64,000 bases of DNA from an uncultured Acidobacteriota bacterium (GTDB taxonomy: Bacteria > Acidobacteriota > Blastocatellia > RBC074). The translations under genes and the position numbers were made by a program. This document shows, piece by piece, positions 1 through 64,000 of the stretch. How positions within the stretch are numbered: position 1 is the first letter of the stretch; each line of letters opens with the position of its first letter. The stretch lies in assembly GCA_963699175.1 (NCBI GenBank), contig OY969418.1, positions 1,666,791 through 1,730,790 on the forward strand. The letters are read 5' to 3'. The notes beneath the pieces are model-generated. The model was not told the DNA's origin and ran no database searches. It worked only from the letters and a program-made list of their open reading frames with translations.

Positions 1-749
1 AATTCGGGCACGACGCGGATGCCGCGCATGCGGGCGTATTCGATAATCTCGCGCATTTCCGCCTGCGTGTAGAAGTTGCCGTCCGAACCCATTTGATGCA
101 GCTTCGGATACTGCTTGCTCTCGATGCGGAAACCTTGATCTTCGGTGATGTGCAGGTGCAGTACGTTCAGCTTGACCGCCGCCATCCCGTCGAGGTTGCG
201 CTTGATCACCTCCATCGGCTGCCAATGTCGCCCGATGTCAATCAACAGGCCACGCCACGGAAAACGCGGCTTGTCCTGGATGCTGACCGCCGGGATGAAG
301 TAGCCGTCTCTATCGCCATTCAGCAATTGCAGGAAAGTCTCCAAACCGCGCAACGCGCCAACCACGGTCGGCGCATTGAGAGTGGCTTGTGCGCTGCTGA
401 CCTCCAGCGAGTAGCTCTCGTCTTCGTCCACTGCGGGGATTGTCTTGCCCGCATTCTGGCAGTTGATTACCAACGTCGCTTGTGTTGCGGCTTGCGCCAG
501 CCCGCGCTTGAAGGTCAAGCCGGTGCGCGCATCCAAGCGTCGCGCCATCCGCTCAATTCCCGCTTGCAAGCGCGCGTCGTTGTGGCCGCGCACGCCGACA
601 GCGAATTGTTCGGTGATGCCCAAGCGTCCTTCCCGAAATTGTAAGGAAGCGGGCACGGGCATCAGATTGTGTCGAGGTTTGGCGTCCTGCGCCCACACGG
701 CCAGTGGCATCAGCAGTAGCAGCACGAGCAAGCGTCGTTGATGATTCAT
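1..749 (-). CDS. beta-N-acetylhexosaminidase (GH20 family), C-terminus cut by window edge
   Basis: Minus-strand translation from ATG (complement of 747-749) gives MNHQRRLLVLLLLMPLAVWAQDAK... (signal peptide) followed by GH20 N-terminal/catalytic-start motifs (DKPRFPWRGLLIDIGRHW, NVLHLHITEDQGFR, EIIEYARMRGIRVVPE). It runs off the window so it is absent from the ORF track. Confidence 0.8.
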   Translation of the reverse strand, partial: MNHQRRLLVLLLLMPLAVWAQDAKPRHNLMPVPASLQFREGRLGITEQFAVGVRGHNDARLQAGIERMARRLDARTGLTFKRGLAQAATQATLVINCQNAGKTIPAVDEDESYSLEVSSAQATLNAPTVVGALRGLETFLQLLNGDRDGYFIPAVSIQDKPRFPWRGLLIDIGRHWQPMEVIKRNLDGMAAVKLNVLHLHITEDQGFRIESKQYPKLHQMGSDGNFYTQAEMREIIEYARMRGIRVVPE

Positions 750-828
750 AGGAGTCCTCTGTTTGTGATTGTTGGAAGCTGGTACAAAAACAGCAGGAGA
801 GTAACGGCTGAGGCTGACCACGTCAATC

Positions 829-1677
829 TTACGGCTGTGCCGGTGGCCCCAATTCTTCGGTGCGGTAGCCATCGGGATAGCTGCGATGTTTCAGGCCGCT
901 GCGCAACAACGGCTGCCCGCGTTCCGGCAAGAGGCGCACCAGGCGCGCGCGTGTACGCAAGGCGCCTTCGACCAAGCTGCGCATTGCGGCAGACGGTTTG
1001 GGAAAGCCGAACGCTTCGAGCAAGCGGTCATCCATCAACGCATAAACAAACGGCTCGCCCAACTTCCACAACGGCTTTGGCAACAACCAAGATAAAAACA
1101 GATTGCGCGTTGCTACGGCGGTGCGGTTTGCGGCGTCAGAATAGCGAAAGCGCGTCTGCTCGTATTCGATGTTGAATTGTTCGTAGGCTTCATAGCTGGT
1201 TGGGATGTCCTGGATGTTCATCCGCTGGCCCACTGCGCGCCAGAAATAGAACAAACCCAGCCGCTCTTGCTCGACCATACGACGCCAACCGAAGCGGTCA
1301 ATCCAACGCGGCGGCTCGAAGATAAAAGTCGAGAGCACGTAGCGGAAATCATCGTTGGCGATCTTGAAGCGTCCGTGAATGCTGTTCATGTGTTCGAGCG
1401 CCTTTCGCCCGCGCTCGCTGTCGTAGCCGTATTCGTAAATCTGGCTCAGGATCAGATCGGTATCGTCGTAACGCTTCTGCGCGCGCTTCAGAAACTCGCC
1501 CGTGCGGTCGAGCAGCGCGCCAATGCTGGGTACGGCGTAGGTACGAAAGAGCGCGAATTCGAGCGAGCGCACCATGTCGAACGGGAATTCGTAGGCGGCG
1601 CAGAGAAACATAATGCGCTGGTGATCGCGCTCAGGGTCGAGTTGAGTAATCTCGGCAAGGGCTTGGTGTTTTGGCAT
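829..1677 (-). CDS. MpaB/DUF2236-family (ER-bound oxygenase-like) protein
   Basis: 282-aa ORF. The N-terminus DPERDHQRIMFLCAAYEFPFDMVRSLEFALFRTYAVPSIGALLDRTGEF and overall length fit MpaB/DUF2236 oxygenase family proteins. Confidence 0.5.
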   Translation of the reverse strand: MPKHQALAEITQLDPERDHQRIMFLCAAYEFPFDMVRSLEFALFRTYAVPSIGALLDRTGEFLKRAQKRYDDTDLILSQIYEYGYDSERGRKALEHMNSIHGRFKIANDDFRYVLSTFIFEPPRWIDRFGWRRMVEQERLGLFYFWRAVGQRMNIQDIPTSYEAYEQFNIEYEQTRFRYSDAANRTAVATRNLFLSWLLPKPLWKLGEPFVYALMDDRLLEAFGFPKPSAAMRSLVEGALRTRARLVRLLPERGQPLLRSGLKHRSYPDGYRTEELGPPAQP

Positions 1678-2068
1678 AGTGATCGTCTGATTGAATGGGT
1701 ATTGATGACTACAGCAGCCATCGAGAGCTTCCGATCCCGTTTCGTTTGATCTCCAATCTCAAATTTGAAATTGATCGGCCAATCTATGTTACGCGCCCTG
1801 ACTGTCTGTCAGATTTACCGCTGCACGTCGCTCGATCAATAACCGATAATGAACGACAAACGCTAAATAACAAATCGCTCGCACGTCTGCTTGACCACTT
1901 CATGCCCCTTTGCTACTATCCCGCGCGATTCCGGGCATTCCAATTTTCCTATTCTTAAACTGAAGCAACTTCTGCGGATTCGTCCAAGCGCAAGGCGTAG
2001 TGTGCCGGTCTATCAACCGGCGCAAAGCGCTTGGCTGCTCCGCCTCAACCGAGGTCTGACATTCAGCA

Positions 2069-3267
2069 TGAAATGCGAAAAGTGTGCTGGCGTATTGCCA
2101 GACAATAAAATCATCTGTCCGCAATGCGGCTTCAATAACTGGCATCTGCGGCGTGGCGCGGCATTATCCTCAAGCGCGCCGCAGACAAAGGATAAACCGG
2201 AAACAGCGGTTAAACCGTCTGCGCCTATAGCGGCCAAAGTCCGCGCGCGCTACAAGCCGGAAGCCAAGCTGCTTCACTTTCCCGTCGTTGCTAAACCGGC
2301 TGAAGAGGCGGCGGCAGAAGAACCGCCCAATGAGCCAGCCTGGCGCGCCCAAACCAAGACTAAAGTGCGCGAACACATGGAACGCCGCAAAACCGCGGCG
2401 GAAGGGGGCGATGCATCAGCCGCCTCTGACGATCCAACCAGACAGTTGCTGGTCGAATCGGCACTGAAGCGGTTGCGCAAACCAGCCGCGCCGCCGCCCG
2501 TCATTTCCACACCCATCCGCAGCAGCGGCCAGTCACAAGCCTTGGCTCGCGCCTTGGATTATGACGAGGAGCCGCTCGCAGCCGAGCCGGTTATCCAGCC
2601 ACACAAGGAACTGCCTGCCGCGCCGCAACAGCAACCAAGCGCCCGTGCGCCTTTTGTCGAATCAGACATCATACAGATAGACACACCTGTTGGCCTTGCC
2701 ACGCCTGAAGTCGAGGAAGAAATCGCTGTGGCGGAATCAAGGCTTGCCGAAACAGAGCAGGCGACAGAGCCTTTGGACTACAGCACTGAATCGTTAGTCA
2801 ACCCGGCTGAATTGCGCGCAACCGAAGCCGCTAAGGTTAAGCCCTGGATCGGCAAGCCTGCCCCTGTCTGGCTACGCACGCTGGCCGGATCGGTTGACCT
2901 GGAAGCGGCGCTGCTGGCCTATCTGCCCTTCTTCGCGGCCTACACTTCGCTGGACGGGCCGCCGGAAGGCGCCGATCTCTACTTGATGGTGGCAATGCTA
3001 GCGGCGGTGATTTATCTCTATCAACTCATCACCTACAGCCTCAACGGACGCACCTTTGGCATGGCCATCTGCGGTTTGCGTTGCGTGGTGATGGAGGAAG
3101 CTAGCCAATCCATCAGCTTCAAACGCCGCTTGTGGCAAGCATTGGGTGGCATGGTGGCGCTGCTTTGCCCGCCACTCAATTTCTTCGTCACGCGTGTGAC
3201 CGAGCATCAACGTGGCTTAGCCGATGCGTTGGCTGGCACGATCACATTGCGCCGCGCTCAGGATTGA
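2069..3267 (+). CDS. RDD-family membrane protein with N-terminal zinc-ribbon
   Basis: Starts MKCEKCAG...CPQCG (zinc ribbon), then a long Pro/Ala/Glu-rich linker and a C-terminal RDD-like TM domain (LYLMVAMLAAVIYLYQLITYSLNGRTFGMAICGLR). The 2069 start follows a GAGG. The track ORF begins earlier at 1891. Confidence 0.6.
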
Positions 3268-3274
3268 GCCTGAA

Positions 3275-3360
3275 GTACAGTACGGGGAGCGGTAGCGATC
3301 TGGTGTTCCGTTTTGGACGCATTCGAAGTAACCAGGTCGATACCGCTCTCTGTACTGTAT
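3275..3360. repeat. palindromic intergenic element, family D copy 1
   Basis: Arms GTACAGTACGGGGAGCGGTAGCGATCTGGT / ACCAGGTCGATACCGCTCTCTGTACTGTAT form an imperfect inverted repeat. They are closely related to the element at 33738-33820. Confidence 0.7.
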
Positions 3361-3417
3361 CCGCTCTTCAGCCTGCCTTGACAGATTAGCTCAGCGAGTT
3401 GAATAGATAGACCCTGA

Positions 3418-5175
3418 ATGGACAATTTTCTGTTGCAGGCTATTACAAACGACCTTGCCACCACACTCACCGGGCTGCGGCTCGGCAAGGTCTATCAACT
3501 TGGCGCGACCGACCTCGTCTTGGATTTTCGGTTGCGCGATGGCCGTCAGCTCTTCATCTCAACCGATCCGCAACGGTTGGCGCTCTATCTGACTGCGCGC
3601 TCTGTGCGACAGCTTGAGCGTGAAGCGCGCGGCGATCGGGCCTTTCCGGCGCTAATCAAAAAATATCTGAGCGGCGCGCGACTAACGCAGATTGAAAAGC
3701 TCGGCTATGACCGCGTAGTGAACTTCGATTTTCAAGCAGAGAGTGAAACAGGCGAGTTGATCGAGCGACGCCTGGTCGTCTCACTCATTGGGCGCGGCGC
3801 GAATATTTTCTTGCTCGCAGGCACGCAAATCCTCGCGTCCTTGCGCACCGCTGCACAGGAAGACCCATCGCCCGCTGTCAGCTTTCAGGAGCCGCCGCCG
3901 CCAACCGACAAGCTCGACCCTTTCTTGCTCTCGATTGAGATGTTGGACAAGTTACTGGCAGAGAGCGGTAATGATTTGGCCAACGCTGCGCAAAAGCACC
4001 TACTCGGCTTCACCTCGCTCTACGCCCGCGAACTGGCCGCGCGCGCCGAGCAACAAAACGCGCACGCAGCTTTGCAGGGCCTGTTGCAAGAAATCTTCGC
4101 GTTGCCGCCGCAGCCTCTGATTTACACAGCAACCCCGCTTGATGAGTTGCAGCGTGAGCCTGGCAAGACAGATTTTTCGCTCACCCTCTCGCCCATACCG
4201 CTTGTTCATTTGACCGACCAAACTCCTATTGCTTTCCCGAACATCAATCAAGCGGCGGACGCCTATTTCAGCTTGCTCGACGAGCGGCGCAGCTTCACAG
4301 CCTTGCGCCAGCAGCTTCAATCACACTTGAACAGCCAACTCAAAAGGCAGCGCACGCTCAGGGATAATCTGCAACGCGAGCGCGAGAAGTACAGCCAGGG
4401 CGAGACCCATCAGCGTTATGGCGAACTGCTGCTGGCCAATCTGCAACAGGCAAGCAAGACCGCCACCGCCTTTCGTGTGACTGATTTTTATGACGCGGAC
4501 TTGTCGCAGATTGAAATCCCCGCCGCCGACAAAGCGACGGCGCAAGAGGCCGCTGAGCATTACTTCAAACTCGCGCGCAAAGCGCGGCACGGCTTGCAGA
4601 GCATCAACGAGCGGCTGCCTCTGGTTGAAGCCAGCTTGGCCACGCTGGAAGATCAGCTCGCGCAGCTCGCGCACATCACACGCCGTCCTGAGCTTGAAGC
4701 GCTGGCCGCGCGCTGCGGCTTGCGCCCGGCGCCAGTCGCGACCGATAGCCAGGCCGTGCGCAGCAAGCCTACAAAGCCAAAAGCCAAGGAAGAAAAAATC
4801 TCCGGCGTGCGGCGTTATCGTTCGAGCGACGGCTACGAAATCCTAGTGGGCCGCACCGACCGCGACAACGACGTGCTGACTTTCCGCGTGGCGAAATCGA
4901 ATGACCTTTGGTTTCACGCGGCGGATTACCCAGGCTCGCACGTCGTGCTGCGTAATCCGCAACGCCGGCCTGTGCCGCCGCGCGCTATCACCGAAGCCGC
5001 GCAACTGGCGGCGCAATTCAGCCACGCGCGCCACGATGCCCGCGTAGCCGTCAATTATTGTGAACGGAAATTCGTGTCGAAACAGAAAGGCTTTGCGCCA
5101 GGACAGGTGCGGCTCTCTTCTTTCAAAACCATTTTGGTCGAGCCGCAAGAGGCGGGGGAAAGAGTGTTGAGTTGA
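3418..5175 (+). CDS. rqcH: ribosome quality control protein RqcH (NFACT / FbpA family)
   Basis: 585 aa. N-terminal NFACT-N (MDNFLLQAITNDL...GKVYQL), central coiled-coil, and C-terminal NFACT-R/DUF814 (YRSSDGYEILVGRTDRDNDVLTFRVAKSNDLWFHAADYPGSHVVL). Confidence 0.75.
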   Translation: MDNFLLQAITNDLATTLTGLRLGKVYQLGATDLVLDFRLRDGRQLFISTDPQRLALYLTARSVRQLEREARGDRAFPALIKKYLSGARLTQIEKLGYDRVVNFDFQAESETGELIERRLVVSLIGRGANIFLLAGTQILASLRTAAQEDPSPAVSFQEPPPPTDKLDPFLLSIEMLDKLLAESGNDLANAAQKHLLGFTSLYARELAARAEQQNAHAALQGLLQEIFALPPQPLIYTATPLDELQREPGKTDFSLTLSPIPLVHLTDQTPIAFPNINQAADAYFSLLDERRSFTALRQQLQSHLNSQLKRQRTLRDNLQREREKYSQGETHQRYGELLLANLQQASKTATAFRVTDFYDADLSQIEIPAADKATAQEAAEHYFKLARKARHGLQSINERLPLVEASLATLEDQLAQLAHITRRPELEALAARCGLRPAPVATDSQAVRSKPTKPKAKEEKISGVRRYRSSDGYEILVGRTDRDNDVLTFRVAKSNDLWFHAADYPGSHVVLRNPQRRPVPPRAITEAAQLAAQFSHARHDARVAVNYCERKFVSKQKGFAPGQVRLSSFKTILVEPQEAGERVLS

Positions 5176-5180
5176 AGTTG

Positions 5181-5284
5181 ATGTACCGTGGACTGTCCAG
5201 TCTGCGGAGGATTCGGCGTCTTGCCTTCGGTTCCAGCGGGTAAACGACGGAGACCACCGCAGACTGGACAGTCTACGGTACATT
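5181..5284. repeat. palindromic intergenic element, family A copy 1; probable rqcH terminator
   Basis: 27-bp arms ATGTACCGTGGACTGTCCAGTCTGCGG / CCGCAGACTGGACAGTCTACGGTACAT with 1 mismatch. A TTTTT run follows on the plus strand. A second copy lies at 26568-26667. Confidence 0.75.
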
Positions 5285-5297
5285 TTTCGTTGCAGTA

Positions 5298-6644
<1,347 letters not shown>

Positions 6645-6650
6645 TCATTT

Positions 6651-6741
6651 AACCACGGGGACACGGGGACAGACATTGGGATAAAGACGGTCACTTTCTT
6701 TCCAAATGGTTCTTCCCCGTGTCCCCGTGCTCCCCGTGGTT
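6651..6741. repeat. imperfect hairpin built from CACGGGGA octamer repeats (trxB-purA intercistronic)
   Basis: AACCACGGGGACACGGGGACAG ... CTTCCCCGTGTCCCCGTGCTCCCCGTGGTT. It lies between the trxB stop and the purA start on the same strand. Confidence 0.6.
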
Positions 6742-6767
6742 GGCTTCTCGCTTAATACCGGTTAAGT

Positions 6768-7721
6768 CTATTTTTGTTTCAGACTATCGAGATACTTCTC
6801 GACCGAGACGGCAGCTTGCACGCCGTCCGCTACGACGTTGGCCAATTGGTAGATCGGCCGCACACACAAATCGCCTGCCGCAAACAAACCCGGCACGCCT
6901 GTTTCCATCAGTTCGTTGACGTGCACGCGGCCCTGGTCGTCGAGGTTGACCATATCCTTGACTAAATCCGAATTGGGCAACCAGCCGATGAAAACGAAGA
7001 CCGCATTGACCGGGAACTCCTCTGTCTTATCGGTCTCCACATTGCGCACGCGGATGCCCGTGACTTCTTTTTGCGTGCCGTTGGTCTTGCCGTAAATTTC
7101 TTCGACGACTGAATGCCAGACGGGTTGAACGTTGGGCGCGTGCAGGTACTCTTCGATCAAAATCTTCTGCGCAGTAAATTGGTCGCGGCGATGGATGGAT
7201 TTGATGCCGGAGGCATAACGCGTCAGGAAGAAGCCTTCTTCGACCGCTGAATTGCCGCCGCCAACGACGGCGACCGGTTGGCCTCTGAAAAACGCACCGT
7301 CGCAGGTCGCGCAGACGCTCACGCCGTAGCCGAAGTAGTCCTGATAGCCCGGCACTTCCAGCGGGCGCGGGTGGCGGCCCATCGCCGCAATCACCGTCTT
7401 CGCTGTGACCGACGAGCCGTCGCCCAGGCCAATCGTGAACGTGTTATCTTCGTTGCGTGTCAGTTTTTCCGCGCCCACGCCGATGCGCACTTCCGCGCCG
7501 AAGCGTTGCGCGTGTTTCAAAAAAGCCTGCGCAAAATCGTAGCCGGTAATGCCATCCGCAAAGCCCGGATAGTTATCAATTGCCGCCGAGAAGACGATCT
7601 GCCCGCCGGGCACGCTCTTCTCCAACACCAGCGTCTTCAGCAACGATCGCCCAGTATAAACGGCGGCGGCCAACCCTGTTGGCCCACCGCCGATAATCAC
7701 TACATCGTAATCTGTGGTCAT
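6768..7721 (-). CDS. trxB: thioredoxin-disulfide reductase
   Basis: [22 protein letters not shown]... with the CATCDG redox-active motif and a second NAD(P)-binding GGGNSAVEE. Confidence 0.95.
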
Positions 7722-7728
7722 AAAACCT

Positions 7729-7817
7729 AGTTGGCAGTTGGTAGTTGACAGTTGTTAGTTGGCAGCGATGTGCAGCAACACTTCTACTGCCAACCGCCAA
7801 CTACCAACTGCCAACTG
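7729..7817. repeat. hairpin with tandem-heptamer arms (trxA-trxB intercistronic)
   Basis: Arm 1 is GTTGGCA GTTGGTA GTTGACA GTTGTTA GTTGGCAG (5 tandem GTTGNNA heptamers). Arm 2 is CTGCCAAC CGCCAAC TACCAAC TGCCAAC, which pairs with arm 1. Confidence 0.7.
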
Positions 7818-7820
7818 AAA

Positions 7821-8177
7821 TTACAGTTGCCGATCAATCATTTGCGCCAATTCCACGCTCGCATCGCTAGGGATGCCGACGCGGCGTTCGACCTCTTGGC
7901 CTTTGTTGAAAAGAATCAGCGTCGGGATGCCGCGAATGCCGTACTTGGCTGGATTTTCCAGGTTGTCATCCACGTTCATCTTGAGCACCTTGGCTTTGCC
8001 CTGAAACTTCTTGGCCACTTGTTCGACAGTCGGCGCAAGCATCCGGCAGGGCGCGCACCAGGGTGCCCAGAAATCCACCAGCACCGGCTGGTCGGACTGC
8101 AAGACTTCTTGTTCCCATTCCGTATCGTTCACTTCAGCCACAAAATCATTCATTGTCTTCTCTTGTAAATCCGCCAT
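7821..8177 (-). CDS. trxA: thioredoxin
   Basis: The WAPWCAPCRM active site and ~110 aa length fit thioredoxin. Alternative start MNDFVAEV at 8153. The 5' end carries a 24/27-bp tandem duplication. Confidence 0.9.
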   Translation of the reverse strand: MADLQEKTMNDFVAEVNDTEWEQEVLQSDQPVLVDFWAPWCAPCRMLAPTVEQVAKKFQGKAKVLKMNVDDNLENPAKYGIRGIPTLILFNKGQEVERRVGIPSDASVELAQMIDRQL

Positions 8178-8339
8178 TGTCTTCTCCTCTTGTAAATCCG
8201 CTGTCGCGGAAATTGTTTACCTCCCGCTCGGTCAGGCTACGACGCCAGACAAGCGGGAGGGATTATAGCAAACGACTGTCTAGATTGGCACACCTTCCCG
8301 GATGAAGTAAAACCCATTTTTGCCCACTATGTTGTATGC

Positions 8340-9806
8340 CTAGCGTCCACTCGCCACAATCCGTTCGTAAGCGTCCAGGTAGTCGTGCGCCGTGTGCTCC
8401 CACGAATGATCGGCGCGCATCCCGTTAAGCTGAAGGCGCTGCCACGTCTCGCGGTCGTAGTAATTGAGCAACGCCTCGTAATATCTCTCCAACAACCGCT
8501 CTGCTGAATAGGCGTAAAACTTGAAGCCGTTGCCGCGCCCTGTCGTGCGCTCGAAGTTGTGGATCGTATCGTCAAGTCCGCCCACGCCACGCACCAGCGG
8601 CACCGTGCCATATTTCAAACTGTACATCTGATTCAAGCCACACGGCTCATAGGCCGATGGCATTAGGAACATATCGGCGCCTGCTTCGATCAAATGCGAC
8701 AGTTCCGTGCTGAAGCCGAAGTAGACGCCAACCTGTTGCGGGCGCGCGTCACGCACTTGTTGAAAGAAGCCCTCGTAGTGCGAATCGCCTGAGCCTAGCA
8801 GTACGAAGTACGCGTTCGAATCCAAGATGCGCCCCACCGCCTCGGCCATCAAGTCAACGCCCTTCTGCACCGTCAAGCGCGAGACAACGCCGACGATAGG
8901 TCGCTCCAAATCCACTGGCAAGCTGTAACGTTCCAGCAAGCGCCGCTTACATTCGAGCTTGCCGGACAGGTCGTTGATCGAATAATGCGCGGACAAATGA
9001 TGATCGGTCTCCGGGTTCCACTCGCCATAATCCACGCCGTTCAAGATGCCAAGCAAGTCGCCCCGCCGCCAACGCAGCAGCCCGTCAAGCTGATTGCCGA
9101 ACTCCGGCGTTTGAATCTCCTGCGCGTATTTGCGGCTGACGGTCGAGAGCGCCGTGGAAAAATACAAACCACCCTTGAGCGCGTTGGCCGCTTTATGAAA
9201 CTCCATTCCGTGCTGAAAGACATCCCAACCCAGCCCAAACTTCGGCAATAGCTTCGGATCGAACAAGCCTTGATAAGCCAGATTGTGAATCGTGAAGAGC
9301 GTCTTGGTTTGCTGGTAGTAGGGATCACCGGCAAAGGTCGTTACCAGGTGCGCCGGGATAAAACCCGTCTGCCAATCGTTGCAGTGAATGATGTCGGGCG
9401 GTGGGCCAATGCGCTTGGCTAACTCCAAGACGGCGCGACTGAAGAACGCAAAGCGTTCGACATCCCAATCGCCCGAACCGTAGATGTAACCCTGGCCGAA
9501 GTATTCCGGGTTGTCTATGAAATAAACGGGCGCACTATCATCAATGCCAGCGGGCCAATCGCGCCACACGCGCGCGCTTTTCAGCGTCCCATCAAAAGGC
9601 ACTTGCAAGTCATCGAACAAGAGTTCGCCCGTCTCTTCTCTGACTACATCGCCTTGCCGTTTGCCCGGGCCGGTGTAACGCGGCGTGACGACGTTTGCGT
9701 CACAACCACTGCGTTTGAGCGCCTTGGGCAATGCGCCTGCCACATCAGCCAAACCACCAGTCTTCGAGTATGGCACGACTTCGGACGAAGCGAGGATGAC
9801 GCGCAT
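8340..9806 (-). CDS. glgA: glycogen synthase (ADP-glucose type)
   Basis: [30 protein letters not shown] matches the canonical GlgA N-terminus. 488 aa. Confidence 0.9.
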
Positions 9807-9985
9807 AGCGGTTGGTTGGGTGATGAGCCTTTCAGTTCGAGATCGGTTGTGCCAATGAATGGCGGATAGTAAGTGTGCGCTTGAAAAGTTGTCAAGCTAC
9901 TCTGACAATGTGCCGCCCCTGCGCTGAATGGCCCAGTCTCGTGCTGTTGGCTGATATGATGACGCTCGCTTGAAGGAGGCAAAAG

Positions 9986-10801
9986 ATGCAATGGCGAAAG
10001 TCAATCTCGCTAAGCCGGATAAGTTTGGCCGCGTTTTCTGTCTGCACTTTGCTACTCACACTGATGGCAGAGGCAGCGCAACCGCTCAGTTATGTTTGCT
10101 ATCGCGCTAGCGGCAAGATTCGGATTGATGGCCAACTCAACGAGGCCGCCTGGCGGGCTGCGCCGTGGACAACAGCATTCGTAGACATCGAAGGCGACGC
10201 CAAGCCGCGCCCACGTTTTTTGACGCGCGCGAAAATGCTCTGGGATGAGCAATATTTCTACATCGCCGCCGACATGGAAGAGCCGCACGTTTGGGGAACG
10301 CTGACCCAACGCGATTCGGTGATTTTTCATGACAATGATTTCGAGGTTTTCATTGATCCTGACGGCGACACCCGCGAGTACTACGAATTTGAAATCAACG
10401 CCTTGAATACGGGCTGGGATCTGTTTTTGCCGCGCAAGTACAAGGAGGGCGGCAAGGCCGACAACAGTTGGGACATCGTCGGCTTGCAAACCGCCGTGCG
10501 CGTCGCGGGCACGCTCAACAATCCGAACGATCAAGACAAGGGCTGGTCAGTCGAGTTGGCGCTGCCGTGGACAGCCTTGGCCCAATATGCTCATCAACCG
10601 ACGCCGCCGCGCAACGGCGACCGTTGGCGCGTGAACTTCTCGCGCGTCGAATGGCAGCACGAAGTAGTCGAGGGCCAATACCGCAAGAAAGCCGGATTGC
10701 GCGAAGACAACTGGGTCTGGTCGCCGCAAGGCGTGATTGATATGCACCAGCCGGACAAGTGGGGCTACGTGCAATTCTCCACTGAGAAAAGAAAGCAATG
10801 A
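9986..10801 (+). CDS. secreted carbohydrate-binding family 9 (CBM9/DOMON-like) protein
   Basis: Signal peptide, then IDGQLNEAAWRAAPWTTAFVDIEG...WDEQYFYIAADMEEPHVWG...HDNDFEVFIDPDGDTREYYEFEINALNTGWD. This is the typical CBM9-like pattern. Confidence 0.55.
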   Translation: MQWRKSISLSRISLAAFSVCTLLLTLMAEAAQPLSYVCYRASGKIRIDGQLNEAAWRAAPWTTAFVDIEGDAKPRPRFLTRAKMLWDEQYFYIAADMEEPHVWGTLTQRDSVIFHDNDFEVFIDPDGDTREYYEFEINALNTGWDLFLPRKYKEGGKADNSWDIVGLQTAVRVAGTLNNPNDQDKGWSVELALPWTALAQYAHQPTPPRNGDRWRVNFSRVEWQHEVVEGQYRKKAGLREDNWVWSPQGVIDMHQPDKWGYVQFSTEKRKQ

Positions 10802-11410
10802 ATCTTTTGTTCCCTGCCGCTGCCCTTCAGAGGCTTTTCTGCTCTCCTCATTCTCCCAACTCAGTCACTGCCTGACTACGCACGTCATAGGTCGAAATTA
10901 GGTAGTGATAAAAATCTAAGGCTCAGACGCTTTTGCCGCGTAGCGGCAATTGAATTTAGCCGTGGGTTGCAACCCACGGTAGTTACAAGCAGCAAGTTCC
11001 GCATCGCGTCAGCGATGCCTGATTCAAGCGTCGCTAACGCGACGCGGGAATTTTGACGCTCTTCCCCGGCGTTGAAAACGCCGGGCTAAACTCAGGTCGC
11101 CGCTACGCGGCTGCAAACCACCGCCTTACATTTTTAGCGCTACCCGAAATTATTCGCTGGGTTGAGCCGATTTCGCGCTCGAATCCGCATGGGTACGTGG
11201 GCAATGAGCCAGGCGGCTCGCCCCTGACCTGTAGCGAGGCTAGCAGTGCTAAGGCCGCTCGGATCAGTGTGCCTGTGCGCTGCCTGGCTCGCGGCGAGAA
11301 GGCGTGGATTCAACCTGTCTGAGCAGGCAGACAGACAAACATTGAATTTGGATGACGCTGATCGAGTGATCACGAAGTCCATACAAGGAGATCGAAATTG
11401 GAGGAAGGCT

Positions 11411-13792
11411 ATGTCTATTACACCTAAACAAGTTTACGCCCGCGTCTGGCTGGCAGCATTCGTTATCTGTTTGGCGCTTGCCAGCCTGGCGCCAATCGTC
11501 AGCGCGCGCTTGGCTGTGAGCGCCAACTCGCATCACGCCGCGCCAAACCCCGCCCCGCCGGCTGGGCTTGCACGCGCGCAGGACGAGCTGGCGGCGCCGG
11601 ATGCGCACACGCTCTTACTGCTCCACTTCAATGGCTCGCTCACCGGCGTCCAAGGTGAGCAACCAACGCAAGCACAGGGAACCTCCTTTGTCAGCGGAGT
11701 GGCTGGGCAAGGCGTGCTGGTGGATGGCGCGGATGTGCTCAAGTACGCCACCCTGAACAATTTCAATGCGGCGGCTGGCAGCTTAGAGTTTTGGCTCAAG
11801 CCGCTCTGGAACGGTAACGATGGCGCCAGCCGTTGTCTTTTCACCGTCGGCAATAATGAGTTCGTGCTGGTCAAGGATGGGGGTAATAACTTCCGGTTCA
11901 TCATCAAAGGCGACGATTCGGAAGCCTACCACAGCTACCAGCTTGCTTCCTGGGTCGCCAATCAATGGCATCACATCGCTGTGACCTGGACCATTCCCGG
12001 AGAAATGAAGACCTATTTCGACGGCAAGCTGGCCATCTCCCATGCAGCCTCCCAGCAAGACTTGCTTTCCCCGCTGCCCGCCGAACTGATTTTAGGCGGC
12101 AACAATGGCGCTTGTCGGGCCGAAGCGGTGCTCGACGAGCTGCGGATCAGCGACATCGCACGCTCCCCGCAAGAAATAGCTAAGCACCTGAAGCAGGGCT
12201 TGACGATCAATGGCTGGTCTTTCGACCCGCCAACTATCAACATCAAGATGTATCCGGGCTGGTCATGGTGGGCCACGCCGGGATTGATTGCGAACACGCC
12301 AGCCGGGACTTTGACCCTTCCCACGCTGGCCGCTAACTGGGTCAGTTCCAATCCGGGCGTGGCCTCGATGGAGGCAACCGGACGCATCAAAGCCGAGGCG
12401 CCTGGCTCAGCTACCTTAACCGCTGCGCTGGGAAGACAGTTGCACAGCCTCGCGGTGGAGGTGCTGGCGCCAGCCCGGCCACCCACAGTAGAAACGATTG
12501 ATCCTTACCTGGCGACACCAGCCCGCGACTATCTTTACCGCATGCCGGTCGCGATCATCCGGTACTTGCCAACCCGGAACGGCGTTGATGTTGATGCCGA
12601 AGTGTCGGGTTATGTCGGCACCTTAGCCGGACTCAAAAGCAGGCTCGAAAATAGGGAAAAGCAGAAGAAGTTTATGCTGGAAGAAGGCAGCCGGTTCCGC
12701 GGTTACAAAGCCTTGCGCGACCCCACAAACCCACCGGCGCACCCTTCCCTCGGTTATCAGGTCGTCAAGATCATCACGGTCTATGAGGACCTACCGCCTG
12801 GACCAGACTTGAACGGGGACGGCATCTCCGCCCCGGACTACCATCAAATCTTGACTCGCTGGGGCGGCGCGCAGTTAGTCAACGAGCTGGGCGTCAAGGA
12901 GTTTTGGCTCTGGCAGTATCATTACGGTCGCCTCGCGCCGATAGAATCGAATATGTCCAGCCCGACCACGAATGATATTTCCAATGGTGGTGGCGGTAAC
13001 GACGATATGCCGATCTACAATCGCACCTACGTTGTGTATGGTCTTAACTTCGGAACCGGAGCTAACGAAGCCGTCCACGATCATGGGCATCAGCTCGAAA
13101 GGATCTACGGCTTCGTGAGCCAGCTACAGGATGGCAATCCCAATCTGTTCTGGCGTAAGTTCTCGGGCCGCGATGATAATGATCAAACCATCACCGGTCG
13201 CTGTGGCAACACGCACACTCCGCCCAATACCCTGGCGGACTATGACTATGGCAACGCTACCGAAGTCTTGAGTGACATCGAAGACTGGACGCCAGCCAAT
13301 CTCGGAGAAAAGAAGTCGGTGAGCGCGGCCACCTGGCGAAGCATCCCCTATGCTTTCCCCTACGATGGCGAGCCAGTCGAACCGTGGTACGTCTACTGGA
13401 TGCAAGCCATGCCAGGCCGGGGCAACCGGATTCCGCACGGCGGCAACCAGATGACCAACTGGTGGCATTTCACCGGGGATTGGGATGCGAGTATTAAGGC
13501 AGGTTTGGGGCTGTATGAGCCTGGCTCCTGTAATTACACCCTCTCCGCCACCACCGGCCACCCCGCCTCCACCAATGGCGGACCGGGCAGCGTCAATGTA
13601 AGTAGCGGCAGCGGGTGCAAGTGGATCGCTTCGAGCAATGTGCCGTGGATTATCATCACCTCGCCAAGCTTCGGTAACGGTGACGGCACGGTCAGGTTCA
13701 GCGTCGCTGCGAATGCTGGCACACCGCGCGCAGGCACGATTGCGATTGCCGGCAAGCTCTTTACTGTCAAGCAGGCAGGCACTTTTGACTAA
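11411..13792 (+). CDS. secreted LamG (concanavalin-like) / Big_2 / BACON-like domain protein
   Basis: The start at 11411 is preceded by GGAGGAAGG. Signal/TM MSITPKQVYARVWLAAFVICLALASLAP. A LamG jelly-roll (GSLEFWLKP...WHHIAVTW...LDELRISD) and a Big_2-like stretch (NWVSSNPGVASMEATGRIKAEAPGSATLTAAL) follow. C-terminal BACON-like motif (GCKWIASSNVPWIIITSPSFGNGDGTVRFSVAANAGTPRAGTIAIAG). The track ORF starts upstream at 11246. Confidence 0.6.
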   Translation: MSITPKQVYARVWLAAFVICLALASLAPIVSARLAVSANSHHAAPNPAPPAGLARAQDELAAPDAHTLLLLHFNGSLTGVQGEQPTQAQGTSFVSGVAGQGVLVDGADVLKYATLNNFNAAAGSLEFWLKPLWNGNDGASRCLFTVGNNEFVLVKDGGNNFRFIIKGDDSEAYHSYQLASWVANQWHHIAVTWTIPGEMKTYFDGKLAISHAASQQDLLSPLPAELILGGNNGACRAEAVLDELRISDIARSPQEIAKHLKQGLTINGWSFDPPTINIKMYPGWSWWATPGLIANTPAGTLTLPTLAANWVSSNPGVASMEATGRIKAEAPGSATLTAALGRQLHSLAVEVLAPARPPTVETIDPYLATPARDYLYRMPVAIIRYLPTRNGVDVDAEVSGYVGTLAGLKSRLENREKQKKFMLEEGSRFRGYKALRDPTNPPAHPSLGYQVVKIITVYEDLPPGPDLNGDGISAPDYHQILTRWGGAQLVNELGVKEFWLWQYHYGRLAPIESNMSSPTTNDISNGGGGNDDMPIYNRTYVVYGLNFGTGANEAVHDHGHQLERIYGFVSQLQDGNPNLFWRKFSGRDDNDQTITGRCGNTHTPPNTLADYDYGNATEVLSDIEDWTPANLGEKKSVSAATWRSIPYAFPYDGEPVEPWYVYWMQAMPGRGNRIPHGGNQMTNWWHFTGDWDASIKAGLGLYEPGSCNYTLSATTGHPASTNGGPGSVNVSSGSGCKWIASSNVPWIIITSPSFGNGDGTVRFSVAANAGTPRAGTIAIAGKLFTVKQAGTFD

Positions 13793-13836
13793 CAATCCTG
13801 GTCCGGCGCGCAATGCCACTGCCGCGCTTGGCTGAG

Positions 13837-13871
13837 GTGGGTGGGACAATTTGGCAAATTGTCCCACCCAC
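13837..13871. repeat. perfect 15-bp-arm palindrome downstream of the LamG gene
   Basis: GTGGGTGGGACAATT-TGGCA-AATTGTCCCACCCAC. No T-run follows. Confidence 0.6.
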
Positions 13872-13979
13872 GCAATTGCAAACCGCTCCAGGCTACAGCT
13901 TTGCTTGACCAAATCCAGTCAGCCCGCTCCGCCCGTAAAGCCGTTTGTCACTTCGTTCGATCTGCCGAAGGAGGTTTTT

Positions 13980-14228
13980 ATGCCCGATCCCAATCTGGCG
14001 CTCAACGCGCTATCGTTCGATGCGTTGCAGGCGCTGGCTCTCATCTTCACACTGCTCACCGCGACACTCTTTGCGCTGCTGCTGACGGCGCTGGCGTTGG
14101 CGGCGGGAGCACAAACACACGCTGTACGACAAAGCGCGCAAGCGCCGCGCCGACGCTTTGCGCGCGCCCAAGCTTTAGCGCCAGTAAATCGCCGGAGCCA
14201 TCCGCTCAGGCTGTTATCGCGTCAATAG
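13980..14228 (+). CDS. small (82 aa) single-pass membrane protein, hypothetical
   Basis: Strong RBS GAAGGAGG 6 nt before the ATG. MPDPNLALNALSFDALQALALIFTLLTATLFALLLTALALAAG then an Arg-rich tail. No homolog recognised. Confidence 0.3.
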   Translation: MPDPNLALNALSFDALQALALIFTLLTATLFALLLTALALAAGAQTHAVRQSAQAPRRRFARAQALAPVNRRSHPLRLLSRQ

Positions 14229-14268
14229 TCTTAGCCTCGTTTGTTCAGCGCCCGCTCTTCTTCGAACC

Positions 14269-14405
14269 TGTTTCATTGGTAGTGGCGCACGCGGGCGAGA
14301 AGGTTTGGAGTCCCGCCTGCACAGGCGGCAGCTTTGGTTGACCAGCCCGGCCGGCTGCAGCCGGTACTCCAAACTCACCACCTTGCGCCACTACCGTTTC
14401 ATTTA
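14269..14405. repeat. long imperfect inverted repeat upstream of giant beta-helix gene
   Basis: Arms TTTCATTGGTAGTGGCGCACGCGGGCGAGAAGGTTTGGAGT / ACTCCAAACTCACCACCTTGCGCCACTACCGTTTCATTT, about 40 bp each, separated by ~55 nt. Confidence 0.55.
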
Positions 14406-14773
14406 CGGCCCCACCTCACTTACCGCTCAAGTCTGCGCAGAATCATTCGGGTCTTCCGGCCAAACCCTCAGTCGGCGAAAGCAGACGCAGCACCCGGGGC
14501 GAGTTGCCAGGCTCACTCTAGCCTTTTGTTCAACCGCGCCTTGCTTGATTGACAGTCCGCGCACGCATGCATACAGTGACGGCGAGTCAGCGCGGCTTTC
14601 TCACACAGTAGTAACTACCAAAAGCCGCGCTCACCTGATGGCGAACAAGACCTATTGGCGGCGACCGAGTCATCACTCACACAATGATGCTCGTTGGCCG
14701 CACTACTGCATCGGCAATTCAACTCAAACAAAAAATCGCGCACGTCACAACGCGTACGCGGCGATACTACATA

Positions 14774-17700
14774 ATGAGACTACACACACGCAGAACGATT
14801 TGTGCGCTCAGCCTATTGCTGGGCGCAGTAGGCTTAAGTTGGTTGGGTTGGGGCGCGCAAGCTGAGCACGCAGCATTGACGCAGCGCGGCAGCCTACTGC
14901 GTGCAGCGAGTGCCACTGCGCCCGCAGCCACGCTCGCCTTCGCCTCGACCATCACTGTCAACAGCACGGATCAGGAAGTCACCAGCGCCAATCCTACCGG
15001 CATCGCCAACGGCAATTGCACACTGGGCGAAGCGATCCTCTCGGCCAATACGAACAGCAATGTCGGCGGCTGCACGGGCAGTGGTGGCGGCGCGCCCTTC
15101 ACCATCGTGCTCTCGAATGCTGCTTACACACTCACCGCGCGCGGCGATGCGAACAACAATTTCGGCTTCAACGGGCTGCCTCCAGTCACGAGCCAGATCA
15201 TCATTCAGGGCAATGGGGCGATCATCGAGCGCAACAGCGCGGACGTCACGCCTAGCTTCCGACTCTTCTACATTTCGCCAGCGGGCGACCTGACGTTGCA
15301 AGATCTGACCTTGCGCAATGGGCTGGCGCAGGGCGGCGCGGGCAACGGCGACACTACTTCAAACGGCGGCGGCGGCGGCGGGGCGGGCTTAGGCGGAGCG
15401 ATTTACAATCGGGGCAAGCTCAGCGTCATACGTAGCACACTCACCAACAACACGGCGCGGGGCGGGCAAGGCGGCAACGGCAGCGGAAATGAAGCCAGCG
15501 GTGGCGGCGGTGGCGGAGGACTGGGTGGCAACGGTGGCAGCAGCAGCGGAGCGGGCGGCGGCGGCGGCGGCGGGTTTGGCGGCAATGGCGGCACGAGCGG
15601 TACGGGTGCTGGTGGTGCGGGCGGCGGCGGCACGATGACTGATGGCGCGACCAATGGTGGCAGCAGCGGTGGGGCGGGCGGCGTTGCGAACGGCGGCAAA
15701 GGCAGCGATTCGCCTGGCAGTGCTGATAGCGGCGGTTTCGGTGGTGGCGGTGGTGGCGGTGCTACGGAGGGTGGTAGTGGTGACGGCGGCACTGGTGGCG
15801 GTGGTGGCGGTGGCGGGGCCAGCGCTGGGGGAGGCGGCTTTGGCGGTTTCGGCGGCGGTGGCGGTGGCCAGGCGAAAGAAGGCCAAGGCGGGTTCGGCGG
15901 GTTCGGTGGTGGTGGCGGCGCCGGCTTCGGCGGCGGCAGCGACTTTGGCGGCGGCACTGGTGGTGGCGGCACTGGTGGTAGCGGCGGTGGCGGCGCAGGA
16001 TTGGGCGGCGCAGTCTTCAACGATGGCTACAACATTGAAGGAGACGCTACTGTCAGCTTCAGTAACAGTACTATCTCGGGCAACTTTGCCATCGGAGGCG
16101 CGGGCGGAACGCGCTATAGTGGAAACGCCAGCGGCGGCGAGGCAGGAAAGGGACTGGGCGGCGGCGTCTTCAACCTCAACGGCACGCTCACCGTCAACAA
16201 CTCCACACTCGCCAACAACACTGCCGCGCAAGGTGGCGGCGGCCTCTACAATCTCGCAGCCTTTGAAGGTTCGGCAACCCTCAACCTCAACAGCACGATT
16301 GTCGCCGACACGGCGGGCGGCGCGACTGATTGCGTCAGCGCCGACGACTTTAGCAGTTTGACAAATACCGGGACGAACAACCTGATTGAGAAAAACGATA
16401 GTGAGGGTGCTTGCCCCGGCGCGCTCGTCACCACAGATCCACAGCTTGGAATGCTGCTAAACAACGGCGGACTGACTGCCACCCAGGCACTGTCATCGAG
16501 CAGCCCCGCATTGGACAAGGGGAAGAATCTAGACAGTCTGATGACTGACCAGCGTGGCACCGGCTTCGCGCGCAAGGTGGACCTGCCCGTCGCAAACGGC
16601 ACAGGCGATGGCACTGACATCGGAGCTTTCGAGCTTCAGGCGCTGGCTTCACCACCAACCATCAGCAAAGCTTTCAACCCAACCGGCATACAACTCAACA
16701 GCAGTTCGACGCTGAGCTTCATCATCACCAATCCCAATTCAGAAGCGGCGCTAACCGGAGTGAATTTTACTGATACTTTACCAAGCGGTTTGGTAGTTGC
16801 GACACCCAACGGTATAGGCGGCACCTGCGGCGGCACGATCACGGCCACTGAAGGCACGGGCACGGTCAGCCTGATGGGACTGAACATGTCAGCCAGCGCC
16901 TCCTGCACCATCAGCATTGATGTCACCGGCACGACTGTTGGCAGCAAAAACAACAGTGTGACGATCAACTCTGACCAGGGCCAAGGCAATACCGCCACTG
17001 CCACACTGGCTGTAGTCGCTGCGCCAACCATTGCCAAGAACTTCAACCCGACCTCCATCAATGTCGGCGGGGTAAGCCAACTCACGCTCACTTTCAGCAA
17101 CCCGGCTGGCAACGTGGCGCTAACCAACTTGGCCGTGACTGATCCGCTACCGCCAGGATTGACTGTGGCGGCCACGCCTGGACTGACGAATACCTGCAAC
17201 GGCACCGTGACGGGCGCGACAGCGGGCAGCAACTCGATCAGCTTGAGCAATGGCTCACTCGCTGCCGGGCCGAGCAGTTGCCAGGTGAAAGTCAACGTCA
17301 CCAGCGCCACGTCTGGCTCGGCGGTCAACACAACCGGCAATGTCACGGCGACCGGCAATGGCGTCAATGTGACGGGCAACACGGCCAGCGCGACACTCAC
17401 GGCCAACGTCGTAACCAGCACACCCGGCGTCACCATCGTTGACCCGTTCGGCTGCACTGGCCCTGGCGACGCGCTGACCGTGACGGTGGTCATCACCAAC
17501 ACAGCCGCCGCTGCGCAACCTGTCACCTTCAGTTCGACCCCGCTACCGGCAGGACTGGTCGGCTTGCCCGGCACCGGCACGAGCACAGTCGGCGCAGCGC
17601 CCACCGTGTCGTCCACCGGCGCGAACTTCGGCCCGGTCACACTTGCAGCGGGCCAGAGCGCGACGGTGACTTACCAAGTGCAAGTCGGCGATGTCGCCAG

Positions 17701-18706
17701 TGGCACGACGCTCTGCATCAACACTACCAGCACCTTCAGCGGCGTAGCAGGCCCGCCGGTGCAAGCCTGCGCGACGATCAATTGTCCAGCCGTCGGCCCC
17801 GGCCAGCTTTTCGGGAATGGTGAAGTAAGCGATCAGAAGGCAGGCAGTGTGTTGTTCTACAACCTCTACTCGTCGAGCATCGCCGCGCCCAACGCGCAGA
17901 ACACGCGTATTGCAATTACCAACACCAATCCCGCGCTGCCCATCGCCGTGCACTTGTTCTTCGTGGATGGAGCAACCTGCTCAATCGCCGATAGCCTAAT
18001 CTGCTTAACGCCCAATCAGACCGCCAGCTTCCTAGCTTCAGACATTGATCCGGGCACAACCGGTTACATTGTCGCGGTGGCTTCAGACTTGCGGACTGGC
18101 TGCCCCATCAATTTCAACTACCTGATTGGTGATGAGTATGTGAAGCTCTCCAGCGGCCACGCGGCTAACCTAGCGGCGGAAGGATTTGCGGCATTGGCTG
18201 GTGGCTTGCCCGCTTGCAACGGGCTCTCGGTGACTGCGCTGCTGAGCTTCGATGGCGCAAGCTACAACCGCGCACCGCGCGTACTAGCGGCCTCGAACGT
18301 ACCATCCAGGGCCAATGGCAACGACACACTGATCGTGTTGAATCGGGTGGGCGGCAGTTTGGCAGCCGGAGCCTCGACGCTCGGCGCGCTCTTCGGCATT
18401 CTCTACGATGATGCAGAGAATCCGCTGAGCTTTACTTTCACCGCAGGCCTCTGTCAGTTCCGCTCATCATTGAATAGCAGCTTCCCGCGCGTGGCGCCGC
18501 GCTTCGAACAGTTCATCCCGGCTGGGCGCAGCGGCTGGGCGAAGTTCTACTCGCAATCGGACATTGCGTTGTTGGGCGCGCAGCTTAACTTCAACACGAA
18601 TGCGGGGACGGCGGCGAATGCCTTCAATCAGGGGCACAACTTGCACAAGCTGACCTTGACGACGGCAGCGACCCTGACTATCCCAATCTTCCCGCCCAAC
18701 TGCTGA
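14774..18706 (+). CDS. giant secreted protein: beta-helix, Gly-rich repeat region, DUF11 repeats and a conserved C-terminal domain
   Basis: Start at MRLHTRRTICALSLLLGAVGLSWLGWGAQA (signal peptide); the track ORF starts at 14684. NCTLGEAILSANTN beta-helix entry motif. About 220 aa of GGxGG low-complexity. DUF11-like repeats (TISKAFNPTGIQLNSSSTLSFIITNPNSEAALTGVNFTDTLPSGL). The last ~310 aa are ~85% identical to the C-terminus of the 19060-23388 protein and end IFPPNC. Confidence 0.7.
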   Translation: MRLHTRRTICALSLLLGAVGLSWLGWGAQAEHAALTQRGSLLRAASATAPAATLAFASTITVNSTDQEVTSANPTGIANGNCTLGEAILSANTNSNVGGCTGSGGGAPFTIVLSNAAYTLTARGDANNNFGFNGLPPVTSQIIIQGNGAIIERNSADVTPSFRLFYISPAGDLTLQDLTLRNGLAQGGAGNGDTTSNGGGGGGAGLGGAIYNRGKLSVIRSTLTNNTARGGQGGNGSGNEASGGGGGGGLGGNGGSSSGAGGGGGGGFGGNGGTSGTGAGGAGGGGTMTDGATNGGSSGGAGGVANGGKGSDSPGSADSGGFGGGGGGGATEGGSGDGGTGGGGGGGGASAGGGGFGGFGGGGGGQAKEGQGGFGGFGGGGGAGFGGGSDFGGGTGGGGTGGSGGGGAGLGGAVFNDGYNIEGDATVSFSNSTISGNFAIGGAGGTRYSGNASGGEAGKGLGGGVFNLNGTLTVNNSTLANNTAAQGGGGLYNLAAFEGSATLNLNSTIVADTAGGATDCVSADDFSSLTNTGTNNLIEKNDSEGACPGALVTTDPQLGMLLNNGGLTATQALSSSSPALDKGKNLDSLMTDQRGTGFARKVDLPVANGTGDGTDIGAFELQALASPPTISKAFNPTGIQLNSSSTLSFIITNPNSEAALTGVNFTDTLPSGLVVATPNGIGGTCGGTITATEGTGTVSLMGLNMSASASCTISIDVTGTTVGSKNNSVTINSDQGQGNTATATLAVVAAPTIAKNFNPTSINVGGVSQLTLTFSNPAGNVALTNLAVTDPLPPGLTVAATPGLTNTCNGTVTGATAGSNSISLSNGSLAAGPSSCQVKVNVTSATSGSAVNTTGNVTATGNGVNVTGNTASATLTANVVTSTPGVTIVDPFGCTGPGDALTVTVVITNTAAAAQPVTFSSTPLPAGLVGLPGTGTSTVGAAPTVSSTGANFGPVTLAAGQSATVTYQVQVGDVASGTTLCINTTSTFSGVAGPPVQACATINCPAVGPGQLFGNGEVSDQKAGSVLFYNLYSSSIAAPNAQNTRIAITNTNPALPIAVHLFFVDGATCSIADSLICLTPNQTASFLASDIDPGTTGYIVAVASDLRTGCPINFNYLIGDEYVKLSSGHAANLAAEGFAALAGGLPACNGLSVTALLSFDGASYNRAPRVLAASNVPSRANGNDTLIVLNRVGGSLAAGASTLGALFGILYDDAENPLSFTFTAGLCQFRSSLNSSFPRVAPRFEQFIPAGRSGWAKFYSQSDIALLGAQLNFNTNAGTAANAFNQGHNLHKLTLTTAATLTIPIFPPNC
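17780..18706 (+). repeat. paralogous conserved C-terminal domain module, copy 1 (~85% nt identity to 22459-23388)
   Basis: CPAVGPG...VLFYNLYSSSIAAPNAQNTRIAITNT...IFPPNC versus CPLVGPG...VLVYNLYSSSISAPNQQNTRIAITNT...IFPPNC. Confidence 0.85.
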
Positions 18707-19059
18707 AGCAACTGGGTGAGGGTGACTTGAAGATACGCGGCGGCAGGACTGACATCAGATGCCGTCGCGTTTTTATTTACTTAAAAGTTTAGGTTGATTG
18801 ATCTACTCTGCGGATTGCATTACACTTACGCCCGCAAGCGGTTTTCTTCACAGCCAACCAGAGCAATCCTGAATTGGTCATTCACTGGTAGACCAGGTTT
18901 CAGGTGCACCGCCGGCAGTCCCAGGCAGTATTGGCGGACTCGTTAGTTACGACAGACTTAGTTTGAGCAGCCCGTCGTGTTTACCGGACGGTGACGCTGG
19001 TTGACGCGGGGTTTTGCCTACAGTTTTTCTGCGTGGACGCTAAGCTGATTGACAAGTAG

Positions 19060-22000
19060 ATGATGACTAATCGGAAATTACTTATGACTACTACACACAA
19101 ACACACATTCTTTCTAAGCAAACAATCCTTCCGCTCTTCAGCAATCAAACAAACTTGTGGGCAGGCGTTCAGGTGGTTGAGCGCTCACCGTCGTTTATCT
19201 TTCTTGCTCGCGGGCTTGCTCGTGGCTGTCTTCACGTTGGCAAGTGTGGCCGTTCGTGCGGCCAAAGATGGCGGGGTGAGGCCGGGCAATTTTTCTGCCG
19301 CCTCACCGGCTGCTGCGCCTGTCGCGCCTAAAGTTGCGATGGGTACAAACATCGTCGTCAACAGCACGGCGGATGGCACGCTGGTGACGCTGGCAGGCAA
19401 CGCCACCTGCGATCTACGCGAAGCGATTCAGGCGGCCAATACGAACGCCATTGTCGGTCAGTGCCCGGCGGGCATGGCAGGGATGGACACCATTACCTTC
19501 AGCGGCGCTGGCGTCGGCACCATCACCGTCAGTTCCGTGCTGCCGACGATCGCGGAGCCGGTGACGATTGACGGCTTTCAAGGCATGAATACCTGTCCGG
19601 CGACGGGGTTGCCCGCGCCTGCGACAATGCAGGTTATTCTCAACGGCAACAATGGCAACTTCGACGGCCTGACTTTCAATGTGACCAGCGGCACAGGGCC
19701 AAGCATCGTGCGCGGGCTGGTCATACGCAATTTCAATCTGGACGGCATTCAGGTCAACACGACGAACGCAGCAAACTTCCTGACCTGCCAGTGCAACTAC
19801 ATCGGCACGGCAGCCGATGGCGTGACCGGCACGACTACCAACCGGAACGACGACAACGGCATCGAGATTGACAACTCGCCCAACAACATCATCGAGCGCA
19901 ATCTCATCTCAAATAACGGCTCCTCAACCCTCATCCCACTCGCCGCCATCGGCAGCGGCGTGGCGATTTTGAACGCGAGCGCGACCGGTAACATCGTGCG
20001 CGGCAATTACATCGGCACGGATGTTACGGGCGCGGCAGACCTGGGCAACAACCTCCAGGGCGTTAATATCAACAACGCGCCCAACAACACCATCGGCGGA
20101 ACAACAACCACTGACCGCAACGTCATCTCCGGTAATAATGCGAACGGGGTGCTCATCACTGGCGCGGGCGCTACGGGCAATAACGTGCGCGGCAATTACA
20201 TCGGTCTGGCTGCAGACGGCACGACGGTCCGCAACAACAGCATCAATGGCGTGAGCATTAGCGGCGCAGCCAACAACATTATCGGTGGCGCGACGGCAGG
20301 GGCGCGCAATGTGATCTCCGGCAATGGTTCGCTCATCGTTGGCAACGGCGTTGATATGATAGTCGCCGGCACGACCGGGAATCAGGTGCTCGGCAATTAT
20401 ATCGGCACGGATGCGACCGGTACGCTCGACCGCGGCAATGCGGTGTATGGGGTGAACATCACTGGCTTATCGGGTAACTTCGTGGGCGGAATCAACGCTG
20501 GCGAAGGCAATGTGATTTCCGGCAACGGGGGCAATGGCGTACAGCTCACCGGCGGTGGCGCAAGCAACAATAGCGTGCGCGGCAATTACATCGGCACCAA
20601 CGCCGCTGGCACTGCCGCCATCCCGAATGATTTCTTTGGAATCGGTATCGTGTTGGGCGCCCACGACAACACCATCGGTGGAACGGCCGCTGCCGCGCGC
20701 AACGTCATCTCCGGCAATGCCGGTGATGGCATCCAGATCAGCGCGGCTCTCAACAACAGCATCTTCGGTAATTACATCGGCACAAACGCCGCGGGCACGG
20801 GCGCGGTCGCCAATGGTGATGACGGCGTGGACATTCAGTTGGGTTCAAACGGCAACATGGTCGGCGGCACAGCGGCGGGCGCAGGCAACTTGATCGCCAA
20901 CAACACCTCCAATGGCGTCGAGATCAATGCCGCGGCGGGTACCACCAATTCCGTGCTCGGCAACTCCATCACCGCGAATGGTGCGCTAGGCATAGATCTG
21001 TCAACAACCGGTGTGACACTCAACGATACGGACGACCCCGACTTAGGCGCCAATAATAGGCAGAACTTCCCCGTGCTGACTTGCGCGGTCAGCAGCAATG
21101 GCCAGACCACCGTGAGCGGCTCGCTCGACAGCTTGGCCAGTACCGATTTCCGCATCGAGTTTTTTGCCAATACTGCTTGCGACGCTTCGGGCTATGGTGA
21201 AGGCCAAACCTTTCTCGGCTCGGTCAATGTCACGACCAATGCCAGCGGCGATGCGGTGATTAACACTACCCTGCCGGTGGTAGTTGCTGCCGGGAGTTCC
21301 ATCACGGCTACGGCCACCCGCCTGAATGCAGGCACTCCGGCTGAGACATCCGAGTTTTCGCAATGTCTGGCGTCGTTCGCACCGACACTGACGATCAATG
21401 ACGTCAGCTTCGCGGAAGGCAACGCCGGGATGACAGCGTTCAATTTTACGGTCACGCTCGCGGGCGCACAGGGATTCCTCTGCCCAGTCACGGTCAATTT
21501 CGGTACGGCTGACAATACGGCGACAATCGCCAACAACGATTACGCAGCGAATAGCGGGATGTTGACGTTCAATCCGCCGTTTGCTTCCAACACCGTGACG
21601 CAAACCGTCACGGTGCAGGTCAATGGCGATACGACCGTCGAAGCCAACGAGACGTTCTTCGTTAATTTGACGAACGCCACAGGGGCAACCATTACCGATG
21701 CCCAGGGACAAGGCACGATCACCAATGACGACTTCGCCACCATTGCCATCAACGATGTCAGTGTCGTCGAAGGCAACGCGGGCACTACCAACGCGACCTT
21801 CAATGTCACGATGAGCCATCCGAGCGCCGAGCAGGTAACGGTCAATTTCACTACTGCGAACGGCACGGCGACAACCGCTGGCAACGATTACGTAGCAACG
21901 AACGGCACGGTCACTTTTGCACCCGGCGTGACATCGCAAATGATCACGGTACAAGTCAACGGCGACACGACGCCGGAGACGAATGAAACTTTCTTCGTCA

Positions 22001-23388
22001 ATTTGAGCAACATTGTGGGCAACAATGCTGCCGTCCCCGATCCGACCTTCGCCAACAATGACAATCAGGGACAAGGCACGATTCTCGACGACGATTTCTT
22101 GCGCTCAAGTTTGAGCGACCCGTTGAGTTGTACGGGGCCGGGCAATGTCATCAACGGCTTGATTCAAATAACGAATCCGAACGCCGCTCAGCAATCATTC
22201 TCGCTCACGACGACTTTCACCAATCTGGTCGGCGTGCCCAACACTTGCAGTGTGACGGGGGCGCTCCCCGGAGCGCCCTGCAACATTACGGCGAGCGGAC
22301 TCACCATTCTGACTGGTATGGTCGCAGGCAACGCCACAGTCAACGTGCAATTTCAAGCACAGGTCGCTGATGCCATCAACAGCGGCACGGTCAGCACGTC
22401 TTCTGTCGCCACTGTCGGCGCATTAACGGTAGGGCCAGTCGTCGCCAGCCTCGCCGTCAATTGTCCACTCGTTGGCCCAGGCTTGCTGGCAGGCGCACAA
22501 AACCAAATCGGCGATCAAACGGCAGGCTCGGTACTGGTCTACAACCTCTACTCGTCAAGCATCTCTGCGCCTAATCAGCAAAACACGCGCATTGCGATCA
22601 CTAACACCCATCCAGGCTTGTCCATCGCTGTGCACTTGTTCTTTGTAGACGGCGCGACCTGCTCAATCGCTGACAGCTTGGTCTGTTTGACGCCAAATCA
22701 GACGGCGAGCTTCCTCGCTTCGGACATTGATCCGGGCACGACGGGTTACATCGTCGCCGTGGCGTCGAATTTGGTGACCGGCTGTCCAGTGGACTTCAAT
22801 TACTTGATTGGCGATGCGTACGTGAAGCTCTCAAGCGGGCACGCAGCCAACTTGGCTGCCGAGGGGTTTGCTGCGCTGGCCGGTGGCTTGCCCGCCTGCG
22901 ACGGTCTTTCGGTGACGGCGCTGCTGAGCTTTGACGGGACGAGCTACAACCGCGCGCCGCGTGTGCTGGCGGCCTCGAACATCCCAGCCAGAGCCGATGG
23001 CAATGACACACTGATCGTCTTGAATCGCGTGGGCGGCAGTTTGGCAGCAGGTGCGGCGACACTCGGTGCGATCTTCGGCATTCTCTATGATGATGCCGAG
23101 AACCCGCTGAGCTTCAACTTCACCGCAGGCGTCTGTCAGTTCCGCTCATCGTTGAGTAACAGCTTCCCGCGCACCGCGCCACGTTTCGAGCAGTTCATTC
23201 CAGCAGGGCGCAGCGGTTGGGCGAAGTTCTTCTCGCAATCGGACATCGCGTTGCTGGGCGCGCAGCTCAACTTCAATGCGAACGCAGGGACAGCAGCGAA
23301 TGCCTTCAATCAGGGGCACAATCTGCACAAGCTGACGCTGACATCAGCGGCGACGTTGACTGTTCCGATCTTCCCGCCGAACTGCTAA
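19060..23388 (+). CDS. giant secreted protein: right-handed parallel beta-helix repeats, 3 Calx-beta domains and the conserved C-terminal domain
   Basis: Signal-like RRLSFLLAGLLVAVFTLASVAVRA. CDLREAIQAANTN entry motif. Many NxISGNxxxGVxI beta-helix repeats. Calx-beta repeats (NDD...GDTTVEANETFFVNL, three times). C-terminal ~310 aa paralogous to 17780-18706. Confidence 0.7.
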   Translation: MMTNRKLLMTTTHKHTFFLSKQSFRSSAIKQTCGQAFRWLSAHRRLSFLLAGLLVAVFTLASVAVRAAKDGGVRPGNFSAASPAAAPVAPKVAMGTNIVVNSTADGTLVTLAGNATCDLREAIQAANTNAIVGQCPAGMAGMDTITFSGAGVGTITVSSVLPTIAEPVTIDGFQGMNTCPATGLPAPATMQVILNGNNGNFDGLTFNVTSGTGPSIVRGLVIRNFNLDGIQVNTTNAANFLTCQCNYIGTAADGVTGTTTNRNDDNGIEIDNSPNNIIERNLISNNGSSTLIPLAAIGSGVAILNASATGNIVRGNYIGTDVTGAADLGNNLQGVNINNAPNNTIGGTTTTDRNVISGNNANGVLITGAGATGNNVRGNYIGLAADGTTVRNNSINGVSISGAANNIIGGATAGARNVISGNGSLIVGNGVDMIVAGTTGNQVLGNYIGTDATGTLDRGNAVYGVNITGLSGNFVGGINAGEGNVISGNGGNGVQLTGGGASNNSVRGNYIGTNAAGTAAIPNDFFGIGIVLGAHDNTIGGTAAAARNVISGNAGDGIQISAALNNSIFGNYIGTNAAGTGAVANGDDGVDIQLGSNGNMVGGTAAGAGNLIANNTSNGVEINAAAGTTNSVLGNSITANGALGIDLSTTGVTLNDTDDPDLGANNRQNFPVLTCAVSSNGQTTVSGSLDSLASTDFRIEFFANTACDASGYGEGQTFLGSVNVTTNASGDAVINTTLPVVVAAGSSITATATRLNAGTPAETSEFSQCLASFAPTLTINDVSFAEGNAGMTAFNFTVTLAGAQGFLCPVTVNFGTADNTATIANNDYAANSGMLTFNPPFASNTVTQTVTVQVNGDTTVEANETFFVNLTNATGATITDAQGQGTITNDDFATIAINDVSVVEGNAGTTNATFNVTMSHPSAEQVTVNFTTANGTATTAGNDYVATNGTVTFAPGVTSQMITVQVNGDTTPETNETFFVNLSNIVGNNAAVPDPTFANNDNQGQGTILDDDFLRSSLSDPLSCTGPGNVINGLIQITNPNAAQQSFSLTTTFTNLVGVPNTCSVTGALPGAPCNITASGLTILTGMVAGNATVNVQFQAQVADAINSGTVSTSSVATVGALTVGPVVASLAVNCPLVGPGLLAGAQNQIGDQTAGSVLVYNLYSSSISAPNQQNTRIAITNTHPGLSIAVHLFFVDGATCSIADSLVCLTPNQTASFLASDIDPGTTGYIVAVASNLVTGCPVDFNYLIGDAYVKLSSGHAANLAAEGFAALAGGLPACDGLSVTALLSFDGTSYNRAPRVLAASNIPARADGNDTLIVLNRVGGSLAAGAATLGAIFGILYDDAENPLSFNFTAGVCQFRSSLSNSFPRTAPRFEQFIPAGRSGWAKFFSQSDIALLGAQLNFNANAGTAANAFNQGHNLHKLTLTSAATLTVPIFPPNC
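22459..23388 (+). repeat. paralogous conserved C-terminal domain module, copy 2
   Basis: See 17780-18706. Confidence 0.85.
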
Positions 23389-23411
23389 AGCGAGCGGGCG
23401 AATATGAAGTG

Positions 23412-26009
23412 CTAGCGGATTTGTCGTGTAATCGTCGGATCGGTGATCTGCCGATCAGCGGCGAGCAGGAAGGCTTTGCTCAGAATGATGGCCAGCATGT
23501 TGTCGCCTTCAAAAGGAAGAAAGACTTTGCCATTCAATCCCTCAGCCGTGCCGCGCCCAGGTACGATGCACAAATACTGATCGTTCGGCTCCATCAAAAT
23601 ATTGCCGCTGCCCAAGTGGATTTTGTAGGTGCGTAACTCGCCGCGCACAATCAAAAAGCGTTCGCTGAGACGGCAACGCTCGGCAATTTTCAAGCGCGGG
23701 ATCAAGCGTTCCAACACCTGCTTGCGCGTGGCTGCTGTCGCCGTTAGTTCACCAAAGGAATACGATTGCCAGTAATCAACATAGCGCCCTTGCGGCCCGC
23801 CATCCGCCCAGTTGGGATCATTAGCCACGCTGGCCACGCCGACGAACAGATCAACATCGCGCATGATTTCGCTAAAGACGAGCGGCGGAATCTCTGCGAG
23901 CGGTAGCGGCTCAACGACCTCTCCTACACCGCGAAAAAGATTCAAGTGATACCCGCCGCCGCCCACGTGCGCTGCATTCTGCCGGGCATTGAGTGGATAG
24001 AAGCGCACCTGATCGGTCGTCAGATAAAGAAACGTGCCCGTCTCGTTCGTGTCTACGCCAAAGTTGTCGCCGACGCTCTCGACCCAAAATTCAGCGCGCA
24101 GATTACAGGCCGCCAAGTGGCGCTGCGCGGGCGGGCATTCATCATCCACCATCAGCCGCAGCTTGTTCTTCCACGCGCGATTGGCACAAAGCGCGTTGAA
24201 TTGATGCTGCTTGATGACGTGCGCGGCAAAGCGATTGGAATAGGTGTGCGTGTTGCGCTCGGCGTCGGTCAGCACGTAAATCTCGCGGTGCGCCTGTTTG
24301 AACGGCTGGCGCAGTTCATGCTCGCTCAACCATTCGCGCCAAGCCAGCACTCGCTCAGTCGGCTCATTCAATGGATGCCACAACTCAACAGTAGCGGCTT
24401 CATCTAGCCCGTCCAATGGCAACCAAGCCAACGGTGCACCGTGCACGTCAACTATCTGCCCGTCGAACCAGATGCCCGATGCCTGCTGTTCGCCCTGGCT
24501 GAATTGCCAGATCAACCGCCGCGCCAAGCTGCCGACCAATGGATGATCCAGATAACGTGCGCGCCAAACAGCGAACGGCCAGCGTCGCAGTTCAAGATAT
24601 AGATTCTCAATGCGGTCGCGTTGCGCGGGTAGCATCTTGGCAACGTCTTTGGCCGCTTGCTGCAATTCTTTCAGCTCTTCGGAGTGCTCTTCTTTGACCG
24701 CTTTGGGCACGGAGGCTTGCGCTTTGCCATCGGACTTGCGCCAGTGCAGTTCTACGTCGTGCGTGCCATTGACCACGAGTTCAGCCGTGAATTCGCCAAG
24801 CTGTTCGCGCGCGCAACCGACTTCTTGTAAGCCATAGGTCGGCACGGCAAGCTCCTCGATCTCGGCAGGCGGCAAGCCCGTGCGAGTAGCGGCGGCCAGC
24901 AAAGCCTTTTCAATTCCCTTTTGCGCCGTGCCGAATTTAACTTTTAGTTTGAGCAGCGCAAGTTGCGCGATGCCTTCCATGCCAGGCATATTGCCGAGCG
25001 CCCAGACGCAGGCATTGCCCACGCGGACGCAACGCGGGCCAAGCATCGGCACTTTGCGATAGGCCGAAACGGCTAAGGCCAGTAACGCGCGTGCCAACTC
25101 TTTATCCTCACGTTGCCCGCACAGCCAGGCCAGCCCCTTGAGGATGTCGGCATTGGTTTCTATCAACACTAAGTTGGGATTAGCTTCCCATTGCGACCAA
25201 CGCTCAACCGCTTGCGTGCGCGGTTTATCAACTAGCGGCAGCCAGCGGAGCAGCGCCGCTTTGAAATTATCGAAGCCGATAATTTCAAGCTGGGCGGTGG
25301 CGGCTTTGAGCCATTTGGGGCTTGGCGCTGAGCCTGACGGTTGCGAACAATGATCGAGCAGTTCGAGCCAGGGCTGGCGCGCCTCGGCGGCCAGCATCTC
25401 CAGTTCAACCCGCGCCACGTCGGCCCACGCATCACCCGGCACGAGCGGGCTTTTCATCGCCCGCTCGCCCAACAATTCTCTCAGTCGCTTCGCCCAGTTG
25501 CGATGCTCCATCGTTTGATAACCCTTTTCCACACGGGCCAACTGCTGTTCAATTTTGGCTCTGACAGCCGCGTCCAGTTCAGACTCCTGCGCGTAATATT
25601 CCAACTGCCTGATGACCAGCCCGGTATCGCAGTAGTAGTCCCCATCAAAATAGTCCAGCAGTCGCAGCATCTCCGTTGGCGCAAACGGTAATTTGCGTTT
25701 GAGCAAGGCGCGCATGATTTGCCGTGACGCCCAGTAAGCCGTGCTGCCGCCGCATATCATAAAAACCGCGCTCCCGGCGGCCTGGTGTTCCAAGCTCGCA
25801 TGCGACACCTGCGGCGCTGCGCTAGAGCGTTTAGTCGCAGCGGTGATCGCCAGGACAACCTGCGCCTGTTCCTGCGGCGACAGCGTCAGCAATTGACGGC
25901 CACTCGCATAGTCCTTCAAATCGTACCAATAGCTATTGCTAGCTTCGCTGCTGAGCTGCTCGATTAAGCTGTGATATTGCGTCGCGCGCTCGCGCGTTAA
26001 AACTTCCAT
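23412..26009 (-). CDS. large cytoplasmic protein, possibly DUF4132 (MolR-like) family
   Basis: 865 aa with no signal peptide. The family assignment rests only on overall architecture and the C-terminal region (..YLCIVPGRGTAEGLNGKVFLPFEGDNMLAIILSKAFLLAAD); my recognition is weak. Its start codon is 1 nt after the stop of the upstream Ubl gene. Confidence 0.45.
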   Translation of the reverse strand: MEVLTRERATQYHSLIEQLSSEASNSYWYDLKDYASGRQLLTLSPQEQAQVVLAITAATKRSSAAPQVSHASLEHQAAGSAVFMICGGSTAYWASRQIMRALLKRKLPFAPTEMLRLLDYFDGDYYCDTGLVIRQLEYYAQESELDAAVRAKIEQQLARVEKGYQTMEHRNWAKRLRELLGERAMKSPLVPGDAWADVARVELEMLAAEARQPWLELLDHCSQPSGSAPSPKWLKAATAQLEIIGFDNFKAALLRWLPLVDKPRTQAVERWSQWEANPNLVLIETNADILKGLAWLCGQREDKELARALLALAVSAYRKVPMLGPRCVRVGNACVWALGNMPGMEGIAQLALLKLKVKFGTAQKGIEKALLAAATRTGLPPAEIEELAVPTYGLQEVGCAREQLGEFTAELVVNGTHDVELHWRKSDGKAQASVPKAVKEEHSEELKELQQAAKDVAKMLPAQRDRIENLYLELRRWPFAVWRARYLDHPLVGSLARRLIWQFSQGEQQASGIWFDGQIVDVHGAPLAWLPLDGLDEAATVELWHPLNEPTERVLAWREWLSEHELRQPFKQAHREIYVLTDAERNTHTYSNRFAAHVIKQHQFNALCANRAWKNKLRLMVDDECPPAQRHLAACNLRAEFWVESVGDNFGVDTNETGTFLYLTTDQVRFYPLNARQNAAHVGGGGYHLNLFRGVGEVVEPLPLAEIPPLVFSEIMRDVDLFVGVASVANDPNWADGGPQGRYVDYWQSYSFGELTATAATRKQVLERLIPRLKIAERCRLSERFLIVRGELRTYKIHLGSGNILMEPNDQYLCIVPGRGTAEGLNGKVFLPFEGDNMLAIILSKAFLLAADRQITDPTITRQIR

Positions 26010-26010
26010 T

Positions 26011-26412
26011 TCACCCTCCTACCAAAGGCACCAGCCGCAAAAAGGTCACTTCCGTTTCCGGCTGCACCTCGATCCAATCATCCAGATTTTCCACCTGCCG
26101 CTCATTCACCAGGATGACAAAGCCGTTGCGCTGAAAAGCTTCGACGGCCTTGTCGTACTGTTCCTGCCCATCGAGCGGTTGGAATTTACGCGGACGAGCT
26201 AGGTTAAGCCTTTGCTCCATCGTTTGAGGTTGGAGCAGGCCGCGAATTTTGTCGGACTGCTGTGTGTTGTGCTCCACCACTTCACGCTCGACACGCGTGC
26301 GGATGAGTTCGCGCACGGTCAGGCGGTTGGACTTCAGCCAGAGTTTGAACACGTGCTGATCACCAAAACTGCTGTAAATTGTTTCGTCTTTGATGGTCAA
26401 GGTAGTAGACAT
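26011..26412 (-). CDS. ThiS/MoaD-like beta-grasp (ubiquitin-like) protein ending Gly-Gly, with ~45-aa internal insertion
   Basis: The C-terminus NGFVILVNERQVENLDDWIEVQPETEVTFLRLVPLVGG aligns in pattern with the ThiS/MoaD C-termini (..VN..V.......DGDEV.F.P.V.GG). The N-terminus TLTIKDETIY...HVFKLWL...LTVRELI fits beta1-beta2-alpha1. RBS AAGGAGAG. Confidence 0.45.
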   Translation of the reverse strand: MSTTLTIKDETIYSSFGDQHVFKLWLKSNRLTVRELIRTRVEREVVEHNTQQSDKIRGLLQPQTMEQRLNLARPRKFQPLDGQEQYDKAVEAFQRNGFVILVNERQVENLDDWIEVQPETEVTFLRLVPLVGG

Positions 26413-26567
26413 ACTGCACTCTCCTTGAGCTGCTGGCGCAGGTGGGCTGCGCGATTTAGGACCAAAGGAAGGATCAGATTAGCGCGCTGTTTATACGTGA
26501 GAATAACGGCAAAAGTTTACAGCCGGGCTGAAATAATTATTGCTGTAACAAAACGAGGGCAGAAGCT

Positions 26568-26667
26568 GTACCGTAGACTGTCCAGTCTGCGGAAGATTCG
26601 GCGTTATACCCTCTGGCCACAGTAGGTAAACGACCAAGTCTTCCGCAGACTGGACAGTCTACGGTAC
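26568..26667. repeat. palindromic intergenic element, family A copy 2
   Basis: Perfect 28-bp arms GTACCGTAGACTGTCCAGTCTGCGGAAG / CTTCCGCAGACTGGACAGTCTACGGTAC. The loop shares GATTCGGCG and GGTAAACGAC with copy 1 at 5181-5284. Confidence 0.75.
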
Positions 26668-26676
26668 GGTGCGGCG

Positions 26677-28080
26677 CTACCAAATCAACTCAAACTCGTA
26701 ATCCGCCGCATCGCCTTGCGGATCGCGGATGCGAATCACCGCCGTCCAACCGTTCGACAACGCAGGCTGTTCGACAAGCTCGACTGAACCGCGCACTTTG
26801 AGGTTGCGGATGCGCAAGTTGAGTTCGCGCGCGGGCAGCGGAGTAGTGAAAGTGTATTTGCCATTGTTGAACGCGCTACCCGCTACATTGCGTTCCGTTA
26901 CTTTATCGCCACGCACATTGAGTAGCACTTCGATGTCTACGCGCCCGCGCCAACGCATGCTGCCCGGCGTGTAGGACGATTCCGGCGCAGGCGTAGTTAT
27001 TGCGCCGCGCTCGTTACGCACACGCCCACCAGTATAAGTCTCGGCCTGCTGTGTGGCGCGCGTGAAGCGGAAGCGTTGATTGGGCCTACCATTCTCGCTC
27101 CACACATACATTCTGACATTGTCTTCGGTGCTGCTGTTTGGCAGATCAAGCGCCTTGCCGAGCCGCGAGACGATGGTGAATTCGCCGTTGCCTTTCGGCG
27201 CTATGCGCCACTTCTGCTGGTCGCTATTGTTGAGAATTCTGCCAAGCACGACTGAGCCATCGCGCACACGGCGGTCTGCCACCTCCAACGCTTTGCCGTT
27301 CGCGGCAGAGCGAATATAGAAGTAGCCACCGCCCGCGTCTTCAATGTCCCACTGTTGATTGCGTTGGCCGTGTGGCGGATGTTGGATCAGCGATTCACTG
27401 TCGCGTCCATCCAGGTCGAGCGCCTTGCCGCTTGCGACAATCTGAATCGTGTAACGCCCAGGGCCGTTGAAGAGCGCGTTACGATCAATCGGAGCGGGCG
27501 TAGGCGTTGGCGTAGGACGCCATTCGATATTCCGTTCGCGCGGGCGCGGGACGTTGGCTACCGGTAGATCGCCAAGGCGATAAAAGCGGAAACGCTGGTT
27601 CTCCAGCCCGTGCAATCCCATCACCTGTAGTCGCGCGCCGTCTTGCGTGCGGTTGCTGGCGGGCACGTCCAAGGCTTTGCCAGCTCTGGCCACGATGGTG
27701 TATTGCGCGCTGCCCGTCTCGCTGATCCTCCACTTCTGATAGTCACTGTCGCGTTTGTCGGCCACGATCACACCGCCGCCGTCGCGCGCGCGGTTTTCGG
27801 CGAAGTCCATCACCCGGCCATTCTCGACTGAGCGGATAAAGTAGTAGCCGCCGCCCGCGTCTTCGACATCCCACTGCTGATTGCTCGCGCTGCTCGACGA
27901 CCATTGCTGCACTGTGCGTCCGTCCTCGCGGCGCAAGTCGAGCGCTTTGCCCGATGCGACATTCTCAATGCGATAACGGCCGGAACCACGAAAGCCTTCG
28001 TTTTGTGCATTGACGCTGTGATTGTGTGCGACGGCCCAGCCGCATAGTGCGGCAAGCGATAAGAGCATCCATCTGCGCAT
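26677..28080 (-). CDS. secreted ricin-B (beta-trefoil) lectin-domain protein
   Basis: Start MRRWMLLSLAALCGWAVA (signal peptide) with RBS AAGGAGA. Two ricin-B-like modules with QxW motifs (QQWSS..NQQWDVED, DYQKWRI, NQQWDIED, DQQKWRI). C-terminal ~110 aa unassigned. The track ORF starts at 28161. Confidence 0.7.
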   Translation of the reverse strand: MRRWMLLSLAALCGWAVAHNHSVNAQNEGFRGSGRYRIENVASGKALDLRREDGRTVQQWSSSSASNQQWDVEDAGGGYYFIRSVENGRVMDFAENRARDGGGVIVADKRDSDYQKWRISETGSAQYTIVARAGKALDVPASNRTQDGARLQVMGLHGLENQRFRFYRLGDLPVANVPRPRERNIEWRPTPTPTPAPIDRNALFNGPGRYTIQIVASGKALDLDGRDSESLIQHPPHGQRNQQWDIEDAGGGYFYIRSAANGKALEVADRRVRDGSVVLGRILNNSDQQKWRIAPKGNGEFTIVSRLGKALDLPNSSTEDNVRMYVWSENGRPNQRFRFTRATQQAETYTGGRVRNERGAITTPAPESSYTPGSMRWRGRVDIEVLLNVRGDKVTERNVAGSAFNNGKYTFTTPLPARELNLRIRNLKVRGSVELVEQPALSNGWTAVIRIRDPQGDAADYEFELIW

Positions 28081-28096
28081 AAGGTCTCCTTGCAAA

Positions 28097-28184
28097 GTGT
28101 CCGACAGGCTGCCAGAGCTTGTCGGGGTCTCGCGAGTACGCCAAATCGAAGTTGGCGACAAGCTCTGGCAACCTGTCAGACAAC
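28097..28184. repeat. palindromic 5'UTR element, family C copy 1 (upstream of the lectin gene)
   Basis: Arms GTGTCCGACAGGCTGCCAGAGCTTGTCG / CGACAAGCTCTGGCAACCTGTCAGACAAC. It begins 17 nt upstream of the start codon. A second copy lies at 58167-58253. Confidence 0.7.
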
Positions 28185-28278
28185 GGCGCTTTTGAAATCT
28201 GGCCCGATTTATGTGGAGTGTAAAAGGTGGGCGAATTGTAGCAACCGCTTTAGTAGAGCGTCAAAGCAACAGCTTGCT

Positions 28279-29133
28279 TCACAATCTTTTGCTGGCTTCA
28301 GTAAAGTAGTCGCGCAAACGTTGTTGCCCATACGCAGGCGCCACGCAATCTACCTGCGTCACGGCAATCCCGAAATCCATCAGCGCGTGGATGCGCGGAT
28401 TGATGAGCTTCAATGGGCTGATCAACGCTTTGAACACGCCCGGCGATACATTCATCAAGCGCGGCGGGCGTTGCAACACGTCAAAGGCCAACTCGGTAAT
28501 CTCCTTGCGTGTAAACACCTCCGGCCCGCCAATCGCCAAATCTTTCTCTGCGCCCGTCAAGGCTTCGACGCAAGCACGCGCCACCTCGGCCTCGTGAATC
28601 GGGTTGGTGCGGACGTGGCCGTCGCCAACGACGAGGCCACGACCTTTTTGAGCGAACTTCAAAATTTCCAACAAGAAACCAAAAAAGCCGGTCGGCCTGA
28701 TCACGGTGTAAGGCAAGCCGGATGTTTGCAGCGCCTCGCCGAAACGCTCGTGCGCGTCGGCATACTCGACGTGGCGCAAGGCTTGTCCCCCGGCCAGTGA
28801 AACGTAGACGAACTTTTGAAGTTGCCGCTTGCGCGCTTCGGCGAGCAGATTTGCGTTGCCTTGCCAGTCAACTTGATTGAACGTCTGCCGGTTGCCGAAA
28901 GAGTTGATGTTCATTGAAGCCCCGGCGCAAGAGATCACCGCATCCATATCCGCGCAGACACCGTCCAGCGTTTCAACCCGCGTCAAATCGGCCTGCACGG
29001 CTTCGTCTGCGCCCGTGTCATTCACTTTTGTTGAACGCACGAGGCTGCGGACGTGATAACCGCGCTGCTTCAATTCGCGGATGACGTGTCGGCCTAATTG
29101 CCCGGTAGCGCCTGCTACCAATACTTTTTGCAT
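28279..29133 (-). CDS. NAD(P)H-binding NmrA/SDR-type epimerase-like protein
   Basis: MQKVLVAGATGQLGRHVIRELKQRGYHVRSLVRS is a Rossmann GxxGxxG N-terminus. 284 aa. Confidence 0.7.
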   Translation of the reverse strand: MQKVLVAGATGQLGRHVIRELKQRGYHVRSLVRSTKVNDTGADEAVQADLTRVETLDGVCADMDAVISCAGASMNINSFGNRQTFNQVDWQGNANLLAEARKRQLQKFVYVSLAGGQALRHVEYADAHERFGEALQTSGLPYTVIRPTGFFGFLLEILKFAQKGRGLVVGDGHVRTNPIHEAEVARACVEALTGAEKDLAIGGPEVFTRKEITELAFDVLQRPPRLMNVSPGVFKALISPLKLINPRIHALMDFGIAVTQVDCVAPAYGQQRLRDYFTEASKRL

Positions 29134-29146
29134 TGTTTCAGAAAAT

Positions 29147-29255
29147 CCCTGGGAGCGCAGGCATCCTTGCCTGCTAGCGTGGAGCAGCGCGCCCCTTAAT
29201 CCGGCAGGCAGTTCCCTTCATCGGGGCAGGCAAGGATGTCTGCGCTCCCAGGAAA
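29147..29255. repeat. palindromic intercistronic element, family B copy 1 (thrC-epimerase)
   Basis: Arms TCCCTGGGAGCGCAGGCATCCTTGCCTGC / GCAGGCAAGGATGTCTGCGCTCCCAGGAA. A second copy lies at 54584-54710. Confidence 0.75.
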
Positions 29256-29263
29256 GCATGTCT

Positions 29264-30580
29264 TCAAATTGAGAGCGCCTGCATTATCGCGTCGCGCTCA
29301 GCCGGGACTTTGACAAAGGCATTCGCGAAACTAGAAGCAAGTGTGTGCTGCGTACCTTGTTTATCTTTGTAACTCAGCGCGCCGCTGTGATAGCTGACCG
29401 TGTAATCTGGGTCTTTCAGCAAGTGTCCCGTTAGAATTGCAACGACATCTTCATCCGGTTTAATTGCACCAGCGGCCACCAACTTCTTGATGCCCGCCAG
29501 CGTGACTGCCGAAGCCGGTTCGCAACCAATGCCGTCGCGTCCGATCATCGCCTTGGCGTCGGCAATCTCCTGCTCGCTGACCTGCTCGACCGTCCCGCCA
29601 GTCCATTGCAAACCGCGCAACGCCTTTGGCCACGAGACGGGATTTCCGATCTTGATCGCGGAAGCAAGCGTTGTCGCCCCAATTATTGGCTCAAAGCTTG
29701 ACGATCCCTGTTGTTCGATTCGTTGCCACAGTTGATAAAGCGGATTCGCTCCTTCGGCCTGAATGATGGTGAGCTTCGGCAACGTTTCGATCACGCCGCA
29801 TTGCTGCAATTCGTGAAGGCCCTTGGCAATCGCCGATGAATTACCCAGGTTGCCGCCCGGCAAAACGATGCGGTCAGGCACGCGCCAGCCGCGCTGTTGC
29901 AGCAGTTCAAAAGCAATCGTCTTTTGGCCTTCCAGCCGGAACGGGTTGACTGAGTTGAGCAAATAGACCGGCGATTCGTTCGCCACTTCGCGCACCAAAC
30001 GCATCGCGTCGTCAAAATCGCCTTCGAGCTGCAATACCTCGGCGCCATAATCCAAGGCTTGCGACAGCTTGCCCAACGCAATCTGTCCCGAAGGAATAAA
30101 GACAAAGGCTTTCATTCCGGCGCGCGCGGCATAAGCCGCCATCGAAGCCGATGTGTTGCCCGTGCTCGCACACGCGACCGCTGTAGCGCCCATGCGTTTC
30201 GCCTGCGTGATGCCGGTCGTCATGCCCAAGTCTTTGAACGAGCCGGTCGGGTTCATACCCAAATGTTTGAAGACTAGCCGCTCCATCACAGCGTAGGCCG
30301 CCGAACGTGGCGCGTCCCACATCTGCGTGTTGCCTTCAGTTAAGGTGACAATCTCGTCTTCGTTGGCCTCGGGCAATAGTTCGCGGAAGCGCCAGACGCC
30401 GCTCTGCTCAATCGCTTTTGATGAAGCACGGCGCGCGTCCCATATACTCACCAATTCACTGCCAGGCAGTGCGCTCAAGTCATACACGACATCGAGCAGA
30501 CCGCCGCATTGCGGGCAGGTGTAGAAGCGTTCAGTCGTGGGAAATGCGGACTGGCAATTGATGCACTTGAGCGAGGTCAT
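29264..30580 (-). CDS. thrC: threonine synthase
   Basis: N-terminal zinc ribbon (CINCQS...CPQCGG), then the PLP-binding region (GMNPTGSFKDLGM). 438 aa. Confidence 0.9.
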   Translation of the reverse strand: MTSLKCINCQSAFPTTERFYTCPQCGGLLDVVYDLSALPGSELVSIWDARRASSKAIEQSGVWRFRELLPEANEDEIVTLTEGNTQMWDAPRSAAYAVMERLVFKHLGMNPTGSFKDLGMTTGITQAKRMGATAVACASTGNTSASMAAYAARAGMKAFVFIPSGQIALGKLSQALDYGAEVLQLEGDFDDAMRLVREVANESPVYLLNSVNPFRLEGQKTIAFELLQQRGWRVPDRIVLPGGNLGNSSAIAKGLHELQQCGVIETLPKLTIIQAEGANPLYQLWQRIEQQGSSSFEPIIGATTLASAIKIGNPVSWPKALRGLQWTGGTVEQVSEQEIADAKAMIGRDGIGCEPASAVTLAGIKKLVAAGAIKPDEDVVAILTGHLLKDPDYTVSYHSGALSYKDKQGTQHTLASSFANAFVKVPAERDAIMQALSI

Positions 30581-30584
30581 AATT

Positions 30585-30680
30585 GAGTAGACAGTAGACA
30601 GAAGCTAGTAGACAGAAGACAGTAGGAAGTTTCTTCACGAATGGCTTTTCTACTGTCTACTGTCTTCTACCTACTGTCTA
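30585..30680. repeat. hairpin with GTAGACA heptamer-repeat arms (lysC-thrC intercistronic)
   Basis: GAGTAGACAGTAGACAGAAGCTAGTAGACAGAAGACAGTAGG ... CTTTTCTACTGTCTACTGTCTTCTACCTACTGTCTACT. The arms pair with 4 mismatches in 33. It sits exactly between the lysC stop and the thrC start. Confidence 0.65.
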
Positions 30681-32096
30681 CTATGATGAGGGTTTCTCCA
30701 ATTCAAACGCCCGATGGATGGCGCGCACAGCTTCTGCTGCTTCATTTTCGTGAACGATGAGCGAGATGTTGCGTTCGGAGGAGCCTTGCGAGATGGCGAT
30801 GACGTTGACGCCCGCCGTGCCGAGCGCGCCGAAGACTTTGCCGGCTATACCCGGGCTGCCTTGCATGCGGTCGCCCACCACCGCGACCACCGAGATCGAA
30901 TCGTCTGCCTCGATCTCTTCGATGTGGCCTTGCAACAAATCGAACTCAAGCACAGCGCGCAATGCCTTCACCACGCGTGGGGCTTCCGTCGCGCCGACCA
31001 CAAAGCAGATATTGTTTTCCGATGAAGCTTGCGAAATCATCAAGACATTCGCCCGCTCATTGGCCACCGCCGCAAAGGTTTTCGCCACGATGCCCGGAAT
31101 GCCCTGCATCCCCTTGCCGCTGATCGAAACCAGGCTGACTTGCCGAATCGAGGTCACGGCCTTGACGCCGCGCGATGAAGGATGCCCTTGCACCGACACG
31201 CGCGTGCCGTAACTGTCGGGCTGAAAGCTGTTCAAGATCAAAACCGGGATGTTCTGTTTGAAGGCGGGCAGGATGGTTTTGTGATGCAGCACCTTCGCGC
31301 CGTAGTAAGCCAACTCTGACGCCTCGCTGTAGCTGATCTCGTGCAGCGTACGCGCTTCGGGCACTTCGTTCGGATTGGCCGTCATCACGCCGTTCACATC
31401 CGTCCAAATCCACACCTCGTCGGCGTCGAGCGCCGCGCCGATGAGCGAAGCCGTGTAATCCGAGCCACCGCGTCCGAGCGTCGTTTGTGCGCCCTCTTTC
31501 GTCGCGGCGATGAAACCGGTGATGACGGGGATTTCGCCCTGTTCGAGCAGCGGCAAGAGCTTGTCACGCGTTTGCTGGCGCGTTTCCTTCATCAGCGGCT
31601 CAGCCTGGCCGAATTGATCGTCGGTCACGATCAACTCGGTGGCTTCGATGGAATGCGAGGCGCCGCCGCGTTCAGCGATAGCGCCCGACAGGATCGGCGT
31701 ACAGAGCATCTCGCCCAGCCCGGAGATGGCGTCGAGTGTGCGCGGCGTCAGTTCGCGCACCATCGTCAACCCTTTGCACAAGGTCTCGAAGCGTTCGACG
31801 CGTTGACGCAGGATTTCGAGCGCCTCACGCCGCCGCGTCGCATCGTGCGACACCAACAGATGCAGCGCCTGACGGTGTGGCTCGTAGAGTTCATCGCTGA
31901 CTGTCTTGTGCCAATAGCCATCATTGACGGCATTTTGCGCCGCCGCGATCAGCTTGTTGGTCACGCCGCTCATGGCCGACGTGACGACGACAACCTTGTG
32001 GCCTTCTTTCGCACTCTTAACGGCGAGGTCAGCCGCTTGGGCAATGCGTTCGGCGTTGCCGACGGAAGTGCCGCCGAATTTCATGACTATCAACAT
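30681..32096 (-). CDS. lysC: aspartate kinase
   Basis: MLIVMKFGGTSVGNAERI matches the aspartokinase N-terminus. C-terminal ACT-domain region. 471 aa. Confidence 0.9.
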   Translation of the reverse strand: MLIVMKFGGTSVGNAERIAQAADLAVKSAKEGHKVVVVTSAMSGVTNKLIAAAQNAVNDGYWHKTVSDELYEPHRQALHLLVSHDATRRREALEILRQRVERFETLCKGLTMVRELTPRTLDAISGLGEMLCTPILSGAIAERGGASHSIEATELIVTDDQFGQAEPLMKETRQQTRDKLLPLLEQGEIPVITGFIAATKEGAQTTLGRGGSDYTASLIGAALDADEVWIWTDVNGVMTANPNEVPEARTLHEISYSEASELAYYGAKVLHHKTILPAFKQNIPVLILNSFQPDSYGTRVSVQGHPSSRGVKAVTSIRQVSLVSISGKGMQGIPGIVAKTFAAVANERANVLMISQASSENNICFVVGATEAPRVVKALRAVLEFDLLQGHIEEIEADDSISVVAVVGDRMQGSPGIAGKVFGALGTAGVNVIAISQGSSERNISLIVHENEAAEAVRAIHRAFELEKPSS

Positions 32097-32124
32097 ACGC
32101 GAAAAGTCTAAAGCCCCCGACTGA

Positions 32125-32604
32125 TCAGTTTTGAATCTCCACCGTTGCTTCGCAGACTACAGGAGGTGGCAACCGCATCCATTGATGACGGCCAATCGCG
32201 GTGGCCCGCAGCATTGCTGGGCCCGCTTGAAAACGAGCCAGCATTCCTGGCGTAATCACGATTGTCTGGGTAGCCTGTCGCCACCTTGGGTCAAGCGCCG
32301 CAAAATAGTTACTCGACACAAATTGCACGGCTAACGTCTCGGAAGCTTGCCCCTGGATTAACTCGACTTTTACGTCAACGGGCGTACGCCCGTAACTGAC
32401 GACCTTAGTTTCGACGCTGCTTCCGGCGCGCAACATTTGATCGGTGGAGCGAATATCCAAGCTGTGCACTTGGTAATAAGCTCGATAGCTCGATTCCAGG
32501 CCAGACACCAGGTAAAGCGCGAGCAGTATCTGAACGCCCCTTTTCAGAAATACCAACGGCCTCGCCTCGCGCCGCAATGGGTTTTCGAACAATCCGCTTG
32601 TCAT
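32125..32604 (-). CDS. hypothetical membrane-anchored protein (159 aa) embedded in the asd-lysC cluster
   Basis: One N-terminal TM (VQILLALYLVSGL). No recognisable domain. Tightly packed between asd (30-nt gap) and lysC (28-nt gap). Confidence 0.4.
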   Translation of the reverse strand: MTSGLFENPLRREARPLVFLKRGVQILLALYLVSGLESSYRAYYQVHSLDIRSTDQMLRAGSSVETKVVSYGRTPVDVKVELIQGQASETLAVQFVSSNYFAALDPRWRQATQTIVITPGMLARFQAGPAMLRATAIGRHQWMRLPPPVVCEATVEIQN

Positions 32605-32633
32605 AAACCGACTCTATAGGCCGCGCTGGACAA

Positions 32634-33692
32634 CTACAGCAGATTTTTTGAGACAAGCAGTTCGGCATTCAACAGCGCCGCGCCCGCCGCTCCGCGAATC
32701 GTGTTGTGACTAATCAACGTCAGCTTGAAATCGAAGATCGTATCCTTGCTGATGCGCCCGACGACCGTTGCCATCCCGCCTTCGGCATCACGATCCAGGC
32801 GCGGTTGCGGGCGGTCTTTCTCACTACGCACGATGATGGGACGCGCCGGAGCGGTCGGCAGCTTCAACTCTTGCGGCAAGCCGGTGAATGAAGCCAACGC
32901 TTCGGCCACGGCTTCGACCGTCGTTTTCTTTTGCAGCTTCACGCGCACGGATTCAAGGTGGCCGTCCTGCACGGCCACGCGGTTGCATTGCGCGCTCACC
33001 AAGAAGGGCGCGGAGACAATCTTGGTGTCGGTGAGCTTGCCCAGTATCTTTTGCGGCTCCATTTCCACCTTCTCTTCTTCGCCACCGATGTGAGGCACGA
33101 CGTTGTCAATGATGTCCATCGAAGCCTCGCCCGGATAGCCCGCGCCAGAAATCGCCTGCATCGAGGTCATCATCACAGCTTCCAAACCGAAGGCGCGCTC
33201 CAACGGCGCAAGCACCATCACCAAACCGATGGTCGTGCAGTTGGGGTTGGTCACCAAGTAGCCTTTGTCGTAGCCACGCTTCTTCCGTTGATAGGGAATG
33301 ATGTCCAGATGATCGGGGTTGATCTCCGGCACGACGAGCGGCACGTCATCGGGCATTCTGTAAGTAGACGAATTGCTGATGACCGGATAGCCAGCAGCGG
33401 CAAAGGCGGCTTCGGCTTCGACTGCGATGCTTGAAGGCAAACTCGAAATCACCACGTCGCAATCGAGTGGCGGTTTGCAAGCGAAGACCTTCATCTCCTT
33501 GACGGCTTCAGGCATTTCAAAGGGCAGCTTCCAACTGCATACGTCCACGAAGCGCTTGCCTTCGGAGCGGTCGGAGGCGGCCAGCGCAGTCACTTCGAAA
33601 TAAGGATGATTGCGCAGCATGTGAATCAAACGTTGCCCGACGGTGCCCGTCGCGCCGAGTATGCCTACACGTCTCTTGGCTTGCATAGTCAT
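32634..33692 (-). CDS. asd: aspartate-semialdehyde dehydrogenase
   Basis: MTMQAKRRVGILGATGTVGQRLIHML is the NAD(P)-binding N-terminus. The active-site region is SAQCNRV. 352 aa. Confidence 0.9.
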   Translation of the reverse strand: MTMQAKRRVGILGATGTVGQRLIHMLRNHPYFEVTALAASDRSEGKRFVDVCSWKLPFEMPEAVKEMKVFACKPPLDCDVVISSLPSSIAVEAEAAFAAAGYPVISNSSTYRMPDDVPLVVPEINPDHLDIIPYQRKKRGYDKGYLVTNPNCTTIGLVMVLAPLERAFGLEAVMMTSMQAISGAGYPGEASMDIIDNVVPHIGGEEEKVEMEPQKILGKLTDTKIVSAPFLVSAQCNRVAVQDGHLESVRVKLQKKTTVEAVAEALASFTGLPQELKLPTAPARPIIVRSEKDRPQPRLDRDAEGGMATVVGRISKDTIFDFKLTLISHNTIRGAAGAALLNAELLVSKNLL

Positions 33693-33737
33693 TGCTTCCT
33701 ATCAATCTGAATTGAGTGCCCGGAATGGCGTGCGGTG

Positions 33738-33820
33738 CGGTACAGGGAGCGGTAGCGGCTTGGGGACGTTAGGTACGCAGAATTTTGCAGTTACCAGGTC
33801 GCTACCGCTCCCTGTACCGC
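33738..33820. repeat. palindromic intergenic element, family D copy 2
   Basis: GCGGTACAGGGAGCGGTAGCG ... ACCAGGTCGCTACCGCTCCCTGTACCGC. Nearly the same arm sequence as 3275-3360. Confidence 0.7.
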
Positions 33821-33933
33821 AACAAAGTCACCAAGTCGCTACCACTCGCGTGTACCGCACAAATTAACAAAGCCGTGATGGTATGAGGTGCAATGAGTGA
33901 TGTCAACCACAGGTTGCGAGCAACCAGAAGCGT

Positions 33934-36861
33934 TCAACAATGAGATTGCTCTGCGGTAGATTGCTTGTGTAGTGGACGAACAAATCTTCTCCGTAAGACA
34001 ATTCCCGCAAGTATTAATAACGTAACCACCGAAACGATACCCCCCTTTGCTGCCGCTGGGGCGGTGTAACGCATTTCTATGTAGTGCGATCCAGCAGGCA
34101 ACGCAACACCCTGAAGAAAATAATCTGTCGTGTAGATTTTTGCAGGCACACCATTAATCCTGGCTATCCAACCCGGATAGCTCATTTCGCTAACAACCAA
34201 GAGTGTAGGAGTAGGAGCAAATGTCCTGATTGCCAATCCGTTTGGCTGATAAGTCAGGCTCTGCACTGCAGCTTCCGGTGGTAAATTCCCGCCAGGCAGC
34301 GCAGGCAATCTTTCCCCTGGCGGTATTTCAAGCAAAGCGGTCTGCCGGGGATCAAATGGCTGATCGGTCTCGCCACGGATTTTGTGCAGAGCCTCTTCTT
34401 CGCTCACCGCTTCGGCTTGTGTCACTAACCAAGCACGCGGTAGCGCCGTCAAGTTGCGGAGGATCAATGCGCCTTGTTGATCGTAAACGGGCTGCCAGCG
34501 TTTTTCGTTTTGCCAGGCCGGCTGGGCAAGCCCCGTAATAAAGGGGAGTGGAGTTGAACGTTGTGTTGAAGAATCAAATAACGTGGCTTTCCAGACTGTG
34601 AGCTCCGCAAGTTTGATCACTTCGACCTTCTTCAGCGGAAGTGTTTGTCCTAATGAGATGCGCGACCAATAACGGCAGGCTGGAAAGCTATTTCGGGCGT
34701 CCCCGGGGCGACAATCGAAGGTCGGAGCCAGCGCGTGTTTGATGACCGGGCGTACATCTACTCGCGCGTGTGCCCACTCGGCTGAATCAATTCCAGCCCG
34801 CAGTTCATATTCAGTAAGACGATCATCGGCGGTGTGGACACGTACTTTTGCGACTGGAGTTCCTTGCTCAATTCCAGCAGCATTCGCCAGAGTCGTGACG
34901 ATGATCAATGTATCACCTTCGCCCTTGCGGATATTGAGCGTAAAACTAGCGCCAGCTTGCGCAGGAAAGTCTCGTCCACTGAACTGCACATTCTCCTTTT
35001 CAATCAGCGTATCGGGCAAATCATTGAGATCAGTAAAAGCAGCGACAAACGTGGTATTCAAGATGTTCAATACCTGCGAGCGCGGCTCAAACAATGTCTC
35101 ATCTGGTGCGCCAGCATAGCCGGGATGCACGGCATCCCGTCCGGCATTGCCCAAAGCGCGGCTGTAACGTCTCAGCATCAGCGGCTCATAACCAGCGACA
35201 TTGTGCAGCCCGTGGAGTGTTGTCAAATTCGGTGGGTCGAGCCGTGGTGTGGCTGTAAACTGTTCGATGCCTCCATGTACACGTGTGTAGATGCGATTCT
35301 GTTCGGGAGGGTAATTGCGCAGGAACTGAGTCACCGGTGAGACTGCACTCGGCCGGCTCGCCGGGACAGAAAGCTTGCCCCACCAGCGTGACATCAAGAT
35401 ATAAGGTTCAACCAAACACAGCAGGGGCAGCGCGATTAACAACAAGCCCGCCTGCCATTTTGCTGAATGAACTTTCAGTGTTAGCCAGCTTCCGACAATC
35501 AGCAAAAGCGCGAAGCTCACTTTCCAAATAATGTAAGCAGCCTCCGCAGTGGTATGCAGCAACAATGCTTGCGCGGGATTGTCCGCCATCGCCAACCACC
35601 AAGCTATGCCAATCAGACTGGCGCAGATCAACAGCATCAAACTGGCAAATGAGTGGCGGCGAGCACGGCTCAGTTGCCAGGATTGCCCTATTTCTTGTCG
35701 AGTCTGCCAAGCGGTCCTCAGGGAGTCCCATCCATACGCCGCGAGTATGCTAAGCGCAAGTGACCATTCATAAGCGTGGCGCGAAGGCGCCCGAAACTGA
35801 TTAATGAGCGGAATATGGTAAAGCAGCCTGTACAGCGGTGTATTGCCGCCTAGCATCAAGATGAACGCTGCTCCCGCAGTGATTACCCAAAACAATACCT
35901 CTGCTTTGTGCTCTGCTTTTATACGCCCACGTATGGCCTTAACGACCGCGAGTAAAGAGAACAGCGCAATGGGCAAAGGAACAAAGGTGGTGACTTCAAT
36001 CCAATCCTCGTGATGAAAAAGTGGCGCAATAAAGGATTTCCAAATTAGTAATGGCGTAAAGGACATCTCTGTGAAGGTTTCGTAACTGAGGCGGGCGCGA
36101 ATGCTCTGACGTACTACCTGCGTCGTTTCCAATAACTGGAAAGCGCCGATCCCAGAACTAGCCACCACCGCGCCAATTAGCGTTGCCAGCGGGGCCAATC
36201 GCTGACTCCACCCACGCTGTGCATTATTGCCAATCGGCAGCACTTGAAAAAAAGCCCAGGCGAAGCCCAGCAAAATAACTAATAGAAACGCTTGCCCAAC
36301 TCCGGTGAATAGTGACATCAAAGAGATTGCGGTAGCACTCAACAGACAGGCTAAGAAGTTTTCTCGCCGCACGCGTTTGAGTGGGATGAGCAGCAGAGGC
36401 AGCCACATCATGGCATTAGTCAGCATGCCAGTGCTAAGCAAGCTTGCCATCATTCCACCGTAACCAAAGCTCAGCCCGGCCAACAAGGCGGCACTCCTGC
36501 TAAGCCCTGACTCGCGTAGCCAGGCATACGTAAAAAGCGGAGCGAGTAAGAATGGGGCAAGCACATAAATTTGCTCTGCAATATGATTCGGGAGGAATAG
36601 ATACCCCCAGGTCAATGGATAGGTCAGTCCAATTAGGGACATTGATAACAACGGGTAGCCAGATAGGATGAGTGGTGTCCACAGTGGTAAGGAGCCTTGT
36701 TGAAGCATATTCCAGGCGACAGTGCGCAATGGCAAGGAATACATCAGCGGATCTGCTGCCAGTAACAATTCTCCACCCCATACACGATGGAAAAACAGAC
36801 AGAAGCAAATAGAAACAAAAAGAATGACACCTACCGCGTTTCTCAATTTAGTGTTCAACAT
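33934..36861 (-). CDS. YfhO-family polytopic membrane protein (glycosyltransferase-like)
   Basis: 975 aa. About 14 N-terminal TM helices in a YfhO-like arrangement, then a large C-terminal extracytoplasmic domain and a final TM. Confidence 0.5.
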   Translation of the reverse strand: MLNTKLRNAVGVILFVSICFCLFFHRVWGGELLLAADPLMYSLPLRTVAWNMLQQGSLPLWTPLILSGYPLLSMSLIGLTYPLTWGYLFLPNHIAEQIYVLAPFLLAPLFTYAWLRESGLSRSAALLAGLSFGYGGMMASLLSTGMLTNAMMWLPLLLIPLKRVRRENFLACLLSATAISLMSLFTGVGQAFLLVILLGFAWAFFQVLPIGNNAQRGWSQRLAPLATLIGAVVASSGIGAFQLLETTQVVRQSIRARLSYETFTEMSFTPLLIWKSFIAPLFHHEDWIEVTTFVPLPIALFSLLAVVKAIRGRIKAEHKAEVLFWVITAGAAFILMLGGNTPLYRLLYHIPLINQFRAPSRHAYEWSLALSILAAYGWDSLRTAWQTRQEIGQSWQLSRARRHSFASLMLLICASLIGIAWWLAMADNPAQALLLHTTAEAAYIIWKVSFALLLIVGSWLTLKVHSAKWQAGLLLIALPLLCLVEPYILMSRWWGKLSVPASRPSAVSPVTQFLRNYPPEQNRIYTRVHGGIEQFTATPRLDPPNLTTLHGLHNVAGYEPLMLRRYSRALGNAGRDAVHPGYAGAPDETLFEPRSQVLNILNTTFVAAFTDLNDLPDTLIEKENVQFSGRDFPAQAGASFTLNIRKGEGDTLIIVTTLANAAGIEQGTPVAKVRVHTADDRLTEYELRAGIDSAEWAHARVDVRPVIKHALAPTFDCRPGDARNSFPACRYWSRISLGQTLPLKKVEVIKLAELTVWKATLFDSSTQRSTPLPFITGLAQPAWQNEKRWQPVYDQQGALILRNLTALPRAWLVTQAEAVSEEEALHKIRGETDQPFDPRQTALLEIPPGERLPALPGGNLPPEAAVQSLTYQPNGLAIRTFAPTPTLLVVSEMSYPGWIARINGVPAKIYTTDYFLQGVALPAGSHYIEMRYTAPAAAKGGIVSVVTLLILAGIVLRRRFVRPLHKQSTAEQSHC

Positions 36862-37612
36862 AAGGCAGATTGATGTTGTCCTAAACTTTAGTTCGGAGTG
36901 CGTGCGCGATGCTCAATCAGGGCGGCTGCCCGGCCTGTTCCCAGCCAAGTTGAAAGACAATACCCCTGTGAACGAGGCCGTGATGGTAGGGGCTGCGCTG
37001 AATGATGTCAACCAGAGGCGGCGAGCAACCCAAATCATTACCGCAGCAATCAAAGGCGCGGCAATTCGTCGGTCATAAACACAAAATCAGTTGCCCCACA
37101 CCCCGATAAGTCCTTGCAGGAAAAAGCCTGCCGTGAATTTTATAGTTGACGGCTATGCGGGCGGAGCGTTAGATTACGCCTGCCTTCACCCCGTAAAGTT
37201 TTCATCATTCCCAGAGACAGTAGGACTAAAGGTGATTCCTGAACTGCCCTGGCAATAATGCATAAGAACATTCCGTTTATCGCCACATTGAAATCATTCT
37301 CGTTTTACCCCGGTCAATATGGTGCTGGTGTTAGCGAAAGGCGTGCTGATTCCGCGCAATGTGCAACTGCAGTGAGTCCCCACTTCTACTCTATCGTGTG
37401 TTTCCGTTGGGCGAATCTGCTCTAAAGCAGCAGCCCGTAGCGGCGCAACACTCGACGAGCTTGGCCGTGCGGCCAAGCCAGGGGACGTACAGTTTGCGCT
37501 CGGCACGCAGGTGCGACCGGACAAAATCTAGTAACTATACCCACGTGGAAGACTGCCCGCCCAGTCTCTCCCCCAACGACGCAAGTCTGCGCAGGACTTT
37601 TTGGAGGTGCCT

Positions 37613-40600
37613 ATGTCGTTGCCGAGCGGCAAGTCTTTGGTAGCATTCTTTAGCAATCTCGTTCGCAATTACCGTCTACAAGTTTTCATTCTCTTCATCG
37701 CTGCAACGTTACTCAGCGTCCAGCCTATGCATGCGTCTTTGAATCAAGCGGGCAACCCGCCCGCCAAAGCGCAGCATGAGATCAACGCGAGCCAACCAAG
37801 TGCACGCGGCCTTTGGCAAACGCTCAAAGGCCACTTCAACTCGAGCAGGCCCGTGCCGATCAGCGCAGCGCCTGTGTTGCAGGGCTTGCCGGTCACAGTA
37901 GTCTCAGCGGCTACCTTCGAGATAGCGCCGGTTGCGCCGGATTCCATCGTAGCTGCCTTTGGCGCCAACCTAGCAACGCGTGTTGAGGTGGCGACCTCGA
38001 CACCGCTGCCGACTTCGCTCGCCGGGACAACGGTGCGCGTGCGGGATAGTCAGGGCGCAGAGCGCTTCGCACAGCTCTTCTTCGTCGCGCCAACGCAGGT
38101 CAACTTCCTGGTGCCGGCGGACACAGCCACCGGTAATGCGACCGTCACAATCACTACCAGCGAGGGCCTGGTTTCGACTGGGCAGGTGCAGATCGCACGC
38201 GTTGCGCCGGCACTTTTTACAGTAAATGCTTCAGGCAAAGGCTTGCCTACTGGCTTCGCGTTACGCGTAGCGCCCAACGGCACGCAGTCGCAGCAAGTGT
38301 TCTCGCGCTTCGATGCGGCGCAGAACCGGTTTTTGCCGGTGCCGGTTGATCTACTTACCGAAAACGATCAGGTCTTTCTGGTGCTCTTCGGCACGGGCTT
38401 TCGCGGGCGCAACAGCTTGAATGATGTGACGGTGCGTTTGGGCGGCTTGGAAGGCGCTGCCGTGCCGGTTCAATTTGCGGGGCGGCAAGGCGGCTCACCC
38501 GGCCTCGATCAGCTCAACGTCGGCCCGATCAATCGCGGCGAAGTGCGCACGCGGCTGGCCGGGCGTGGACTCATCAACCTGACACTGAGCGTGGTTGATC
38601 CGAGCAATGGTACGCAGAAACTTTCCAACCCAACAGAGCTTGAACTGGCCGGAGTGAGCCAGGGAGCGCCGCCGACCGTGGGCGAGCCTTCCCAACAAAA
38701 TTTCACCACCGGGCAAACGGTCACCATCACTGGCGGATCATTTGTCGCGGGCAGCACGACAGCCAATCGCGTGCGCATCGGCAGCCAGCTGGCGCAGATC
38801 ATCTCGGCGACCAGCAACCAGTTGACGATTCAGCTTCCTTACGGCGTAGGGACTGGCAGAATCACCGTCACCACACCGACGGGCGAGGCTTCGACAAACA
38901 ACTCTTTGCAAATTACCACCTCGGTCAGCGGCATCGTCGAAACCAGCGACCGCCTGCCACTCAGTGGCGTGGTCGTGCGCGCGCTCATCACTGGCGAGCA
39001 AACGACGACGCGGCCTGACGGTTCATTCATTCTGCCGATCAACATCAACCCGCCACCCAACACCTTCTTCACCACGCTGCAAATTTCGCCGCAAGGCGTG
39101 CAGGGCTTCCAGAACTACGGCACGCTCTCCATCCGCGTAGAGGTCGCTACACGGCGCGACAATCGTTTGTCCGCGCCGATCTCGTTGAATCCGCCGAACG
39201 GGCGCAGTACTGGCGCTGGCGGCGAAATCAATCTGAGCATACCAACCTTCGCCTGCGGCGCGAGCGACACTGCCACGCCGAGCAATGTGACGTTCCACCT
39301 AGATGCGGGCGCGATCATGCAATTCCCTGCCGATGCGCCCGTCAGTCAACTAACGCTTTCACAAGTGCTGAATTGCCGCACGCCCAAGCCGCTGCCACCG
39401 AGCGTCTACAGTTCACGCATCGTGCAACTCACGCCGCTGGGCACGCGGTTCATTCCGGGCGGGCAGTTGATCTTCCCGAACCCTGAGAATTTTGCGGCGG
39501 GCACGCAGTTGCGGCTCTTCCGCCTGGATCAGCGCAGCGACAGCCCGACGCTGGGCAGTTTTATTGACATCGGCGCGGCCACCGTCTCCTCCGACCGGCA
39601 GCGCATCGAGAGTGGAGCGCAGGCCATCACTGAAGGCGGCATCTACTTAGTCGCCTTGCAGCCCGTCAGCGTGACCAGCGTGACTGGCCGCGTAGTCGAG
39701 CGCATCAGCGACACGTTGAGCGTTCCCGTGCCCGGCGCGCTGGTGCAAGTGCGCGGGCAAGCGACCTTCACTGACGGCGATGGCGCTTTCGTACTGCGCA
39801 ACGTCCCGCTCAACAGCGAGCCAGTCACGGTCGAGGCCAGTTTGCTGCGTCCGGACGGGCGCGCGGATGCGGTCTTGCGTGTGCTGAGCAGTGGCGTCAT
39901 CAGGCCGGGCGGGGTAACAATGGTTACGCCTGACCTCTTCTTCGCTTCGCTCAGTTCACCTACGAACCGCGCGCCAATCGCCACTTCGCAGACGGTTACG
40001 CTCGACGAGAACACCTCGAAGACGATCTTCCTGAGTGCGGGTGATCCCGATGGCAATCCGCTTCGCTACATCATCACGCCGCCTCAGCGCGGCACGTTGA
40101 CCGGCGCGCCGCCGAATGTCATCTACACGCCGAATCAGTTTTACAGTGGGTCGGACAATTTCACCTTCAGAGTCAATGACGGCAAGGCGGACAGCAACAC
40201 CGCCGTAGTCGCAATCACCATCAATCACATCAACCACGCGCCTGTCTTGACTGTCCCCGGGCCACAGACGGTCAAGAAGAATCAAAACATCACGTTTGAA
40301 GTTTCGGCTACTGATGTGGATTTGGGCGACACCATCTCGATCACCGCGCCGAACCGTCCGCCCGGTTCGAGCTTCATTGAATCCACCCGCCGCTTCACCT
40401 GGACGCCGAGTTGTACACAGGTGGGCACGTTCACTGCCACCTTTGCGGCGGTGGATAGTGGCAGACCGGCGCTGAGTGATGTCAAATCGGTGCAGATCAC
40501 GGTGCTCGACGACAATTGTTCGCCCACGCTGATCCTGCCTGGGCCGCAGACTGTCAACCAAGGACAACTGCTCGCCTTCACTGTTGGAGCTAACGACCCC

Positions 40601-43600
40601 GAAGGACAGGCGGTCACGCTTTCGGCAGCCAATCTGCCGTTGGGCGCAAACTTCAATTCGGCCAATGGACAATTCACTTGGACGCCGACCTGCACGCAAG
40701 CCGGTGGCTTCACGGTGAGCTTCACTGCGACGGACAGCGGCAATCCGCCGAAGAGCGACACACGGACGCTTTCGATCTTGGTCAACAGCGTCACCACGCC
40801 GCCAAACATCAACACGCTGCAAAACGTGTACAACATTGCCGAAGGCCAACAGTTGATCTTCAATGTGTCGGCCTCGCCGAGTTGTCCGAACCAGAACGTG
40901 GTGCTCAATTCGGCCAATCTGCCGTCCGGTGCGACCTTTGGGCCGCCTAGCACTACCGCAGGCACGGTCACGCGCGAATTCCGCTGGACGCCGAGCTTCA
41001 CGCAGGCGGGCACGTATAACGTCACTTTCACGGCTAACGACACGGTCAATCCGAACGCCGTCGCCACCCGCGTTGTGACCATCAACGTGGTTGACTTCAA
41101 CCTCGATCCGAGCCTGAACGTGCCCAGCCCCTCGCCCACCGTCAACGTCGGCTCGCAGCTTGTCTTCAACGTCACTGCCACCGACCCCGACTCAGGGCAG
41201 GTAGTTACGCTGACCGTACAAAACATACCGGCGGGCGCGCTCTTCAACACCACGCCCGGCAATCCGGCGACGGGCCAGTTCATCTGGACGCCGAACTTCG
41301 CGCAGTTGAGCAATTTCACCGTGAACTTCGTGGCGACTGACAACGGTCAGCCCGCGCGCAGTGTGATCAAACCCGTCACTATCCTCGTCACCGGTGATTG
41401 CCAACCCGTTCTCAACGTGCCCAGCCCGCAGACCGCGGTCGAAGGGCTGCCGCTCACGTTCTTCGTGCAGGGGTCGCCGAAATGTCCGGGTCAGGTGGTG
41501 ACGCTCGGCGCACCGAGCTTGCCGCCACGCGCGACCTTCAACCCGCTGACCGGCGAGTTTAGCTGGACGCCGAACATTGGCGAGGCTGCCGTCTACACGG
41601 CGACCTTCACGGCCACCGACAACAGCACACCGCCGCGCGTCACGTCGAAGCCCGTCGTGATCACGGTCGTGCCCAACCGCGCGCCGATAGCCAACAACCA
41701 GAGCGTGACACTCGACGAAGACACGCAGAAGACGATCACGCTGACGGCGGTTGATCCTGAAAATCAGCCGCTCACTTTCGGCATCGTCCAACCGCCTGCG
41801 CACGGCACGTTGATCGCCACGGGCACTAATGGGGTGTTCATCTACACGCCGGTCGCTAACTACAATGGCCCAGACTCATTCACGTTCAAGGCCAACGACG
41901 GCAAGCTGGACAGCACGCCCGCGACCGTTTCGATCACGGTCAATCCGGTCAACGACACGCCGACGGTCACTTCGCAGAATCTCGCCATCAGCGAAGACAC
42001 GCCAATCAGCGTTACGCTGCAAGGCAACGACGTGGACGGCGACCCGCTGACCTTCGCCATCACGAAACAGCCGAGCCACGGCACGCTTTCCGGCACTGCG
42101 CCAACGCTGATCTACACTCCGGTGGCGAATTACTTCGGCCCGGATGATTTCAGGTTCAAGGCCAACGACGGCAAGGGCGATAGCGCCGAAGGGGTCATCT
42201 CAATCACGATCACTTCGGTCAACGACACGCCGAACATCACGGTGCCCGGCCCGCAAACCGTCACCACCAGCTCGCCGGTCAACTTCACCGTGACGGCTTC
42301 GGACGTTGACGTGAACGACGTGTTGACGATCACAGCAACTAACCTGCCGACTGGCGCGACGCTCACGCAGACCAACTCGACGGCGGCGAACGCCTCCGCG
42401 CAGTTCGCGTGGACGCCCACCGAGGCTCAGGCTGGCAGCTTCACCATCACCTTCACTGTCACAGACAACGGTTTGCCTGCGTTGAGCCAGAGCAAGACCG
42501 TCACCATCGTGGTCAATCCGGTCACCACACCGATCACGATTGACGCGCCGATGGAGGTGACAGTCGCCGAAAACCAGCCGGTCAGCTTCACTGTCACGGC
42601 TAGCGGCGGCACGATAGGTCAAACCTTCACGCTCAGCGCTTCCAACCTGCCAGCGGGCGCGACCTTCCCAGCAGCGACCAACAGCGGCAACTCGGTCAGC
42701 CAGACCTTCAACTGGACGCCTACCTTCGCCCAGGCGGGAACGTATGACATTACGTTCACCGCTCAGCGTGGCGCGACGCCGGTGAGCAAGGTCACGCGCA
42801 TCATCGTGACCAATGTCTGCCGTCCACCCGTGTTGACCCAGCCCAGCACTCCGGTCAACGTGCCAGAAGGTCAGGCGATCAGTTTCACCGTCACGGCCAC
42901 TGATCCTGACACGGGCGAGACGCTGACCTTGTCCGCCACCAATCTGCCGACTGGCGCGACCTTCCCGGTCGCCACCAGCACCAACGGCACGGTGACGCAA
43001 ACCTTTAATTGGACGCCCTCCGGCACTCAGGCAGGCACTTACACTGTCAACTTCGTAGTGACAGATAATTGCTCGCCGACCACGGGCACCGATACGAAGA
43101 GCGTCACGTTCAACATCAGCAACATCAACCAACCACCGGTCGCCAACTCGCAAACTGGCGATCAAAAGGTAGTCACGCCCGAAAACACGCCGAAGCCGAT
43201 CACCTTGACCGGCAGCGATCCCGACGGCGATCTGCTCAGCTTCATCCTGGTCACACAGCCACAACACGGTACGTTGTCGGGCACGGCGCCCAACGTTACC
43301 TACACACCCAACACGGACTTCAACGGCACCGACTCGTTCACCTTCAAGGTCAACGACGGCCAGGTGGACAGCAACACTGCCACGGTCGAGATACTCGTCT
43401 CGTCCGTGTGTAGCGCGCCCGTGTTGACCGTGCCTGGAGCCCAAACCATCTCACTGACCTTGCCGCAGGATTGCAACCAGCCACCCGTCGCCCAACCGCT
43501 GACCTTCACCGTCACGGCCAACGACGCGGACACTGGCGACATCATCACGCTGGCAGCGCAGAACCTGCCGTCGGGCGCAACCTTCACGCAGACCAACAAC

Positions 43601-44668
43601 ACGGCGGGTGCCGCCTCCGGCACCTTCACCTTCACGCCGTCACCCTTCAACGAAGCGGGCCAGTTCACGGTGACCTTCACCGCTAGCGACAACTGCACGA
43701 CGCCGCAAACGGTGATGAAGACGGTCAACATCACGCTGACCATCCCCAACTCGCCAACGCGCTGGGTGCCCACCAACATTCCGAAGGCGGGCGCAGTCAC
43801 CACACTGTTGCGCAACGGCAACAACCTCTACGCAGCAATCGCCGGTGGCGGCTTCTTCCTCTCGACCAACAACGGCTTAACTTGGCCGCGCATTGATCAG
43901 TCGGGGTTGAACGGCGCAGACATCCGCGCGCTGGCGCTGAAGACTGTGGGCCAGAGCGCCTTCATCTTCGCCGGCTCGGCGGGCGGTGGCGTCTATCGTT
44001 CCAACGATAATGGCGTCACCTGGACGCAGTTCTCCAACTTGGGCAACAACTTCGTGCGGGCGCTCGCGGTCAGCAGTGATGGCACCGTCTTCGCCGGCAC
44101 GCAAGGCGGCGGCGTCTTCTTCTCGACGAACGACGGCTCAAGCTGGACGGCGTACAACGGAGGCTTAGGCGGTGATCTGAACATCTACGCCTTGCTCGTT
44201 ATCGGCACTGGCGCGAATGCCCGCATCTACGCCGGTACGGAGGCCAGCGGCGTCTTCTCGCTGCCCGTGAACGCACTCAACGGCAGCGGCGATCCCTGGG
44301 TCGCCGTAGGCACAGGCTTGCCGGCGATTCGTATCAACACGCTCGAAGTCAGCGCGGATGGCAATACGCTCTACGCCGGAACAAATGGCAACGGCGTCTT
44401 CCGCGTTTCGGTCAACAATCCGGGCAGTTGGCAGAACATCAGCACGGGCCTCGATAACACAACGATCAATGACCTGCTCGTTGTGAGCAACACACTCTAC
44501 GCAGCGACGGGCGGAGGCGTCTTCCGCTTCGACGAAGGCTTGGGCGTGTGGCTGGCGATCAATGAATGCCTGCCAAACACCGAGATCAATTCGCTCGCCA
44601 CCAGCAGCGCCAGCACGAAGCTGTTTGCGGCGACGAATGATGCGCGGGTGTTTATCAGGCCGCTGTAG
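37613..44668 (+). CDS. giant surface adhesin-like protein: TIGR03437 (Soli_cterm)-like domain, IPT/CarbopepD_reg-like, ~12 Ig/cadherin-like (He_PIG/VCBS) repeats, C-terminal BNR/Asp-box beta-propeller
   Basis: RBS GGAGGTG. N-terminal TM/signal. VVSAATFEIAPVAPDSIVAAFGANLA...FAQLFFVAPTQVNFLVP...GNATVTITT fits the Soli_cterm pattern. Repeats of the form APVLTVPGPQTV...TFTAT.DSG.P.LS and NRAPIA..QTVTLDE...TPN..Y.G.DSFTF.ANDGK.DS. The C-terminus carries SxDxGxTW Asp-box motifs (SNDNGVTWTQ, STNDGSSWTA). The track ORF starts at 37601. Confidence 0.75.
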   Translation: MSLPSGKSLVAFFSNLVRNYRLQVFILFIAATLLSVQPMHASLNQAGNPPAKAQHEINASQPSARGLWQTLKGHFNSSRPVPISAAPVLQGLPVTVVSAATFEIAPVAPDSIVAAFGANLATRVEVATSTPLPTSLAGTTVRVRDSQGAERFAQLFFVAPTQVNFLVPADTATGNATVTITTSEGLVSTGQVQIARVAPALFTVNASGKGLPTGFALRVAPNGTQSQQVFSRFDAAQNRFLPVPVDLLTENDQVFLVLFGTGFRGRNSLNDVTVRLGGLEGAAVPVQFAGRQGGSPGLDQLNVGPINRGEVRTRLAGRGLINLTLSVVDPSNGTQKLSNPTELELAGVSQGAPPTVGEPSQQNFTTGQTVTITGGSFVAGSTTANRVRIGSQLAQIISATSNQLTIQLPYGVGTGRITVTTPTGEASTNNSLQITTSVSGIVETSDRLPLSGVVVRALITGEQTTTRPDGSFILPININPPPNTFFTTLQISPQGVQGFQNYGTLSIRVEVATRRDNRLSAPISLNPPNGRSTGAGGEINLSIPTFACGASDTATPSNVTFHLDAGAIMQFPADAPVSQLTLSQVLNCRTPKPLPPSVYSSRIVQLTPLGTRFIPGGQLIFPNPENFAAGTQLRLFRLDQRSDSPTLGSFIDIGAATVSSDRQRIESGAQAITEGGIYLVALQPVSVTSVTGRVVERISDTLSVPVPGALVQVRGQATFTDGDGAFVLRNVPLNSEPVTVEASLLRPDGRADAVLRVLSSGVIRPGGVTMVTPDLFFASLSSPTNRAPIATSQTVTLDENTSKTIFLSAGDPDGNPLRYIITPPQRGTLTGAPPNVIYTPNQFYSGSDNFTFRVNDGKADSNTAVVAITINHINHAPVLTVPGPQTVKKNQNITFEVSATDVDLGDTISITAPNRPPGSSFIESTRRFTWTPSCTQVGTFTATFAAVDSGRPALSDVKSVQITVLDDNCSPTLILPGPQTVNQGQLLAFTVGANDPEGQAVTLSAANLPLGANFNSANGQFTWTPTCTQAGGFTVSFTATDSGNPPKSDTRTLSILVNSVTTPPNINTLQNVYNIAEGQQLIFNVSASPSCPNQNVVLNSANLPSGATFGPPSTTAGTVTREFRWTPSFTQAGTYNVTFTANDTVNPNAVATRVVTINVVDFNLDPSLNVPSPSPTVNVGSQLVFNVTATDPDSGQVVTLTVQNIPAGALFNTTPGNPATGQFIWTPNFAQLSNFTVNFVATDNGQPARSVIKPVTILVTGDCQPVLNVPSPQTAVEGLPLTFFVQGSPKCPGQVVTLGAPSLPPRATFNPLTGEFSWTPNIGEAAVYTATFTATDNSTPPRVTSKPVVITVVPNRAPIANNQSVTLDEDTQKTITLTAVDPENQPLTFGIVQPPAHGTLIATGTNGVFIYTPVANYNGPDSFTFKANDGKLDSTPATVSITVNPVNDTPTVTSQNLAISEDTPISVTLQGNDVDGDPLTFAITKQPSHGTLSGTAPTLIYTPVANYFGPDDFRFKANDGKGDSAEGVISITITSVNDTPNITVPGPQTVTTSSPVNFTVTASDVDVNDVLTITATNLPTGATLTQTNSTAANASAQFAWTPTEAQAGSFTITFTVTDNGLPALSQSKTVTIVVNPVTTPITIDAPMEVTVAENQPVSFTVTASGGTIGQTFTLSASNLPAGATFPAATNSGNSVSQTFNWTPTFAQAGTYDITFTAQRGATPVSKVTRIIVTNVCRPPVLTQPSTPVNVPEGQAISFTVTATDPDTGETLTLSATNLPTGATFPVATSTNGTVTQTFNWTPSGTQAGTYTVNFVVTDNCSPTTGTDTKSVTFNISNINQPPVANSQTGDQKVVTPENTPKPITLTGSDPDGDLLSFILVTQPQHGTLSGTAPNVTYTPNTDFNGTDSFTFKVNDGQVDSNTATVEILVSSVCSAPVLTVPGAQTISLTLPQDCNQPPVAQPLTFTVTANDADTGDIITLAAQNLPSGATFTQTNNTAGAASGTFTFTPSPFNEAGQFTVTFTASDNCTTPQTVMKTVNITLTIPNSPTRWVPTNIPKAGAVTTLLRNGNNLYAAIAGGGFFLSTNNGLTWPRIDQSGLNGADIRALALKTVGQSAFIFAGSAGGGVYRSNDNGVTWTQFSNLGNNFVRALAVSSDGTVFAGTQGGGVFFSTNDGSSWTAYNGGLGGDLNIYALLVIGTGANARIYAGTEASGVFSLPVNALNGSGDPWVAVGTGLPAIRINTLEVSADGNTLYAGTNGNGVFRVSVNNPGSWQNISTGLDNTTINDLLVVSNTLYAATGGGVFRFDEGLGVWLAINECLPNTEINSLATSSASTKLFAATNDARVFIRPL

Positions 44669-44693
44669 GGTTGTTTTGGTGATTAACTGAAAT

Positions 44694-44726
44694 GGGGAGC
44701 GCAAAGATTGCGCTCCCCATTTTTTT
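44694..44726 (+). terminator. Rho-independent terminator of the giant adhesin gene
   Basis: GGGGAGCGC-AAAGATT-GCGCTCCCC followed by ATTTTTTT. Confidence 0.8.
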
Positions 44727-44798
44727 GCAGCCAACACTCAGCGATGGATAGAAAACGTGGGACGATCACTTTCCAATCAGCGAATTGGATTCCTTGGC

Positions 44799-45200
44799 TC
44801 AAATAAACAGTTCAGATGAGACGTGAAAGAAGTCAGCCAGTTTCTTGGCTTGCGCCTTGCTGATGGCGCGCACCCCGTTGACGGCTTCAGCCGCCCGTTC
44901 GCCTGAACCGAATAACGGCGCCAAGACTTCCTGCTGCAACCCGCGGGCTTCCAGCAAATGCTGTATGACTTGATGCGGCGCTGTTGGTTCAATCGGATAG
45001 TGTTCTTCTTCGTAGTCCTGAATCAGTTTCACGAGCAGATCGAAGAGCTTTACTTCTTCCGGCGACAGGTCGGCTTCACGGCTCATCATTAGCTCAACGA
45101 CCGCCAGCAAGCGTTCATATTCAGCTTCGCTCTCGATGATTTGGGGAAGCGTCGCAGCCAACCAGTCCGCATACTTCTTCGGGCTATATTTAGCAGTCAT
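44799..45200 (-). CDS. HigA-family / Xre-type HTH protein (COG5499-like antitoxin)
   Basis: 133 aa. The C-terminal HTH (LQQEVLAPLFGSGERAAEAVNGVRAISKAQAKKLADFFHVSSELFI) is typical of HigA-like antitoxins. It lies directly downstream of a 460-aa nuclease-like protein instead of a HigB. Confidence 0.6.
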   Translation of the reverse strand: MTAKYSPKKYADWLAATLPQIIESEAEYERLLAVVELMMSREADLSPEEVKLFDLLVKLIQDYEEEHYPIEPTAPHQVIQHLLEARGLQQEVLAPLFGSGERAAEAVNGVRAISKAQAKKLADFFHVSSELFI

Positions 45201-45270
45201 CTTTCCACCTCTCTCGGTCGTATTCGGCGTGGGTTAAAACGTATTTGATGAAGATCGTTTGACGCAAAAT

Positions 45271-46653
45271 CTACCGCAACACCCGCTCCCGCATCCGCCA
45301 CAAACTCTGCGCCGTGAAAGGCTCGCCGTCAAAGACGATCTGCTTCATCCCTTTGCCCTGCCGCTGCAAATACTCCGTCACGTTCATCCACTGGATGCGC
45401 CCGTCGCCGTCACGCACAACTAACATCACGGGGTGAACGCTGGCCCGCCACTGCTCAGCATAATCCGCTTTGGCGATGGTAAAGACCCACCGTTCGCCCT
45501 GCTTGGACAGCGTGAAGTATTCGTCCGATTTGAATTGCAAGTAGACGCGCCGACCGCTCGGTTCGCCTTGGTCGTTCTTGAATTCGATCTCACCGTCAAT
45601 GCCCCAATCGGCCCCGATGGTTGGCCTGAAAATCTGCCCGGCCTCTGCGGCAATAGCCAGGGCGTGCGCTACCAGCAGCAATTCACGGCTCTGGTTATCA
45701 ATCGTGAGGCGGGACTTCTCCTCCAAGCCGCGCACCTCTTGCTGGATTCGCTCCGAAGCAAATTTCTCTTCAATCAGGTCGCGCAGCACAATCGGCTTAC
45801 TACAAAACTGGCAAGGAATTTTCTTCTTGCCGCTCTCAACCGCTTTCTGAATCGCGCGGGTGCTTTCCACCGGCTCACCGCATTTGGGATATGGGCAAAC
45901 GTAGTGGCGCAGGCGGACGACGTGCGGATCCTTCGCCTTCAAATGGTCGTGGATGTAGCGAATGAAAGTTACCTTGGTATCTTCGTTCGCGTGCGGCTCG
46001 CAATAAACCGTGAGTTCGGCGGCTCCTTCGGCCTTCTTGGTCATTTTGAAACCGACGCGCCGGTTGGCATGCGTTCTGAAATCAGCCGCGAAGCGCCAGA
46101 GCCACTTCTCGCCCGTCTCGAAAGCAGCGGTGTGCCGCAGTTTCACCACCAGCGTCGCGTAAATCTCGTCGAGCGGCCCGCTGAATTGATACGTCACCAG
46201 CGCCGACGGATGATCCGGCTGATCGGGCCGTTCGCGCTTGAAGTAGGAGGGAAATACCAGCAACGTGCCAGCCTCAGTATGTTCGCGCAGGCAGAGGCCA
46301 TGATCCACGAGAATTTGGTGCATGGCCCGCAAGACGATCTGCTCTTCGTCGGCTGGCAACCGCTCCATTTTCTCTTTGTCAGCTTTCTGATAGTCGAGGT
46401 CTCCGACCAGCACGCGCTCTTCAGAAATACAGCCGATCTCATCCGTGTGAGCGCGCACGGAACGAATCACTGCCGCCGCGTAAGCGTTGATGCGTTCGGG
46501 CTGAAGCAGTACGAAGTCACCGAACTCCAATTGCCAGACGATGCCTGGCCCGGCCAGCAAGCCCACCACCGCCCGCAACTCTTCCGGCGTGAAGCTTTCG
46601 CCCGGCAGCCGCATTTCAAGCTGCTGCTTCAACTCGCCCATCCGCAGCAACAC
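45271..46653 (-). CDS. 460-aa protein: unknown N-terminal region, C4 zinc ribbon, C-terminal DUF4365-like PD-(D/E)xK nuclease-fold domain
   Basis: CPYPKCGEP...CQFCSKP zinc ribbon. C-terminal GADWGIDGEIEF...RRVYLQFKSDE resembles the DUF4365 signature (D..IDG.IE ... QxK). The start is GTG at 46653 or ATG at 46641. No P-loop seen. Confidence 0.5.
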   Translation of the reverse strand: MLLRMGELKQQLEMRLPGESFTPEELRAVVGLLAGPGIVWQLEFGDFVLLQPERINAYAAAVIRSVRAHTDEIGCISEERVLVGDLDYQKADKEKMERLPADEEQIVLRAMHQILVDHGLCLREHTEAGTLLVFPSYFKRERPDQPDHPSALVTYQFSGPLDEIYATLVVKLRHTAAFETGEKWLWRFAADFRTHANRRVGFKMTKKAEGAAELTVYCEPHANEDTKVTFIRYIHDHLKAKDPHVVRLRHYVCPYPKCGEPVESTRAIQKAVESGKKKIPCQFCSKPIVLRDLIEEKFASERIQQEVRGLEEKSRLTIDNQSRELLLVAHALAIAAEAGQIFRPTIGADWGIDGEIEFKNDQGEPSGRRVYLQFKSDEYFTLSKQGERWVFTIAKADYAEQWRASVHPVMLVVRDGDGRIQWMNVTEYLQRQGKGMKQIVFDGEPFTAQSLWRMRERVLR

Positions 46654-46785
46654 GCGGCCTTCGTCCCTGAGCTTGACGATCTCTTCCTTGATATGTCACA
46701 TGTCCGCGCGGCAGGCGACAAGGAACAATCTACTCATTGTGTCCAATTTGATTTTCAGGACTTCCGATTCGGAGATAAGTTCAAC

Positions 46786-49134
46786 ATGTCTATCAAACGC
46801 CCAGTACCGCATTCTTGGCCAGTGAATGTGCTGTTTGCTTTGTTTTTTGCATCTCTGAGCTTGTCGAGTTGTTCAGAGCAGCCGCGCCAAGGACAGTCAT
46901 CATCTGCCTCACCGAGTCCCCGCATTGAATTCATTTGGCAAACTAAACACGGCAATACTGTTAATTCAGTTGCTTTCTCACCCGATGGTAAAACGATTGT
47001 AAGCGGTAGTGATGACGGAACAGTCGCACTACTTGATGCAGACAAGGGAAAACTCAATCGGACTCTCACGCATAACAATGTTGTTAACTCAGTCGCTTTC
47101 TCACTTGATGGAGGCCTAATTGCGAGTGGCAGCAGTGACAAAACTGTCAAGATTTGGGATCCACATACAGCAGAGGTAAAGCGGATTCTGACTCACGATG
47201 ATGTTGTAACAGCAATTGCTTTCTCGCCGGATGGGAAGACGTTGGCAAGTGGAAACGACATTGACGAGACAGTTGTCGAAACAGTGAAATTATGGGACGT
47301 AGACACAGGTAAACAAAAACGAAGTTTAGTAGAAGATGATCTTAGCCGTGTACGACATTCTTCTGTAGTGAATTCGATTGCTTTTTCACCAGACGGGAAA
47401 TTGCTAGCACGAGCATTTACTCAAAACTGGATAACACTTTGGGAGGCACAAACAGGAAGGCTGGGGCAGCGGCTCGTGCGCCATGGCGCTACAGTGAATT
47501 CACTGCGTTTTTCCCGAGACAGCAAAATGATTGCGAGCGGAGGGAAAGACAGTTCAGTGATTCTGTGGGATGCGCAAACAGGAGAAGTGAAACGAGTTCT
47601 TAGACCGCGCAGGGCACACTGGGTTACTTCAGTTGCTTTCTCACCAGATAGCAAGACGGTGATGAGCGGAGGGCGTGATAAAACAATTAAGTTTTATGAT
47701 GTTGGAACAGGGGAGCTAAAAATGACCCTAACCAGCAACAATGCTGTAACCTCAATTGCGGTTTCGCCTGATGGGCAGGCTTTGGTAAGTGGCGATGAAG
47801 ACGGAATGGTAACGCTGTGGAATGCACGCATTGAGACACGACTAGCGACTTTGACCGGCAGCAAAAGCCCTGAAGTGACCGAAGGTTTTTGGGAGAGCGG
47901 CAGACAATGGATTCAAGCCCATAGAACATTTGCTATTGTTGCTACCCTTATTCTCCTTTGGTTAATTTCTGAAGCCATAGTTAGAAGACGGCGCTCATCA
48001 AATGCTAAGGTGAAGTCCCAAGAGCGTGATGCTTCGCCACACAATTTGAAGCAAACCTTTGATAAGGCTCGCGAAATCCAGAAATTAATTCGTAAGCTCT
48101 TGTCTGAAACCTCCTACGTAACTCCTGAGATCGTCTTGCGGGGCCACGATAAGGCGGTATATTCAGTTATTTTTTCCCCGGATAGCAAGGTAATTGCAAC
48201 TGCAGGTGATGACGGAAAAGTAATTCTATGGGATGTAGCAACAAAAGAGAAAAAATCCGTCTTGGATCATGGCCGGGGAGTTTTAGCACTTGCATTTTCA
48301 CGCGATGGGAAAGTCATAGCCAGTGGATCTATTGATGGCTTGGTGATCGTGTGGAATGCGATAACAGGTGAAGAAATACAGCCGTTCGACACGCAAACGG
48401 AACGGATTCTTGAAAAAGGAGCGAGAAAAACATGGCTGCAGGATGACGATATTCATAGGTGGAATAATGTTACCTCGCTTGCCTTCTCCTCAGACGGAAA
48501 AACGATTGCGAGCTGCGTCAATGGCGGGACGGTGAAGCTATGGGATTTGCAAACGATAAAGGCAAAAAAGACATTAGCTACGAAGACGCCGTTGTTCACG
48601 GTGGCATTCTCCCCTGAGGGAAGATATTTGGTTAGCGGGGGACACGAAATATCATCAAGGGAGGATGACATAGCATTGATATTGTGGGAGGTGCAAACCG
48701 GGGAAGAAAAATGCTCATTAAACGTGCGGAACGCCGGTGGCGTATTTTCCGCAGCGTTTTCGCCAGATGGAAGGGTGTTGGCGCTTGGCAATGACAATGA
48801 TTATGGCAGCGACCAAGCCAATGATGATAATGATGGCGACGCATCAGTTAGGTTGTATTCTCTGCAAAATGGGACTCTTACACAAAAGATGACGCTGAAC
48901 GGCCATAGCCAACCCGTGCGATCAATCGCCTTCTCACCAAATGGTGAGGTAATAGCTAGTGGCAGCGCTGATTGCACAGTGACATTGTGGGGAGTACAGG
49001 GGGTAAAGTGGCAACAGACGCTAAAACATGACGACACAATTACTTCTGTCACATTCTCACCAGACGGAAGTAGACTAGCTTGCGCAAGCGTAAATAAAAC
49101 AGTGAAAGTATGGCGAGTTCAGAGTAAGACCTAA
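46786..49134 (+). CDS. WD40-repeat lipoprotein with two 7-blade propellers separated by a TM helix
   Basis: MSIKRPVPHSWPVNVLFALFFASLSLSSC (lipobox LSSC). 7 WD40 blades (FSPDGKT...GSDDGTV...). TM TFAIVATLILLWLISEAIV plus RRRRSS. 7 more WD40 blades. GC (~45%) is far below that of its neighbours. The track's 45433..49134 ORF is an artefactual upstream extension. Confidence 0.75.
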   Translation: MSIKRPVPHSWPVNVLFALFFASLSLSSCSEQPRQGQSSSASPSPRIEFIWQTKHGNTVNSVAFSPDGKTIVSGSDDGTVALLDADKGKLNRTLTHNNVVNSVAFSLDGGLIASGSSDKTVKIWDPHTAEVKRILTHDDVVTAIAFSPDGKTLASGNDIDETVVETVKLWDVDTGKQKRSLVEDDLSRVRHSSVVNSIAFSPDGKLLARAFTQNWITLWEAQTGRLGQRLVRHGATVNSLRFSRDSKMIASGGKDSSVILWDAQTGEVKRVLRPRRAHWVTSVAFSPDSKTVMSGGRDKTIKFYDVGTGELKMTLTSNNAVTSIAVSPDGQALVSGDEDGMVTLWNARIETRLATLTGSKSPEVTEGFWESGRQWIQAHRTFAIVATLILLWLISEAIVRRRRSSNAKVKSQERDASPHNLKQTFDKAREIQKLIRKLLSETSYVTPEIVLRGHDKAVYSVIFSPDSKVIATAGDDGKVILWDVATKEKKSVLDHGRGVLALAFSRDGKVIASGSIDGLVIVWNAITGEEIQPFDTQTERILEKGARKTWLQDDDIHRWNNVTSLAFSSDGKTIASCVNGGTVKLWDLQTIKAKKTLATKTPLFTVAFSPEGRYLVSGGHEISSREDDIALILWEVQTGEEKCSLNVRNAGGVFSAAFSPDGRVLALGNDNDYGSDQANDDNDGDASVRLYSLQNGTLTQKMTLNGHSQPVRSIAFSPNGEVIASGSADCTVTLWGVQGVKWQQTLKHDDTITSVTFSPDGSRLACASVNKTVKVWRVQSKT

Positions 49135-49164
49135 GATCATAGACGACGCGCCGACCATCCGGCG

Positions 49165-49665
49165 TCACCGCCACTCCATACACACTGTCTGTATGCCATC
49201 TGAAACCTCGCTTGATCGCGCTTGGTCTTTCCGCTCGATCACACGCTCAGTCTCGGCTGCCGCCGGTCGGCAAGCGGCCAACAACCGGGCATACTGCTCC
49301 TCGGAGCGCTGCCGCCAATCCACATACGCGAATTGCTTGAGCGTATACGGGATCTCGGCGTCATCCAGGCGCACGGGGATGAAGCGGCCTTGCTGATTGG
49401 TCGGGTCGTTGAAAAGCGCCGACTGATGCTCGAACCTCACCCATTCCGACGCCGAGGCGTGCTGCGACATCATCAGCACGAGCGTCCGCGCCTGCTCCAA
49501 GCCCTCATGAATCCTGCGCAGGATCGCATCGCCCGGCTTGATCTCCGCTTCGTCGAACCACACGCGCAGCCCGTCCCGGCGCAACCGCTCGGCCAACTCG
49601 CGCACCGCCGGTTTGTCTTGGCTGCTGTGGCTGATGAAGACATCGTATTTGAATTGTTCGGCCAT
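49165..49665 (-). CDS. stand-alone TIR-domain protein
   Basis: MAEQFKYDVFISHSSQDKPAVRELAERLRRDGLRVWFDEAEIKPGD... is the canonical TIR N-terminus. A conserved Glu lies in SASEWVRFEHQ. 166 aa. Confidence 0.8.
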   Translation of the reverse strand: MAEQFKYDVFISHSSQDKPAVRELAERLRRDGLRVWFDEAEIKPGDAILRRIHEGLEQARTLVLMMSQHASASEWVRFEHQSALFNDPTNQQGRFIPVRLDDAEIPYTLKQFAYVDWRQRSEEQYARLLAACRPAAAETERVIERKDQARSSEVSDGIQTVCMEWR

Positions 49666-49752
49666 AGGCTTTGTCAGGTTGGTTTGGCAGTAAATTGAAG
49701 CCGGTGCTTATTTATCTCCGAGACTAGCAACACTTTGAACTGGCGCAGCCTG

Positions 49753-49894
49753 TGGAGTGCGGCGGCTTGACGCCGCTTTGGTATCACCTCAAGGTGCTCC
49801 ACCAGGCGGGCAAGGCTGGCCACGCCGTCTTGGCTTTCCGCTGGCGTCTGCAGCCAAAGCTGATACCAAAGCGGCGTCAAGCCGCCGCACTCCA
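49753..49894. repeat. perfect 34-bp inverted repeat with 74-nt spacer
   Basis: TGGAGTGCGGCGGCTTGACGCCGCTTTGGTATCA ... TGATACCAAAGCGGCGTCAAGCCGCCGCACTCCA, exact reverse complements. It lies between the TIR gene start and the mazF stop. Confidence 0.8.
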
Positions 49895-49934
49895 AAGACG
49901 TTGCGCGTCGAAATAAGCACAGGCTTCAGTAAAT

Positions 49935-50282
49935 TCACAGGCCGAGACAGTAGCGAACCGCGTCCTCGACCTGATTCAAAATTGCGCCGGAGATTTTTCC
50001 AGCAGGCGTCGGCGGAAAACGTGAAGCATCGAGCGAGCGGACTTGGAAACACAGAAAGACAGTTTCCAGCGGCAGCCCGCTGTCGGCAGCAACAACGCGA
50101 ACATTGGTCGGGTAGTTCTGCGGTACGTTCTGGCCTTTTGTCCCTACGACGACTGTAACGACCAGCGGCAGCCGATTGATGGCATCAATCGAAAGCACCA
50201 ACACCGGGCGCTGGCCTGCTTGTTCGCGCCCTTGTGCCGGGTTCAAGTTGACGAAGTAAATCTCGCCGCGCTGAATGGCCAT
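49935..50282 (-). CDS. mazF: MazF/PemK-family type II toxin (mRNA interferase)
   Basis: MAIQRGEIYFVNLNPAQGREQAGQRPVLVLSIDAINR is the PemK/MazF signature. 115 aa. Confidence 0.75.
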   Translation of the reverse strand: MAIQRGEIYFVNLNPAQGREQAGQRPVLVLSIDAINRLPLVVTVVVGTKGQNVPQNYPTNVRVVAADSGLPLETVFLCFQVRSLDASRFPPTPAGKISGAILNQVEDAVRYCLGL

Positions 50283-50285
50283 CAG

Positions 50286-50525
50286 CTATCCTCTTTCTTC
50301 GGTGAGCAGCCCGTCCGTTTCCGTCCCGGCAAATTCAGCTTCGATTTCCCGCAATTCGCGTTGAATATCCGGGTCGGCGGCCATCGCGGCCAACTGCTCT
50401 TCAATGCGCTGTGGCTGGTCGGCGCGTCCGAGTAGATCAGCAACGCGCTTGATGATTTGCAATTGTTCGTTAGGCGAAAGCTGTTGCACCTGGCTCATAA
50501 TCAAATCGAGTTGATTGGCAACCAC
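50286..50525 (-). CDS. type II antitoxin (TIGR02574-like addiction-module component)
   Basis: 79 aa. LSPNEQLQIIKRVADLL motif. GTG start with RBS AAGGAGG. The gene lies 3 nt upstream of mazF. Confidence 0.55.
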   Translation of the reverse strand: MVANQLDLIMSQVQQLSPNEQLQIIKRVADLLGRADQPQRIEEQLAAMAADPDIQRELREIEAEFAGTETDGLLTEERG

Positions 50526-50580
50526 CGTTTTACCTCCTTGTTGGCAGCATCCGGATTATACGCAACCGTAGCGCAATTCA

Positions 50581-50690
50581 GCCAGCCGCGCCGGGCAGTT
50601 CCAAGGCAACCGCTCGGCCAACTCGCGCACCGCCGGTTTGGCTTGGCTGCTGTGGCTGATGAAAACATCGTATTTGAATTGTTCGGCCAT
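50581..50690 (-). pseudogene. duplicated 5' fragment of the TIR gene
   Basis: 50606-50693 matches 49581-49668 (88 bp, 2 mismatches). It encodes MAEQFKYDVFISHSSQAKPAVRELAERL and then diverges to a stop. Confidence 0.75.
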
Positions 50691-50768
50691 AGGTTTCCCC
50701 CTCGACGCTAGCAATCAATCCCTCAGCCTGCGGCAGCAGGCGACAGCATAAAGCCTGGGGTGGAGCGC

Positions 50769-50802
50769 GGCAGCGCGGAACCCCAGGATAGCGGATGATG
50801 AA
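50769..50802. repeat. REP-like palindrome 1
   Basis: CCTGGGGTGGAGCGCGGCAGCGCGGAACCCCAGG. Confidence 0.7.
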
Positions 50803-50908
50803 TTACGCAAGCCCGTGAAACGGGCGGCAGCTAAGCGTTGCTAAGCGCGCCGTATTGTACACGCTGTCGCTCGCTCCGCGAGCTTGTGTGTTCGTGTGCG
50901 TGCGTTTC

Positions 50909-50948
50909 CTGGGGTTTCGCTCCGCTGACGCTGTGCTCCACCCCAGGC
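50909..50948. repeat. REP-like palindrome 2
   Basis: CCTGGGGTTTCGCTCCGCTGACGCTGTGCTCCACCCCAGG. Confidence 0.7.
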
Positions 50949-50995
50949 TTTAGGCTGGCACCCGCTTCGCGGGTTGAGAGCGCGGCACTTAGGCG

Positions 50996-51417
50996 TCAAA
51001 TGTGCCGCTCGTCATATTCGATGCCATTGGCTTTCAAAAATCCGATGAATTCGTCACGAAACGATTGTTTGCGATGATGCGCTTGTTGGCGCGCAATGTA
51101 TTCCTGCACAGCTTGTACATTGGATTGGCTAACGGTGAATGCGCCATAACCACGTTGCCACGCGAAATCTTGCGCGTCGGGAAAGATGTCGTGCATCCAG
51201 CCGCTCGCATTCGCCTTGAGATCGCGCAGCACATCCGACACTGACTTATCCGGTCGCAGCTTTGCCAGCAGATGAACGTGATCTTCCGTGCCGTTGATGC
51301 CGAGCGACATTCCGCCCAGTCCGCGTAGAGTCTGGCTTGATAAGCCTCGGTGATAATCGGTTGGCGCTCTTTGGTCGAGAAGATGATGTGATAGAGCAGA
51401 TTGGCGTAAGACGATGA
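50996..51417 (-). pseudogene. tnpA: IS200/IS605-family TnpA (REP-associated tyrosine transposase-like), frameshifted
   Basis: N-terminal part MSSSYANLLYHIIFSTKERQPIITEAYQARLYA with RBS AGGAGGAAG. The frame shifts near 51310. The C-terminal part GGMSLGINGTEDHVHLLAKLRP...FAWQRGYGAFTVSQ... is in another frame. HxH and GY motifs are present. Confidence 0.7.
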
Positions 51418-51478
51418 CATGGCTTCCTCCTGGTGGCTGTCGCCTGTGAGCGCGGGCTGGTGTTGTTTGTTACGTAGG

Positions 51479-51510
51479 CCGGGGTGAAACGCGGCAGCGC
51501 GGGACCCCAG
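51479..51510. repeat. REP-like palindrome 3
   Basis: CCGGGGTGAAACGCGGCAGCGCGGGACCCCAGG. Confidence 0.7.
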
Positions 51511-51617
51511 GAAACGCACGCCCGCAAACACGCAAGCTCGCGGGGCGAGCGACAGCTTGATAGAAAACAACTGGCTGTCGCCCGTTTCACGGGCTTACAC
51601 AATTTACCATCCGCCAA

Positions 51618-51652
51618 CCCTGGGGTTGCGCGCTATCGCGCTTCACCCCAGG
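51618..51652. repeat. REP-like palindrome 4
   Basis: CCCTGGGGTTGCGCGCTATCGCGCTTCACCCCAGG. Confidence 0.7.
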
Positions 51653-51688
51653 CTTTACGATTTCGCCTGCTGTCGCAGGCTGGATCAG

Positions 51689-54511
<2,823 letters not shown>

Positions 54512-54583
54512 TTTTCAGGGTGGGTGGATTGCTTACGACGCGCGGGATTGTAGGTTTGGCTGCGAGACAAGTCAATTAGCACA

Positions 54584-54710
54584 GTTCCCTGGGAGCGCAG
54601 GCATCCTTGCCTGCTAGCCTGGCATTCATAAAACTAAGCCCGGAGGATACGCCTTAAATCAATGTCGTCTTAAGCCACGCCAGCAGGCAAGGATGCCTGC
54701 GCTCCCAGGA
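54584..54710. repeat. palindromic intergenic element, family B copy 2 (divergent promoter region)
   Basis: TTCCCTGGGAGCGCAGGCATCCTTGCCTGCTAGC ... GCCAGCAGGCAAGGATGCCTGCGCTCCCAGGAA. Confidence 0.75.
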
Positions 54711-54755
54711 AAACTGCTATTGATCTTCGACGGGATGCTTTAGGATGACGCCGCT

Positions 54756-55697
54756 ATGTTGCAAACCCCTGTCGCCCTCATCATCTTCAATCGCCCACAA
54801 ACTACGCAGCGCGTGTTCGCCGAGATTGCGCGCGCCAAGCCGCGCCACTTGTTGATTGTCGCTGATGGCCCACGCACTTCGGAAGAAGCAGAGCGGTGCG
54901 CAGCCGCACGCGCAATCATCAACCAGGTTGATTGGGATTGCGAGTTGTTGACCGATCTGGCCGACAACAACCTCGGCTGCAAGCAACGCATGTTTTCAGG
55001 ATTGAACCTCGCTTTCACGCACTACGAAGATGTCATCATTCTGGAAGACGACTGTTTGCCGCAGCCAAGCTTTTTCCGCTTTTGCGCAGAGCTGTTGGAA
55101 CGTTACCGCCACGAGCCGCGCGTGATGGCCATCAGCGGCAACAATTTTCTCCCGCCCAGGCTACAACGGCGCATGCGCGACAGTTACTATTTTTCGCAGA
55201 TCCCGCACATCTGGGGTTGGGCCTCGTGGCGGCGCGTGTGGGAGCTTTACGATTGGGAGATCAAACGCTGGCCAGCGTTGCGTGCAACTGATTGGCTGGC
55301 GCGGCGTTCGCGCAATCCACACTTCAAAACCTACTGGGAGCACGTCTTTGACGAAAGCTTTCGCCGCGAAACCAACGCCTGGGATTTTCAACTGACCTTC
55401 ACTTGCCTGCTGCACGAGGGCTTGTCGGCTATGCCCCGCGTCAATCTGGTCTCGAACATCGGCTTTGGTGATGACGCGACACACACTAAGGACACGCAGA
55501 GCCTTTTTGCCAACTGGCCGGTGGGCGAGTTGCAATTCCCGCTCAACCATCCAACAAAGTTGGAACACAACGTCGCCGCCGATGAATTTACCTTTCGCCA
55601 GAATTTTCTGGGCCAGTCGGAGCCACCGCCTCTTTGGCAACGTGCTTTGAACAAAGCGCGCCGTCTACTTCAAACCTCTTCAGCCAAAATCTCCTGA
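54756..55697 (+). CDS. GT-A fold glycosyltransferase-like protein
   Basis: N-terminal VALIIFNRP...LLIVADGP and DxD-type motif VIILEDDCLP. 313 aa. The 3' end overlaps the convergent GT4 gene by 28 bp. Confidence 0.45.
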   Translation: MLQTPVALIIFNRPQTTQRVFAEIARAKPRHLLIVADGPRTSEEAERCAAARAIINQVDWDCELLTDLADNNLGCKQRMFSGLNLAFTHYEDVIILEDDCLPQPSFFRFCAELLERYRHEPRVMAISGNNFLPPRLQRRMRDSYYFSQIPHIWGWASWRRVWELYDWEIKRWPALRATDWLARRSRNPHFKTYWEHVFDESFRRETNAWDFQLTFTCLLHEGLSAMPRVNLVSNIGFGDDATHTKDTQSLFANWPVGELQFPLNHPTKLEHNVAADEFTFRQNFLGQSEPPPLWQRALNKARRLLQTSSAKIS

Positions 55698-56998
55698 TAC
55701 CAGGCGAGATAGGCATCCACTTGCCGGTCTAAGCTGAAATGCTCGCGTGCATGAGCTGCCGCCGCATGTCCTAGCCGCACACGCAAAGCTTCATCGTTGA
55801 AGAGCAACTCCAACCGCTGCGCCATTGCTGCGCCGTCGCCTACTGGCACGAGGAAGCCTGTCTCAGCTTCTACTATCTGTTCGGGAATGCCGCCGACCGC
55901 TGTGGCGACGACCGGCGTGCCGCAAGCCAAAGCTTCGAGCACTGTGTTGGGGAACGTATCGGCGCGCGCCGCGTGCACGTAAACATCGGCGGCTTGATAA
56001 AAGCGCGCCACGCGTGCCGGGTCGCGTTCGAAATCGAGAAAGCGCAGCGTGACCGCGCCCAACCGCTCTTCCTGCGCAACCTCACCCAAACAAATCAGCA
56101 AGACCTCGCGCTGCAACGAACGCGCCGCCAACTGCCGCACAGCGGCTTCCAGCGTCGCGTAATCTTTGAATGGATTGCGGCGCGTGCTGCTGCCGGCAAA
56201 GAGCGCGATGTCGGCAGCAAGTGGCAAGCCTAATTCCTGCCGCGCAGCGGTTTTGTCAAAGGGCTTGAACTGCGCGAGCGGCACGCCGTTCGGGATATGG
56301 CGCGCTTCAATGATTGCCGGTTGCAAGATAGATGCGCGCGCTTCATCCAACAGCCAGCGACTCGGCGCAGCCACATAAAATCGGCAGCGTTGATAGAGCG
56401 CGCGTTTGCGCCGCCAGTTCTGCGCCGTCGTGTCGCGTCGCAGCGGCGGATGGACTTCCAGATCAGGGCAATGCTCGCAACCGTGCAGCCAGCGCTCGCT
56501 GCCAAATGAGTGTGCGCAATGGCCGGTGAAGAGCCATTCGTCGTGCAGCGTGATGATAATGGGAAGTTGCCGACTGAGTTTGGGCAAGACGCGCAAGTCA
56601 AAATACTCGCCGTGCAGATTGTGCGTGTGCAGCAACTGTGGCGGCTGCGGTGTCAGTTCAAGCAAGCGCCGCGAAGCCGGGAAATCGAAATTCTCCAAGC
56701 CGCGCTGCCGCTCCCACCACGCGTGCGGTTCGACCACATCGGCCAGCCAGCCCGCCAACACAGGCGCGAAGCGTATGCGCTGCTGACAAAGCGCCAGTTG
56801 CTGTCGCCGCCAAAAACGTGTCCAAGCCGGACGTTGCGCCGTGTGATTCAACTCGAACACGTTCACGTCGTCGCGCGTCTTTTGCCCGACTGCTAGAAAG
56901 GATTCGTGGCCGCGCTGTGCGTAGGCTTTGAAAAGATCGTAGGCGACCTTTTCCGCGCCACCATATTGATCGGCGGTGCTGAGTTGCAAGATACGCAT
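55670..56998 (-). CDS. glycosyltransferase family 4 (GT-B)
   Basis: MRILQLSTADQYGGAEKVAYDL N-terminus. C-terminal motif FPNTVLEALACGTPVVATAVGGIPE. Confidence 0.8.
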   Translation of the reverse strand: MRILQLSTADQYGGAEKVAYDLFKAYAQRGHESFLAVGQKTRDDVNVFELNHTAQRPAWTRFWRRQQLALCQQRIRFAPVLAGWLADVVEPHAWWERQRGLENFDFPASRRLLELTPQPPQLLHTHNLHGEYFDLRVLPKLSRQLPIIITLHDEWLFTGHCAHSFGSERWLHGCEHCPDLEVHPPLRRDTTAQNWRRKRALYQRCRFYVAAPSRWLLDEARASILQPAIIEARHIPNGVPLAQFKPFDKTAARQELGLPLAADIALFAGSSTRRNPFKDYATLEAAVRQLAARSLQREVLLICLGEVAQEERLGAVTLRFLDFERDPARVARFYQAADVYVHAARADTFPNTVLEALACGTPVVATAVGGIPEQIVEAETGFLVPVGDGAAMAQRLELLFNDEALRVRLGHAAAAHAREHFSLDRQVDAYLAWYQEILAEEV

Positions 56999-57009
56999 CG
57001 GCGCTCACT

Positions 57010-58152
57010 TCAGACCGTCCAAATTTGACTGAGCACGCGTTTGAAATTGCCGCCCAGAATACCTTCGATTTCCTGGTCGCTGTACTTGCGACGCAGCAAG
57101 CCTTCCGCCAGATCGTACATCCGCTTCGGATGATCCAAGCCTTCGACATCAATCTTCTCGCGGAAGCCATAGCTGCCTTTGTAACTCGCGCGCAACCGCC
57201 GATTCTCTTCCGGCGGCATCTTGTCGTAGCCGTCCAGATCAATGTCGCTGCCGACGCCGAGATGCTCGCTGCCGATCAATTTGCGCACGTGGTCGAAATG
57301 GTTGAGCACGTCTTCAATCGTAGTCGGCTCTTCATTCTTGACGAACATGCGCACAGCAGTGATACCCATCACGCTGCCTGCCGCGCCGACCTTCTTGATC
57401 GCCTCGTCGGTCTTGCAGCGCGGATGACCAGGCGCGAGCGCGCGACAGTTGGAGTGCGTAATCAACACAGGCTGCTTCGACAGTTCGAAAGCATCGAGCG
57501 TGGTGCGGTCGCCACAATGCGAAACGTCTATAGCCATGCCGACCTTGTTCATCTGTTGAATGATCGCCGCGCCGAAATCGCTGATGCCCTCGTCACGCCG
57601 TTCGGTCGAGCCGTTGCCGATCAGGTTGCGCGTGTTGTAAGTCAGTTGCGAGACGCGCTGGCCCAAACTGTGAAAGAAGTCCACGTCAGCAGGCGTGCGA
57701 AAGTGTTCAGAGTTTTGCACGCCGATGAGCACGCCAACTTTGCCAGAAGACTTTACGCGTTGCAGATCATCGGCGCTGTCCACACGCATCAACCACTGAT
57801 CGTGATTGGCGATGAAGCCATCCCAGGTTGCGACAAAGCGCAGCGTCGAGTTGTACGCCTCTGGCCCGCCCATCCCGACGGCGATGTGAAAGACGTTGAT
57901 GCCCGAATCCTTGAAGCGTTGCCAATCGCTTTGTTTGAAAGTGTCCGGCTTGCTCAACCACGGTGAGGAACCTAGCTTGAACACACCAAGCATATCAATC
58001 ACGGTTGAGCGCGCGACTAATTCGATAGCGCGCGCCGAGTATTCGACGGATGAATTGGCAAAGATGCGATAACGATTGCGGTTGATGAAAGGCGCGCAAA
58101 ACAAAGCCACGCCAGCTTGGGAAAAAGATTTGAGTAATTGGCGACGATGCAT
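57010..58152 (-). CDS. membrane dipeptidase (peptidase M19 family), Tat/Sec-exported
   Basis: MHRRQLLKSFSQAGVALFCAP signal. Renal-dipeptidase motif EHLGVGSDIDLDGY. Confidence 0.75.
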   Translation of the reverse strand: MHRRQLLKSFSQAGVALFCAPFINRNRYRIFANSSVEYSARAIELVARSTVIDMLGVFKLGSSPWLSKPDTFKQSDWQRFKDSGINVFHIAVGMGGPEAYNSTLRFVATWDGFIANHDQWLMRVDSADDLQRVKSSGKVGVLIGVQNSEHFRTPADVDFFHSLGQRVSQLTYNTRNLIGNGSTERRDEGISDFGAAIIQQMNKVGMAIDVSHCGDRTTLDAFELSKQPVLITHSNCRALAPGHPRCKTDEAIKKVGAAGSVMGITAVRMFVKNEEPTTIEDVLNHFDHVRKLIGSEHLGVGSDIDLDGYDKMPPEENRRLRASYKGSYGFREKIDVEGLDHPKRMYDLAEGLLRRKYSDQEIEGILGGNFKRVLSQIWTV

Positions 58153-58166
58153 GCGATCTCCTGAAA

Positions 58167-58253
58167 ATGTCCGACAAGCTGCCGAGCTTGTCGCAGGCTT
58201 CCGGTGTGGCGCAACCCAAAGTCACCGACAAGCTCTGCCAGCTTGTCGGACAT
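58167..58253. repeat. palindromic 5'UTR element, family C copy 2 (upstream of the dipeptidase gene)
   Basis: ATGTCCGACAAGCTGCCGAGCTTGTCG ... CGACAAGCTCTGCCAGCTTGTCGGACAT. It begins 15 nt upstream of the start codon. The flanking RBS context TCTCCT..AAA.TGTCCGACA is shared with copy 1 at 28097-28184. Confidence 0.7.
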
Positions 58254-58269
58254 CAGAACGGCACGCTCT

Positions 58270-59928
58270 TTATTGTTCCGTTGACCTACGCCCTGGCCCA
58301 TAAAGCACCTGTCCGGGCCGCGCGCCCGTGTGCCGCCCGTGATCAATCACGACCTGCCCGTTGACCAACACATAATCAATGCCCTCGGGCGCGAGCAACG
58401 GCTGTTCGTAGGTCGCGCGATCCTGAACTTTATCGAAGTCGAAGATCACCACGTCGGCCCACTGGCCTTCTTTGATCGTGCCGCGATTGGCCAAGCGCAT
58501 CCGCGTCGCAGGCCACGAAGTCATTTTACGAATCGCTTCTTCCAGAGTGAGCACTTTACGCTCGCGCACGTAGCGCGCGATGAAGCGCACAAAGTTGCCG
58601 TAAGCGCGTGGATGCGGCAAGCCGGTCGCGTCTTGTGAGCTGGTATTGAGCGCCGCGCCCGCATCGCTGCCAATGCTCGTCCAGGGAAAGCGCAAGGCGG
58701 TTTCGATGTCCGGCTCGCTCATCATGTGATAGATCGCGGTGACGCGGCCTTCACCCTGCGCGACCAAATCGAAAGCGGCGTCGGCAGGCTCTTTGTTCAA
58801 CTCTTTGGCGATCTGCGTCAGGCTCTTGCCGTTGAAGCGCGCGTTCTCGGCGTTACGCGCGTTGGCCAGCACTACGCCATCCCAACCGCCCGCCGCTTCG
58901 ATGATATTCCACCAGCCGGGCGAGCCGGTCTTGATCTCCCCTTTCAAACGCGCGCGCGTCGTCGGGTCGGCCAGGCGTTTGAGCAACGCCTCGCGCCCGC
59001 CTTCGTGCGCCCACGACGGGATGGTCGCTTCCAACCCTGTGCCGCCAGCGGTGTAGACGTACAAATCCGCCGCCACATCCACGCCGCGCGCCCGCGCCTG
59101 TTCGATCACTTTGCCGGCCTCGCGCATCAGCGTGCCCCAGCCCGGTTGGTACGCTGCCTTGAGGTGAAAGACTTCGACGGGCAGGCCGCCGCGCTCGCCG
59201 ATTTCAATCGCCTCTTTGATCGAATCCACCAACTCCTTGCCTTCGCCGCGAATGTGGCTGGCATAGATGCCGCCGTAACGCGCCGCGACCTTCGCCACTT
59301 CGATCAGTTCTTTGGTGTTGGCGTAACTGCTTGGTGGATAGATCAGCGCCGTGGTCATGCCCAGCGCGCCCGCGCGCATCGCCGTCTCCATCAGCGCCTG
59401 CATCTTCTCCAATTCTTCGGCCTTCGGTTCGCGCCATTCCATGCCGAGTACGACGCGGCGCGCTTGAGCCTCGCTGAAGTAGGTGCCGAAGTTGATGCTG
59501 ATGCCCTTCTTTTCGAGGTCGGTAAAATACTCAGTGATTTTTTCAGCAGGCACGGGCGTGCCGCCTTCGCCGCCGATGGCCGTCGTCACGCCCATGCGCA
59601 GCTTGTTTTCGGCCAGCCCGTTGACCGGCAGCACACTGCCCGACTGATCCATCATGTCAACCCAGCCGGGCGAAACGTAGCGGCCCTTCGCGTCCAGTTC
59701 CTGCTTACCTCTGCCTTCAATCTTGCCGATCTTGACGAAGCGGCCTTGATTGATCGCCACGTCGGCGTTGATCCACGGATTGCCTGCGCCATCGAGCACG
59801 CGACCATTGCGGATGACGATGTCGTATTGTGGCTGAGCTTGAGCTTGCGCAGCGCGGGGCAACCGCCACGCACCGAACGAAAGCAAAGCAGCGATGATGA
59901 AAACCACTGGGCGATTGAAGTAGCGCAT
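58270..59928 (-). CDS. N-acyl-D-amino-acid deacylase (D-aminoacylase) family amidohydrolase
   Basis: Signal peptide, then YDIVIRNGRVLDGAGNPWINADVAINQGRFVKIG, the typical D-aminoacylase N-terminus. 552 aa. Confidence 0.75.
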   Translation of the reverse strand: MRYFNRPVVFIIAALLSFGAWRLPRAAQAQAQPQYDIVIRNGRVLDGAGNPWINADVAINQGRFVKIGKIEGRGKQELDAKGRYVSPGWVDMMDQSGSVLPVNGLAENKLRMGVTTAIGGEGGTPVPAEKITEYFTDLEKKGISINFGTYFSEAQARRVVLGMEWREPKAEELEKMQALMETAMRAGALGMTTALIYPPSSYANTKELIEVAKVAARYGGIYASHIRGEGKELVDSIKEAIEIGERGGLPVEVFHLKAAYQPGWGTLMREAGKVIEQARARGVDVAADLYVYTAGGTGLEATIPSWAHEGGREALLKRLADPTTRARLKGEIKTGSPGWWNIIEAAGGWDGVVLANARNAENARFNGKSLTQIAKELNKEPADAAFDLVAQGEGRVTAIYHMMSEPDIETALRFPWTSIGSDAGAALNTSSQDATGLPHPRAYGNFVRFIARYVRERKVLTLEEAIRKMTSWPATRMRLANRGTIKEGQWADVVIFDFDKVQDRATYEQPLLAPEGIDYVLVNGQVVIDHGRHTGARPGQVLYGPGRRSTEQ

Positions 59929-59945
59929 AAGCTTTCTCCTGCTGT

Positions 59946-61061
59946 TTAACGTTTCCGCCCCAGCCCGAACTGATCGCCAGCACGCACCGGCTTGCCGTCA
60001 GCGAAATCAATCTGCACGATCTTTTCGCTATGCACTTGGCGGCCAGTTTCATCCGAAAGCGTGGTGATGATTCGTTTGGTCTTCACGCCAATGATCTCGC
60101 CAGTCGAGGGCCAGGCGTGTTTGCCATCCAGACTGAAGGTGATCCAGCCGGGCTGTTCGCGTAGCTTGAGGCTCTTGATCTGTTTGGGCGGGGTCGCGGT
60201 GTTGTCAAAGACGTGCAGCATTTCGTTGTGCCCGTCGCACAACCAAATCTCCTTCTCATCCGGCGTCAACCCGATGCCGTGCGCCGGACAGCCGTGGCGT
60301 TTGACCGGGCCTTTCTCGACGCCTTGCACTTCGACTCGTTGCAGCATCTTGCCCGTGCGCAAATCTCCAATCTCAAAGCCGAGCAATTCGTTGATGTTGA
60401 TGTAACAGAGCGTCTGCGCGCCGTTGATCGTAAACGGGCGAATCACGTTGCTGAACGGGCCAATCTCTTTCGCCACCTCGTGCGTCTTCGTATCGGTCAC
60501 GCGCAGCAGCGGCGATTTCAAGCCCGCCAGATAAGCGTGTTGGCCGTCGAGCGAATAGATGGTGTTGTGCGCGCCCGAATTGAGCACGAGCTTTTTCAAC
60601 ACGTCGCCCGTCAGCGCATTGACCACCAACCAATGCGGCCCTTCAAGCGATGGCACATACATCGTTCGGCCATCGGGCGAGAGCGCCATCCGGTCGCTGC
60701 CGCCTTCAAACTCTTTGTCCCAGACTTTCTTTTCGCTGAGCAAATCAATAGCGGCGATACGTTTGGTCGTGCCCACATAAATCCTCGCCGTCTGGGCATT
60801 GGCCACAACGCCTTTGACGTTTTCGGCGGGCTGGCCAGCGGGCACCTCCCAAGTCGGGATGCGTTTGACGAACTTATAGCCTGCGTCAATGTCGAAGACC
60901 ACAATGCCGACGCCGCCGAACTCGACGTAGTTACGGATGCCGGGTTCAGCGACATAGAGATAGTGTTTGGTGGTAACAGCAGTTGAGCGGTTGACGCTGG
61001 CCAAAGCGGTGAACAAGCCGACCAGCAGCAACACGAGTGCGAAGAGTTTGCGTAGATTCAT
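59946..61061 (-). CDS. secreted 7-bladed beta-propeller protein (YncE/lactonase-like)
   Basis: Start MNLRKLFALVLLLVGLF (signal); the track ORF starts at 61106. Repeated strand pattern consistent with a beta-propeller. Family assignment is tentative. Confidence 0.45.
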   Translation of the reverse strand: MNLRKLFALVLLLVGLFTALASVNRSTAVTTKHYLYVAEPGIRNYVEFGGVGIVVFDIDAGYKFVKRIPTWEVPAGQPAENVKGVVANAQTARIYVGTTKRIAAIDLLSEKKVWDKEFEGGSDRMALSPDGRTMYVPSLEGPHWLVVNALTGDVLKKLVLNSGAHNTIYSLDGQHAYLAGLKSPLLRVTDTKTHEVAKEIGPFSNVIRPFTINGAQTLCYININELLGFEIGDLRTGKMLQRVEVQGVEKGPVKRHGCPAHGIGLTPDEKEIWLCDGHNEMLHVFDNTATPPKQIKSLKLREQPGWITFSLDGKHAWPSTGEIIGVKTKRIITTLSDETGRQVHSEKIVQIDFADGKPVRAGDQFGLGRKR

Positions 61062-61183
61062 TGGGAGCCTCCAGGAAGGTTGGTACAGTACCGCGCGCGT
61101 GAGCAAGCGGAGCCATTACTTTGCAATCATTGACCAGTAACGTCAAGCCTACGCTTGCTCACGCGCGCGGTACTGTCGCGGAG

Positions 61184-63751
61184 CTACTCCGACCGCAAAA
61201 TCCCCAACGGCTTTTTCACTAACACATCCCAACTCGACGCCACCCCGACCGCCATCACCAACACCAACGCCGCCACCACGCCCAACAGATTGACCGACGG
61301 CACAAAGCGCCAGGTAATCTCCAATCCGTACTTACTCACCGCCCAAGTCAATACAATCGCCGCTGACGAGCCGAGCAGCCCGGCCAGCAAGCCCAGCACG
61401 CCATATTCGACCAGCAGCGTCGCTACGATCAGTTTTCGCTTCGCGCCAAGCGTCTTCAAGATGGCCGATTCGTAGAGCCGGTGGAACTTGGTCATCGCAA
61501 TCGAGCCGACCAAAATCAACAAGCCGCTCAAAAAGACGAAGCCGCCCACGAAAGTCACGGCCAGCGAGACGTTGCCGACGATGCCCCGCACGACTTCGAG
61601 GATGTCGTAGACGTTTATCACCGAAATATTGGGAAAACGATCTACCAAGTCGCGTTGGAATTGCGCGCGGGCGTTGCTGTCGCCTGAGCCAGGCGGCGGG
61701 CCTTTGAGCGCGCTCACGTACATCGTCGGCGCTTTGTCGAGCGCGCCGGGGCGAAAGACGATCAGGAAGCCCGTGCGCGCGTTGCGCCAATCTACGCGAC
61801 GGACGCTGGTGACGCGCGCGGTGATCGGCTTGCCCAAGATGTCGAAGGTCACGCGGTCGCCGAATTGTAAGCCGAGTTCTTTGTTCAACAACTCTTCAAT
61901 CGAAATCTCCGGCTCTTCGCCCGGCGCGGTCTCGCCGTCTTTGGGCCAGAACTTGCCCGCAATGAGCGTCTCCGACTCGTCGAGTTTCGGGCGATAGGTC
62001 AGCACGTATTCGCGCCCCAGCAAACCGCGATTGTCGCTGACAGGCACGCGGTCGGGGTTTACGTCGCGCCCATTGATCTGCGCGATGCGTGCGCGGATAG
62101 TCGGAATGAGTTGAGGCGCGGTGCCAATCGCTTCTCTGATAAATCCGCTGAGACTGACCAATTGGTCACGCTGAATGTCTACCAGGTAAATGTCTGCGCG
62201 CTCCGCGTTGTTCAGATCAACGCTGAACTCGTCGAGCAGGTTGATCTGCAACAGGCGCACCGAGACGACGAAGAATACGCCGAGACCGACAGCCAGCAGG
62301 ATAATGCGTGACTGATTGCCTGGACGATAGAGGCTGTTGACGCCTTGCCGTAAGGCGAAAGATGGCAGGCGCCGCAGCCCGCTCAAGCTGCGCATCAACA
62401 ACCACGCGGCCAGATTCAACACGACGGTCATCGCCGCCAAACCGGCCAGAAAGATCGAGCCGATTTTGAGCGAACCGGCTTGCCAACTGGCCAGCGCGAG
62501 TAGACCTAAGCCAACGGCGATGCTGACCGCGATGCGCGTGTAATCGCGCCACCAACTGGGGCGGCCACCTTCCAATGCCGCGCCGCTGCGCAAAACCAGA
62601 ATCGGTTTGATGCGGCGAATTTCCAGTAGCGGCACCAGCGAGAAGAGCAGCGAGATCAGCAGCCCGATGCCCAAGCCTTGCAACATCGCCGACCAGGTCA
62701 ATTTGAATTCGATGTCGAGCGGCAGCCGCCCTTTGAAATAGACTGGCAAGGCCAACATCGTCAGCTTGGCCAGCAGCAGGCCGAGCAAGCTGCCCAGCAA
62801 TCCCAGCACCATCACCTGCGTCAAATATGCTCCCAGCACACGCCGGTTGTTGCTGCCCAATGTCTTCAGAATGGCAATCGTCTTCATCTTCTGCGTGATG
62901 AAGACGCGCGTGACGCTGGAAATGCCGATGCCGCCGAGCACCAAAATCACCAAGCCGATCAAGCTGAGGAAGTCTTCGACCTGCGACAACGAATTGCTCA
63001 GCCGGTCTTGCGAGTAACGGTAGGAGCGGACGGAGATGAAGGATTGCGACTCGAAGGCGCGGCGCAATTGCAGGTAAAGTTCGTTGACCGCGCCTTCACG
63101 CGCTTTGAAGAGCACGCGATGACGCGCGCGGCTGCCGAAGCCAAGTAAGCCCGTGTTCGCTGCATCGGCGTAATCAATCAACACACGCGGCCCAAAGCTG
63201 AAGGTGAGCGTATTGCCCGGCTCTTTCTCGATCACGCCGCGAATGGTGAAGGGTTGATCGTTGATCAGGATGCGGTCGCCAACTTTCAGGTTATACGCAG
63301 TCAGCACGGCTTGGCGTACCAGCGCGCCACGGTTTTTTAGCAAGTCGTGCGAATAACTCACGCCGTCGCTCAGTTCCAGCGCGCCGTAAAATGGGAACTG
63401 CTCCTGCACGGCTTTCAACTCGACCATCTTGGGCGTAGCGCGGCGGTTGTTGGCTGGCCTGACCATCGTCGCCGTTTCCAGCAGTTCAGTGTGCGCAGCG
63501 GCAGCAGGCGATGCGTAAAATTGCTTCAGCGTCTTCTGCGTCGCTTCGTCGAAGGGCGCGTTCGACGAGACTTGCACATCCGCCGTCAGTAACGCGCGCG
63601 ACTCTTTGGTGACTGACGCTTTTAGGTTTTGCACCAATGAGCGCAGCGCAATGATCGAGCCGACACCGATGGCGATGCAGATGAAGAAGAAGAAAAGCCG
63701 CTGCCAGGAGGAGCGCATTTCGCGGCGCGCGAGGTTGAAGACGAATCTCAT
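61184..63751 (-). CDS. ABC transporter permease, MacB/FtsX-like with two FtsX domains
   Basis: 855 aa. N-terminal TM, large periplasmic domain and 4-TM FtsX module, duplicated. It overlaps the upstream ATPase gene by 4 nt. Confidence 0.8.
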   Translation of the reverse strand: MRFVFNLARREMRSSWQRLFFFFICIAIGVGSIIALRSLVQNLKASVTKESRALLTADVQVSSNAPFDEATQKTLKQFYASPAAAAHTELLETATMVRPANNRRATPKMVELKAVQEQFPFYGALELSDGVSYSHDLLKNRGALVRQAVLTAYNLKVGDRILINDQPFTIRGVIEKEPGNTLTFSFGPRVLIDYADAANTGLLGFGSRARHRVLFKAREGAVNELYLQLRRAFESQSFISVRSYRYSQDRLSNSLSQVEDFLSLIGLVILVLGGIGISSVTRVFITQKMKTIAILKTLGSNNRRVLGAYLTQVMVLGLLGSLLGLLLAKLTMLALPVYFKGRLPLDIEFKLTWSAMLQGLGIGLLISLLFSLVPLLEIRRIKPILVLRSGAALEGGRPSWWRDYTRIAVSIAVGLGLLALASWQAGSLKIGSIFLAGLAAMTVVLNLAAWLLMRSLSGLRRLPSFALRQGVNSLYRPGNQSRIILLAVGLGVFFVVSVRLLQINLLDEFSVDLNNAERADIYLVDIQRDQLVSLSGFIREAIGTAPQLIPTIRARIAQINGRDVNPDRVPVSDNRGLLGREYVLTYRPKLDESETLIAGKFWPKDGETAPGEEPEISIEELLNKELGLQFGDRVTFDILGKPITARVTSVRRVDWRNARTGFLIVFRPGALDKAPTMYVSALKGPPPGSGDSNARAQFQRDLVDRFPNISVINVYDILEVVRGIVGNVSLAVTFVGGFVFLSGLLILVGSIAMTKFHRLYESAILKTLGAKRKLIVATLLVEYGVLGLLAGLLGSSAAIVLTWAVSKYGLEITWRFVPSVNLLGVVAALVLVMAVGVASSWDVLVKKPLGILRSE

Positions 63752-64000
63752 CGCGCCGCCTCCTTTGCTTCAGGGAAAGGAGCATTAGCTTTTGCGCTCA
63801 ACTCGTCGCTGACAATGCGCCCATCGCTCAGCGAAATCTTCCGGTCTGCCAGTCCGGCCAATTGATGATCGTGCGTGACCAGCAAGAGTGTAGCGCCGCG
63901 CTCGTGATTGAGATTGAGCAGCAATTCAAAAATGTGCGCGCCGTTCTTGGAATCCAAGTTGCCAGTTGGCTCGTCGGCCAGCAGTATTTGCGGCTCGTTG
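63748..64000 (-). CDS. ABC transporter ATP-binding protein, N-terminus beyond window
   Basis: LLADEPTGNLDSKNGAHIFELLLNLNHERGATLLLVTHD (ABC signature, Walker B and H-loop region). Confidence 0.75.
   Translation of the reverse strand, partial: NEPQILLADEPTGNLDSKNGAHIFELLLNLNHERGATLLLVTHDHQLAGLADRKISLSDGRIVSDELSAKANAPFPEAKEAAR

What the first reader, a model, noticed from the sequence alone, without database searches (positions are those of the whole stretch)
14774..23388. Two paralogous giant secreted proteins share a conserved ~310-aa Cys-containing C-terminal domain ending IFPPNC
The N-terminal 'passenger' regions are completely different. The first protein has a beta-helix, ~220 aa of Gly-rich low complexity and DUF11 repeats. 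The second has many parallel beta-helix repeats and three Calx-beta domains. Their last ~310 residues are ~85% identical, and the nucleotide identity at 17780-18706 versus 22459-23388 is also ~85% with mostly synonymous changes, so the module is under purifying selection. The module has a conserved CPxVGPG entry, several conserved Cys, an NxT-rich stretch and a C-terminal Cys. I do not recognise it as an autotransporter barrel, T9SS CTD, PEP-CTERM, LPXTG or S-layer domain. The arrangement of variable cargo plus a constant C-terminal module suggests a sorting/anchoring or secretion-partner-recognition domain, possibly a new surface-display system. No dedicated transporter is encoded between the two genes, which are tandem and on the same strand.
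Basis: seen in the sequence. Interest (0 to 1): 0.75.

Follow-up and report, generated by a model that had tools for sequence, protein, structure and literature searches.

The report
Shared C-terminal module of acidobacterial surface proteins
Two neighbouring giant secreted proteins end in the same roughly 300-residue, disulfide-locked beta-sandwich module, which belongs to a large unnamed protein family of soil Acidobacteria (class Blastocatellia) and most likely acts as a shared binding or attachment foot rather than a short secretion tag.

Summary
ORFs 14684/14774-18706 and 19060-23388 have unrelated N-terminal regions. Their last ~296 aa are 88.5% identical in protein and 81.8% in DNA, with dS 0.96 and dN/dS 0.07. 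This is an old duplication under strong purifying selection, not recent gene conversion.

The module is not private to these genes. It matches 1,038 clusters at 50% identity and at least 559 sites in species-representative genomes, essentially all Acidobacteriota/Blastocatellia, with at least 13 copies in one MAG. No Pfam, NCBIfam or PDB sequence match exists.

The module sits at the extreme C-terminus of very diverse adhesin-like proteins. It also occurs as a free protein (signal peptide plus module), and Cys-poor copies occur internally or N-terminally in relatives. No transporter or sortase is a conserved neighbour.

Best reading, by inference: an autonomous extracellular ligand- or glycan-binding attachment domain. 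A dedicated sorting domain is not excluded. It is an undescribed family with a known fold, of moderate interest.

The parts
14774..18706 (+). Gene 1. The ORF opens at 14684 (1340 aa); the probable start is the ATG at 14774 (1310 aa). It encodes a secreted giant protein with a variable N-terminal region, an adaptor and the C-terminal module.
14774..14863 (+). Sec-type signal peptide of protein 1 (MRLHTRRTICALSLLLGAVGLSWLGWGAQA|EH)
   Evidence: read from the translation; no predictor was run
15284..16183 (+). Gly-rich low-complexity region (30-68% Gly per 50-aa block) interspersed with Pmp-like GGA(I/V)(Y/F)N beta-helix repeats
16436..16639 (+). choice-of-anchor Q domain (NF041518), aa 585-652
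   Evidence: E 3e-16
16655..17353 (+). Two DUF7933 (DUF11-type Ig-like) domains, aa 658-890
17441..17785 (+). Cys-containing Ig-like adaptor domain (DPFGCTGPG ... NCP). It is a sub-threshold DUF7927/DUF11 match and is conserved in front of the module in most fused family members.
17786..18703 (+). C-terminal module of protein 1 (aa 1035-1340), made of two beta-sandwich halves. Conserved Cys lie at aa 1099/1107, 1140/1178 and 1257/1340. It ends IFPPNC followed by the stop codon.
18707..19059 (.). 353-bp intergenic spacer with no ORF of 100 aa or more and no transporter gene
19060..23388 (+). Gene 2 (1442 aa), a secreted giant protein with a different N-terminal region, an adaptor and the C-terminal module
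19189..19260 (+). Hydrophobic core and cleavage region of the signal peptide of protein 2 (RRLSFLLAGLLVAVFTLASVAVRA|AKDG)
   Evidence: read from the translation; no predictor was run
19351..19440 (+). CSLREA-type N-terminal motif (ATCDLREAIQAAN); TIGR04214 scores 22.4 bits, just below the cutoff of 25
20002..21099 (+). About six repeats of 60-65 aa (GNYIG...NVISGN) of right-handed beta-helix type. They are seen in the sequence; Pfam reports no match at E <= 0.1.
21388..22095 (+). Two Calx-beta domains (aa 777-891 and 895-1012)
22117..22464 (+). Cys-containing Ig-like adaptor domain of protein 2 (DPLSCTGPG ... NCP)
22465..23385 (+). C-terminal module of protein 2 (aa 1136-1442), 88.5% identical to that of protein 1

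Best explanation
**What it is.** Both genes encode Sec-exported, adhesin-like giant proteins. Their only shared part is a two-piece C-terminal cassette.
- The first piece is a ~115-aa Cys-containing Ig-like adaptor.
- The second is a ~305-aa self-folding module built from two 8-stranded beta-sandwiches and held by three intradomain disulfides: C69-C77, C110-C148 and C227-C310. The last pair staples the C-terminal strand.
- The C-terminal sandwich has the TM1070/ASRT ('ASRAH') fold. The N-terminal one is probably an ancient duplicate of it.

**Where it occurs.** The module defines a large undescribed family centred on Acidobacteriota class Blastocatellia, with many paralogues per genome. It occurs as a free secreted protein and as the C-terminal end of very diverse repeat proteins.

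**Proposed mechanism (inferred, not shown).**
1. The protein crosses the inner membrane by Sec.
2. The module folds and is oxidised in the periplasm or outside the cell.
3. Through conserved polar clefts on the second strand of each sandwich (N-T-R...N and N-D-T...N), it binds one conserved ligand. That ligand is most likely a glycan of the cell's own envelope or exopolysaccharide matrix.
4. Many different N-terminal regions are thereby tethered by one common 'foot', while free copies bind the same ligand.

On this reading it is an attachment or binding domain, not a cleavable sorting peptide.
For: **Shown.**
- Old duplication under purifying selection: dS 0.96, dN/dS 0.069.
- Family size: at least 1,487 hits among the candidates scored; 1,038 clusters at 50% identity, 608 of them at E <= 1e-30; at least 559 tblastn-confirmed sites in species-representative genomes. 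All 75 best loci are Acidobacteriota/Blastocatellia MAGs or are mislabelled.
- 98 module ORFs in 77 loci, nearly all ending (I/V)P(I/V)FPPxC-stop. Tandem module genes are common, and 13 copies lie on 8 contigs of one MAG.
- Free-standing forms with a signal peptide: for example P0088 (331 aa) on a 1.9-Mb contig, and three in tandem in L067.
- AF2 model of the module: pLDDT 87.3, pTM 0.87, all-beta, with two sets of eight strands of matching lengths.
- Cys co-loss pairs across 367 domain copies: patterns xxxxCCxx, xxCCxxCC and all-x.
- N-terminal regions are non-catalytic adhesin-type repeats: HYR, He_PIG, DUF7933, DUF11, FG-GAP, Big_3_5, Calx-beta, beta-helix and Kelch.

**From the literature.** ASRAH domains are predicted sugar binders. 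Their extracellular versions occur as dyads or tetrads and are proposed to bind cell-surface polysaccharide. Ligand-contacting residues lie on strand 2, which ends in a conserved Asn (PMC2739507).

**Inference.** Invariant R45, T49/N50 and G182, T185/N190 lie on the corresponding strands. Identity of 60-90% among paralogues across a whole class argues for one conserved partner.
Against: - No ligand, localisation or binding data exist.
- The similarity to ASRT is at fold level only. There is no Pfam ASRT hit even at E <= 10, and no PDB sequence hit.
- Internal duplication is not statistically established (hhalign P 0.07).
The disulfide pairing and the positions of the clefts are therefore inferred from sequence patterns.
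- Nothing shows how proteins of 1,300-5,800 aa cross the outer membrane.
- The near-universal extreme C-terminal position fits a sorting role equally well.
- No glycan-synthesis gene is consistently adjacent.
Confidence: 0.45

Rival explanations
1. Dedicated C-terminal sorting or secretion domain. The module would be recognised by an as yet unknown outer-membrane translocon or attachment enzyme, like the T9SS CTD in Bacteroidota. It would direct dozens of cargo proteins to the surface and might be removed or covalently attached afterwards.
For: - The module sits at the extreme C-terminus in about 345 of 367 domain copies, with a near-invariant FPPxC end.
- There are many paralogues per genome with unrelated cargo and N-terminal Sec signals.
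- It is a beta-sandwich, as T9SS CTDs are.
- The cargo carries choice-of-anchor Q and CSLREA-type domains.
- High conservation fits a single machinery partner.
Against: - At about 305 aa plus a 115-aa adaptor, it is 3-4 times the size of known sorting domains.
- It has three structural disulfides.
- Abundant proteins consist of signal peptide plus module only, with no cargo.
- Internal, N-terminal and multiple copies occur in relatives.
- No conserved neighbouring transporter, sortase or peptidase was found in 77 loci or in this window.
- There are no T9SS CTD, PEP-CTERM or LPXTG model hits.
Confidence: 0.2
2. Outward-facing adhesive tip or lectin (CBM-like). The module would bind an environmental substrate such as plant or microbial polysaccharide or a mineral-associated polymer, and the variable regions would be stalks anchored by other means.
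For: - Free secreted copies would act as soluble lectins.
- Other lectin-type genes lie nearby: ricin-B, CBM9-like and LamG.
Against: - After signal-peptide cleavage no other anchoring element is evident in P1 or P2, so the module is the only constant part.
- No catalytic domains appeared among the most frequent families in 49 scanned family members, whereas CBMs usually accompany enzymes.
- Identity of 60-90% across paralogues and species is unusually high for substrate-binding modules that face variable ligands.
Confidence: 0.2
3. Homo- or hetero-oligomerisation (scaffold) domain. Free-standing and fused modules would co-assemble, as in ASRT/TM1070 tetramers, into a multivalent complex or surface lattice that displays the variable regions.
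For: - TM1070 and ASRT are tetramers, and ASRAH domains occur as dyads or tetrads (PMC2739507).
- Free and fused copies coexist, often in tandem, in one genome.
- Sequence conservation is very high.
Against: There is no evidence of an S-layer-like abundance signal. Conserved polar strand-2 residues suggest ligand binding rather than only an interface.
Confidence: 0.1
4. Recent gene-conversion or duplication artefact with no wider family.
For: The two genes are tandem and on the same strand.
Against: Synonymous divergence is near saturation (dS 0.96), and nucleotide identity is only 82%. There are more than 1,000 clusters at 50% identity elsewhere.
Confidence: 0.01

Closest known systems
ASRAH superfamily: Anabaena sensory rhodopsin transducer (PDB 2II7) and Thermotoga TM1070 (PDB 1NC7), Pfam ASRT/DUF1362; De Souza, Iyer & Aravind 2009, PMC2739507
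   Same: - It is an eight-stranded beta-sandwich.
- A conserved Asn closes a polar, highly conserved early strand.
- Extracellular ASRAH domains occur as dyads, and this module looks like a dyad.
- Extracellular ASRAH versions are predicted to bind cell-surface polysaccharide.
   Different: - No sequence-level relationship is detectable (Pfam at E <= 10, PDB profile search).
- The signature Trp of strand 1 and the SHEshChhN motif are absent.
- This module has three disulfides and extra N- and C-terminal strands.
- It is fused to giant adhesin-like proteins rather than to amidases or actinobacterial lipoproteins.
- Its phyletic range is different (Blastocatellia).
TIGR03437 'Solibacter uncharacterized C-terminal domain' (Soli_cterm, an NCBIfam paralog_domain)
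   Same: It is an acidobacterial, lineage-expanded, uncharacterised domain of ~225 aa that forms the constant C-terminal end of many otherwise different secreted proteins. Such proteins (LamG + Ig + Soli_cterm) even lie next to module genes in 11 of 77 loci.
   Different: It is unrelated in sequence: no HMM hit, and hhalign P 0.3. Its length and motifs differ. In this window's 2355-aa protein it sits near the N-terminus.
T9SS C-terminal domains (Por_Secre_tail, type A/B CTD) of Bacteroidota
   Same: They are beta-sandwiches at the extreme C-terminus of many unrelated Sec-dependent cargo proteins, with many paralogues per genome.
   Different: They are 70-100 aa rather than ~305 aa and have no disulfide staples. 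They are not found as free-standing proteins or internal repeats. There are no HMM hits, and no T9SS genes are seen near any locus.
Non-catalytic carbohydrate-binding modules and lectin beta-sandwiches (CBM32, CBM35, galectin)
   Different: Structural scores are low and there is no sequence similarity. CBMs are normally appended to enzymes, whereas here the partners are structural repeats.

Membership tests
ASRAH / ASRT superfamily (PF07100) | Eight-stranded beta-sandwich with the TM1070/ASRT topology | tested here: met
   [not shown]
ASRAH / ASRT superfamily (PF07100) | Sequence-profile match to ASRT/DUF1362 or to TM1070/ASRT sequences | tested here: not met
   No Pfam hit to ASRT for any of 35 members at E <= 10. 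A profile search of PDB sequences gave 0 hits at E <= 10.
ASRAH / ASRT superfamily (PF07100) | Conserved Asn at the end of strand 2 and conserved Trp at the start of strand 1 (PMC2739507) | tested here: inconclusive
   Invariant N50 closes strand E43-50, and near-invariant N190 lies near the end of strand E183-192. No conserved Trp is present at strand 1. The residue-level structural alignment was not available.
ASRAH / ASRT superfamily (PF07100) | Extracellular versions occur as dyads or tetrads | tested here: inconclusive
   There are two sets of eight strands with matching lengths. A collinear half-versus-half hhalign alignment reaches only P 0.07.
T9SS C-terminal domain | Match to Por_Secre_tail / T9SS CTD models; size of ~70-100 aa | tested here: not met
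   No such Pfam or NCBIfam hit on either protein. The module is ~305 aa.
T9SS C-terminal domain | Cleavage by PorU and attachment to A-LPS; presence of T9SS genes | not testable with these tools
   This needs proteomics and a whole-genome gene inventory. No T9SS-like neighbour appeared in 77 loci.
PEP-CTERM / exosortase, LPXTG / sortase, MYXO-CTERM-type signals | Short motif followed by a hydrophobic helix and a basic tail at the C-terminus | tested here: not met
   Both proteins end ...LTIPIFPPNC-stop with no hydrophobic helix or basic tail. There are no NCBIfam hits.
Type V autotransporter | C-terminal 12-stranded (or larger) outer-membrane beta-barrel domain | tested here: not met
   No Autotransporter/OMP Pfam hit. 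The model consists of two soluble sandwiches, and three disulfides are inferred from Cys co-loss.
TIGR03437 Soli_cterm | HMM match to TIGR03437 | tested here: not met
   No hit on P1 or P2, while the model does hit other proteins here. hhalign of A1 against Soli_cterm sequences gives P 0.3.
T1SS RTX adhesins | No N-terminal signal peptide; RTX nonapeptide repeats; unstructured C-terminal signal | tested here: not met
   Both proteins have N-terminal Sec-type signal peptides. No RTX/HemolysinCabind hits were found.

The most novel reading that the evidence does not exclude
The adaptor-plus-module cassette is the handle of an undescribed surface-display system of Blastocatellia. Free-standing modules would form, or dock to, a conserved envelope scaffold. 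Dozens of giant adhesin-like proteins per cell would plug into it through the same module, possibly after recognition by an unidentified outer-membrane export route for disulfide-bonded folded proteins.
Probability: 0.15. Interest if true: 0.75.

Novelty: new variant of a known kind. Interest (0 to 1): 0.45.

Why it matters
Blastocatellia and other Acidobacteria are among the most abundant soil bacteria, yet little is known experimentally about how they build their cell surface or attach to particles.

This module marks more than a thousand protein clusters, with at least 13 genes in one MAG, and none carries an annotation. Defining it would let annotators recognise a whole class of surface or matrix proteins. 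A definition would cover its boundaries, six-Cys pattern, ASRT-like fold, adaptor domain and free-standing form.

It also offers one small soluble protein that can be expressed to find the ligand. If that ligand is an envelope or EPS glycan, it would explain how giant adhesin-like proteins are retained by cells that have no known sorting signal for them.

Tried and rejected
1. **Sequence libraries.** Pfam and NCBIfam scans of both full proteins, and a Pfam scan of 35 module sequences at E <= 10, gave nothing on the module.
2. **PDB sequences.** A profile search gave 0 hits.
3. **Foldseek against PDB.** Only TM1070 was convincing. The vicilin, XepA and LacZ hits have TM-scores below 0.25 and were rejected.
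4. **AFDB50 fold library.** It was not available.
5. **Source genome.** Exact-sequence look-ups of P1 (two start codons), P0001 and P0010 found no record. The cluster look-up gave no names.
6. **Conserved neighbours.** Clustering of 77 loci found nothing present in more than 11 loci. The two top clusters were LamG/Soli_cterm proteins and TonB-dependent-receptor-like proteins, which are probably just common in these genomes.
7. **Relation to Soli_cterm.** Rejected (hhalign P 0.3).
8. **Internal duplication.** hhalign gave E 0.32 with 35 sequences and 0.069 with 367 copies, which is suggestive only.
9. **Second homologue search.** The Cys-poor internal copies were used as query to reach named relatives. 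It returned 72 hits, all unnamed or Acidobacteria.
10. **Promoter and terminator scan.** Counts matched the shuffled expectation.
11. **Literature.** Searches for Blastocatellia C-terminal domains, TM1070/ASRT, and choice-of-anchor/CSLREA/TIGR03437 found no description of this module.
12. **Other secretion and toxin models.** Polymorphic toxins were rejected because there the C-terminus varies and the N-terminus is constant, the opposite of this case. T1SS RTX adhesins were rejected because Sec signals are present and RTX repeats are absent.

Full report
**1. Observation**

The + strand carries two long ORFs, 14684..18706 (1340 aa) and 19060..23388 (1442 aa), separated by 353 bp with no ORF of 100 aa or more.

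That start gives a classical Sec signal peptide, MRLHTRRTICALSLLLGAVGLSWLGWGAQA|EH. The second has a hydrophobic signal core, RRLSFLLAGLLVAVFTLASVAVRA|AK.

BLASTP between the two proteins aligns only the last 426 residues (72% identity, E 1e-179). Nothing else aligns. A sliding comparison shows two zones:
- About 110 aa at ~35% identity (P1 aa 916-1030).
- The last ~296 aa at 88.5% protein and 81.8% nucleotide identity.

Nei-Gojobori counts for the module give dS 0.96, dN 0.066 and dN/dS 0.069. Synonymous sites are nearly saturated while the protein barely changes. The similarity is therefore an old duplication under strong purifying selection, not recent gene conversion. tblastn finds only these two copies in the window.

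- P1 has Pmp-like GGA(I/V)(Y/F)N repeats, a stretch of ~300 aa with 30-68% Gly, a choice-of-anchor Q domain and two DUF7933 (DUF11-type) domains.
- P2 has a CSLREA-like motif (22.4 bits, just under the cutoff), about six GNYIG...NVISGN beta-helix-type repeats and two Calx-beta domains, not three.

**2. The module is a large family**

A word-indexed search with the 310-aa module returned at least 1,487 significant proteins among the 8,000 candidates scored. Where these carry names, they are hypothetical proteins from Blastocatellia or Acidobacteria MAGs. None has a Pfam assignment on the module.

An exhaustive phmmer search of 1.84 billion cluster representatives at 50% identity found 1,038 clusters at E <= 1e-3 and 608 at E <= 1e-30.

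All 75 best loci are Acidobacteriota/Blastocatellia MAGs. Several are titled 'uncultured Heliomicrobium', a Bacillota genus. These carry TonB-dependent-receptor-like neighbours and are probably mislabelled.

In those 77 loci I found 98 module-bearing ORFs. Nearly all end (I/V)P(I/V)FPPxC-stop. Tandem module genes are common: two in many loci and three in L020 and L067. One MAG (JBBQVH) has 13 copies on eight contigs. The tandem pair in this window is therefore typical of the family.

**3. Architectures**

- In about 345 of 367 full-length domain copies the module is at the extreme C-terminus. The host proteins range from about 400 to 5,807 aa.
- The preceding regions are very diverse but almost all non-catalytic repeats of adhesin type: HYR, He_PIG, DUF7933, DUF11, FG-GAP, Big_3_5, SdrD_B, Calx-beta, beta-helix, Kelch, LamG and P-domain.
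- In most fused proteins the module is preceded by a conserved ~115-aa Cys-containing Ig-like adaptor (DPxxCTGPG ... C.TVNCPxxGPG). It shows in the consensus of alignment A3. In P1 (and in P0001) it is a sub-threshold DUF7927/DUF11 match; P2's adaptor gave no such hit.
- Many family members are free-standing proteins of ~320-340 aa: a signal peptide ending in an AxA-type site, followed directly by the module. Examples are P0088, encoded on a 1.9-Mb contig, and three in a row in L067.
- A minority of more distant relatives (P0121, P0122, P0127, P0136, P0139, P0158) carry two or three copies, including N-terminal and internal ones.

**4. Cysteines**

The Blastocatellia-type module has six near-invariant Cys: positions 69, 77, 110, 148, 227 and 310 of the 310-aa unit. 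Across 367 aligned copies they are lost in pairs.
- Internal copies keep only C110/C148 (pattern xxxxCCxx) or none.
- Seven C-terminal copies lack only C110/C148 (pattern xxCCxxCC).

This indicates disulfides C69-C77, C110-C148 and C227-C310. The pairing is an inference from co-variation, because model coordinates could not be inspected. On this reading the terminal Cys is a structural staple for the last strand, not a free reactive or lipidated residue. It disappears when the domain is internal.

**5. Fold**

AlphaFold2 with a 35-sequence alignment gives a confident all-beta model (pLDDT 87.3, pTM 0.87). Residues 1-16 are disordered. Two sets of eight strands follow, with closely matching strand lengths, and the second half has extra edge strands.

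- Foldseek agrees that only TM1070 is convincing, and that no solved structure matches the whole module.
- Profile-profile alignment of the two halves is collinear. It pairs NTRIAITN with NDTLIVLN, DPGTTGY with PAGRSGW, and INFN...GH with LNFN...GH. It reaches only P 0.07, so an internal duplication is likely but not proven.

TM1070 and ASRT define the 'ASRAH' superfamily (PMC2739507). According to that paper:
- It is an eight-stranded sandwich.
- A ligand cleft is lined by strand 2, which ends in a conserved Asn.
- The domains are predicted to bind sugars.
- Extracellular versions occur as dyads or tetrads and are proposed to bind cell-surface polysaccharides.

In this module the most conserved polar residues (N43, T44, R45, T49, N50 and G182, N183, T185, N190, R191) lie on the corresponding early strand of each half.

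**6. Context**

Nothing in the window or in 77 related loci looks like a dedicated partner.

The window's neighbours are as follows:
- Upstream: a secreted LamG/Big_2/BACON protein.
- Downstream: a DUF4132/DUF7737 protein and a ricin-type lectin.
- Housekeeping genes: Pfam families of adenylosuccinate synthetase, starch (glycogen) synthase, aspartate-semialdehyde dehydrogenase, an amino-acid (aspartate-type) kinase and a PLP-dependent enzyme.
- Further out: a 2355-aa Ig/cadherin giant, a WD40 protein, a TIR ORF, peptidases and a MacB-type permease.

Clustering of all neighbour ORFs finds no family present in more than 11 of 77 loci. The top two are LamG + TIGR03437 (Soli_cterm) proteins and TonB-dependent-receptor-like proteins.

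**7. Interpretation**

Three things are shown: a real, ancient, strongly constrained and very widespread extracellular domain family; its boundaries, Cys pattern and fold; and its dominant C-terminal position alongside free-standing and internal forms.

One thing is inferred: the module is a self-sufficient binding or attachment unit with one conserved ligand, most plausibly a glycan of the cell's own envelope or matrix. It would give many different surface proteins a common foot.

Arguments for this reading:
- The fold is ASRT-like, with conserved polar strand-2 residues.
- The free-standing forms mean the module must do something without cargo.
- The N-terminal regions are non-catalytic adhesin-like repeats with no other anchoring element.
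- Conservation is unusually high across paralogues and species.

Arguments against:
- No binding or localisation data exist.
- The similarity to ASRT is at fold level only.
- The route across the outer membrane is unknown.

A CSLREA protein is a reported T2SS substrate in Acinetobacter (bioRxiv 10.1101/2022.02.01.478765). The idea is weakened by the module's size, its disulfides, the cargo-less and internal copies, and the absence of any linked machinery.

An outward-facing lectin tip (0.2) and an oligomerising scaffold (0.1) remain possible. A gene-conversion artefact is refuted.

**8. Comparison and novelty**

- By fold, the nearest known thing is the ASRAH (ASRT/TM1070) superfamily. The structural criterion is met for the C-terminal half. 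The sequence criterion is tested and not met, and the signature residues are only partly present. I therefore describe the module as ASRT-like rather than file it as a member.
- By organisation, the nearest precedent is TIGR03437 Soli_cterm, another acidobacterial constant C-terminal paralogue domain of unknown function. It is unrelated in sequence.
- By possible role, the analogy is to T9SS CTDs or cell-wall-binding modules. None of their defining features that could be tested is met.

The family is absent from Pfam (2025 copy) and NCBIfam (June 2026), and I found no paper describing it. I rate it a new variant of a known kind: an undescribed family built on a known fold and used in a familiar constant-end, variable-body architecture. 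Interest is moderate (0.45). It would be clearly higher if the module proves to be the handle of a new display or export system (probability about 0.15).

Noticed in passing
window 37601-44668 (+): A 2355-aa giant protein with Big_9, He_PIG and cadherin repeats. It carries the 'Solibacter uncharacterized C-terminal domain' (TIGR03437) at aa 100-307, near its N-terminus rather than at the C-terminus. It also has a BNR/sortilin-like (F510_1955 glycosylhydrolase-like) region near aa 2075-2219.
   Followed up: partly
window 45433-49134 (+) and 49165-49665 (-): A 1233-aa WD40-repeat protein lies next to a convergent 166-aa TIR_2-domain ORF. This could be a defence-type or signalling pair.
   Followed up: no
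window 23412-26009 (-) and 26677-28161 (-): Directly downstream of the two genes lie a DUF4132 + DUF7737 protein and a secreted protein with four ricin-B lectin repeats. Neither is a conserved neighbour of module genes elsewhere.
   Followed up: partly
window 11246-13792 (+); loci L013, L021, L024, L026, L031, L035, L041, L042, L043, L051, L062: A secreted LamG/Big_2/BACON protein lies just upstream of gene 1. In 11 of 77 related loci a LamG + Ig + TIGR03437 (Soli_cterm) protein lies near module genes. This may be simple co-abundance of surface-protein genes.
   Followed up: partly
loci L005, L012, L015, L019, L022, L023, L025, L026 and others: MAG records titled 'uncultured Heliomicrobium sp.' or 'Heliobacteriaceae' (Bacillota) carry Blastocatellia-type module genes at 60-68% identity. 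Some (for example L019, L022, L023, L026) also carry TonB-dependent-receptor-like outer-membrane proteins. The taxonomic labels are probably wrong.
   Followed up: partly
P0121, P0122, P0127, P0136, P0139, P0158: Distant relatives carry 2-3 copies of the module per protein, including N-terminal and internal copies that have lost the C69/C77 and C227/C310 cysteine pairs. These copies are interleaved with Big_3_5-type Ig repeats. Their taxonomic origin is unknown.
   Followed up: partly
window 15389-16231 (-), 15403-16020 (-), 15642-16361 (+), 16636-17640 (-), 21043-22074 (-): Long antisense or alternative-frame ORFs overlap the two genes. The first three lie in the Gly-rich, 64% GC stretch of gene 1. 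They are almost certainly composition artefacts rather than genes.
   Followed up: no

What the first reader, a model, noticed from the sequence alone, without database searches (positions are those of the whole stretch)
23412..26412. Translationally coupled operon: ThiS/MoaD-like ubiquitin-like protein ending Gly-Gly followed by an 865-aa DUF4132-like protein
The 133-aa protein has a beta-grasp N-terminus (LTIKDETIY..HVFKLWL..LTVRELI) and a C-terminus (FVILVNERQVENLDDWIEVQPETEVTFLRLVPLVGG) that matches the ThiS/MoaD pattern, including the terminal di-glycine. A ~45-aa insertion sits between them. Its stop overlaps the RBS of the large downstream gene, which starts 1 nt later, so the two are co-expressed. 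No ThiF/MoeB-like E1, no thiamine or molybdopterin genes and no JAB peptidase are nearby. A free-GG Ubl tied to a large uncharacterised protein is the signature of prokaryotic Ubl-conjugation or sulfur-carrier-like systems. DUF4132-type proteins are more usually described next to WGR-domain proteins, so this pairing looks unusual.
Basis: partly seen in the sequence, partly recalled or inferred. Interest (0 to 1): 0.65.

Follow-up and report, generated by a model that had tools for sequence, protein, structure and literature searches.

The report
DNA-damage-linked bacterial ubiquitin-like protein pair
The window holds a two-gene unit, a small ubiquitin/MoaD-shaped protein that always ends in a free Gly-Gly and a large DUF4132 protein made right after it; the pair is conserved across many bacterial phyla, has no known activating enzyme beside it, and in Deinococcus and actinomycetes sits behind DNA-damage-response promoter motifs, so it looks like an unrecognised stress-response system.

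The parts
26011..26412 (-). Small ubiquitin-like (MoaD-like beta-grasp) gene, 133 aa plus stop. It belongs to an unannotated family.
26420..26426 (-). Shine-Dalgarno-like AAGGAGA, 7 nt upstream of the small gene's ATG.
   Evidence: Read directly from the sequence.
26158..26265 (-). Family-specific segment of the small protein (aa 50-85), inserted between helix 1 and the C-terminal half of the beta-grasp. Conserved motif F-x-G-L-[VL]-Q-P...E...L-N-G. Modelled with low confidence.
   Evidence: pLDDT below 60 for aa 51-70. Conserved columns G58, L59, P62, E66, Q85. Absent in the 93-106-aa Streptomyces forms.
26014..26019 (-). Codons of the terminal Gly-Gly (GGA GGG). They also serve as the Shine-Dalgarno core (GGAGG) for the large gene.
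   Evidence: GG ends 71 of 71 full-length homologs. GG is kept in 27 of 27 uncoupled or reversed arrangements with varied codons. GGAGG is used in 48% of tightly coupled loci and 20-24% of the others.
23412..26009 (-). Large partner gene, 865 aa plus stop. It starts 1 nt after the small gene's stop codon.
   Evidence: At least 1,419 homolog clusters. At least 576 loci among GTDB species genomes.
24840..26009 (-). N-terminal alpha-solenoid (aa 1-390). Its first 250 aa are poorly conserved.
24171..24827 (-). Beta-meander plus DUF4132 domain (aa 395-613; Pfam match aa 428-613). This is the part shared with E. coli YehI/MolR-type proteins.
   Evidence: Pfam E 1.3e-49. pLDDT about 85. Homology to YehI covers window aa 346-591 only. 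Invariant W544-H545-P546 and Q568-PFKQA-x-RE-x-Y578.
23733..24170 (-). Unannotated, very highly conserved middle module (aa 614-759), rich in invariant charged residues: R638, E640, D666, R669, E714, R717, D718, D720.
   Evidence: Conservation across 78 proteins from many phyla. Poorly modelled. Absent from YehI.
23418..23732 (-). DUF7737 domain (aa 760-864), with conserved C779, H798, C814, D810 and D836.
   Evidence: Pfam E 2.1e-42. Conservation 91-95% or higher. pLDDT below 50.

Best explanation
This is a two-gene, stress-induced ubiquitin-like module. The small protein is a MoaD/SAMP-like beta-grasp whose working part is its free C-terminal Gly-Gly. It is made in step with the large protein, through translational coupling, and most likely forms a dedicated complex with it, as MoaD does with MoaE. 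In that complex the hydrophobic ...L-V-P-L-V-G-G tail would reach into the large protein's highly conserved C-terminal module (aa ~592-865, including DUF7737). That module is found only in the Ubl-associated subfamily. I propose that the Gly-Gly carboxylate is chemically activated as an acyl-adenylate. It would then become a thiocarboxylate, which I slightly favour, or be transferred to an acceptor. Activation would be by a housekeeping MoeB/ThiF-type E1 encoded elsewhere, as in archaeal SAMP/UbaA, or by the partner itself. The variable N-terminal solenoid would recruit a substrate. Expression responds to DNA damage in at least some lineages. Shown here: the fold, Gly-Gly invariance at the protein level, near-obligate gene pairing, coupling, absence of an E1/E2/JAB gene in cis, and damage-type promoter motifs in Deinococcus and Actinomycetia. 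Inferred: the physical complex, tail docking, activation chemistry, the substrate, and damage induction in the window's own organism.
For: Fold: beta-grasp, best match MoaD. The D. radiodurans homolog was independently predicted to resemble 5MPO and SAMP1. Gly-Gly: it ends 71 of 71 full-length copies that are 33-58% identical to the window protein. It is kept in 27 of 27 loci where it cannot act as an RBS. The one apparent exception, L058, is a G8 homopolymer indel. The few longer proteins inspected among the best 150 profile hits look like frameshift or readthrough artefacts, not true fusions. Pairing: 72 of 80 loci have the small gene adjacent on the same strand, and 7 of the 8 negatives are cut by contig ends. 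The pair occurs in either gene order. Coupling: 49 of 66 junctions have a gap of 10 nt or less, median 3.5 nt. E. coli moaD-moaE has the same GG-codon/SD/1-nt architecture. No third conserved gene exists, and no ThiF-like ORF occurs in the window or the 89 loci. The partner looks enzyme-like: 85 residues are at least 97% conserved across phyla and concentrated in aa 300-865. The C-terminal module is absent from the Ubl-less E. coli YehI. Damage link: DRA0165-DRA0166 is a DdrO target with an RDRM at -83, and DRA0166 is induced by mitomycin C in an IrrE-dependent way (PMC8533742). DR_A0165 rises after gamma rays and H2O2 (PMC9650054) and scores 49 bits against the family HMM. A perfect RDRM palindrome lies at -29 in D. 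pimensis, against a background of 9 hits per 1.09 Mb. Exact PafBC motifs (consensus from PMC8635444) lie at -27/-28 in two Streptomyces and one Micromonospora. These are the only 3 strict matches in 2.18 Mb.
Against: There is no direct evidence of a complex or of any C-terminal chemistry. The small protein has no significant sequence similarity to ThiS or MoaD. The large protein shows no similarity to MoaE, ThiG, ThiF or any solved enzyme. Its C-terminal third was modelled at pLDDT below 50, so nothing about a pocket is shown. A long alpha-solenoid and tandem paralogs (L026, L028, L034, L045, L052) are unusual for a biosynthetic enzyme. No damage-type operator was recognised upstream of the window's own operon or in the large Planctomycetota, Verrucomicrobiota and Cyanobacteria groups. 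The D. radiodurans deletion phenotype (more H2O2-resistant; Trx1 pull-down) does not point to a specific chemistry. One paper reports no RDRM upstream of DR_A0165, contradicting the other.
Confidence: 0.42

Rival explanations
1. This is a self-contained minimal protein-tagging system. The large protein's conserved C-terminal module would be a new kind of Ubl-activating and ligating enzyme, not E1-like. It would adenylate the Gly-Gly end and attach the small protein to targets chosen by the N-terminal solenoid, or to itself, as a DNA-damage signal.
For: Strict terminal Gly-Gly. No E1 or E2 in cis in any of 89 loci, and no other conserved partner. The C-terminal module carries invariant acidic and basic residues and a Gly-rich loop (G684-G685), with C779 and C814 conserved at 91-95%. 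The variable N-terminal solenoid and tandem paralogs sharing one Ubl would suit several substrate-specific ligases using one tag. Damage-regulated expression.
Against: No fold or sequence similarity to E1, E2, ATP-grasp-type or any other ligase was detected. No deconjugating peptidase is conserved nearby. Tight 1:1 translational coupling is more typical of stoichiometric complexes than of an enzyme and its tag. Whether higher-mass conjugates form in D. radiodurans was not checked here.
Confidence: 0.25
2. The small protein is a non-covalent regulatory or structural subunit. The beta-grasp protein simply binds the large protein, or bridges it to other proteins such as thioredoxin. The Gly-Gly tail is conserved only because it fits a binding groove, and no chemistry occurs at the C-terminus.
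For: Near-obligate pairing and coupling fit any stable complex. Many beta-grasp domains are purely adaptors. In D. radiodurans the small protein pulled down Trx1 and many cytoplasmic proteins, and acted as a negative modulator of oxidative-stress resistance. There is no E1 in cis.
Against: Absolute conservation of a terminal Gly-Gly followed directly by the stop codon, in 71 of 71 copies at 33-58% identity and with no true extensions or fusions seen, is characteristic of proteins whose carboxylate is activated, and is rare in adaptor beta-grasp domains. One Streptomyces genome keeps the small gene behind its PafBC promoter motif although the large gene is gone (L002). That suggests it can act without the partner.
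Confidence: 0.23
3. This is an anti-phage defence or toxin-antitoxin-like conflict system related to the bacterial Bil/Bub/CBASS ubiquitin-like pathways.
For: Bacterial Ubl operons described recently are mostly linked to defence. Tandem paralog expansion and a variable N-terminal domain resemble conflict systems.
Against: No PADLOC hit. No E1, E2 or JAB. Neighbours are unrelated housekeeping or generic genes that differ from locus to locus. The small gene is absent from 50,697 phage records and found in only 4 of 72,556 plasmid records. The C-terminal half is about 70% identical across the hits, unlike fast-evolving defence genes.
Confidence: 0.05
4. The terminal Gly-Gly is a by-product of DNA-level selection for a Shine-Dalgarno sequence (GGAGG) serving the coupled downstream gene, and is not a protein feature.
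For: GGAGG lies within the Gly-Gly codons in 48% of tightly coupled loci, including the window.
Against: Gly-Gly is kept in 17 of 17 loci with gaps over 10 nt, and in 10 of 10 loci with reversed order, an orphan small gene or no large gene downstream. Codon choice there is varied, with only 20-24% GGAGG.
Confidence: 0.02

Closest known systems
MoaD-MoaE (molybdopterin synthase) and ThiS-ThiG sulfur-carrier pairs
   Same: A small beta-grasp protein with a free C-terminal Gly-Gly, whose best structural match here is MoaD. It is encoded immediately upstream of its partner, with the same coupling architecture: E. coli moaD-moaE reads GGA GGT TAA G ATG and the window reads GGA GGG TGA A ATG.
   Different: No significant sequence similarity to MoaD or ThiS. 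The partner is an 865-aa solenoid+DUF4132+DUF7737 protein unrelated to MoaE or ThiG. There are no cofactor-biosynthesis genes or E1 nearby. The small protein has a conserved extra segment of about 36 aa.
Archaeal SAMPs with UbaA, Thermus TtuB, eukaryotic Urm1 (dual sulfur carrier and protein modifier, with the E1 encoded elsewhere; from my own knowledge of that literature)
   Different: Those Ubls are not paired with a dedicated large partner gene. Whether an E1 acts in trans here is unknown, and conjugates have not been looked for.
Bacterial ubiquitination-like operons (Bil, Bub, CBASS Cap2/Cap3; papers listed)
   Same: A bacterial ubiquitin-like beta-grasp protein that needs a Gly-type C-terminus.
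   Different: Those operons encode E1, E2 and usually a JAB or other deubiquitinase, and are linked to defence. None of these features is present here.
E. coli yehF-yehH(molR)-yehI locus (WGR plus DUF4132 proteins; SOS/LexA regulon)
   Same: It shares the DUF4132 core: window aa 346-591 align with YehI 872-1118. It is DNA-damage-regulated: molR is listed with a known SOS box (PMC6590174), and a LexA-like box ends 10 nt before the yehF ATG.
   Different: YehI lacks the C-terminal module and DUF7737. Its partner is a WGR protein, not a Ubl. YehK is unrelated to the small protein and does not end Gly-Gly. No WGR-like ORF lies near any Ubl-type pair.
Deinococcus radiodurans DR_A0165 (SEP068184) and DR_A0166
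   Same: The same family: DR_A0165 ends ...LRLTALAGG and scores 49 bits against the family HMM. DR_A0166 carries DUF4132 and is described as probably in the same operon. D. pimensis has the full pair behind an RDRM.
   Different: DR_A0165 is a short form (a 104-aa protein by the supplement's BLAST row) that appears to lack most of the middle segment. The authors regarded it as specific to Deinococcus and did not link its function to DR_A0166 or to its Gly-Gly end. The window's organism is unrelated, and regulation of its operon is unknown.

Membership tests
ThiS/MoaD sulfur-carrier family (Pfam ThiS, PF02597) | Beta-grasp (ubiquitin-like) fold | tested here: met
ThiS/MoaD sulfur-carrier family (Pfam ThiS, PF02597) | Free C-terminal Gly-Gly | tested here: met
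   ...VGG then stop in the window. Present in 71 of 71 full-length homologs and selected at the protein level.
ThiS/MoaD sulfur-carrier family (Pfam ThiS, PF02597) | Significant sequence or profile match to the family | tested here: not met
   No Pfam or NCBIfam hit for the window protein. None of the 31 aligned members hits ThiS or a ubiquitin family at E<=10. hhalign against E. coli MoaD gives probability 0.8%; ThiS gives 0.3%.
ThiS/MoaD sulfur-carrier family (Pfam ThiS, PF02597) | Works with a ThiF/MoeB-type adenylyltransferase (E1) | tested here: inconclusive
   No ThiF-like ORF in the 64-kb window or in the 89 loci. An E1 encoded elsewhere in the 9.5-Mb genome cannot be checked with these tools.
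ThiS/MoaD sulfur-carrier family (Pfam ThiS, PF02597) | Partner is a sulfur-accepting enzyme of the MoaE, ThiG or CysM type | tested here: not met
   hhalign of the large protein against MoaE, ThiG and ThiF gives probabilities of 1.2% or less. There are no such Pfam domains.
ThiS/MoaD sulfur-carrier family (Pfam ThiS, PF02597) | C-terminal thiocarboxylate formed in vivo | not testable with these tools
   Needs intact-protein mass spectrometry.
Bacterial E1-E2-(JAB) ubiquitination-like operons (Bil/Bub/CBASS-Cap2) | E1 and E2 (or a fusion of them) encoded in the operon | tested here: not met
   No conserved third gene. No ThiF-like ORF. No PADLOC hit.
Bacterial E1-E2-(JAB) ubiquitination-like operons (Bil/Bub/CBASS-Cap2) | JAB or other deconjugating peptidase nearby | tested here: not met
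   None appears in the called genes of loci L001-L009, the recurrent neighbour clusters or the window's flanking genes.
SAMP/TtuB/Urm1-type Ubl with a trans-encoded E1 | MoaD-like beta-grasp with terminal Gly-Gly and no adjacent E1 | tested here: met
SAMP/TtuB/Urm1-type Ubl with a trans-encoded E1 | Forms isopeptide conjugates and/or a thiocarboxylate through a shared E1 | not testable with these tools
   Needs biochemistry or genetics.
DUF4132 (PF13569) and DUF7737 (PF24879) proteins | Pfam matches above the gathering score | tested here: met
   169 bits and 143.7 bits against cut-offs of 27.
E. coli MolR/YehI-type (WGR-associated DUF4132) | WGR domain in the protein or in an adjacent gene | tested here: not met
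   No WGR Pfam hit in the large protein. No YehF-like ORF in the window or the 89 loci.
E. coli MolR/YehI-type (WGR-associated DUF4132) | Same domain architecture | tested here: not met
   YehI ends shortly after DUF4132 and has no DUF7737. Homology is limited to window aa 346-591.
DR_A0165/DR_A0166-type damage-regulon operon (Deinococcus) | Small protein homologous to DR_A0165, adjacent to a DUF4132 protein | tested here: met
   DR_A0165 scores 49 bits (E about 1e-13 at proteome scale) against the HMM of the window's family. The pair is present in D. pimensis L089.
DR_A0165/DR_A0166-type damage-regulon operon (Deinococcus) | DNA-damage-responsive promoter or operator upstream | tested here: inconclusive
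   Met in D. pimensis (RDRM at -29) and in Streptomyces and Micromonospora (PafBC motif). For the window's own operon no known operator was recognised, and its phylum and damage regulator are unknown.

The most novel reading that the evidence does not exclude
The DUF4132-DUF7737 protein is a new, non-E1 class of enzyme that activates and transfers a ubiquitin-like protein. Together with its Gly-Gly partner it would form a minimal two-gene protein-tagging (or sulfur-relay) system that bacteria of many phyla switch on after DNA damage. That would make it a bacterial counterpart of the ubiquitin/SUMO branch of the eukaryotic damage response. It would also offer a first functional lead for the SOS-regulated DUF4132 protein MolR of E. 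coli, which shares the DUF4132 core but has no Ubl partner.
Probability: 0.2. Interest if true: 0.92.

Novelty: new variant of a known kind. Interest (0 to 1): 0.74.

Why it matters
Three points make this matter.
- It defines a large ubiquitin-like protein family (2,648 clusters at 50% identity) that has no Pfam, NCBIfam or PADLOC model. The one paper that studied a member took it to be specific to Deinococcus.
- It gives DUF4132+DUF7737 proteins a near-obligate partner and a concrete, testable hypothesis: chemistry at a Gly-Gly C-terminus.
- It ties the module to DNA-damage regulons run by unrelated regulators: DdrO/IrrE in Deinococcus and PafBC in actinomycetes. LexA controls the related WGR-type locus in E. 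coli.

molR has been listed as an SOS gene since about 2000, and I found no paper that explains what it does. If the Gly-Gly end is activated without a classical E1, that would be a new route to Ubl activation. If a housekeeping E1 is used, it extends the SAMP/Urm1-like dual-use logic to many bacterial phyla. Either way, the experiments are straightforward in D. radiodurans or Streptomyces.

Tried and rejected
- Sequence membership of the small protein in ThiS/MoaD or ubiquitin families: rejected.
- PDB sequence searches with both proteins and both profiles: nothing.
- hhalign of the large protein against E. coli ThiF, ThiG, MoaE, MoaD and ThiS: negative. The best hit is a short, non-significant DxxhFVGV[TA]S match to MoaE.
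- Third homolog search with the C-terminal 300 aa, hoping for informative fusions: only the same architecture came back.
- Apparent Ubl-DUF4132 fusion P0268 and extended forms P0194 and P0195: frameshift or readthrough artefacts. The L058 extension is a G8 homopolymer indel.
- E. coli YehK as a possible Ubl counterpart: rejected.
- Thioredoxin or rhodanese as recurrent neighbours (suggested by D. radiodurans and L003-L005): not recurrent.
- A conserved third gene: none. The top neighbour clusters are generic sigma-54 activators, kinases, ABC transporters and TPR proteins.
- Gly-Gly as an RBS by-product: rejected.
- The long hairpin upstream of the operon as a specific operator: rejected, because it is a dispersed repeat.
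- LexA-type boxes (gamma, Cheo, cyanobacterial, alpha, Verrucomicrobia types) across 75 upstream regions: at chance level, except a perfect Cheo box in Chloroflexota L020.
- De novo palindrome search in phylum groups: nothing shared except cyanobacterial HIP1.
- Defence-system reading: no PADLOC hit, no phage hits, very few plasmid hits.
- Literature searches for DUF4132, yehI, DUF7737 and the WGR/SWIM/MoxR combination: no functional study of the pair. The 2006 survey of prokaryotic Ubl neighbourhoods does not mention it.


Full report
**1. What is in the sequence.**

On the minus strand there are two ORFs. The first is 26011..26412 (133 aa). The second is 23412..26009 (865 aa). The junction reads GTA GGA GGG TGA A ATG. 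The small protein therefore ends Val-Gly-Gly, its stop is followed by one base, and then comes the ATG of the large gene. The Gly-Gly codons themselves spell GGAGG five bases before that ATG. An AAGGAGA lies 7 nt upstream of the small gene's ATG.

The large protein matches Pfam DUF4132 (aa 428-613, E 1.3e-49) and DUF7737 (aa 760-864, E 2.1e-42). The small protein matches nothing in Pfam, NCBIfam or PADLOC.

**2. The small protein is a real, widespread ubiquitin-like protein.**

- The word-indexed search found 59 homolog clusters. A full profile search over 1.84 billion representatives found 2,648 at E<=1e-3 and 1,640 at E<=1e-10. In the best 150 listed, almost all are standalone proteins of about 130 aa, and the match runs to the last residue.
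- The longer hits I inspected are gene-calling artefacts.
- An AlphaFold model built with the family alignment (pLDDT 71, pTM 0.63) has the order beta-beta-alpha-(low-confidence segment)-alpha-beta-beta-beta-beta.
- At the sequence level it is not a detectable ThiS/MoaD member. None of 31 members hits ThiS or ubiquitin families even at E<=10. hhalign against E. coli MoaD aligns the last 37 residues in register, Gly-Gly on Gly-Gly, but at 0.8% probability. ThiS gives nothing.
- Across 71 full-length copies from independent genomes (33-58% identical to the window protein), every one ends Gly-Gly.
It is absent only from short actinomycete forms and apparently from the short D. radiodurans form.

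**3. The pairing is near-obligate.**

Starting from small-protein homologs, five distinct genomic contexts have a DUF4132(+DUF7737) gene directly adjacent. One has the reversed order with an ankyrin-fused partner. One Streptomyces genome has lost the large gene.

I fetched the best 80. They come from Acidobacteriota, Planctomycetota, Verrucomicrobiota, Cyanobacteria, Chloroflexota, Actinobacteria, Deinococcus, Pseudomonas and other groups.

An HMM of the small family finds a same-strand neighbour in 72 of the 80. Seven of the eight negatives have the large gene at a contig end. Only L041 is an evaluable locus without it. So the rate is 72 of 73.

Caveat: these are the 80 closest relatives (45-60% identity), so the rate among more distant DUF7737 proteins was not measured.

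No third gene is conserved. The commonest neighbour cluster occurs in 8 loci, and the top clusters are generic families. A search with E. coli ThiF finds no E1-like ORF in the window or in any of the 89 loci. In the window, the flanking genes scanned are housekeeping or secreted-protein genes.

**4. Coupling, and the ribosome-binding-site caveat.**

In 49 of 66 small-to-large junctions, the gap between stop and start is 10 nt or less (median 3.5 nt), and six junctions overlap.

Because Gly-Gly codons can spell GGAGG, the Gly-Gly end might have been a DNA-level by-product. It is not. Gly-Gly is kept in 17 of 17 loci with longer gaps, and in 10 of 10 loci with reversed order, an orphan small gene or no large gene downstream. 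Codons there are varied, and GGAGG is used in 20-24% of cases against 48% in tightly coupled loci.

The dual use is the same as in E. coli moaD-moaE, where the junction reads GGA GGT TAA G ATG.

**5. The large protein.**

The AlphaFold model (pLDDT 72) gives three regions:
- a confident alpha-solenoid (aa 1-390);
- a confident beta-meander plus DUF4132 region (aa ~395-590);
- a poorly modelled C-terminal third.

Conservation is strongly polarised. The first 250 aa are variable, while aa 300-865 hold 85 residues that are at least 97% conserved across phyla. These include many charged residues (K571, R575, E576, E584, R593, H597, H602, R638, E640, D666, R669, E714, R717, D718, D720) and 15 tryptophans. 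C779, H798 and C814 are 91-95% conserved. This looks like an enzyme or an elaborate binding site, but I could not assign a fold.

E. coli YehI is homologous only over window aa 346-591 and ends soon after. The C-terminal module (aa ~592-865, including DUF7737) is therefore specific to the Ubl-associated subfamily, and it is the obvious candidate for the part that deals with the Ubl. That last step is inference.

hhalign against ThiF, ThiG and MoaE is negative.

**6. An unexpected link to DNA damage.**

- A paper on the D. radiodurans radiation/desiccation regulon reports that the drA0165-drA0166 operon has a DdrO site (RDRM) at -83 and is strongly derepressed when DdrO is depleted. It also reports that DRA0166, a DUF4132 protein, is induced by mitomycin C in an IrrE-dependent manner (PMC8533742).
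- A second paper studied DR_A0165 as a small-ORF peptide. It was detected by MS, rose after gamma rays and H2O2, was predicted to resemble MPT synthase 5MPO and SAMP1, and pulled down thioredoxin. Its deletion improved H2O2 survival. The authors thought it was specific to Deinococcus and reported no RDRM (PMC9650054).
- Its sequence, taken from their supplement, ends ...LLLLRLTALAGG and scores 49 bits against my family HMM. So it is a member.
- I then scanned 75 upstream regions. The only RDRM-type match is a perfect palindrome, TTACGCTGTGAGCGTAA, at -29 of the Ubl gene in D. pimensis. The background is 9 matches per 1.09 Mb.
- The actinobacterial PafBC damage-promoter motif has the consensus tGTCgg(N10)tA(N3)T (PMC8635444; its role is described in PMC6789036). 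It matches at -27/-28 of the Ubl start in two Streptomyces and one Micromonospora. These are the only three strict matches in 2.18 Mb scanned. The two Streptomyces are not independent of each other.
- A perfect Cheo-type LexA box sits at -34 in a Chloroflexota locus. This is only suggestive, given 25 perfect boxes per 1.09 Mb.
- For the related WGR-type locus, E. coli molR is listed among LexA-regulated genes with a known SOS box (PMC6590174). A LexA-like box ends 10 nt before the yehF ATG.
- No operator was recognised for the window's own operon or for the large Planctomycetota, Verrucomicrobiota and Cyanobacteria groups. Damage control is therefore shown only for some lineages.

**7. Most likely mechanism, and its rivals.**

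I favour a MoaD-MoaE-like arrangement, at about 0.42. In it:
- the small protein is co-produced with the large protein and bound by it;
- its flexible hydrophobic tail delivers the Gly-Gly carboxylate to the conserved C-terminal module;
- the carboxylate is activated, by a housekeeping E1 in trans (as with archaeal SAMPs, from my knowledge of that field) or by the partner itself;
- the N-terminal solenoid brings a substrate;
- the unit is switched on by genotoxic stress.

The steps shown here are fold, Gly-Gly selection, pairing, coupling, absence of a cis E1/E2/JAB, and damage-type promoters in two clades. The complex, the chemistry and the substrate are inferred.

Rivals:
- a self-contained tagging system in which the partner is a new kind of activating and ligating enzyme (about 0.25);
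- a purely non-covalent subunit (about 0.23);
- a defence or toxin-antitoxin system (about 0.05; no PADLOC hit, no phage hits, almost no plasmid hits, housekeeping contexts);
- an RBS artefact (rejected).

Weak hints toward sulfur or thiol chemistry exist but are not recurrent: a rhodanese upstream in one lineage, and a thioredoxin upstream with a pull-down in D. radiodurans. Neither recurs across loci.

**8. Comparison with known systems, and novelty.**

It works most like a MoaD/SAMP-type Ubl. It is not a member of the ThiS/MoaD family by sequence, and it lacks that family's partners. It is not a Bil/Bub/CBASS-type operon. Its partner belongs to DUF4132 and DUF7737, but to a different architecture from E. 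coli MolR/YehI.

One member pair has been studied experimentally in D. radiodurans, without recognition of the Gly-Gly Ubl nature, the partnership or the wide distribution. The searchable literature contains no functional description of the pairing. I cannot exclude a mention under other names in papers outside the library.

I rate it a new variant of a known kind, with interest 0.74.

Noticed in passing
window 26571-26664 and 5186-5278: There is a long hairpin with arms CCGTAGACTGTCCAGTCTGCGGAAGA, about 42 nt apart. It lies between the ricin-lectin-like gene and the Ubl gene. A second, slightly diverged copy pair lies 21 kb away (0 matches expected by chance). It looks like a dispersed REP/MITE-like palindromic element, not an operon-specific operator.
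   Followed up: partly
window 14684-18706 and 19060-23388 (+ strand): Two giant tandem paralogs (1340 and 1442 aa) have N-terminal hydrophobic segments that suggest secretion. They share a near-identical C-terminal domain of about 300 aa ending ...IPIFPPNC. The first also has a very long Gly-rich region. The second converges on the large DUF4132 gene with only 23 nt between the two stop codons.
   Followed up: no
window 49168-49707 (- strand): A 180-aa TIR-domain protein (TIR_2 E 2e-31; weak ThsB_TIR match) lies next to a 1236-aa ORF (45424-49134). It may be a defence-related gene and is unrelated to the finding.
   Followed up: no
L012 about 5090-5120 and L013 about 360-390 (upstream of the Ubl gene): Two Acidobacteriota loci share a palindrome, TTGTTTCAT-N3-ATGAAAC, immediately followed by a -10-like TATATT/TATAAT. 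It is a candidate operator overlapping the promoter of the pair. The regulator is unknown.
   Followed up: no
L011 and L033 (Rubrobacter), about 50 nt upstream of the Ubl start: A conserved element, GCCGTACGCTTC(TC)GTA(T)ACGTT, contains repeated CGTACG. It may be an operator in this radiation-resistant genus.
   Followed up: no
L026, L028, L034, L045, L052: These loci have tandem arrays of two or three large DUF4132+DUF7737 paralogs. The arrays usually share a single Ubl gene: L028 is Ubl-large-large and L034 is Ubl-large-large-large. L026 has two Ubl genes.
   Followed up: partly
L002 (Streptomyces sp. NPDC053367) versus L006 (Streptomyces sp. NPDC096132): The neighbourhoods share many of the same flanking genes, but L002 keeps only the Ubl gene behind its intact PafBC motif, and the DUF4132 gene is absent there. 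This suggests the Ubl can be retained on its own.
   Followed up: partly
literature: PMC8533742 versus PMC9650054: The two D. radiodurans papers disagree. One lists an RDRM (GGTTATGCTATTTACATAAC) at -83 of DRA0165 with DdrO dependence. The other states that no RDRM exists upstream of DR_A0165. The second paper's C-terminal tags would also mask the Gly-Gly end.
   Followed up: partly
window large protein aa 718-727 (nt about 23829-23858) versus E. coli MoaE aa 92-101: There is a short motif resemblance: DVDLFVGVAS in the large protein against DEIVFVGVTS in MoaE. From memory, that MoaE strand leads into its active-site His-Arg. hhalign gives probability 1.2%, so it may be chance.
   Followed up: partly
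L003/L004/L005, about 120 nt upstream of the Ubl gene: A 120-aa rhodanese gene directly precedes the Ubl gene in one lineage. This is intriguing for a sulfur-carrier reading, but it is not seen in any other locus.
   Followed up: yes
window 6771-8216: A thioredoxin-reductase-like gene and a thioredoxin gene lie about 18 kb from the pair. This is too far to imply linkage. I mention it only because D. radiodurans has a thioredoxin immediately upstream of DR_A0165.
   Followed up: no

What the first reader, a model, noticed from the sequence alone, without database searches (positions are those of the whole stretch)
44799..51660. Defense-island-like patch: DUF4365 nuclease-like + WD40 + TIR + MazF TA + IS200/RAYT remnant, with no NTPase
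Within 7 kb lie effector-type domains (TIR, PD-(D/E)xK), a sensor-type repeat protein (WD40), a canonical mazF TA pair, a duplicated gene fragment, a perfect inverted repeat and a decayed transposase with REP pairs. Upstream is a giant adhesin and downstream are ordinary hydrolases. TIR, WD40 and nuclease are the modules of fused anti-phage STAND or Thoeris-like systems. Here they are split into separate small genes with no P-loop NTPase and no SIR2/SLOG partner. This may be a disassembled or novel split system, or a mobile-element graveyard.
Basis: inference. Interest (0 to 1): 0.65.

Follow-up and report, generated by a model that had tools for sequence, protein, structure and literature searches.

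The report
Wreck of a ROCO-type defence gene
The separate TIR and nuclease genes are the two ends of one large TIR-WD40-GTPase-nuclease gene, from a widespread and uncharacterised family that is probably anti-phage; its middle, GTPase included, was replaced by an unrelated foreign WD40 membrane-protein gene, so the patch is a gene wreck among mobile elements, not a new split defence system.

Summary

The window keeps only the two ends of such a gene, on the minus strand:
- **5' end:** TIR to the start of blade 1, 49672→49141, with a 1-nt frameshift.
- **3' end:** end of Roc to DUF4365, 46692→45271.

About 1.44 kb (WD40 blades plus Roc) has been replaced by a 2.45-kb low-GC block (GC3 0.43 against 0.73-0.78). 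This block carries an orphan WD40 lipoprotein gene on the opposite strand. A mazEF + inverted-repeat block sits between two copies of the TIR 5' end, and the upstream RAYT is frameshifted.

Verdict: a mobile-element graveyard holding a pseudogenised ROCO-type gene. The intact family is the more interesting lead.

The parts
44799..45200 (-). Orphan HigA-like HTH gene (133 aa). It is not part of the ROCO gene.
   Evidence: Pfam HTH_3 6e-4 on residues 81-131. PADLOC PD-Lambda-2_B N-terminal region 6.6e-19, a domain-level hit. No toxin ORF upstream. No homologue near any of 85 family loci.
45271..46692 (-). 3' remnant of a TIR-WD40-Roc-COR-DUF4365 gene. It comprises the last residues after Roc, the COR domain (~res 1-270 of the ORF), a 4-Cys zinc ribbon (C253, C258, C281, C284) and the DUF4365 PD-(D/E)xK nuclease (res 328-457; Q373/K375). 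The open frame is 45271-46653; family homology runs on to 46692, past an upstream in-frame stop.
46693..49140 (+). Foreign 2.45-kb replacement block. It carries an orphan WD40 gene (46786-49134, 782 aa): lipobox signal peptide (LSSC), a 7-blade propeller, a TM helix followed by RRRR, and a second propeller.
   Evidence: GC 0.47 and GC3 0.43, against 0.73-0.78 for its neighbours. Pfam WD40 2.5e-113. Only itself at 100% identity; the next best homologue is <=39% identical. ~30% identity to the family's WD40 blades. Its own blades are 35% aa / 48% nt identical to each other. It occupies the place of L014 2491-3929.
49141..49672 (-). 5' remnant of the ROCO-type gene: TIR domain, linker and the start of WD40 blade 1. 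A 1-nt deletion at ~49205/49206 shifts the frame, so the ORF (49165-49665, 166 aa) ends early. The blade-1 sequence HTDSVYGVAVTPDGRRVV is readable in the -1 frame down to 49142.
   Evidence: 85% nt identity to L014 1960-2490. TIR 82-85% aa identical to the N-termini of L014, L019 and L049, and 50% to P0087. Frames; alignment. The putative catalytic Glu (WVRFE, E79) is retained (read from the sequence).
49696..49928 (.). REPIN-like palindromic element: two inverted copies of GAGTGCGGCGGCTTGACGCCGCTTTGG inside 40-nt arms, plus 18-nt outer arms.
   Evidence: Inverted repeats I4 and I7. 2 matches in the window against 0 expected. Absent from 85 related loci.
49935..50525 (-). Type II toxin-antitoxin pair: MazF/PemK toxin 49935-50282 and an unclassified 79-aa antitoxin 50286-50525.
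   Evidence: PemK 3.3e-23. NCBIfam ChpB/MazF 5e-11, below cut-off. The antitoxin has no family hit. GC3 0.59-0.64. Never adjacent to family genes.
50606..50696 (-). Duplicate of the TIR gene's first ~28 codons; this copy carries the ancestral 5' junction.
   Evidence: 97% identical to 49581-49671. Window 50978->50606 is colinear with L014 1685-2051, which runs RAYT, REP, then TIR start. The 49672 copy has homology only from 7 nt before the ATG.
50724..51682 (-). RAYT/IS200-like element: a Y1 transposase pseudogene (50996-51420) between long inverted REP-like arms.
   Evidence: Y1_Tnp 2.6e-17. Compared with the intact 146-aa homologue in L014 (81% identical), ~8 codons are lost with a frameshift. 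Arms I1-I3 are 80-88% complementary. Three hairpin motifs against 0 expected.

Best explanation
The patch is the wreck of one large defence-type gene, or possibly two tandem ones, of a widespread and uncharacterised ROCO family.

**Intact family members.** They are single polypeptides of about 1100 aa (range 914-1438): an N-terminal TIR domain, usually seven near-identical WD40 blades with a few variable positions, a Roc (Ras-like) GTPase, a COR dimerisation domain, a 4-Cys zinc ribbon and a C-terminal DUF4365 PD-(D/E)xK nuclease.

**Inferred mode of action.** By analogy with NLR/STAND receptors and Roco GTPases, the WD40 propeller would sense an invader molecule. The Roc-COR module would act as a nucleotide-dependent switch or oligomeriser. 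TIR (NAD+ cleavage) and DUF4365 (non-specific DNA cleavage, as in short-Argonaute systems) would be abortive-infection effectors.

**What the window shows.**
- The segment from WD40 blade 1 to the end of Roc (~1.44 kb) has been replaced by a horizontally acquired 2.45-kb block. The block carries an unrelated WD40 lipoprotein gene in the opposite orientation.
- The TIR remnant has an extra 1-nt frameshift.
- A mazEF + REPIN-like block lies between two copies of the TIR 5' end.
- The upstream RAYT is frameshifted.

With no sensor and no GTPase switch, the ROCO gene is almost certainly non-functional. mazEF is probably the only working module.

**Shown:** colinearity, breakpoints, domain identities, compositional foreignness of the block, and intact relatives. 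**Inferred:** the defence function and mechanism of the intact family, and the non-function of the remnants.
For: 1. Homologues of the 460-aa ORF cover all of it but carry Roc/Ras and WD40 (one also TIR) upstream. Exhaustive phmmer finds 416 cluster representatives at E<=1e-30. The best are 1100-1450 aa, with the match at their C-terminus.
2. Of 80 GTDB genome loci, 49 have TIR, Roc and COR-DUF4365 in one open frame, 11 are disrupted, and 13 are cut by contig ends.
3. DNA colinearity with L014: window 49672->49143 = L014 1960-2490 (85%), and window 46691->45277 = L014 3930-5368 (69%). L014 2491-3929 has no counterpart. Breakpoints are at 49141 and 46692.
4. No Roc-like sequence occurs anywhere in the window.
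6. The replacement block is compositionally foreign and unrelated to the family's WD40 blades.
7. The blade-1 remnant is readable in a shifted frame after a 1-nt deletion.
8. RAYT-REP-TIR synteny with L014 shows the 50606-50696 copy is the original 5' end.
9. Other decayed copies show the family often breaks: L019 internal deletion, P0087/L002, L003 frameshift, L005 nonsense codon, L001 IS upstream, L088.
10. The DUF4365 QxK residues match the active site mutated in TmuRE (PMC10810196).
Against: - The two remnants have different nearest relatives. TIR is 82-85% identical to the L014/L019/L049 clade. COR-DUF4365 is 75-76% identical to L006/L007 but only 67-71% to the L014 clade. The ancestor was therefore a recombinant, or the ends come from two genes.
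- The 460-codon 3' remnant has no internal stop and keeps every family-invariant residue. The TIR ORF keeps its catalytic-type Glu. So the event is recent, or the pieces retain some use.
- No repeats or recombinase signatures were seen at the junctions, so the replacement mechanism is unknown.
- The source genome could not be retrieved. No intact allele in a sister strain was seen.
- The defence role of the intact family rests on domain logic only. PADLOC has no full-length model and I found no paper on this architecture.
Confidence: 0.85

Rival explanations
1. The two remnants come from two different tandem paralogues of the family, an L014-type gene upstream and an L006-type gene downstream. 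A single event removed everything from blade 1 of the first gene to the end of Roc of the second and put the WD40 lipoprotein block there. This is still a wreck, but of two genes.
For: The TIR part groups with L014/L019/L049 (82-85%). The COR-DUF4365 part groups with L006/L007 (75-76%) and is only 67-71% identical to the L014 clade, which is itself coherent in both parts. Genomes can hold more than one copy: L011 and L063 come from one MAG, as do L019 and L068.
Against: Same strand, correct order and complementary breakpoints fit one gene equally well. Near-identical WD40 blades (77-88% nt) are obvious recombination substrates that could make a mosaic single gene. No tandem pair was seen among the 85 loci.
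Confidence: 0.25
2. The pieces form a working, rewired split system. A free TIR protein and a free COR-DUF4365 nuclease would act as effectors, controlled by the membrane-spanning WD40 protein as an envelope sensor, without a GTPase.
For: The ORFs of 166, 782 and 460 aa are open. Catalytic-type residues are retained. ~420-470-aa COR-DUF4365-only ORFs recur in databases.
Against: - The arrangement is found nowhere else; the WD40 protein has no relative above 39% identity.
- The other COR-DUF4365-only ORFs I inspected are remnants of frameshifts, deletions or truncations. They lie next to TIR-WD40 pieces or unrelated genes.
- The TIR ORF ends through a frameshift inside family sequence.
- The 460-aa frame starts at a GTG 13 codons inside residual homology, after a stop.
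- The WD40 gene is convergent with TIR and divergent from the nuclease gene.
Confidence: 0.05
3. The low-GC WD40 block is an assembly chimera, and the real genome has an intact ROCO gene.
For: There is a sharp GC step at both junctions. Repeat-rich WD40 regions are misassembled in many metagenome contigs.
Against: The TIR and WD40 proteins are both recorded on one 9,536,885-bp contig from NCBI/ENA, which points to a finished chromosome. A chimera would not explain the 1-nt frameshift, the TIR duplication, or a complete gene with signal peptide and stop fitting exactly between the breakpoints.
Confidence: 0.03

Closest known systems
Prokaryotic Roco proteins (Chlorobium tepidum Roco, Methanosarcina barkeri Roco2) and LRRK1/LRRK2
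   Different: The repeat domain is WD40, not LRR. TIR and DUF4365 effector domains sit at the two ends, and there is no kinase. Pfam COR models do not detect the domain. The window copy lacks Roc altogether.
NLR-like / STAND anti-phage receptors (Avs, bNACHT, TIR-NLR) and the NTP-dependent conflict systems of Kaur et al. 2020 (PMC7159879)
   Same: The same tripartite logic of effector + NTPase switch + repeat sensor, with a TIR effector. The repeats are near-identical with a few variable positions, as recalled for fungal HET-E/NWD WD40 NLRs (from memory, not checked here).
   Different: The switch is a Ras-like Roc GTPase with COR, not a STAND ATPase. PADLOC gives only domain-level hits to the intact proteins. 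Kaur et al. mention the AP-GTPase (Roc) only in vWA ternary systems.
Short-Argonaute nuclease systems (DUF4365-APAZ; TmuRE-Ago / SPARDA)
   Same: A DUF4365 PD-(D/E)xK domain with the QxK active-site motif: Q373/K375 here, Q62/K64 in TmuRE (PMC10810196). PADLOC Aga_REase hits at 4e-12.
   Different: No APAZ domain and no Argonaute partner. Here the nuclease is fused to COR.
Thoeris (ThsB TIR + ThsA)
   Same: The TIR domain is related to ThsB models (PADLOC 5.6e-12; Pfam ThsB_TIR 3e-7).
   Different: No ThsA (SIR2/SLOG, Macro or TM) gene is present. The TIR is the N-terminus of a ROCO protein.
MazEF type II toxin-antitoxin and RAYT/REPIN elements
   Same: A PemK/MazF toxin with an abutting small upstream gene. 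A Y1 HUH transposase flanked by inverted REP-like hairpins.
   Different: The antitoxin belongs to no known MazE family. The RAYT is frameshifted and so is a pseudogene.

Membership tests
ROCO proteins (Roc-COR tandem) | Roc (Ras-like) GTPase domain immediately N-terminal to COR | tested here: not met
   There is no Roc-like sequence in the region or anywhere in the 64-kb window. It is present in relatives: PF08477/PF00071; Ras 3e-21 on L006; P-loop GDSGVGKS and DFAGQ read in L006.
ROCO proteins (Roc-COR tandem) | COR domain fold | tested here: met
TIR-WD40-Roc-COR-DUF4365 family (uncharacterised; defined here) | Colinear homology at both ends (TIR; COR-Zn ribbon-DUF4365) | tested here: met
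   85% and 69-77% nt identity to L014 and L006. All invariant residues are retained.
TIR-WD40-Roc-COR-DUF4365 family (uncharacterised; defined here) | One uninterrupted ORF of ~900-1450 aa | tested here: not met
   Of 80 loci, 49 are intact. The window gene is split, with 2.45 kb of foreign DNA between the ends and a frameshift.
TIR-WD40-Roc-COR-DUF4365 family (uncharacterised; defined here) | Near-identical 42-aa WD40 blades with variable positions 4, 5, 7 and 23 | tested here: not met
   Only the first ~18 residues of blade 1 remain. Blades of the neighbouring WD40 gene are 35% aa identical to each other, against 66-77% in the family.
Thoeris | ThsB-type TIR protein | tested here: inconclusive
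   Domain-level hits only: PADLOC ThsB 5.6e-12 and Pfam ThsB_TIR 3.2e-7. The best PADLOC hit is PDC-S66.
Thoeris | Adjacent ThsA (SIR2/SLOG or Macro/TM) partner | tested here: not met
   None among the nine ORFs scanned or the flanking genes.
STAND / Avs / NLR-like defence | STAND P-loop NTPase (NACHT, NB-ARC) | tested here: not met
   There are no such hits in the window region. Relatives use a Roc GTPase instead.
Short pAgo nuclease systems (SPARDA-like) | DUF4365 fused to APAZ, with an adjacent short Argonaute | tested here: not met
   PADLOC Aga_REase models match only their DUF4365 part, residues 22-125 of 429. There is no pAgo gene.
MazEF type II TA | PemK/MazF-fold toxin | tested here: met
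   PF02452 3.3e-23 over 107 of 109 positions.
MazEF type II TA | Antitoxin of the MazE/AbrB (or other known) family directly upstream | tested here: inconclusive
   A 79-aa ORF abuts the toxin, but it has no Pfam, NCBIfam or PADLOC hit.
RAYT / REPIN | Intact Y1 (HUH) transposase | tested here: not met
   Y1_Tnp 2.6e-17 on the C-terminal part only. ~8 codons are lost with a frameshift, compared with the intact L014 homologue.
RAYT / REPIN | Gene flanked by inverted REP hairpins that recur in the genome | tested here: inconclusive
   Flanking inverted arms are present. Only 3 hairpin copies occur in the window, all at the element. The rest of the genome was not available.

The most novel reading that the evidence does not exclude
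The remnants derive from a widespread family that has not been experimentally described: prokaryotic ROCO immune receptors of the form TIR, hypervariable WD40 propeller, Roc-COR GTPase, zinc ribbon, DUF4365 nuclease.

- It comprises 416 clusters at 50% identity with E<=1e-30.
- It occurs in Acidobacteriota, Planctomycetota, Nostoc, Verrucomicrobiota and Methanothrix.
- An LRRK2-type GTPase switch would couple pathogen sensing to two abortive-infection effectors.
- The family is frequently pseudogenised; the window is one natural knockout.

A much less likely reading (about 5%) is that the window's three ORFs still cooperate as a GTPase-less split system.
Probability: 0.5. Interest if true: 0.6.

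Novelty: new member of a known kind. Interest (0 to 1): 0.3.

Why it matters
For this window, the result removes an apparent NTPase-less split TIR/WD40/nuclease system. The domains are neighbours because they were once one gene. The WD40 gene is an unrelated insertion.

More broadly, it points to a well-populated but unstudied family. In it the Roc-COR module, the core of human LRRK2, has no established function in prokaryotes. Here it sits in a textbook immune-receptor architecture, with TIR and nuclease effectors and a WD40 sensor whose blades vary at a few positions.

Testing an intact member would address what bacterial Roco proteins do. It would also show whether a Ras-like GTPase can replace the STAND ATPase in NLR-like defence.

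Tried and rejected
- **Exact look-ups of the source contig.** Look-ups for the window's TIR and WD40 proteins found nothing. The cluster look-up gave no accession. The organism is therefore only inferred to be Blastocatellia-like, from best hits.
- **Inversion of the gene's own WD40 region.** I considered that the + strand WD40 gene was an inverted piece of the ancestral gene. I rejected this on GC3, blade divergence, the signal peptide and TM helix, the absence of any Roc remnant, and <=31% identity to the family's blades.
- **Family normally split into two genes.** The TIR search returned only <=285-aa proteins, which suggested a natural split into TIR-WD40 and WD40-Roc-COR-DUF4365 genes. 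I rejected this: 49 genome loci have one frame. The short database entries are contig ends, frameshifts or nonsense mutations.
- **Synteny.** No synteny of the HTH gene, mazEF, M14 peptidase or adhesin with family loci.
- **REPIN motif.** The 27-nt motif is absent from the 85 loci.
- **Promoter/terminator scan.** Nothing above the shuffled expectation.
- **Literature.** Searches for this architecture found nothing specific.
Full report
**Observation.**
- ORF 45271-46653(-), 460 aa, has DUF4365 at residues 328-457 (Pfam 1e-16).
- An ATG-started ORF 46786-49134(+), 782 aa, is packed with WD40 repeats (2.5e-113).
- 49165-49665(-), 166 aa, is a TIR_2 domain (1.8e-31).
- 49935-50282(-) is a PemK/MazF toxin (3.3e-23), with a 79-aa ORF abutting it upstream.
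- 50996-51310(-) matches the C-terminal two-thirds of the Y1/IS200 transposase model (2.6e-17).
- A 91-nt copy (97%) of the TIR gene's 5' end lies at 50606-50696.
- A 40-nt inverted repeat (95% complementary, with perfect 27-nt cores) lies at 49750-49897.
- Long inverted arms flank the transposase remnant.
- PADLOC gives only domain-level hits and no complete system.
- The flanks are an Ig/cadherin-repeat giant protein and an M14 peptidase.
- No NTPase is present.

**The 460-aa ORF is a fragment.**
All 120 listed homologues (49-75% identical) cover most or all of it. Most are 600-800 aa and carry Roc/Ras GTPase domains and often WD40 repeats upstream. One (P0087) starts with a TIR domain that is 50% identical to the window's TIR protein.

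An exhaustive phmmer search finds 2134 cluster representatives, 416 of them at E<=1e-30. The best are 1100-1450 aa, with the match at their C-terminus.

A scan of GTDB species genomes returned 80 loci, which sort as follows:
- 49 have TIR, Roc and COR-DUF4365 in a single open frame. The median length is 1107 aa from the TIR start, range 914-1438.
- 11 are disrupted.
- 7 have no TIR upstream.
- 13 run off a contig end.

Hosts include Blastocatellia/Pyrinomonadaceae, Bryobacterales, Planctomycetota, Verrucomicrobiota, Nostoc and Methanothrix.

**What the middle part is.**

Q373 and K375 correspond to the QxK active site that was mutated in the DUF4365 nuclease TmuRE of a short-Argonaute system. 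That enzyme degrades DNA non-specifically once activated (PMC10810196).

The family is therefore a genuine ROCO family with the architecture TIR - WD40 - Roc - COR - Zn ribbon - DUF4365.

**What happened in the window.**
DNA alignment of the window's minus strand with the intact gene of L014 shows three things:
- Window 49672->49143 equals L014 1960-2490 at 85% identity. This runs from 7 nt before the ATG, through TIR and the linker, into WD40 blade 1.
- Window 46691->45277 equals L014 3930-5368 at 69% identity (77% to L006).
- The 1439 nt between these in L014, which encode the rest of the seven blades and the whole Roc domain, have no counterpart.

Full-length relatives find no Roc-like sequence anywhere in the 64-kb window. 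Fine alignments place the breakpoints at 49141 and 46692. They also show a 1-nt deletion at about 49205/49206.

That deletion explains why the TIR ORF ends at 49165. The blade-1 sequence (F-R-W-HTDSVYGVAVTPDGRRVV) remains readable in the neighbouring frame. On the other side, family homology (IKEEIVKLRDEGRVLL) continues 13 codons upstream of the GTG start, to just after an in-frame stop.

**The WD40 gene is an intruder, not the sensor.**
The 2448 nt between the breakpoints carry the + strand WD40 gene, with 93 nt upstream of it and 6 nt downstream.
- Its GC is 0.47 and its GC3 0.43. The TIR remnant has GC3 0.78, COR-DUF4365 0.73, and the neighbouring genes I measured outside the patch (M14 peptidase, giant Ig/cadherin protein, two glycosyltransferase-region ORFs) 0.68-0.77.
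- It has a lipobox (LSSC) signal peptide and an internal TM helix followed by RRRR. That predicts one propeller on each side of the membrane.
- Apart from itself, its best database relatives are generic WD40 proteins at <=39% identity. It is ~30% identical to the family's blades.
- Its blades are 35% aa / 48% nt identical to one another. Blades within a family protein are 66-77% aa / 77-88% nt identical, with variation concentrated at positions 4, 5, 7 and 23 of the 42-aa unit.

For these reasons I rejected an inversion of the gene's own WD40 region.

**The other elements.**
L014 has an intact 146-aa RAYT directly upstream of its ROCO gene. The window's copy is 81% identical over its C-terminal part but has lost ~8 codons with a frameshift.

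Window 50978->50606 is colinear with L014's RAYT-REP-TIR-start segment. The 50606-50696 fragment is therefore the original 5' end. The 934-nt block holding mazEF and the REPIN-like palindrome lies between two copies of a 91-nt stretch.

In the 85 family loci, tblastn with the window's proteins finds nothing for mazEF, the HigA-like HTH gene (PADLOC PD-Lambda-2_B N-terminus, domain level), the giant Ig/cadherin protein or the 313-aa ORF at 54756-55697. The M14 peptidase gives only a ~25%-identical match in one locus, L021. The antitoxin has no recognised family.

**Caveat: the two remnants are a mosaic.**
The TIR remnant is closest to the L014/L019/L049 clade (82-85% aa). The COR-DUF4365 remnant is closest to L006/L007 (75-76%) and only 67-71% identical to the L014 clade. 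Either the ancestral gene was a recombinant, which is plausible given the near-identical blades, or the two ends come from two tandem paralogues. In both cases the locus is a wreck.

**Decay is common in this family.**
- L019 has TIR plus two blades, then an out-of-frame deletion into COR.
- P0087/L002 lacks most blades and most of Roc.
- L003 has a frameshift and L005 a stop codon inside a blade.
- L001 has an IS immediately upstream.
- L086 and L087 are split near the Roc-COR boundary, and L088 is a lone 3' piece next to an RHS gene.

The COR-DUF4365-only ORFs I inspected are all remnants of this kind, so I read the others in the databases the same way and not as a separate two-gene design.

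**Mechanism.**
Shown: the architecture, the conserved P-loop (GDSGVGKS) and DFAGQ motifs in relatives, the COR fold, the nuclease motif, and the variable-position blades.

Inferred from established knowledge of NLR/STAND receptors, Roco GTPases, TIR NADases and DUF4365 nucleases:
- The propeller binds an invader-derived ligand.
- Roc-COR switches or oligomerises.
- TIR depletes NAD+ and DUF4365 cuts DNA, giving abortive infection.

The window copy has neither sensor nor switch and should be inactive. Both remnants keep all invariant residues, so the loss is probably recent. I give a residual role about 5% probability.

**Novelty.**
PADLOC 2.0 has no full-length model for the intact proteins. 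Full-text searches found no paper on this architecture. Kaur et al. 2020 mention the Roc-type AP-GTPase only within vWA ternary systems.

The patch itself is ordinary: a pseudogenised member of a known kind, amid a toxin-antitoxin pair and REP/RAYT debris. The intact family is a worthwhile lead for defence-system discovery and for the open question of what prokaryotic Roco proteins do.

Noticed in passing
window 46786-49134 (+): An orphan, low-GC 782-aa protein: lipobox signal peptide, 7-blade WD40 propeller, TM helix followed by RRRR, then a second propeller. That predicts a propeller on each side of the membrane. No homologue above 39% identity among 5.8 billion proteins, apart from its own record.
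   Followed up: partly
L006 8513-9394, L014 2435-3316, L007, L068 (family WD40 regions): Blades within one family protein are 66-77% aa and 77-88% nt identical. Variation is concentrated at positions 4, 5, 7 and 23 of the 42-aa unit. The TIR-to-Roc spacer is quantised (about 110, 195, 240, 280, 320 and 620 aa), which implies gain and loss of whole blades (2 to 14). This is the pattern expected of a diversifying sensor.
   Followed up: partly
L003 9237-12187; L005 9254-12352; L019 9237-11335; L001 3269-7048; L086-L088: Family genes are often broken: a frameshift or a TAG stop inside a blade, internal deletions, an IS upstream, and splits at the Roc-COR boundary. 11 of the 80 GTDB loci are disrupted. 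Some breaks may be assembly errors in the repeat region.
   Followed up: partly
L031 7574-7874: Two out-of-frame TIR fragments (75% and 62% identical to the window TIR) lie just upstream of an intact family gene. This parallels the window's duplicated TIR 5' end.
   Followed up: no
L014 1112-1651 and window 50996-51420; L073 11911-12216: A RAYT/IS200-like gene sits directly upstream of the ROCO gene both in L014 (intact, 146 aa) and in the window (frameshifted). A 44%-identical one lies downstream of the family gene in L073.
   Followed up: partly
window 49696-49928: A 233-bp palindromic element with two perfect inverted copies of GAGTGCGGCGGCTTGACGCCGCTTTGG, each itself a 6-bp GC hairpin followed by a T-rich stretch. 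It differs from the REP hairpins flanking the RAYT and is absent from the 85 related loci.
   Followed up: partly
window 44799-45200 (-): A HigA-like HTH gene without a toxin partner. It matches the N-terminal 117 residues of the 402-residue PADLOC model PD-Lambda-2_B at 6.6e-19.
   Followed up: no
L012, L014, L049, L065 (record titles): Contigs carrying close relatives of this Acidobacteria-type gene are labelled Enterobacteriaceae, Heliomicrobium or Bifidobacterium MAGs. These are probably binning or labelling errors.
   Followed up: no
window 55670-56998 (-): A group-1 glycosyltransferase (GT4) with a secondary Pfam hit to GT4-conflict (PF20706, 3.7e-8).
   Followed up: no

What the first reader, a model, noticed from the sequence alone, without database searches (positions are those of the whole stretch)
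46786..49134. Low-GC WD40 lipoprotein with two propellers on either side of a transmembrane helix
The gene is ~45% GC in a ~60% GC context, so it is likely horizontally acquired. It has a lipobox (LSLSSC), seven WD40 blades, one TM helix followed by an RRRRSS stop-transfer, then seven more WD40 blades. One propeller is therefore predicted outside and one inside the membrane, an unusual transmembrane-sensor architecture with no enzymatic domain. It sits between the DUF4365 nuclease-like gene (divergent) and the TIR gene (convergent, 30-bp gap). In STAND/Avs-type defense proteins WD40 arrays are sensor modules. Here sensor-like and effector-like parts are separate genes.
Basis: partly seen in the sequence, partly recalled or inferred. 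Interest (0 to 1): 0.55.

Follow-up and report, generated by a model that had tools for sequence, protein, structure and literature searches.

The report
Foreign WD40 gene splits defence gene
The low-GC gene for a membrane protein with one beta-propeller on each side of the membrane is real. It is a lone foreign insertion that broke a single TIR–WD40–GTPase–DUF4365 gene in two, so its "TIR" and "DUF4365" neighbours are the remains of that gene, not its partners.

Summary
The gene at 46786..49134 (+) encodes 782 aa with these features:
- a lipobox (L26-S-S-C29);
- seven WD40 blades;
- one strongly hydrophobic helix (381-399) followed by RRRR;
- seven more blades.

Its GC3 is 0.43 against 0.70±0.05 for 25 other long ORFs (z = -5.4).

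The neighbourhood reading does not hold. In 44 related loci from several phyla, TIR, WD40×7, a small GTPase, an unassigned middle region and DUF4365 lie in that order on one strand. They form a single 1139-aa ORF in L004 and a single 1183-aa ORF in L011. The window keeps only residues about 26-200 and 664-1136 of that gene, on the minus strand. The roughly 1.4 kb between them (six and a half WD40 repeats plus the GTPase) has been replaced by about 2.45 kb of low-GC DNA. That DNA carries only the WD40 lipoprotein gene, in the opposite orientation.

The protein is a singleton. The next-best relatives are 28-39% identical, generic arrays of at least 13 contiguous blades (mostly 14). None of the 119 other listed hits has a membrane helix between propellers. 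The linker and helix have no homologue among 1.84 billion representative proteins. No relative of the flanking gene has such a neighbour.

The most likely reading is a recently acquired, non-enzymatic bitopic envelope scaffold of unknown ligand. It is unrelated to the TIR and DUF4365 fragments.

The parts
46786..49134 (+). WD40 lipoprotein gene, 782 aa (ATG 46786, TAA 49132-49134)
   Evidence: Translation. Pfam finds WD40 and beta-propeller families only. An identical 782-aa product is in the public collection as P0001, a singleton cluster.
46786..46872 (+). Lipoprotein signal peptide, residues 1-29: K4 R5, hydrophobic W11-L26, lipobox L-S-S-C29
   Evidence: Sequence. Helix 13-25, then a disordered stretch 28-52 in the model. 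The match to the PS51257 pattern was read from the sequence.
46948..47850 (+). N-terminal seven-bladed WD40 propeller (residues 55-355), predicted periplasmic
   Evidence: 7 blade matches. 28 strands with pLDDT mostly above 90.
47851..48129 (+). Linker, residues 356-448: long helix 365-407 that contains the membrane segment, then helix 419-442
   Evidence: Model. No homologue among 1.84 billion representative proteins, nor in viral or metagenome contigs.
47926..47994 (+). Transmembrane segment 381-399 (TFAIVATLILLWLISEAIV) plus RRRR 400-403
   Evidence: Kyte-Doolittle mean 2.27; Hessa-scale sum -0.35; K/R count 2 before and 7 after.
48130..49131 (+). C-terminal seven-bladed WD40 propeller (residues 449-782), predicted cytoplasmic
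   Evidence: 7 blade matches. 28 strands, with strand 449-452 closing the last blade. 32% identical to the N propeller.
46693..49141 (.). Low-GC foreign block, about 2.45 kb. The left limit lies between 46693 and about 46740. The right limit lies between 49135 and 49141.
   Evidence: Fine GC profile. Homology to the intact host-type gene stops at 49142 and resumes at 46692. No direct or inverted repeat of 7 nt or more at the two ends.
49165..49665 (-). 5' remnant of the disrupted gene: intact TIR_2 domain. The last ~15 residues are an out-of-frame read of WD40 repeat 1.
   Evidence: Pfam TIR_2, 1.8e-31. Homologues 60-80% identical continue into WD40 repeats. Aligns to residues 26-204 of the L004 ORF.
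49142..49195 (-). Remnant of WD40 repeat 1 of the disrupted gene ('HTDSVYGVAVTPDGRRVV'), in a different frame from the TIR ORF and cut at about 49141
   Evidence: Three-frame translation. tblastn hits in frame -1, 72-83% identical.
45271..46692 (-). 3' remnant of the disrupted gene: unassigned middle region with a zinc-ribbon-like motif, plus DUF4365. The listed ORF starts at an internal GTG at 46653.
   Evidence: Pfam DUF4365, 1e-16. 75% identical to residues 664-1136 of the 1139-aa L004 ORF. Homologues are mostly 600-800 aa and carry Ras/Roc and WD40 upstream. A stop codon lies immediately upstream of 46692.
49581..50696 (-). Second disruption of the same gene: 91-nt direct repeats (49581-49671 and 50606-50696, 97% identical) of the TIR 5' end. 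They bracket mazF (49935..50282), a mazE-like ORF (50286..50525) and a hairpin at 49750-49897.
   Evidence: Residues 7-76 of the L011 ORF align to 50816-50607.

Best explanation
History of the locus (shown). An ancestral minus-strand gene of the type TIR–WD40×7–small GTPase–unassigned middle region–DUF4365 occupied this site. A block of about 2.45 kb of low-GC foreign DNA replaced about 1.4 kb of its core, that is six and a half WD40 repeats and the GTPase. The block holds little more than one gene: at most 93 bp upstream of the ATG and at most 7 bp after the stop. Neither end shows a transposon hallmark, so illegitimate recombination is inferred. The TIR ORF and the DUF4365 ORF are the two stumps of that gene.

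The protein (topology predicted, function inferred). The incoming gene encodes an orphan bitopic protein. A lipoprotein signal peptide exports and anchors a seven-bladed WD40 propeller in the periplasm. A stop-transfer helix (381-399, followed by RRRR) spans the inner membrane. A helical linker and a second seven-bladed propeller stay in the cytoplasm. With no catalytic domain, it most plausibly acts as a passive transmembrane scaffold or adaptor. In that role it would couple a periplasmic ligand or partner to a cytoplasmic partner by binding on the propeller faces. It does not work with the TIR and DUF4365 fragments.

Sub-confidences: insertion and disruption history about 0.9; foreign origin about 0.85; outside/inside topology about 0.65; scaffold function about 0.3.
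For: Co-linear intact gene elsewhere:
- In all 44 related loci that reach far enough, the order is TIR, WD40, Ras/Roc GTPase, middle region, DUF4365, on one strand.
- It is a single ORF of 1139 aa in L004 and 1183 aa in L011.
- Pfam on the L004 ORF gives TIR_2 at 34-153, seven WD40 repeats within about 177-473 and Ras at 485-647. The PADLOC REase models that match DUF4365 hit 1010-1116.
- P0328 carries TIR, WD40 and DUF4365 in one protein.

Breakpoints in the window:
- The window aligns to L004 residues 26-204 (49665 to 49141) and 664-1136 (46692 to 45277), and to nothing between.
- The WD40 repeat-1 remnant is frameshifted and cut at about 49141, 7 nt after the TAA of the low-GC gene.
- A stop codon sits just upstream of 46692.
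- The fall in GC coincides with both breakpoints.

Foreign origin: GC3 is 0.428 against 0.698±0.050, z = -5.4, and is uniform over the gene.

Orphan status:
- P0001 is a one-member cluster.
- The next-best hits are 28-39% identical generic WD40 arrays.
- The linker has no homologue.
- None of the 119 other listed hits has blades on both sides of a hydrophobic helix.

No conserved partnership: the 44 loci show WD40 similarity only inside the cassette, and no match to the linker.

Topology and fold. The nearest relatives carry N-terminal signal-like segments, or a helix before the array, so extracytoplasmic WD40 arrays are usual in this group. The closest solved fold is the Nostoc 14-repeat double propeller 2ymu, at 34% identity.
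Against: - No topology predictor or experiment was available. The membrane helix contains a Glu (E396), and the Hessa-scale sum is only slightly negative.
- A lipoprotein that also has a membrane helix is uncommon.
- With a single sequence there is no evidence of purifying selection, expression or any binding partner. The scaffold function rests only on the absence of catalytic domains.
- No promoter-like site was found upstream and no terminator downstream.
- The donor is unknown.
- The source genome could not be named, so a diderm envelope is inferred only from the Acidobacteriota affinity of the flanking gene.
Confidence: 0.72

Rival explanations
1. One reading: a three-gene defence system in which the WD40 membrane protein is the sensor and the separate TIR and DUF4365 genes are its effectors.
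For: TIR and DUF4365 are bona fide defence-type effector domains. DUF4365 is the nuclease of SPARDA-type short Argonaute systems (PMC10810196, PMC12205087). The region also holds mazEF and a HigA-like gene. The TIR ORF keeps every column that is invariant among 17 homologues, including E79.
Against: - The two 'effector genes' are fragments of one gene whose own WD40 sensor and GTPase were deleted by the insertion.
- The TIR ORF ends in a frameshifted, truncated WD40 repeat.
- The DUF4365 ORF begins at an internal codon just after a stop.
- The arrangement is not found in any of 44 related loci.
- The WD40 protein is a singleton.
- The three ORFs lie on different strands with very different composition.
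Confidence: 0.03
2. The ORF is evolutionary debris: a fragment of a longer secreted gene (signal peptide, 14 WD40 blades, C-terminal domain) that picked up an in-frame hydrophobic insert. It is not expressed or not functional in this host.
For: - It is a singleton with an orphan linker.
- Many of the nearest relatives have a signal peptide, 14 contiguous blades and a C-terminal domain of about 450 aa, which JGI names caspase-like for several of them. That domain is absent here.
- The foreign block ends within 7 nt of the stop codon, and no promoter or terminator was detected.
- It landed in a locus already broken by another insertion.
Against: - 782 codons are open, with 14 well-formed blades.
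- 489 residues are modelled at pLDDT of 90 or more.
- The signal peptide, lipobox, tether, helix and positive cluster form a coherent type-I topology.
- Composition is uniform across the linker and propellers, so the linker was not added in this host.
- The stop codon lies inside the foreign block.
Confidence: 0.2
3. Assembly artefact: foreign WD40 sequence was joined into this contig by mis-assembly across WD40 repeats.
For: Short-read assemblies demonstrably break the related gene inside its near-identical WD40 repeats. The composition of the block is alien.
Against: - Both flanks of the block belong to the same host gene, in the same order and orientation. A simple chimeric join would not give that.
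- The block is in the opposite orientation and shares no repeat of 7 nt or more with the flanks.
- The left breakpoint is not in a WD40 repeat at all.
- The gene and its neighbours are recorded together on one 9.54-Mb contig.
Confidence: 0.03

Closest known systems
Prokaryotic tandem (14-repeat) WD40 double propellers, e.g. the Nostoc punctiforme protein of PDB 2ymu; catalogued in PMC5587647
   Same: Two seven-bladed WD40 propellers in one chain. 2ymu is the top Foldseek match, at 34% identity. The blade consensus is the same as in the 119 other listed hits.
   Different: In all of those the blades are contiguous. Here 93 residues with a membrane helix separate blades 7 and 8. An N-terminal lipobox is also present.
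Envelope-associated WD40 arrays: signal peptide–WD40×14–C-terminal (caspase-like) proteins, and STAND-, kinase- or sigma-factor–helix–WD40×14 proteins. PkwA of Thermomonospora curvata (PMC6113231) is a characterised kinase–WD40 example; that architecture is stated from my own knowledge.
   Same: These are the nearest sequence relatives, 28-39% identical overall and up to 48% for the N propeller. WD40 propellers are predicted outside the cytoplasmic membrane. There is a single hydrophobic helix or a signal peptide.
   Different: There the whole array lies on one side of the membrane, and an enzymatic or NTPase domain is attached. Here one propeller lies on each side and no other domain is present.
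STAND/Avs antiviral NTPases with repeat sensors
   Same: WD40 arrays occur as C-terminal sensor modules in many of the listed hits, which sources annotate as NB-ARC or NACHT.
   Different: The window's protein has no NTPase and no effector domain, and no conserved defence neighbourhood.
For the flanking, disrupted gene: Roco-like multidomain GTPases, and the TIR (SPARTA) and DUF4365/DREN (SPARDA) effectors of short Argonaute systems (PMC9097488, PMC10810196, PMC12205087)
   Same: The intact relatives combine a Ras/Roc-type GTPase with a WD40 array, a TIR domain and a DUF4365 nuclease-type domain.
   Different: There is no Argonaute or APAZ, and no match to Pfam COR. PADLOC v2 has no whole-protein model for it. 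In this window the gene is broken.

Membership tests
WD40 repeat / beta-propeller (Pfam PF00400) | Repeated ~40-residue units matching the WD40 profile and folding into 4-stranded blades that close a propeller | tested here: met
   PF00400 E = 2.5e-113 with 11 stretches. 14 blades with a blade HMM. Two 28-strand propellers in the model.
Bacterial lipoprotein (PROSITE PS51257 type signal) | Positively charged N-region, hydrophobic core, lipobox [LVI]-[ASTVI]-[GAS]-C within the first ~35 residues | tested here: met
   K4 R5; W11-L26; L26-S27-S28-C29. Helix 13-25, then a disordered tether. The pattern was checked by reading the sequence; no dedicated predictor was run.
Bacterial lipoprotein | Actual diacylglyceryl modification and signal peptidase II cleavage | not testable with these tools
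   This needs globomycin sensitivity, palmitate labelling or mass spectrometry.
Bitopic (type I) membrane protein | One internal segment hydrophobic enough to span the membrane, with positive charges on the cytoplasmic flank | tested here: met
   Kyte-Doolittle mean 2.27 for 381-399, the only internal window above 1.6. Hessa-scale sum -0.35; 2 K/R before and 7 after. Continuous helix 365-407 in the model.
STAND / Avs defence NTPase | Central NACHT, NB-ARC or other STAND ATPase domain | tested here: not met
   Pfam and PADLOC scans of the 782-aa protein return only WD40/propeller models and one repeat-level hit.
Multi-gene defence system with the TIR and DUF4365 genes | Conserved co-occurrence of the component genes in other genomes | tested here: not met
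   The 44 loci with relatives of the flanking ORFs have no separate WD40 lipoprotein gene and no match to the linker. The WD40 protein itself has no orthologue.
Thoeris (for the TIR ORF) | ThsB-type TIR protein next to a ThsA (SIR2 or membrane-helix effector with a SLOG domain) | tested here: not met
   There are weak matches to ThsB_TIR and PADLOC ThsB models, but no ThsA-like gene among the neighbours scanned. The TIR belongs to the TIR-WD40-GTPase-DUF4365 gene.
TIR–WD40–small GTPase–DUF4365 single-gene family (for the two flanking ORFs) | All domains co-linear in one reading frame | tested here: not met
   In the window only residues about 26-200 and 664-1136 (L004 numbering) remain. They are separated by the foreign block, and the 5' part is frameshifted. 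The ORFs are fragments of a member, not an intact member.
Transposon, IS element or integron cassette (for the low-GC block) | Transposase or integrase gene, terminal inverted repeats, target-site duplication, or attC | tested here: not met
   The block holds only one ORF. There is no direct or inverted repeat of 7 nt or more between its ends. Only 7 nt or fewer follow the stop codon.

The most novel reading that the evidence does not exclude
The protein is a working representative of an undescribed receptor-like architecture in bacteria. In it a lipid-anchored periplasmic WD40 propeller and a cytoplasmic WD40 propeller are joined by one membrane helix, and binding events are relayed across the inner membrane without any enzymatic domain. 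It would have been acquired recently from a low-GC donor that has not been sampled.
Probability: 0.15. Interest if true: 0.6.

Novelty: new variant of a known kind. Interest (0 to 1): 0.3.

Why it matters
For annotation. This is a clear case where guilt by association misleads. A defence-looking trio (TIR, WD40, nuclease-like) is in fact one broken gene plus an unrelated insert. Pipelines that score domain co-occurrence in islands would call a false system here.

For biology. The WD40 protein has propellers predicted on both faces of the membrane. That layout was absent from the 119 other listed hits, and its linker has no detectable homologue. It is a single sequence with no evidence of function, so the interest is modest.

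The more useful by-product is the intact TIR–WD40×7–GTPase–DUF4365 gene family. It is widespread in Acidobacteriota, Nostoc and other phyla and has no whole-protein model in PADLOC v2. It is a candidate two-effector, GTPase-switched defence gene.

Tried and rejected
- Exact look-up of the gene's contig failed twice. The source genome is not among the species representatives scanned (best match 75%).
- Searching the linker and helix alone found only the query among 1.84 billion representatives. It found nothing in viral or metagenome contigs.
- I considered that the + strand WD40 gene might be an inverted piece of the host gene's own WD40 array. I rejected this: the composition differs (0.47 against about 0.6), the blade consensus differs (VAFSPDGK...SGS against VAVTPDGRR), and the gene has its own signal peptide.
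- I considered a recent internal duplication of one propeller. I rejected this because the halves are only 32% identical, no closer to each other than to database proteins.
- I looked for a target-site duplication or terminal repeats at the ends of the block and found none of 7 nt or more.
- Promoter and terminator scans gave nothing above the shuffle expectation.
- I tested whether the HigA-like gene or mazEF travels with the cassette in relatives. There were no hits.
- I tried to assign the region between the GTPase and DUF4365 to COR. Pfam gave no match, and the PDB sequence search matched only Rab-like GTPases, so I do not call it COR.
- Pfam scans of five relatives, meant to name their C-terminal domains, were swamped by propeller models.
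- Literature searches found no description of a lipoprotein with WD40 propellers on both sides of a membrane helix, nor of the TIR–WD40–GTPase–DUF4365 gene.
Full report
**1. The observation**

The ORF at 46786..49134 (+) translates to 782 residues. The reading frame stays open upstream to 45433, but that stretch is antisense to the neighbouring DUF4365 ORF. A public annotation carries exactly the 782-aa product (P0001), so 46786 is the accepted start. An in-frame ATG also exists at 46693, with no Shine-Dalgarno-like sequence before it. GGAG lies 11 nt upstream of the ATG at 46786.

The gene's GC is 0.471 and its GC3 is 0.428. The 25 other long, non-overlapping ORFs of the window average GC3 0.698 (sd 0.050, minimum 0.527), which gives z = -5.4. 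The low GC is uniform over the signal peptide, both propellers and the linker.

The N-terminus reads MSIKRPVPHSWPVNVLFALFFASLSLSSC. It has two basic residues, a 16-residue hydrophobic core and L-S-S-C29, which fits the PROSITE lipoprotein pattern as read from the sequence. A Ser/Pro/Gln-rich tether follows.

A blade HMM built from the protein finds 14 blades, seven on each side of residue 381.

The 19-residue window TFAIVATLILLWLISEAIV (381-399) has a Kyte-Doolittle mean of 2.27. It is the only internal window above 1.6. Its summed Hessa-scale value is -0.35. The 15 residues before it hold 2 K/R and the 15 after it hold 7.

An AlphaFold2 model built on 49 aligned sequences has mean pLDDT 83.7. 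It shows a signal helix at 13-25, a disordered stretch at 28-52, a 28-strand propeller at 59-355, a continuous helix at 365-407, a second helix at 419-442, and a second 28-strand propeller at 449-777.

Only the GC figures need a small correction: 47% in a 58% context.

**2. What the neighbours really are**

*The TIR ORF.* The 166-aa TIR ORF (49165..49665, minus strand) has homologues 60-80% identical. About a third of the listed homologues continue after the TIR domain into WD40 repeats of the form GHTDxVxxVAVTPDGRRAVSGSxDxTVRVWD. In the window the last 15 or so residues of the TIR ORF align to the start of that repeat but are out of frame. In a neighbouring minus-strand frame the DNA reads HTDSVYGVAVTPDGRRVV. 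It then loses all similarity at about 49141, seven nucleotides beyond the TAA of the low-GC gene.

*The DUF4365 ORF.* The 460-aa ORF (45271..46653, minus strand) is covered end to end by homologues 48-75% identical. Most of these are 600-800 residues long and carry Ras/Roc GTPase domains upstream, and often WD40 domains too. Similarity extends 13 codons above the listed GTG, to 46692, and stops at a stop codon.

*Related loci.* In two metagenome loci a TIR-WD40 gene lies 11-36 bp upstream of a (WD40)-GTPase-DUF4365 gene on the same strand. A scan of species-representative genomes returned 42 loci from Acidobacteriota (Pyrinomonadaceae, Blastocatellia), Nostoc, Phycisphaerae, Armatimonadota, Verrucomicrobiota and others. 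Wherever the contig reaches far enough, the order is TIR, WD40 (2 to 14 repeats, usually about seven), GTPase, middle region, DUF4365.

In the long-read chromosome L004 this is one 1139-aa ORF, and in L011 one 1183-aa ORF. Pfam places TIR_2 at 34-153, seven WD40 repeats within about 177-473 and Ras at 485-647. The PADLOC REase models that correspond to DUF4365 hit 1010-1116. The apparent two-gene versions occur in short-read assemblies and break inside the near-identical repeats.

**3. The event**

Against the L004 ORF, the window retains residues 26-204 (49665 to 49141) and 664-1136 (46692 to 45277). Both pieces are on the minus strand and in the correct order. Residues of about 201-663 are missing. 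That is roughly 1.4 kb, comprising six and a half WD40 repeats and the GTPase.

In their place lie about 2.45 kb of low-GC DNA (46693 or about 46740, to 49141). This block contains only the WD40 lipoprotein gene, on the opposite strand. The fine GC profile drops at both breakpoints. There is no direct or inverted repeat of 7 nt or more between the two ends, no transposase and no attC-like sequence. I therefore infer illegitimate recombination with deletion.

The same host gene was hit a second time. The first 28 codons of the TIR ORF, together with 6 nt of the adjacent upstream sequence, are duplicated (91 nt, 97% identical). The two copies bracket a 934-bp insert with mazF, a mazE-like ORF and a long hairpin. 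The distal copy carries the native N-terminal extension.

Both stumps are still long open frames. The TIR stump keeps every column that is invariant among 17 homologues. The insert's composition has not shifted towards that of the host. Together these points suggest a recent event.

**4. What the inserted gene is**

Pfam finds only WD40 and propeller families. PADLOC finds only a repeat-level hit.

The protein is the sole member of its 90% cluster. The next-best proteins in 5.8 billion clusters are 28-39% identical and are generic WD40 arrays. All 119 other listed hits have at least 13 contiguous blades, mostly 14 and in some cases 20 to 28. Many have either an N-terminal signal-like segment or one hydrophobic helix between a cytoplasmic STAND, kinase or sigma-factor domain and the array. 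None has blades on both sides of a helix.

The 95-residue linker with the helix, searched exhaustively with phmmer against 1.84 billion representatives, matched only itself. Scans of viral and metagenome contigs found nothing.

The two propellers are 32% identical to each other. They are 36-48% identical to their best database counterparts. The gene is therefore not a recent internal duplication.

The best solved match is the Nostoc 14-repeat double propeller 2ymu.

**5. How it most likely works**

*Shown.*
- The gene is foreign.
- It is complete.
- It encodes two well-formed propellers separated by a helix of transmembrane-grade hydrophobicity.
- It carries a lipoprotein-type signal.

*Predicted.* Sec export and lipidation of the N-terminal half; stop-transfer at 381-399, with the RRRR cluster and the second propeller remaining in the cytoplasm.

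*Inferred.* With no catalytic domain, the protein would act as a passive transmembrane scaffold or adaptor whose two propeller faces bind partners on either side of the inner membrane. The ligand is unknown.

Extracytoplasmic WD40 arrays are normal among its nearest relatives, which makes the periplasmic placement of the first propeller credible. The cytoplasmic placement of the second rests on the positive-inside rule alone.

An alternative I cannot dismiss (about 0.2) is that the ORF is an unexpressed or non-functional fragment of a longer secreted WD40 protein.

**6. Comparison with known systems**

- It works like, and belongs to, the prokaryotic tandem-propeller WD40 proteins (PMC5587647; PDB 2ymu). 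It differs from all sampled members in the helix between the propellers and in the lipobox.
- It is not a STAND/Avs protein, because it has no NTPase.
- It is not part of a Thoeris-like or other multi-gene system, because the neighbourhood is not conserved.
- The flanking fragments belong to an uncharacterised TIR–WD40–GTPase–DUF4365 family. Its effector domains are those of SPARTA (TIR) and SPARDA (DUF4365/DREN) systems (PMC9097488, PMC10810196, PMC12205087). That family has no Argonaute, and PADLOC v2 has no whole-protein model for it.

**7. Verdict**

The horizontal-transfer and topology parts of the interpretation are supported. The model of separate sensor and effector genes is not supported.

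Novelty: a new variant of a known kind, seen once.

Interest is modest (0.3). The architecture is unusual but unsupported by any second sequence. The main lessons are that this defence-looking neighbourhood is one broken gene plus an unrelated insert, and that the intact flanking gene family is worth testing.

Noticed in passing
L004 3970..7389; L011 1823..5374; 44 loci L001-L045: An uncharacterised single-gene family: TIR_2, WD40×7, small GTPase (Ras/Roc), a region of about 350 aa with a CxxC…CxxC motif, and DUF4365. Proteins are about 1100-1180 aa. It is found in Acidobacteriota, Nostoc, Phycisphaerae, Armatimonadota, Verrucomicrobiota and others. PADLOC v2 gives only domain-level hits. It is a candidate two-effector, GTPase-switched defence gene.
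   Followed up: partly
L001 7254..10352; L002 7237..10187: Short-read metagenome assemblies split this family into a 'TIR-WD40' gene and a '(WD40)-GTPase-DUF4365' gene 11-36 bp apart. Long-read or complete loci show one ORF. The near-identical WD40 repeats probably cause collapse or frameshift artefacts, or the gene is often pseudogenised there.
   Followed up: partly
window 49581-49671 and 50606-50696: A 91-nt direct repeat (97% identical) of the 5' end of the TIR ORF. It brackets a 934-bp insert carrying mazF (49935..50282), a mazE-like ORF (50286..50525, no Pfam hit) and a hairpin with 40-nt arms (49750-49897). This is a second, independent disruption of the same gene, with an unusually long duplication.
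   Followed up: partly
window 50724-51682: A frameshifted Y1_Tnp (IS200/RAYT-like) gene. Its N-terminal part lies in ORF 51034..51570 and its C-terminal part in ORF 50996..51310. It sits between nested inverted repeats of 51-66 nt (80-88% complementary), which resembles a decayed REP/RAYT unit.
   Followed up: no
window 44799..45200 (-): A 133-aa HTH (HigA-like) ORF immediately downstream of the DUF4365 stump. It matches the N-terminal part of PADLOC PD-Lambda-2_B (E = 6.6e-19). It is not found next to the cassette in the 44 related loci.
   Followed up: partly
window 33934..36861 (-): A 975-aa YfhO-like membrane protein gene with the second-lowest GC3 in the window (0.527 against a mean of 0.70). 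It may be another acquired gene.
   Followed up: no
window 37601..44668 (+): A 2355-aa secreted repeat protein made of many Ig/cadherin-like tandem units and a C-terminal repeat region resembling BNR/sortilin repeats, judged by eye only. It ends about 600 bp before the disrupted gene's 3' end.
   Followed up: no
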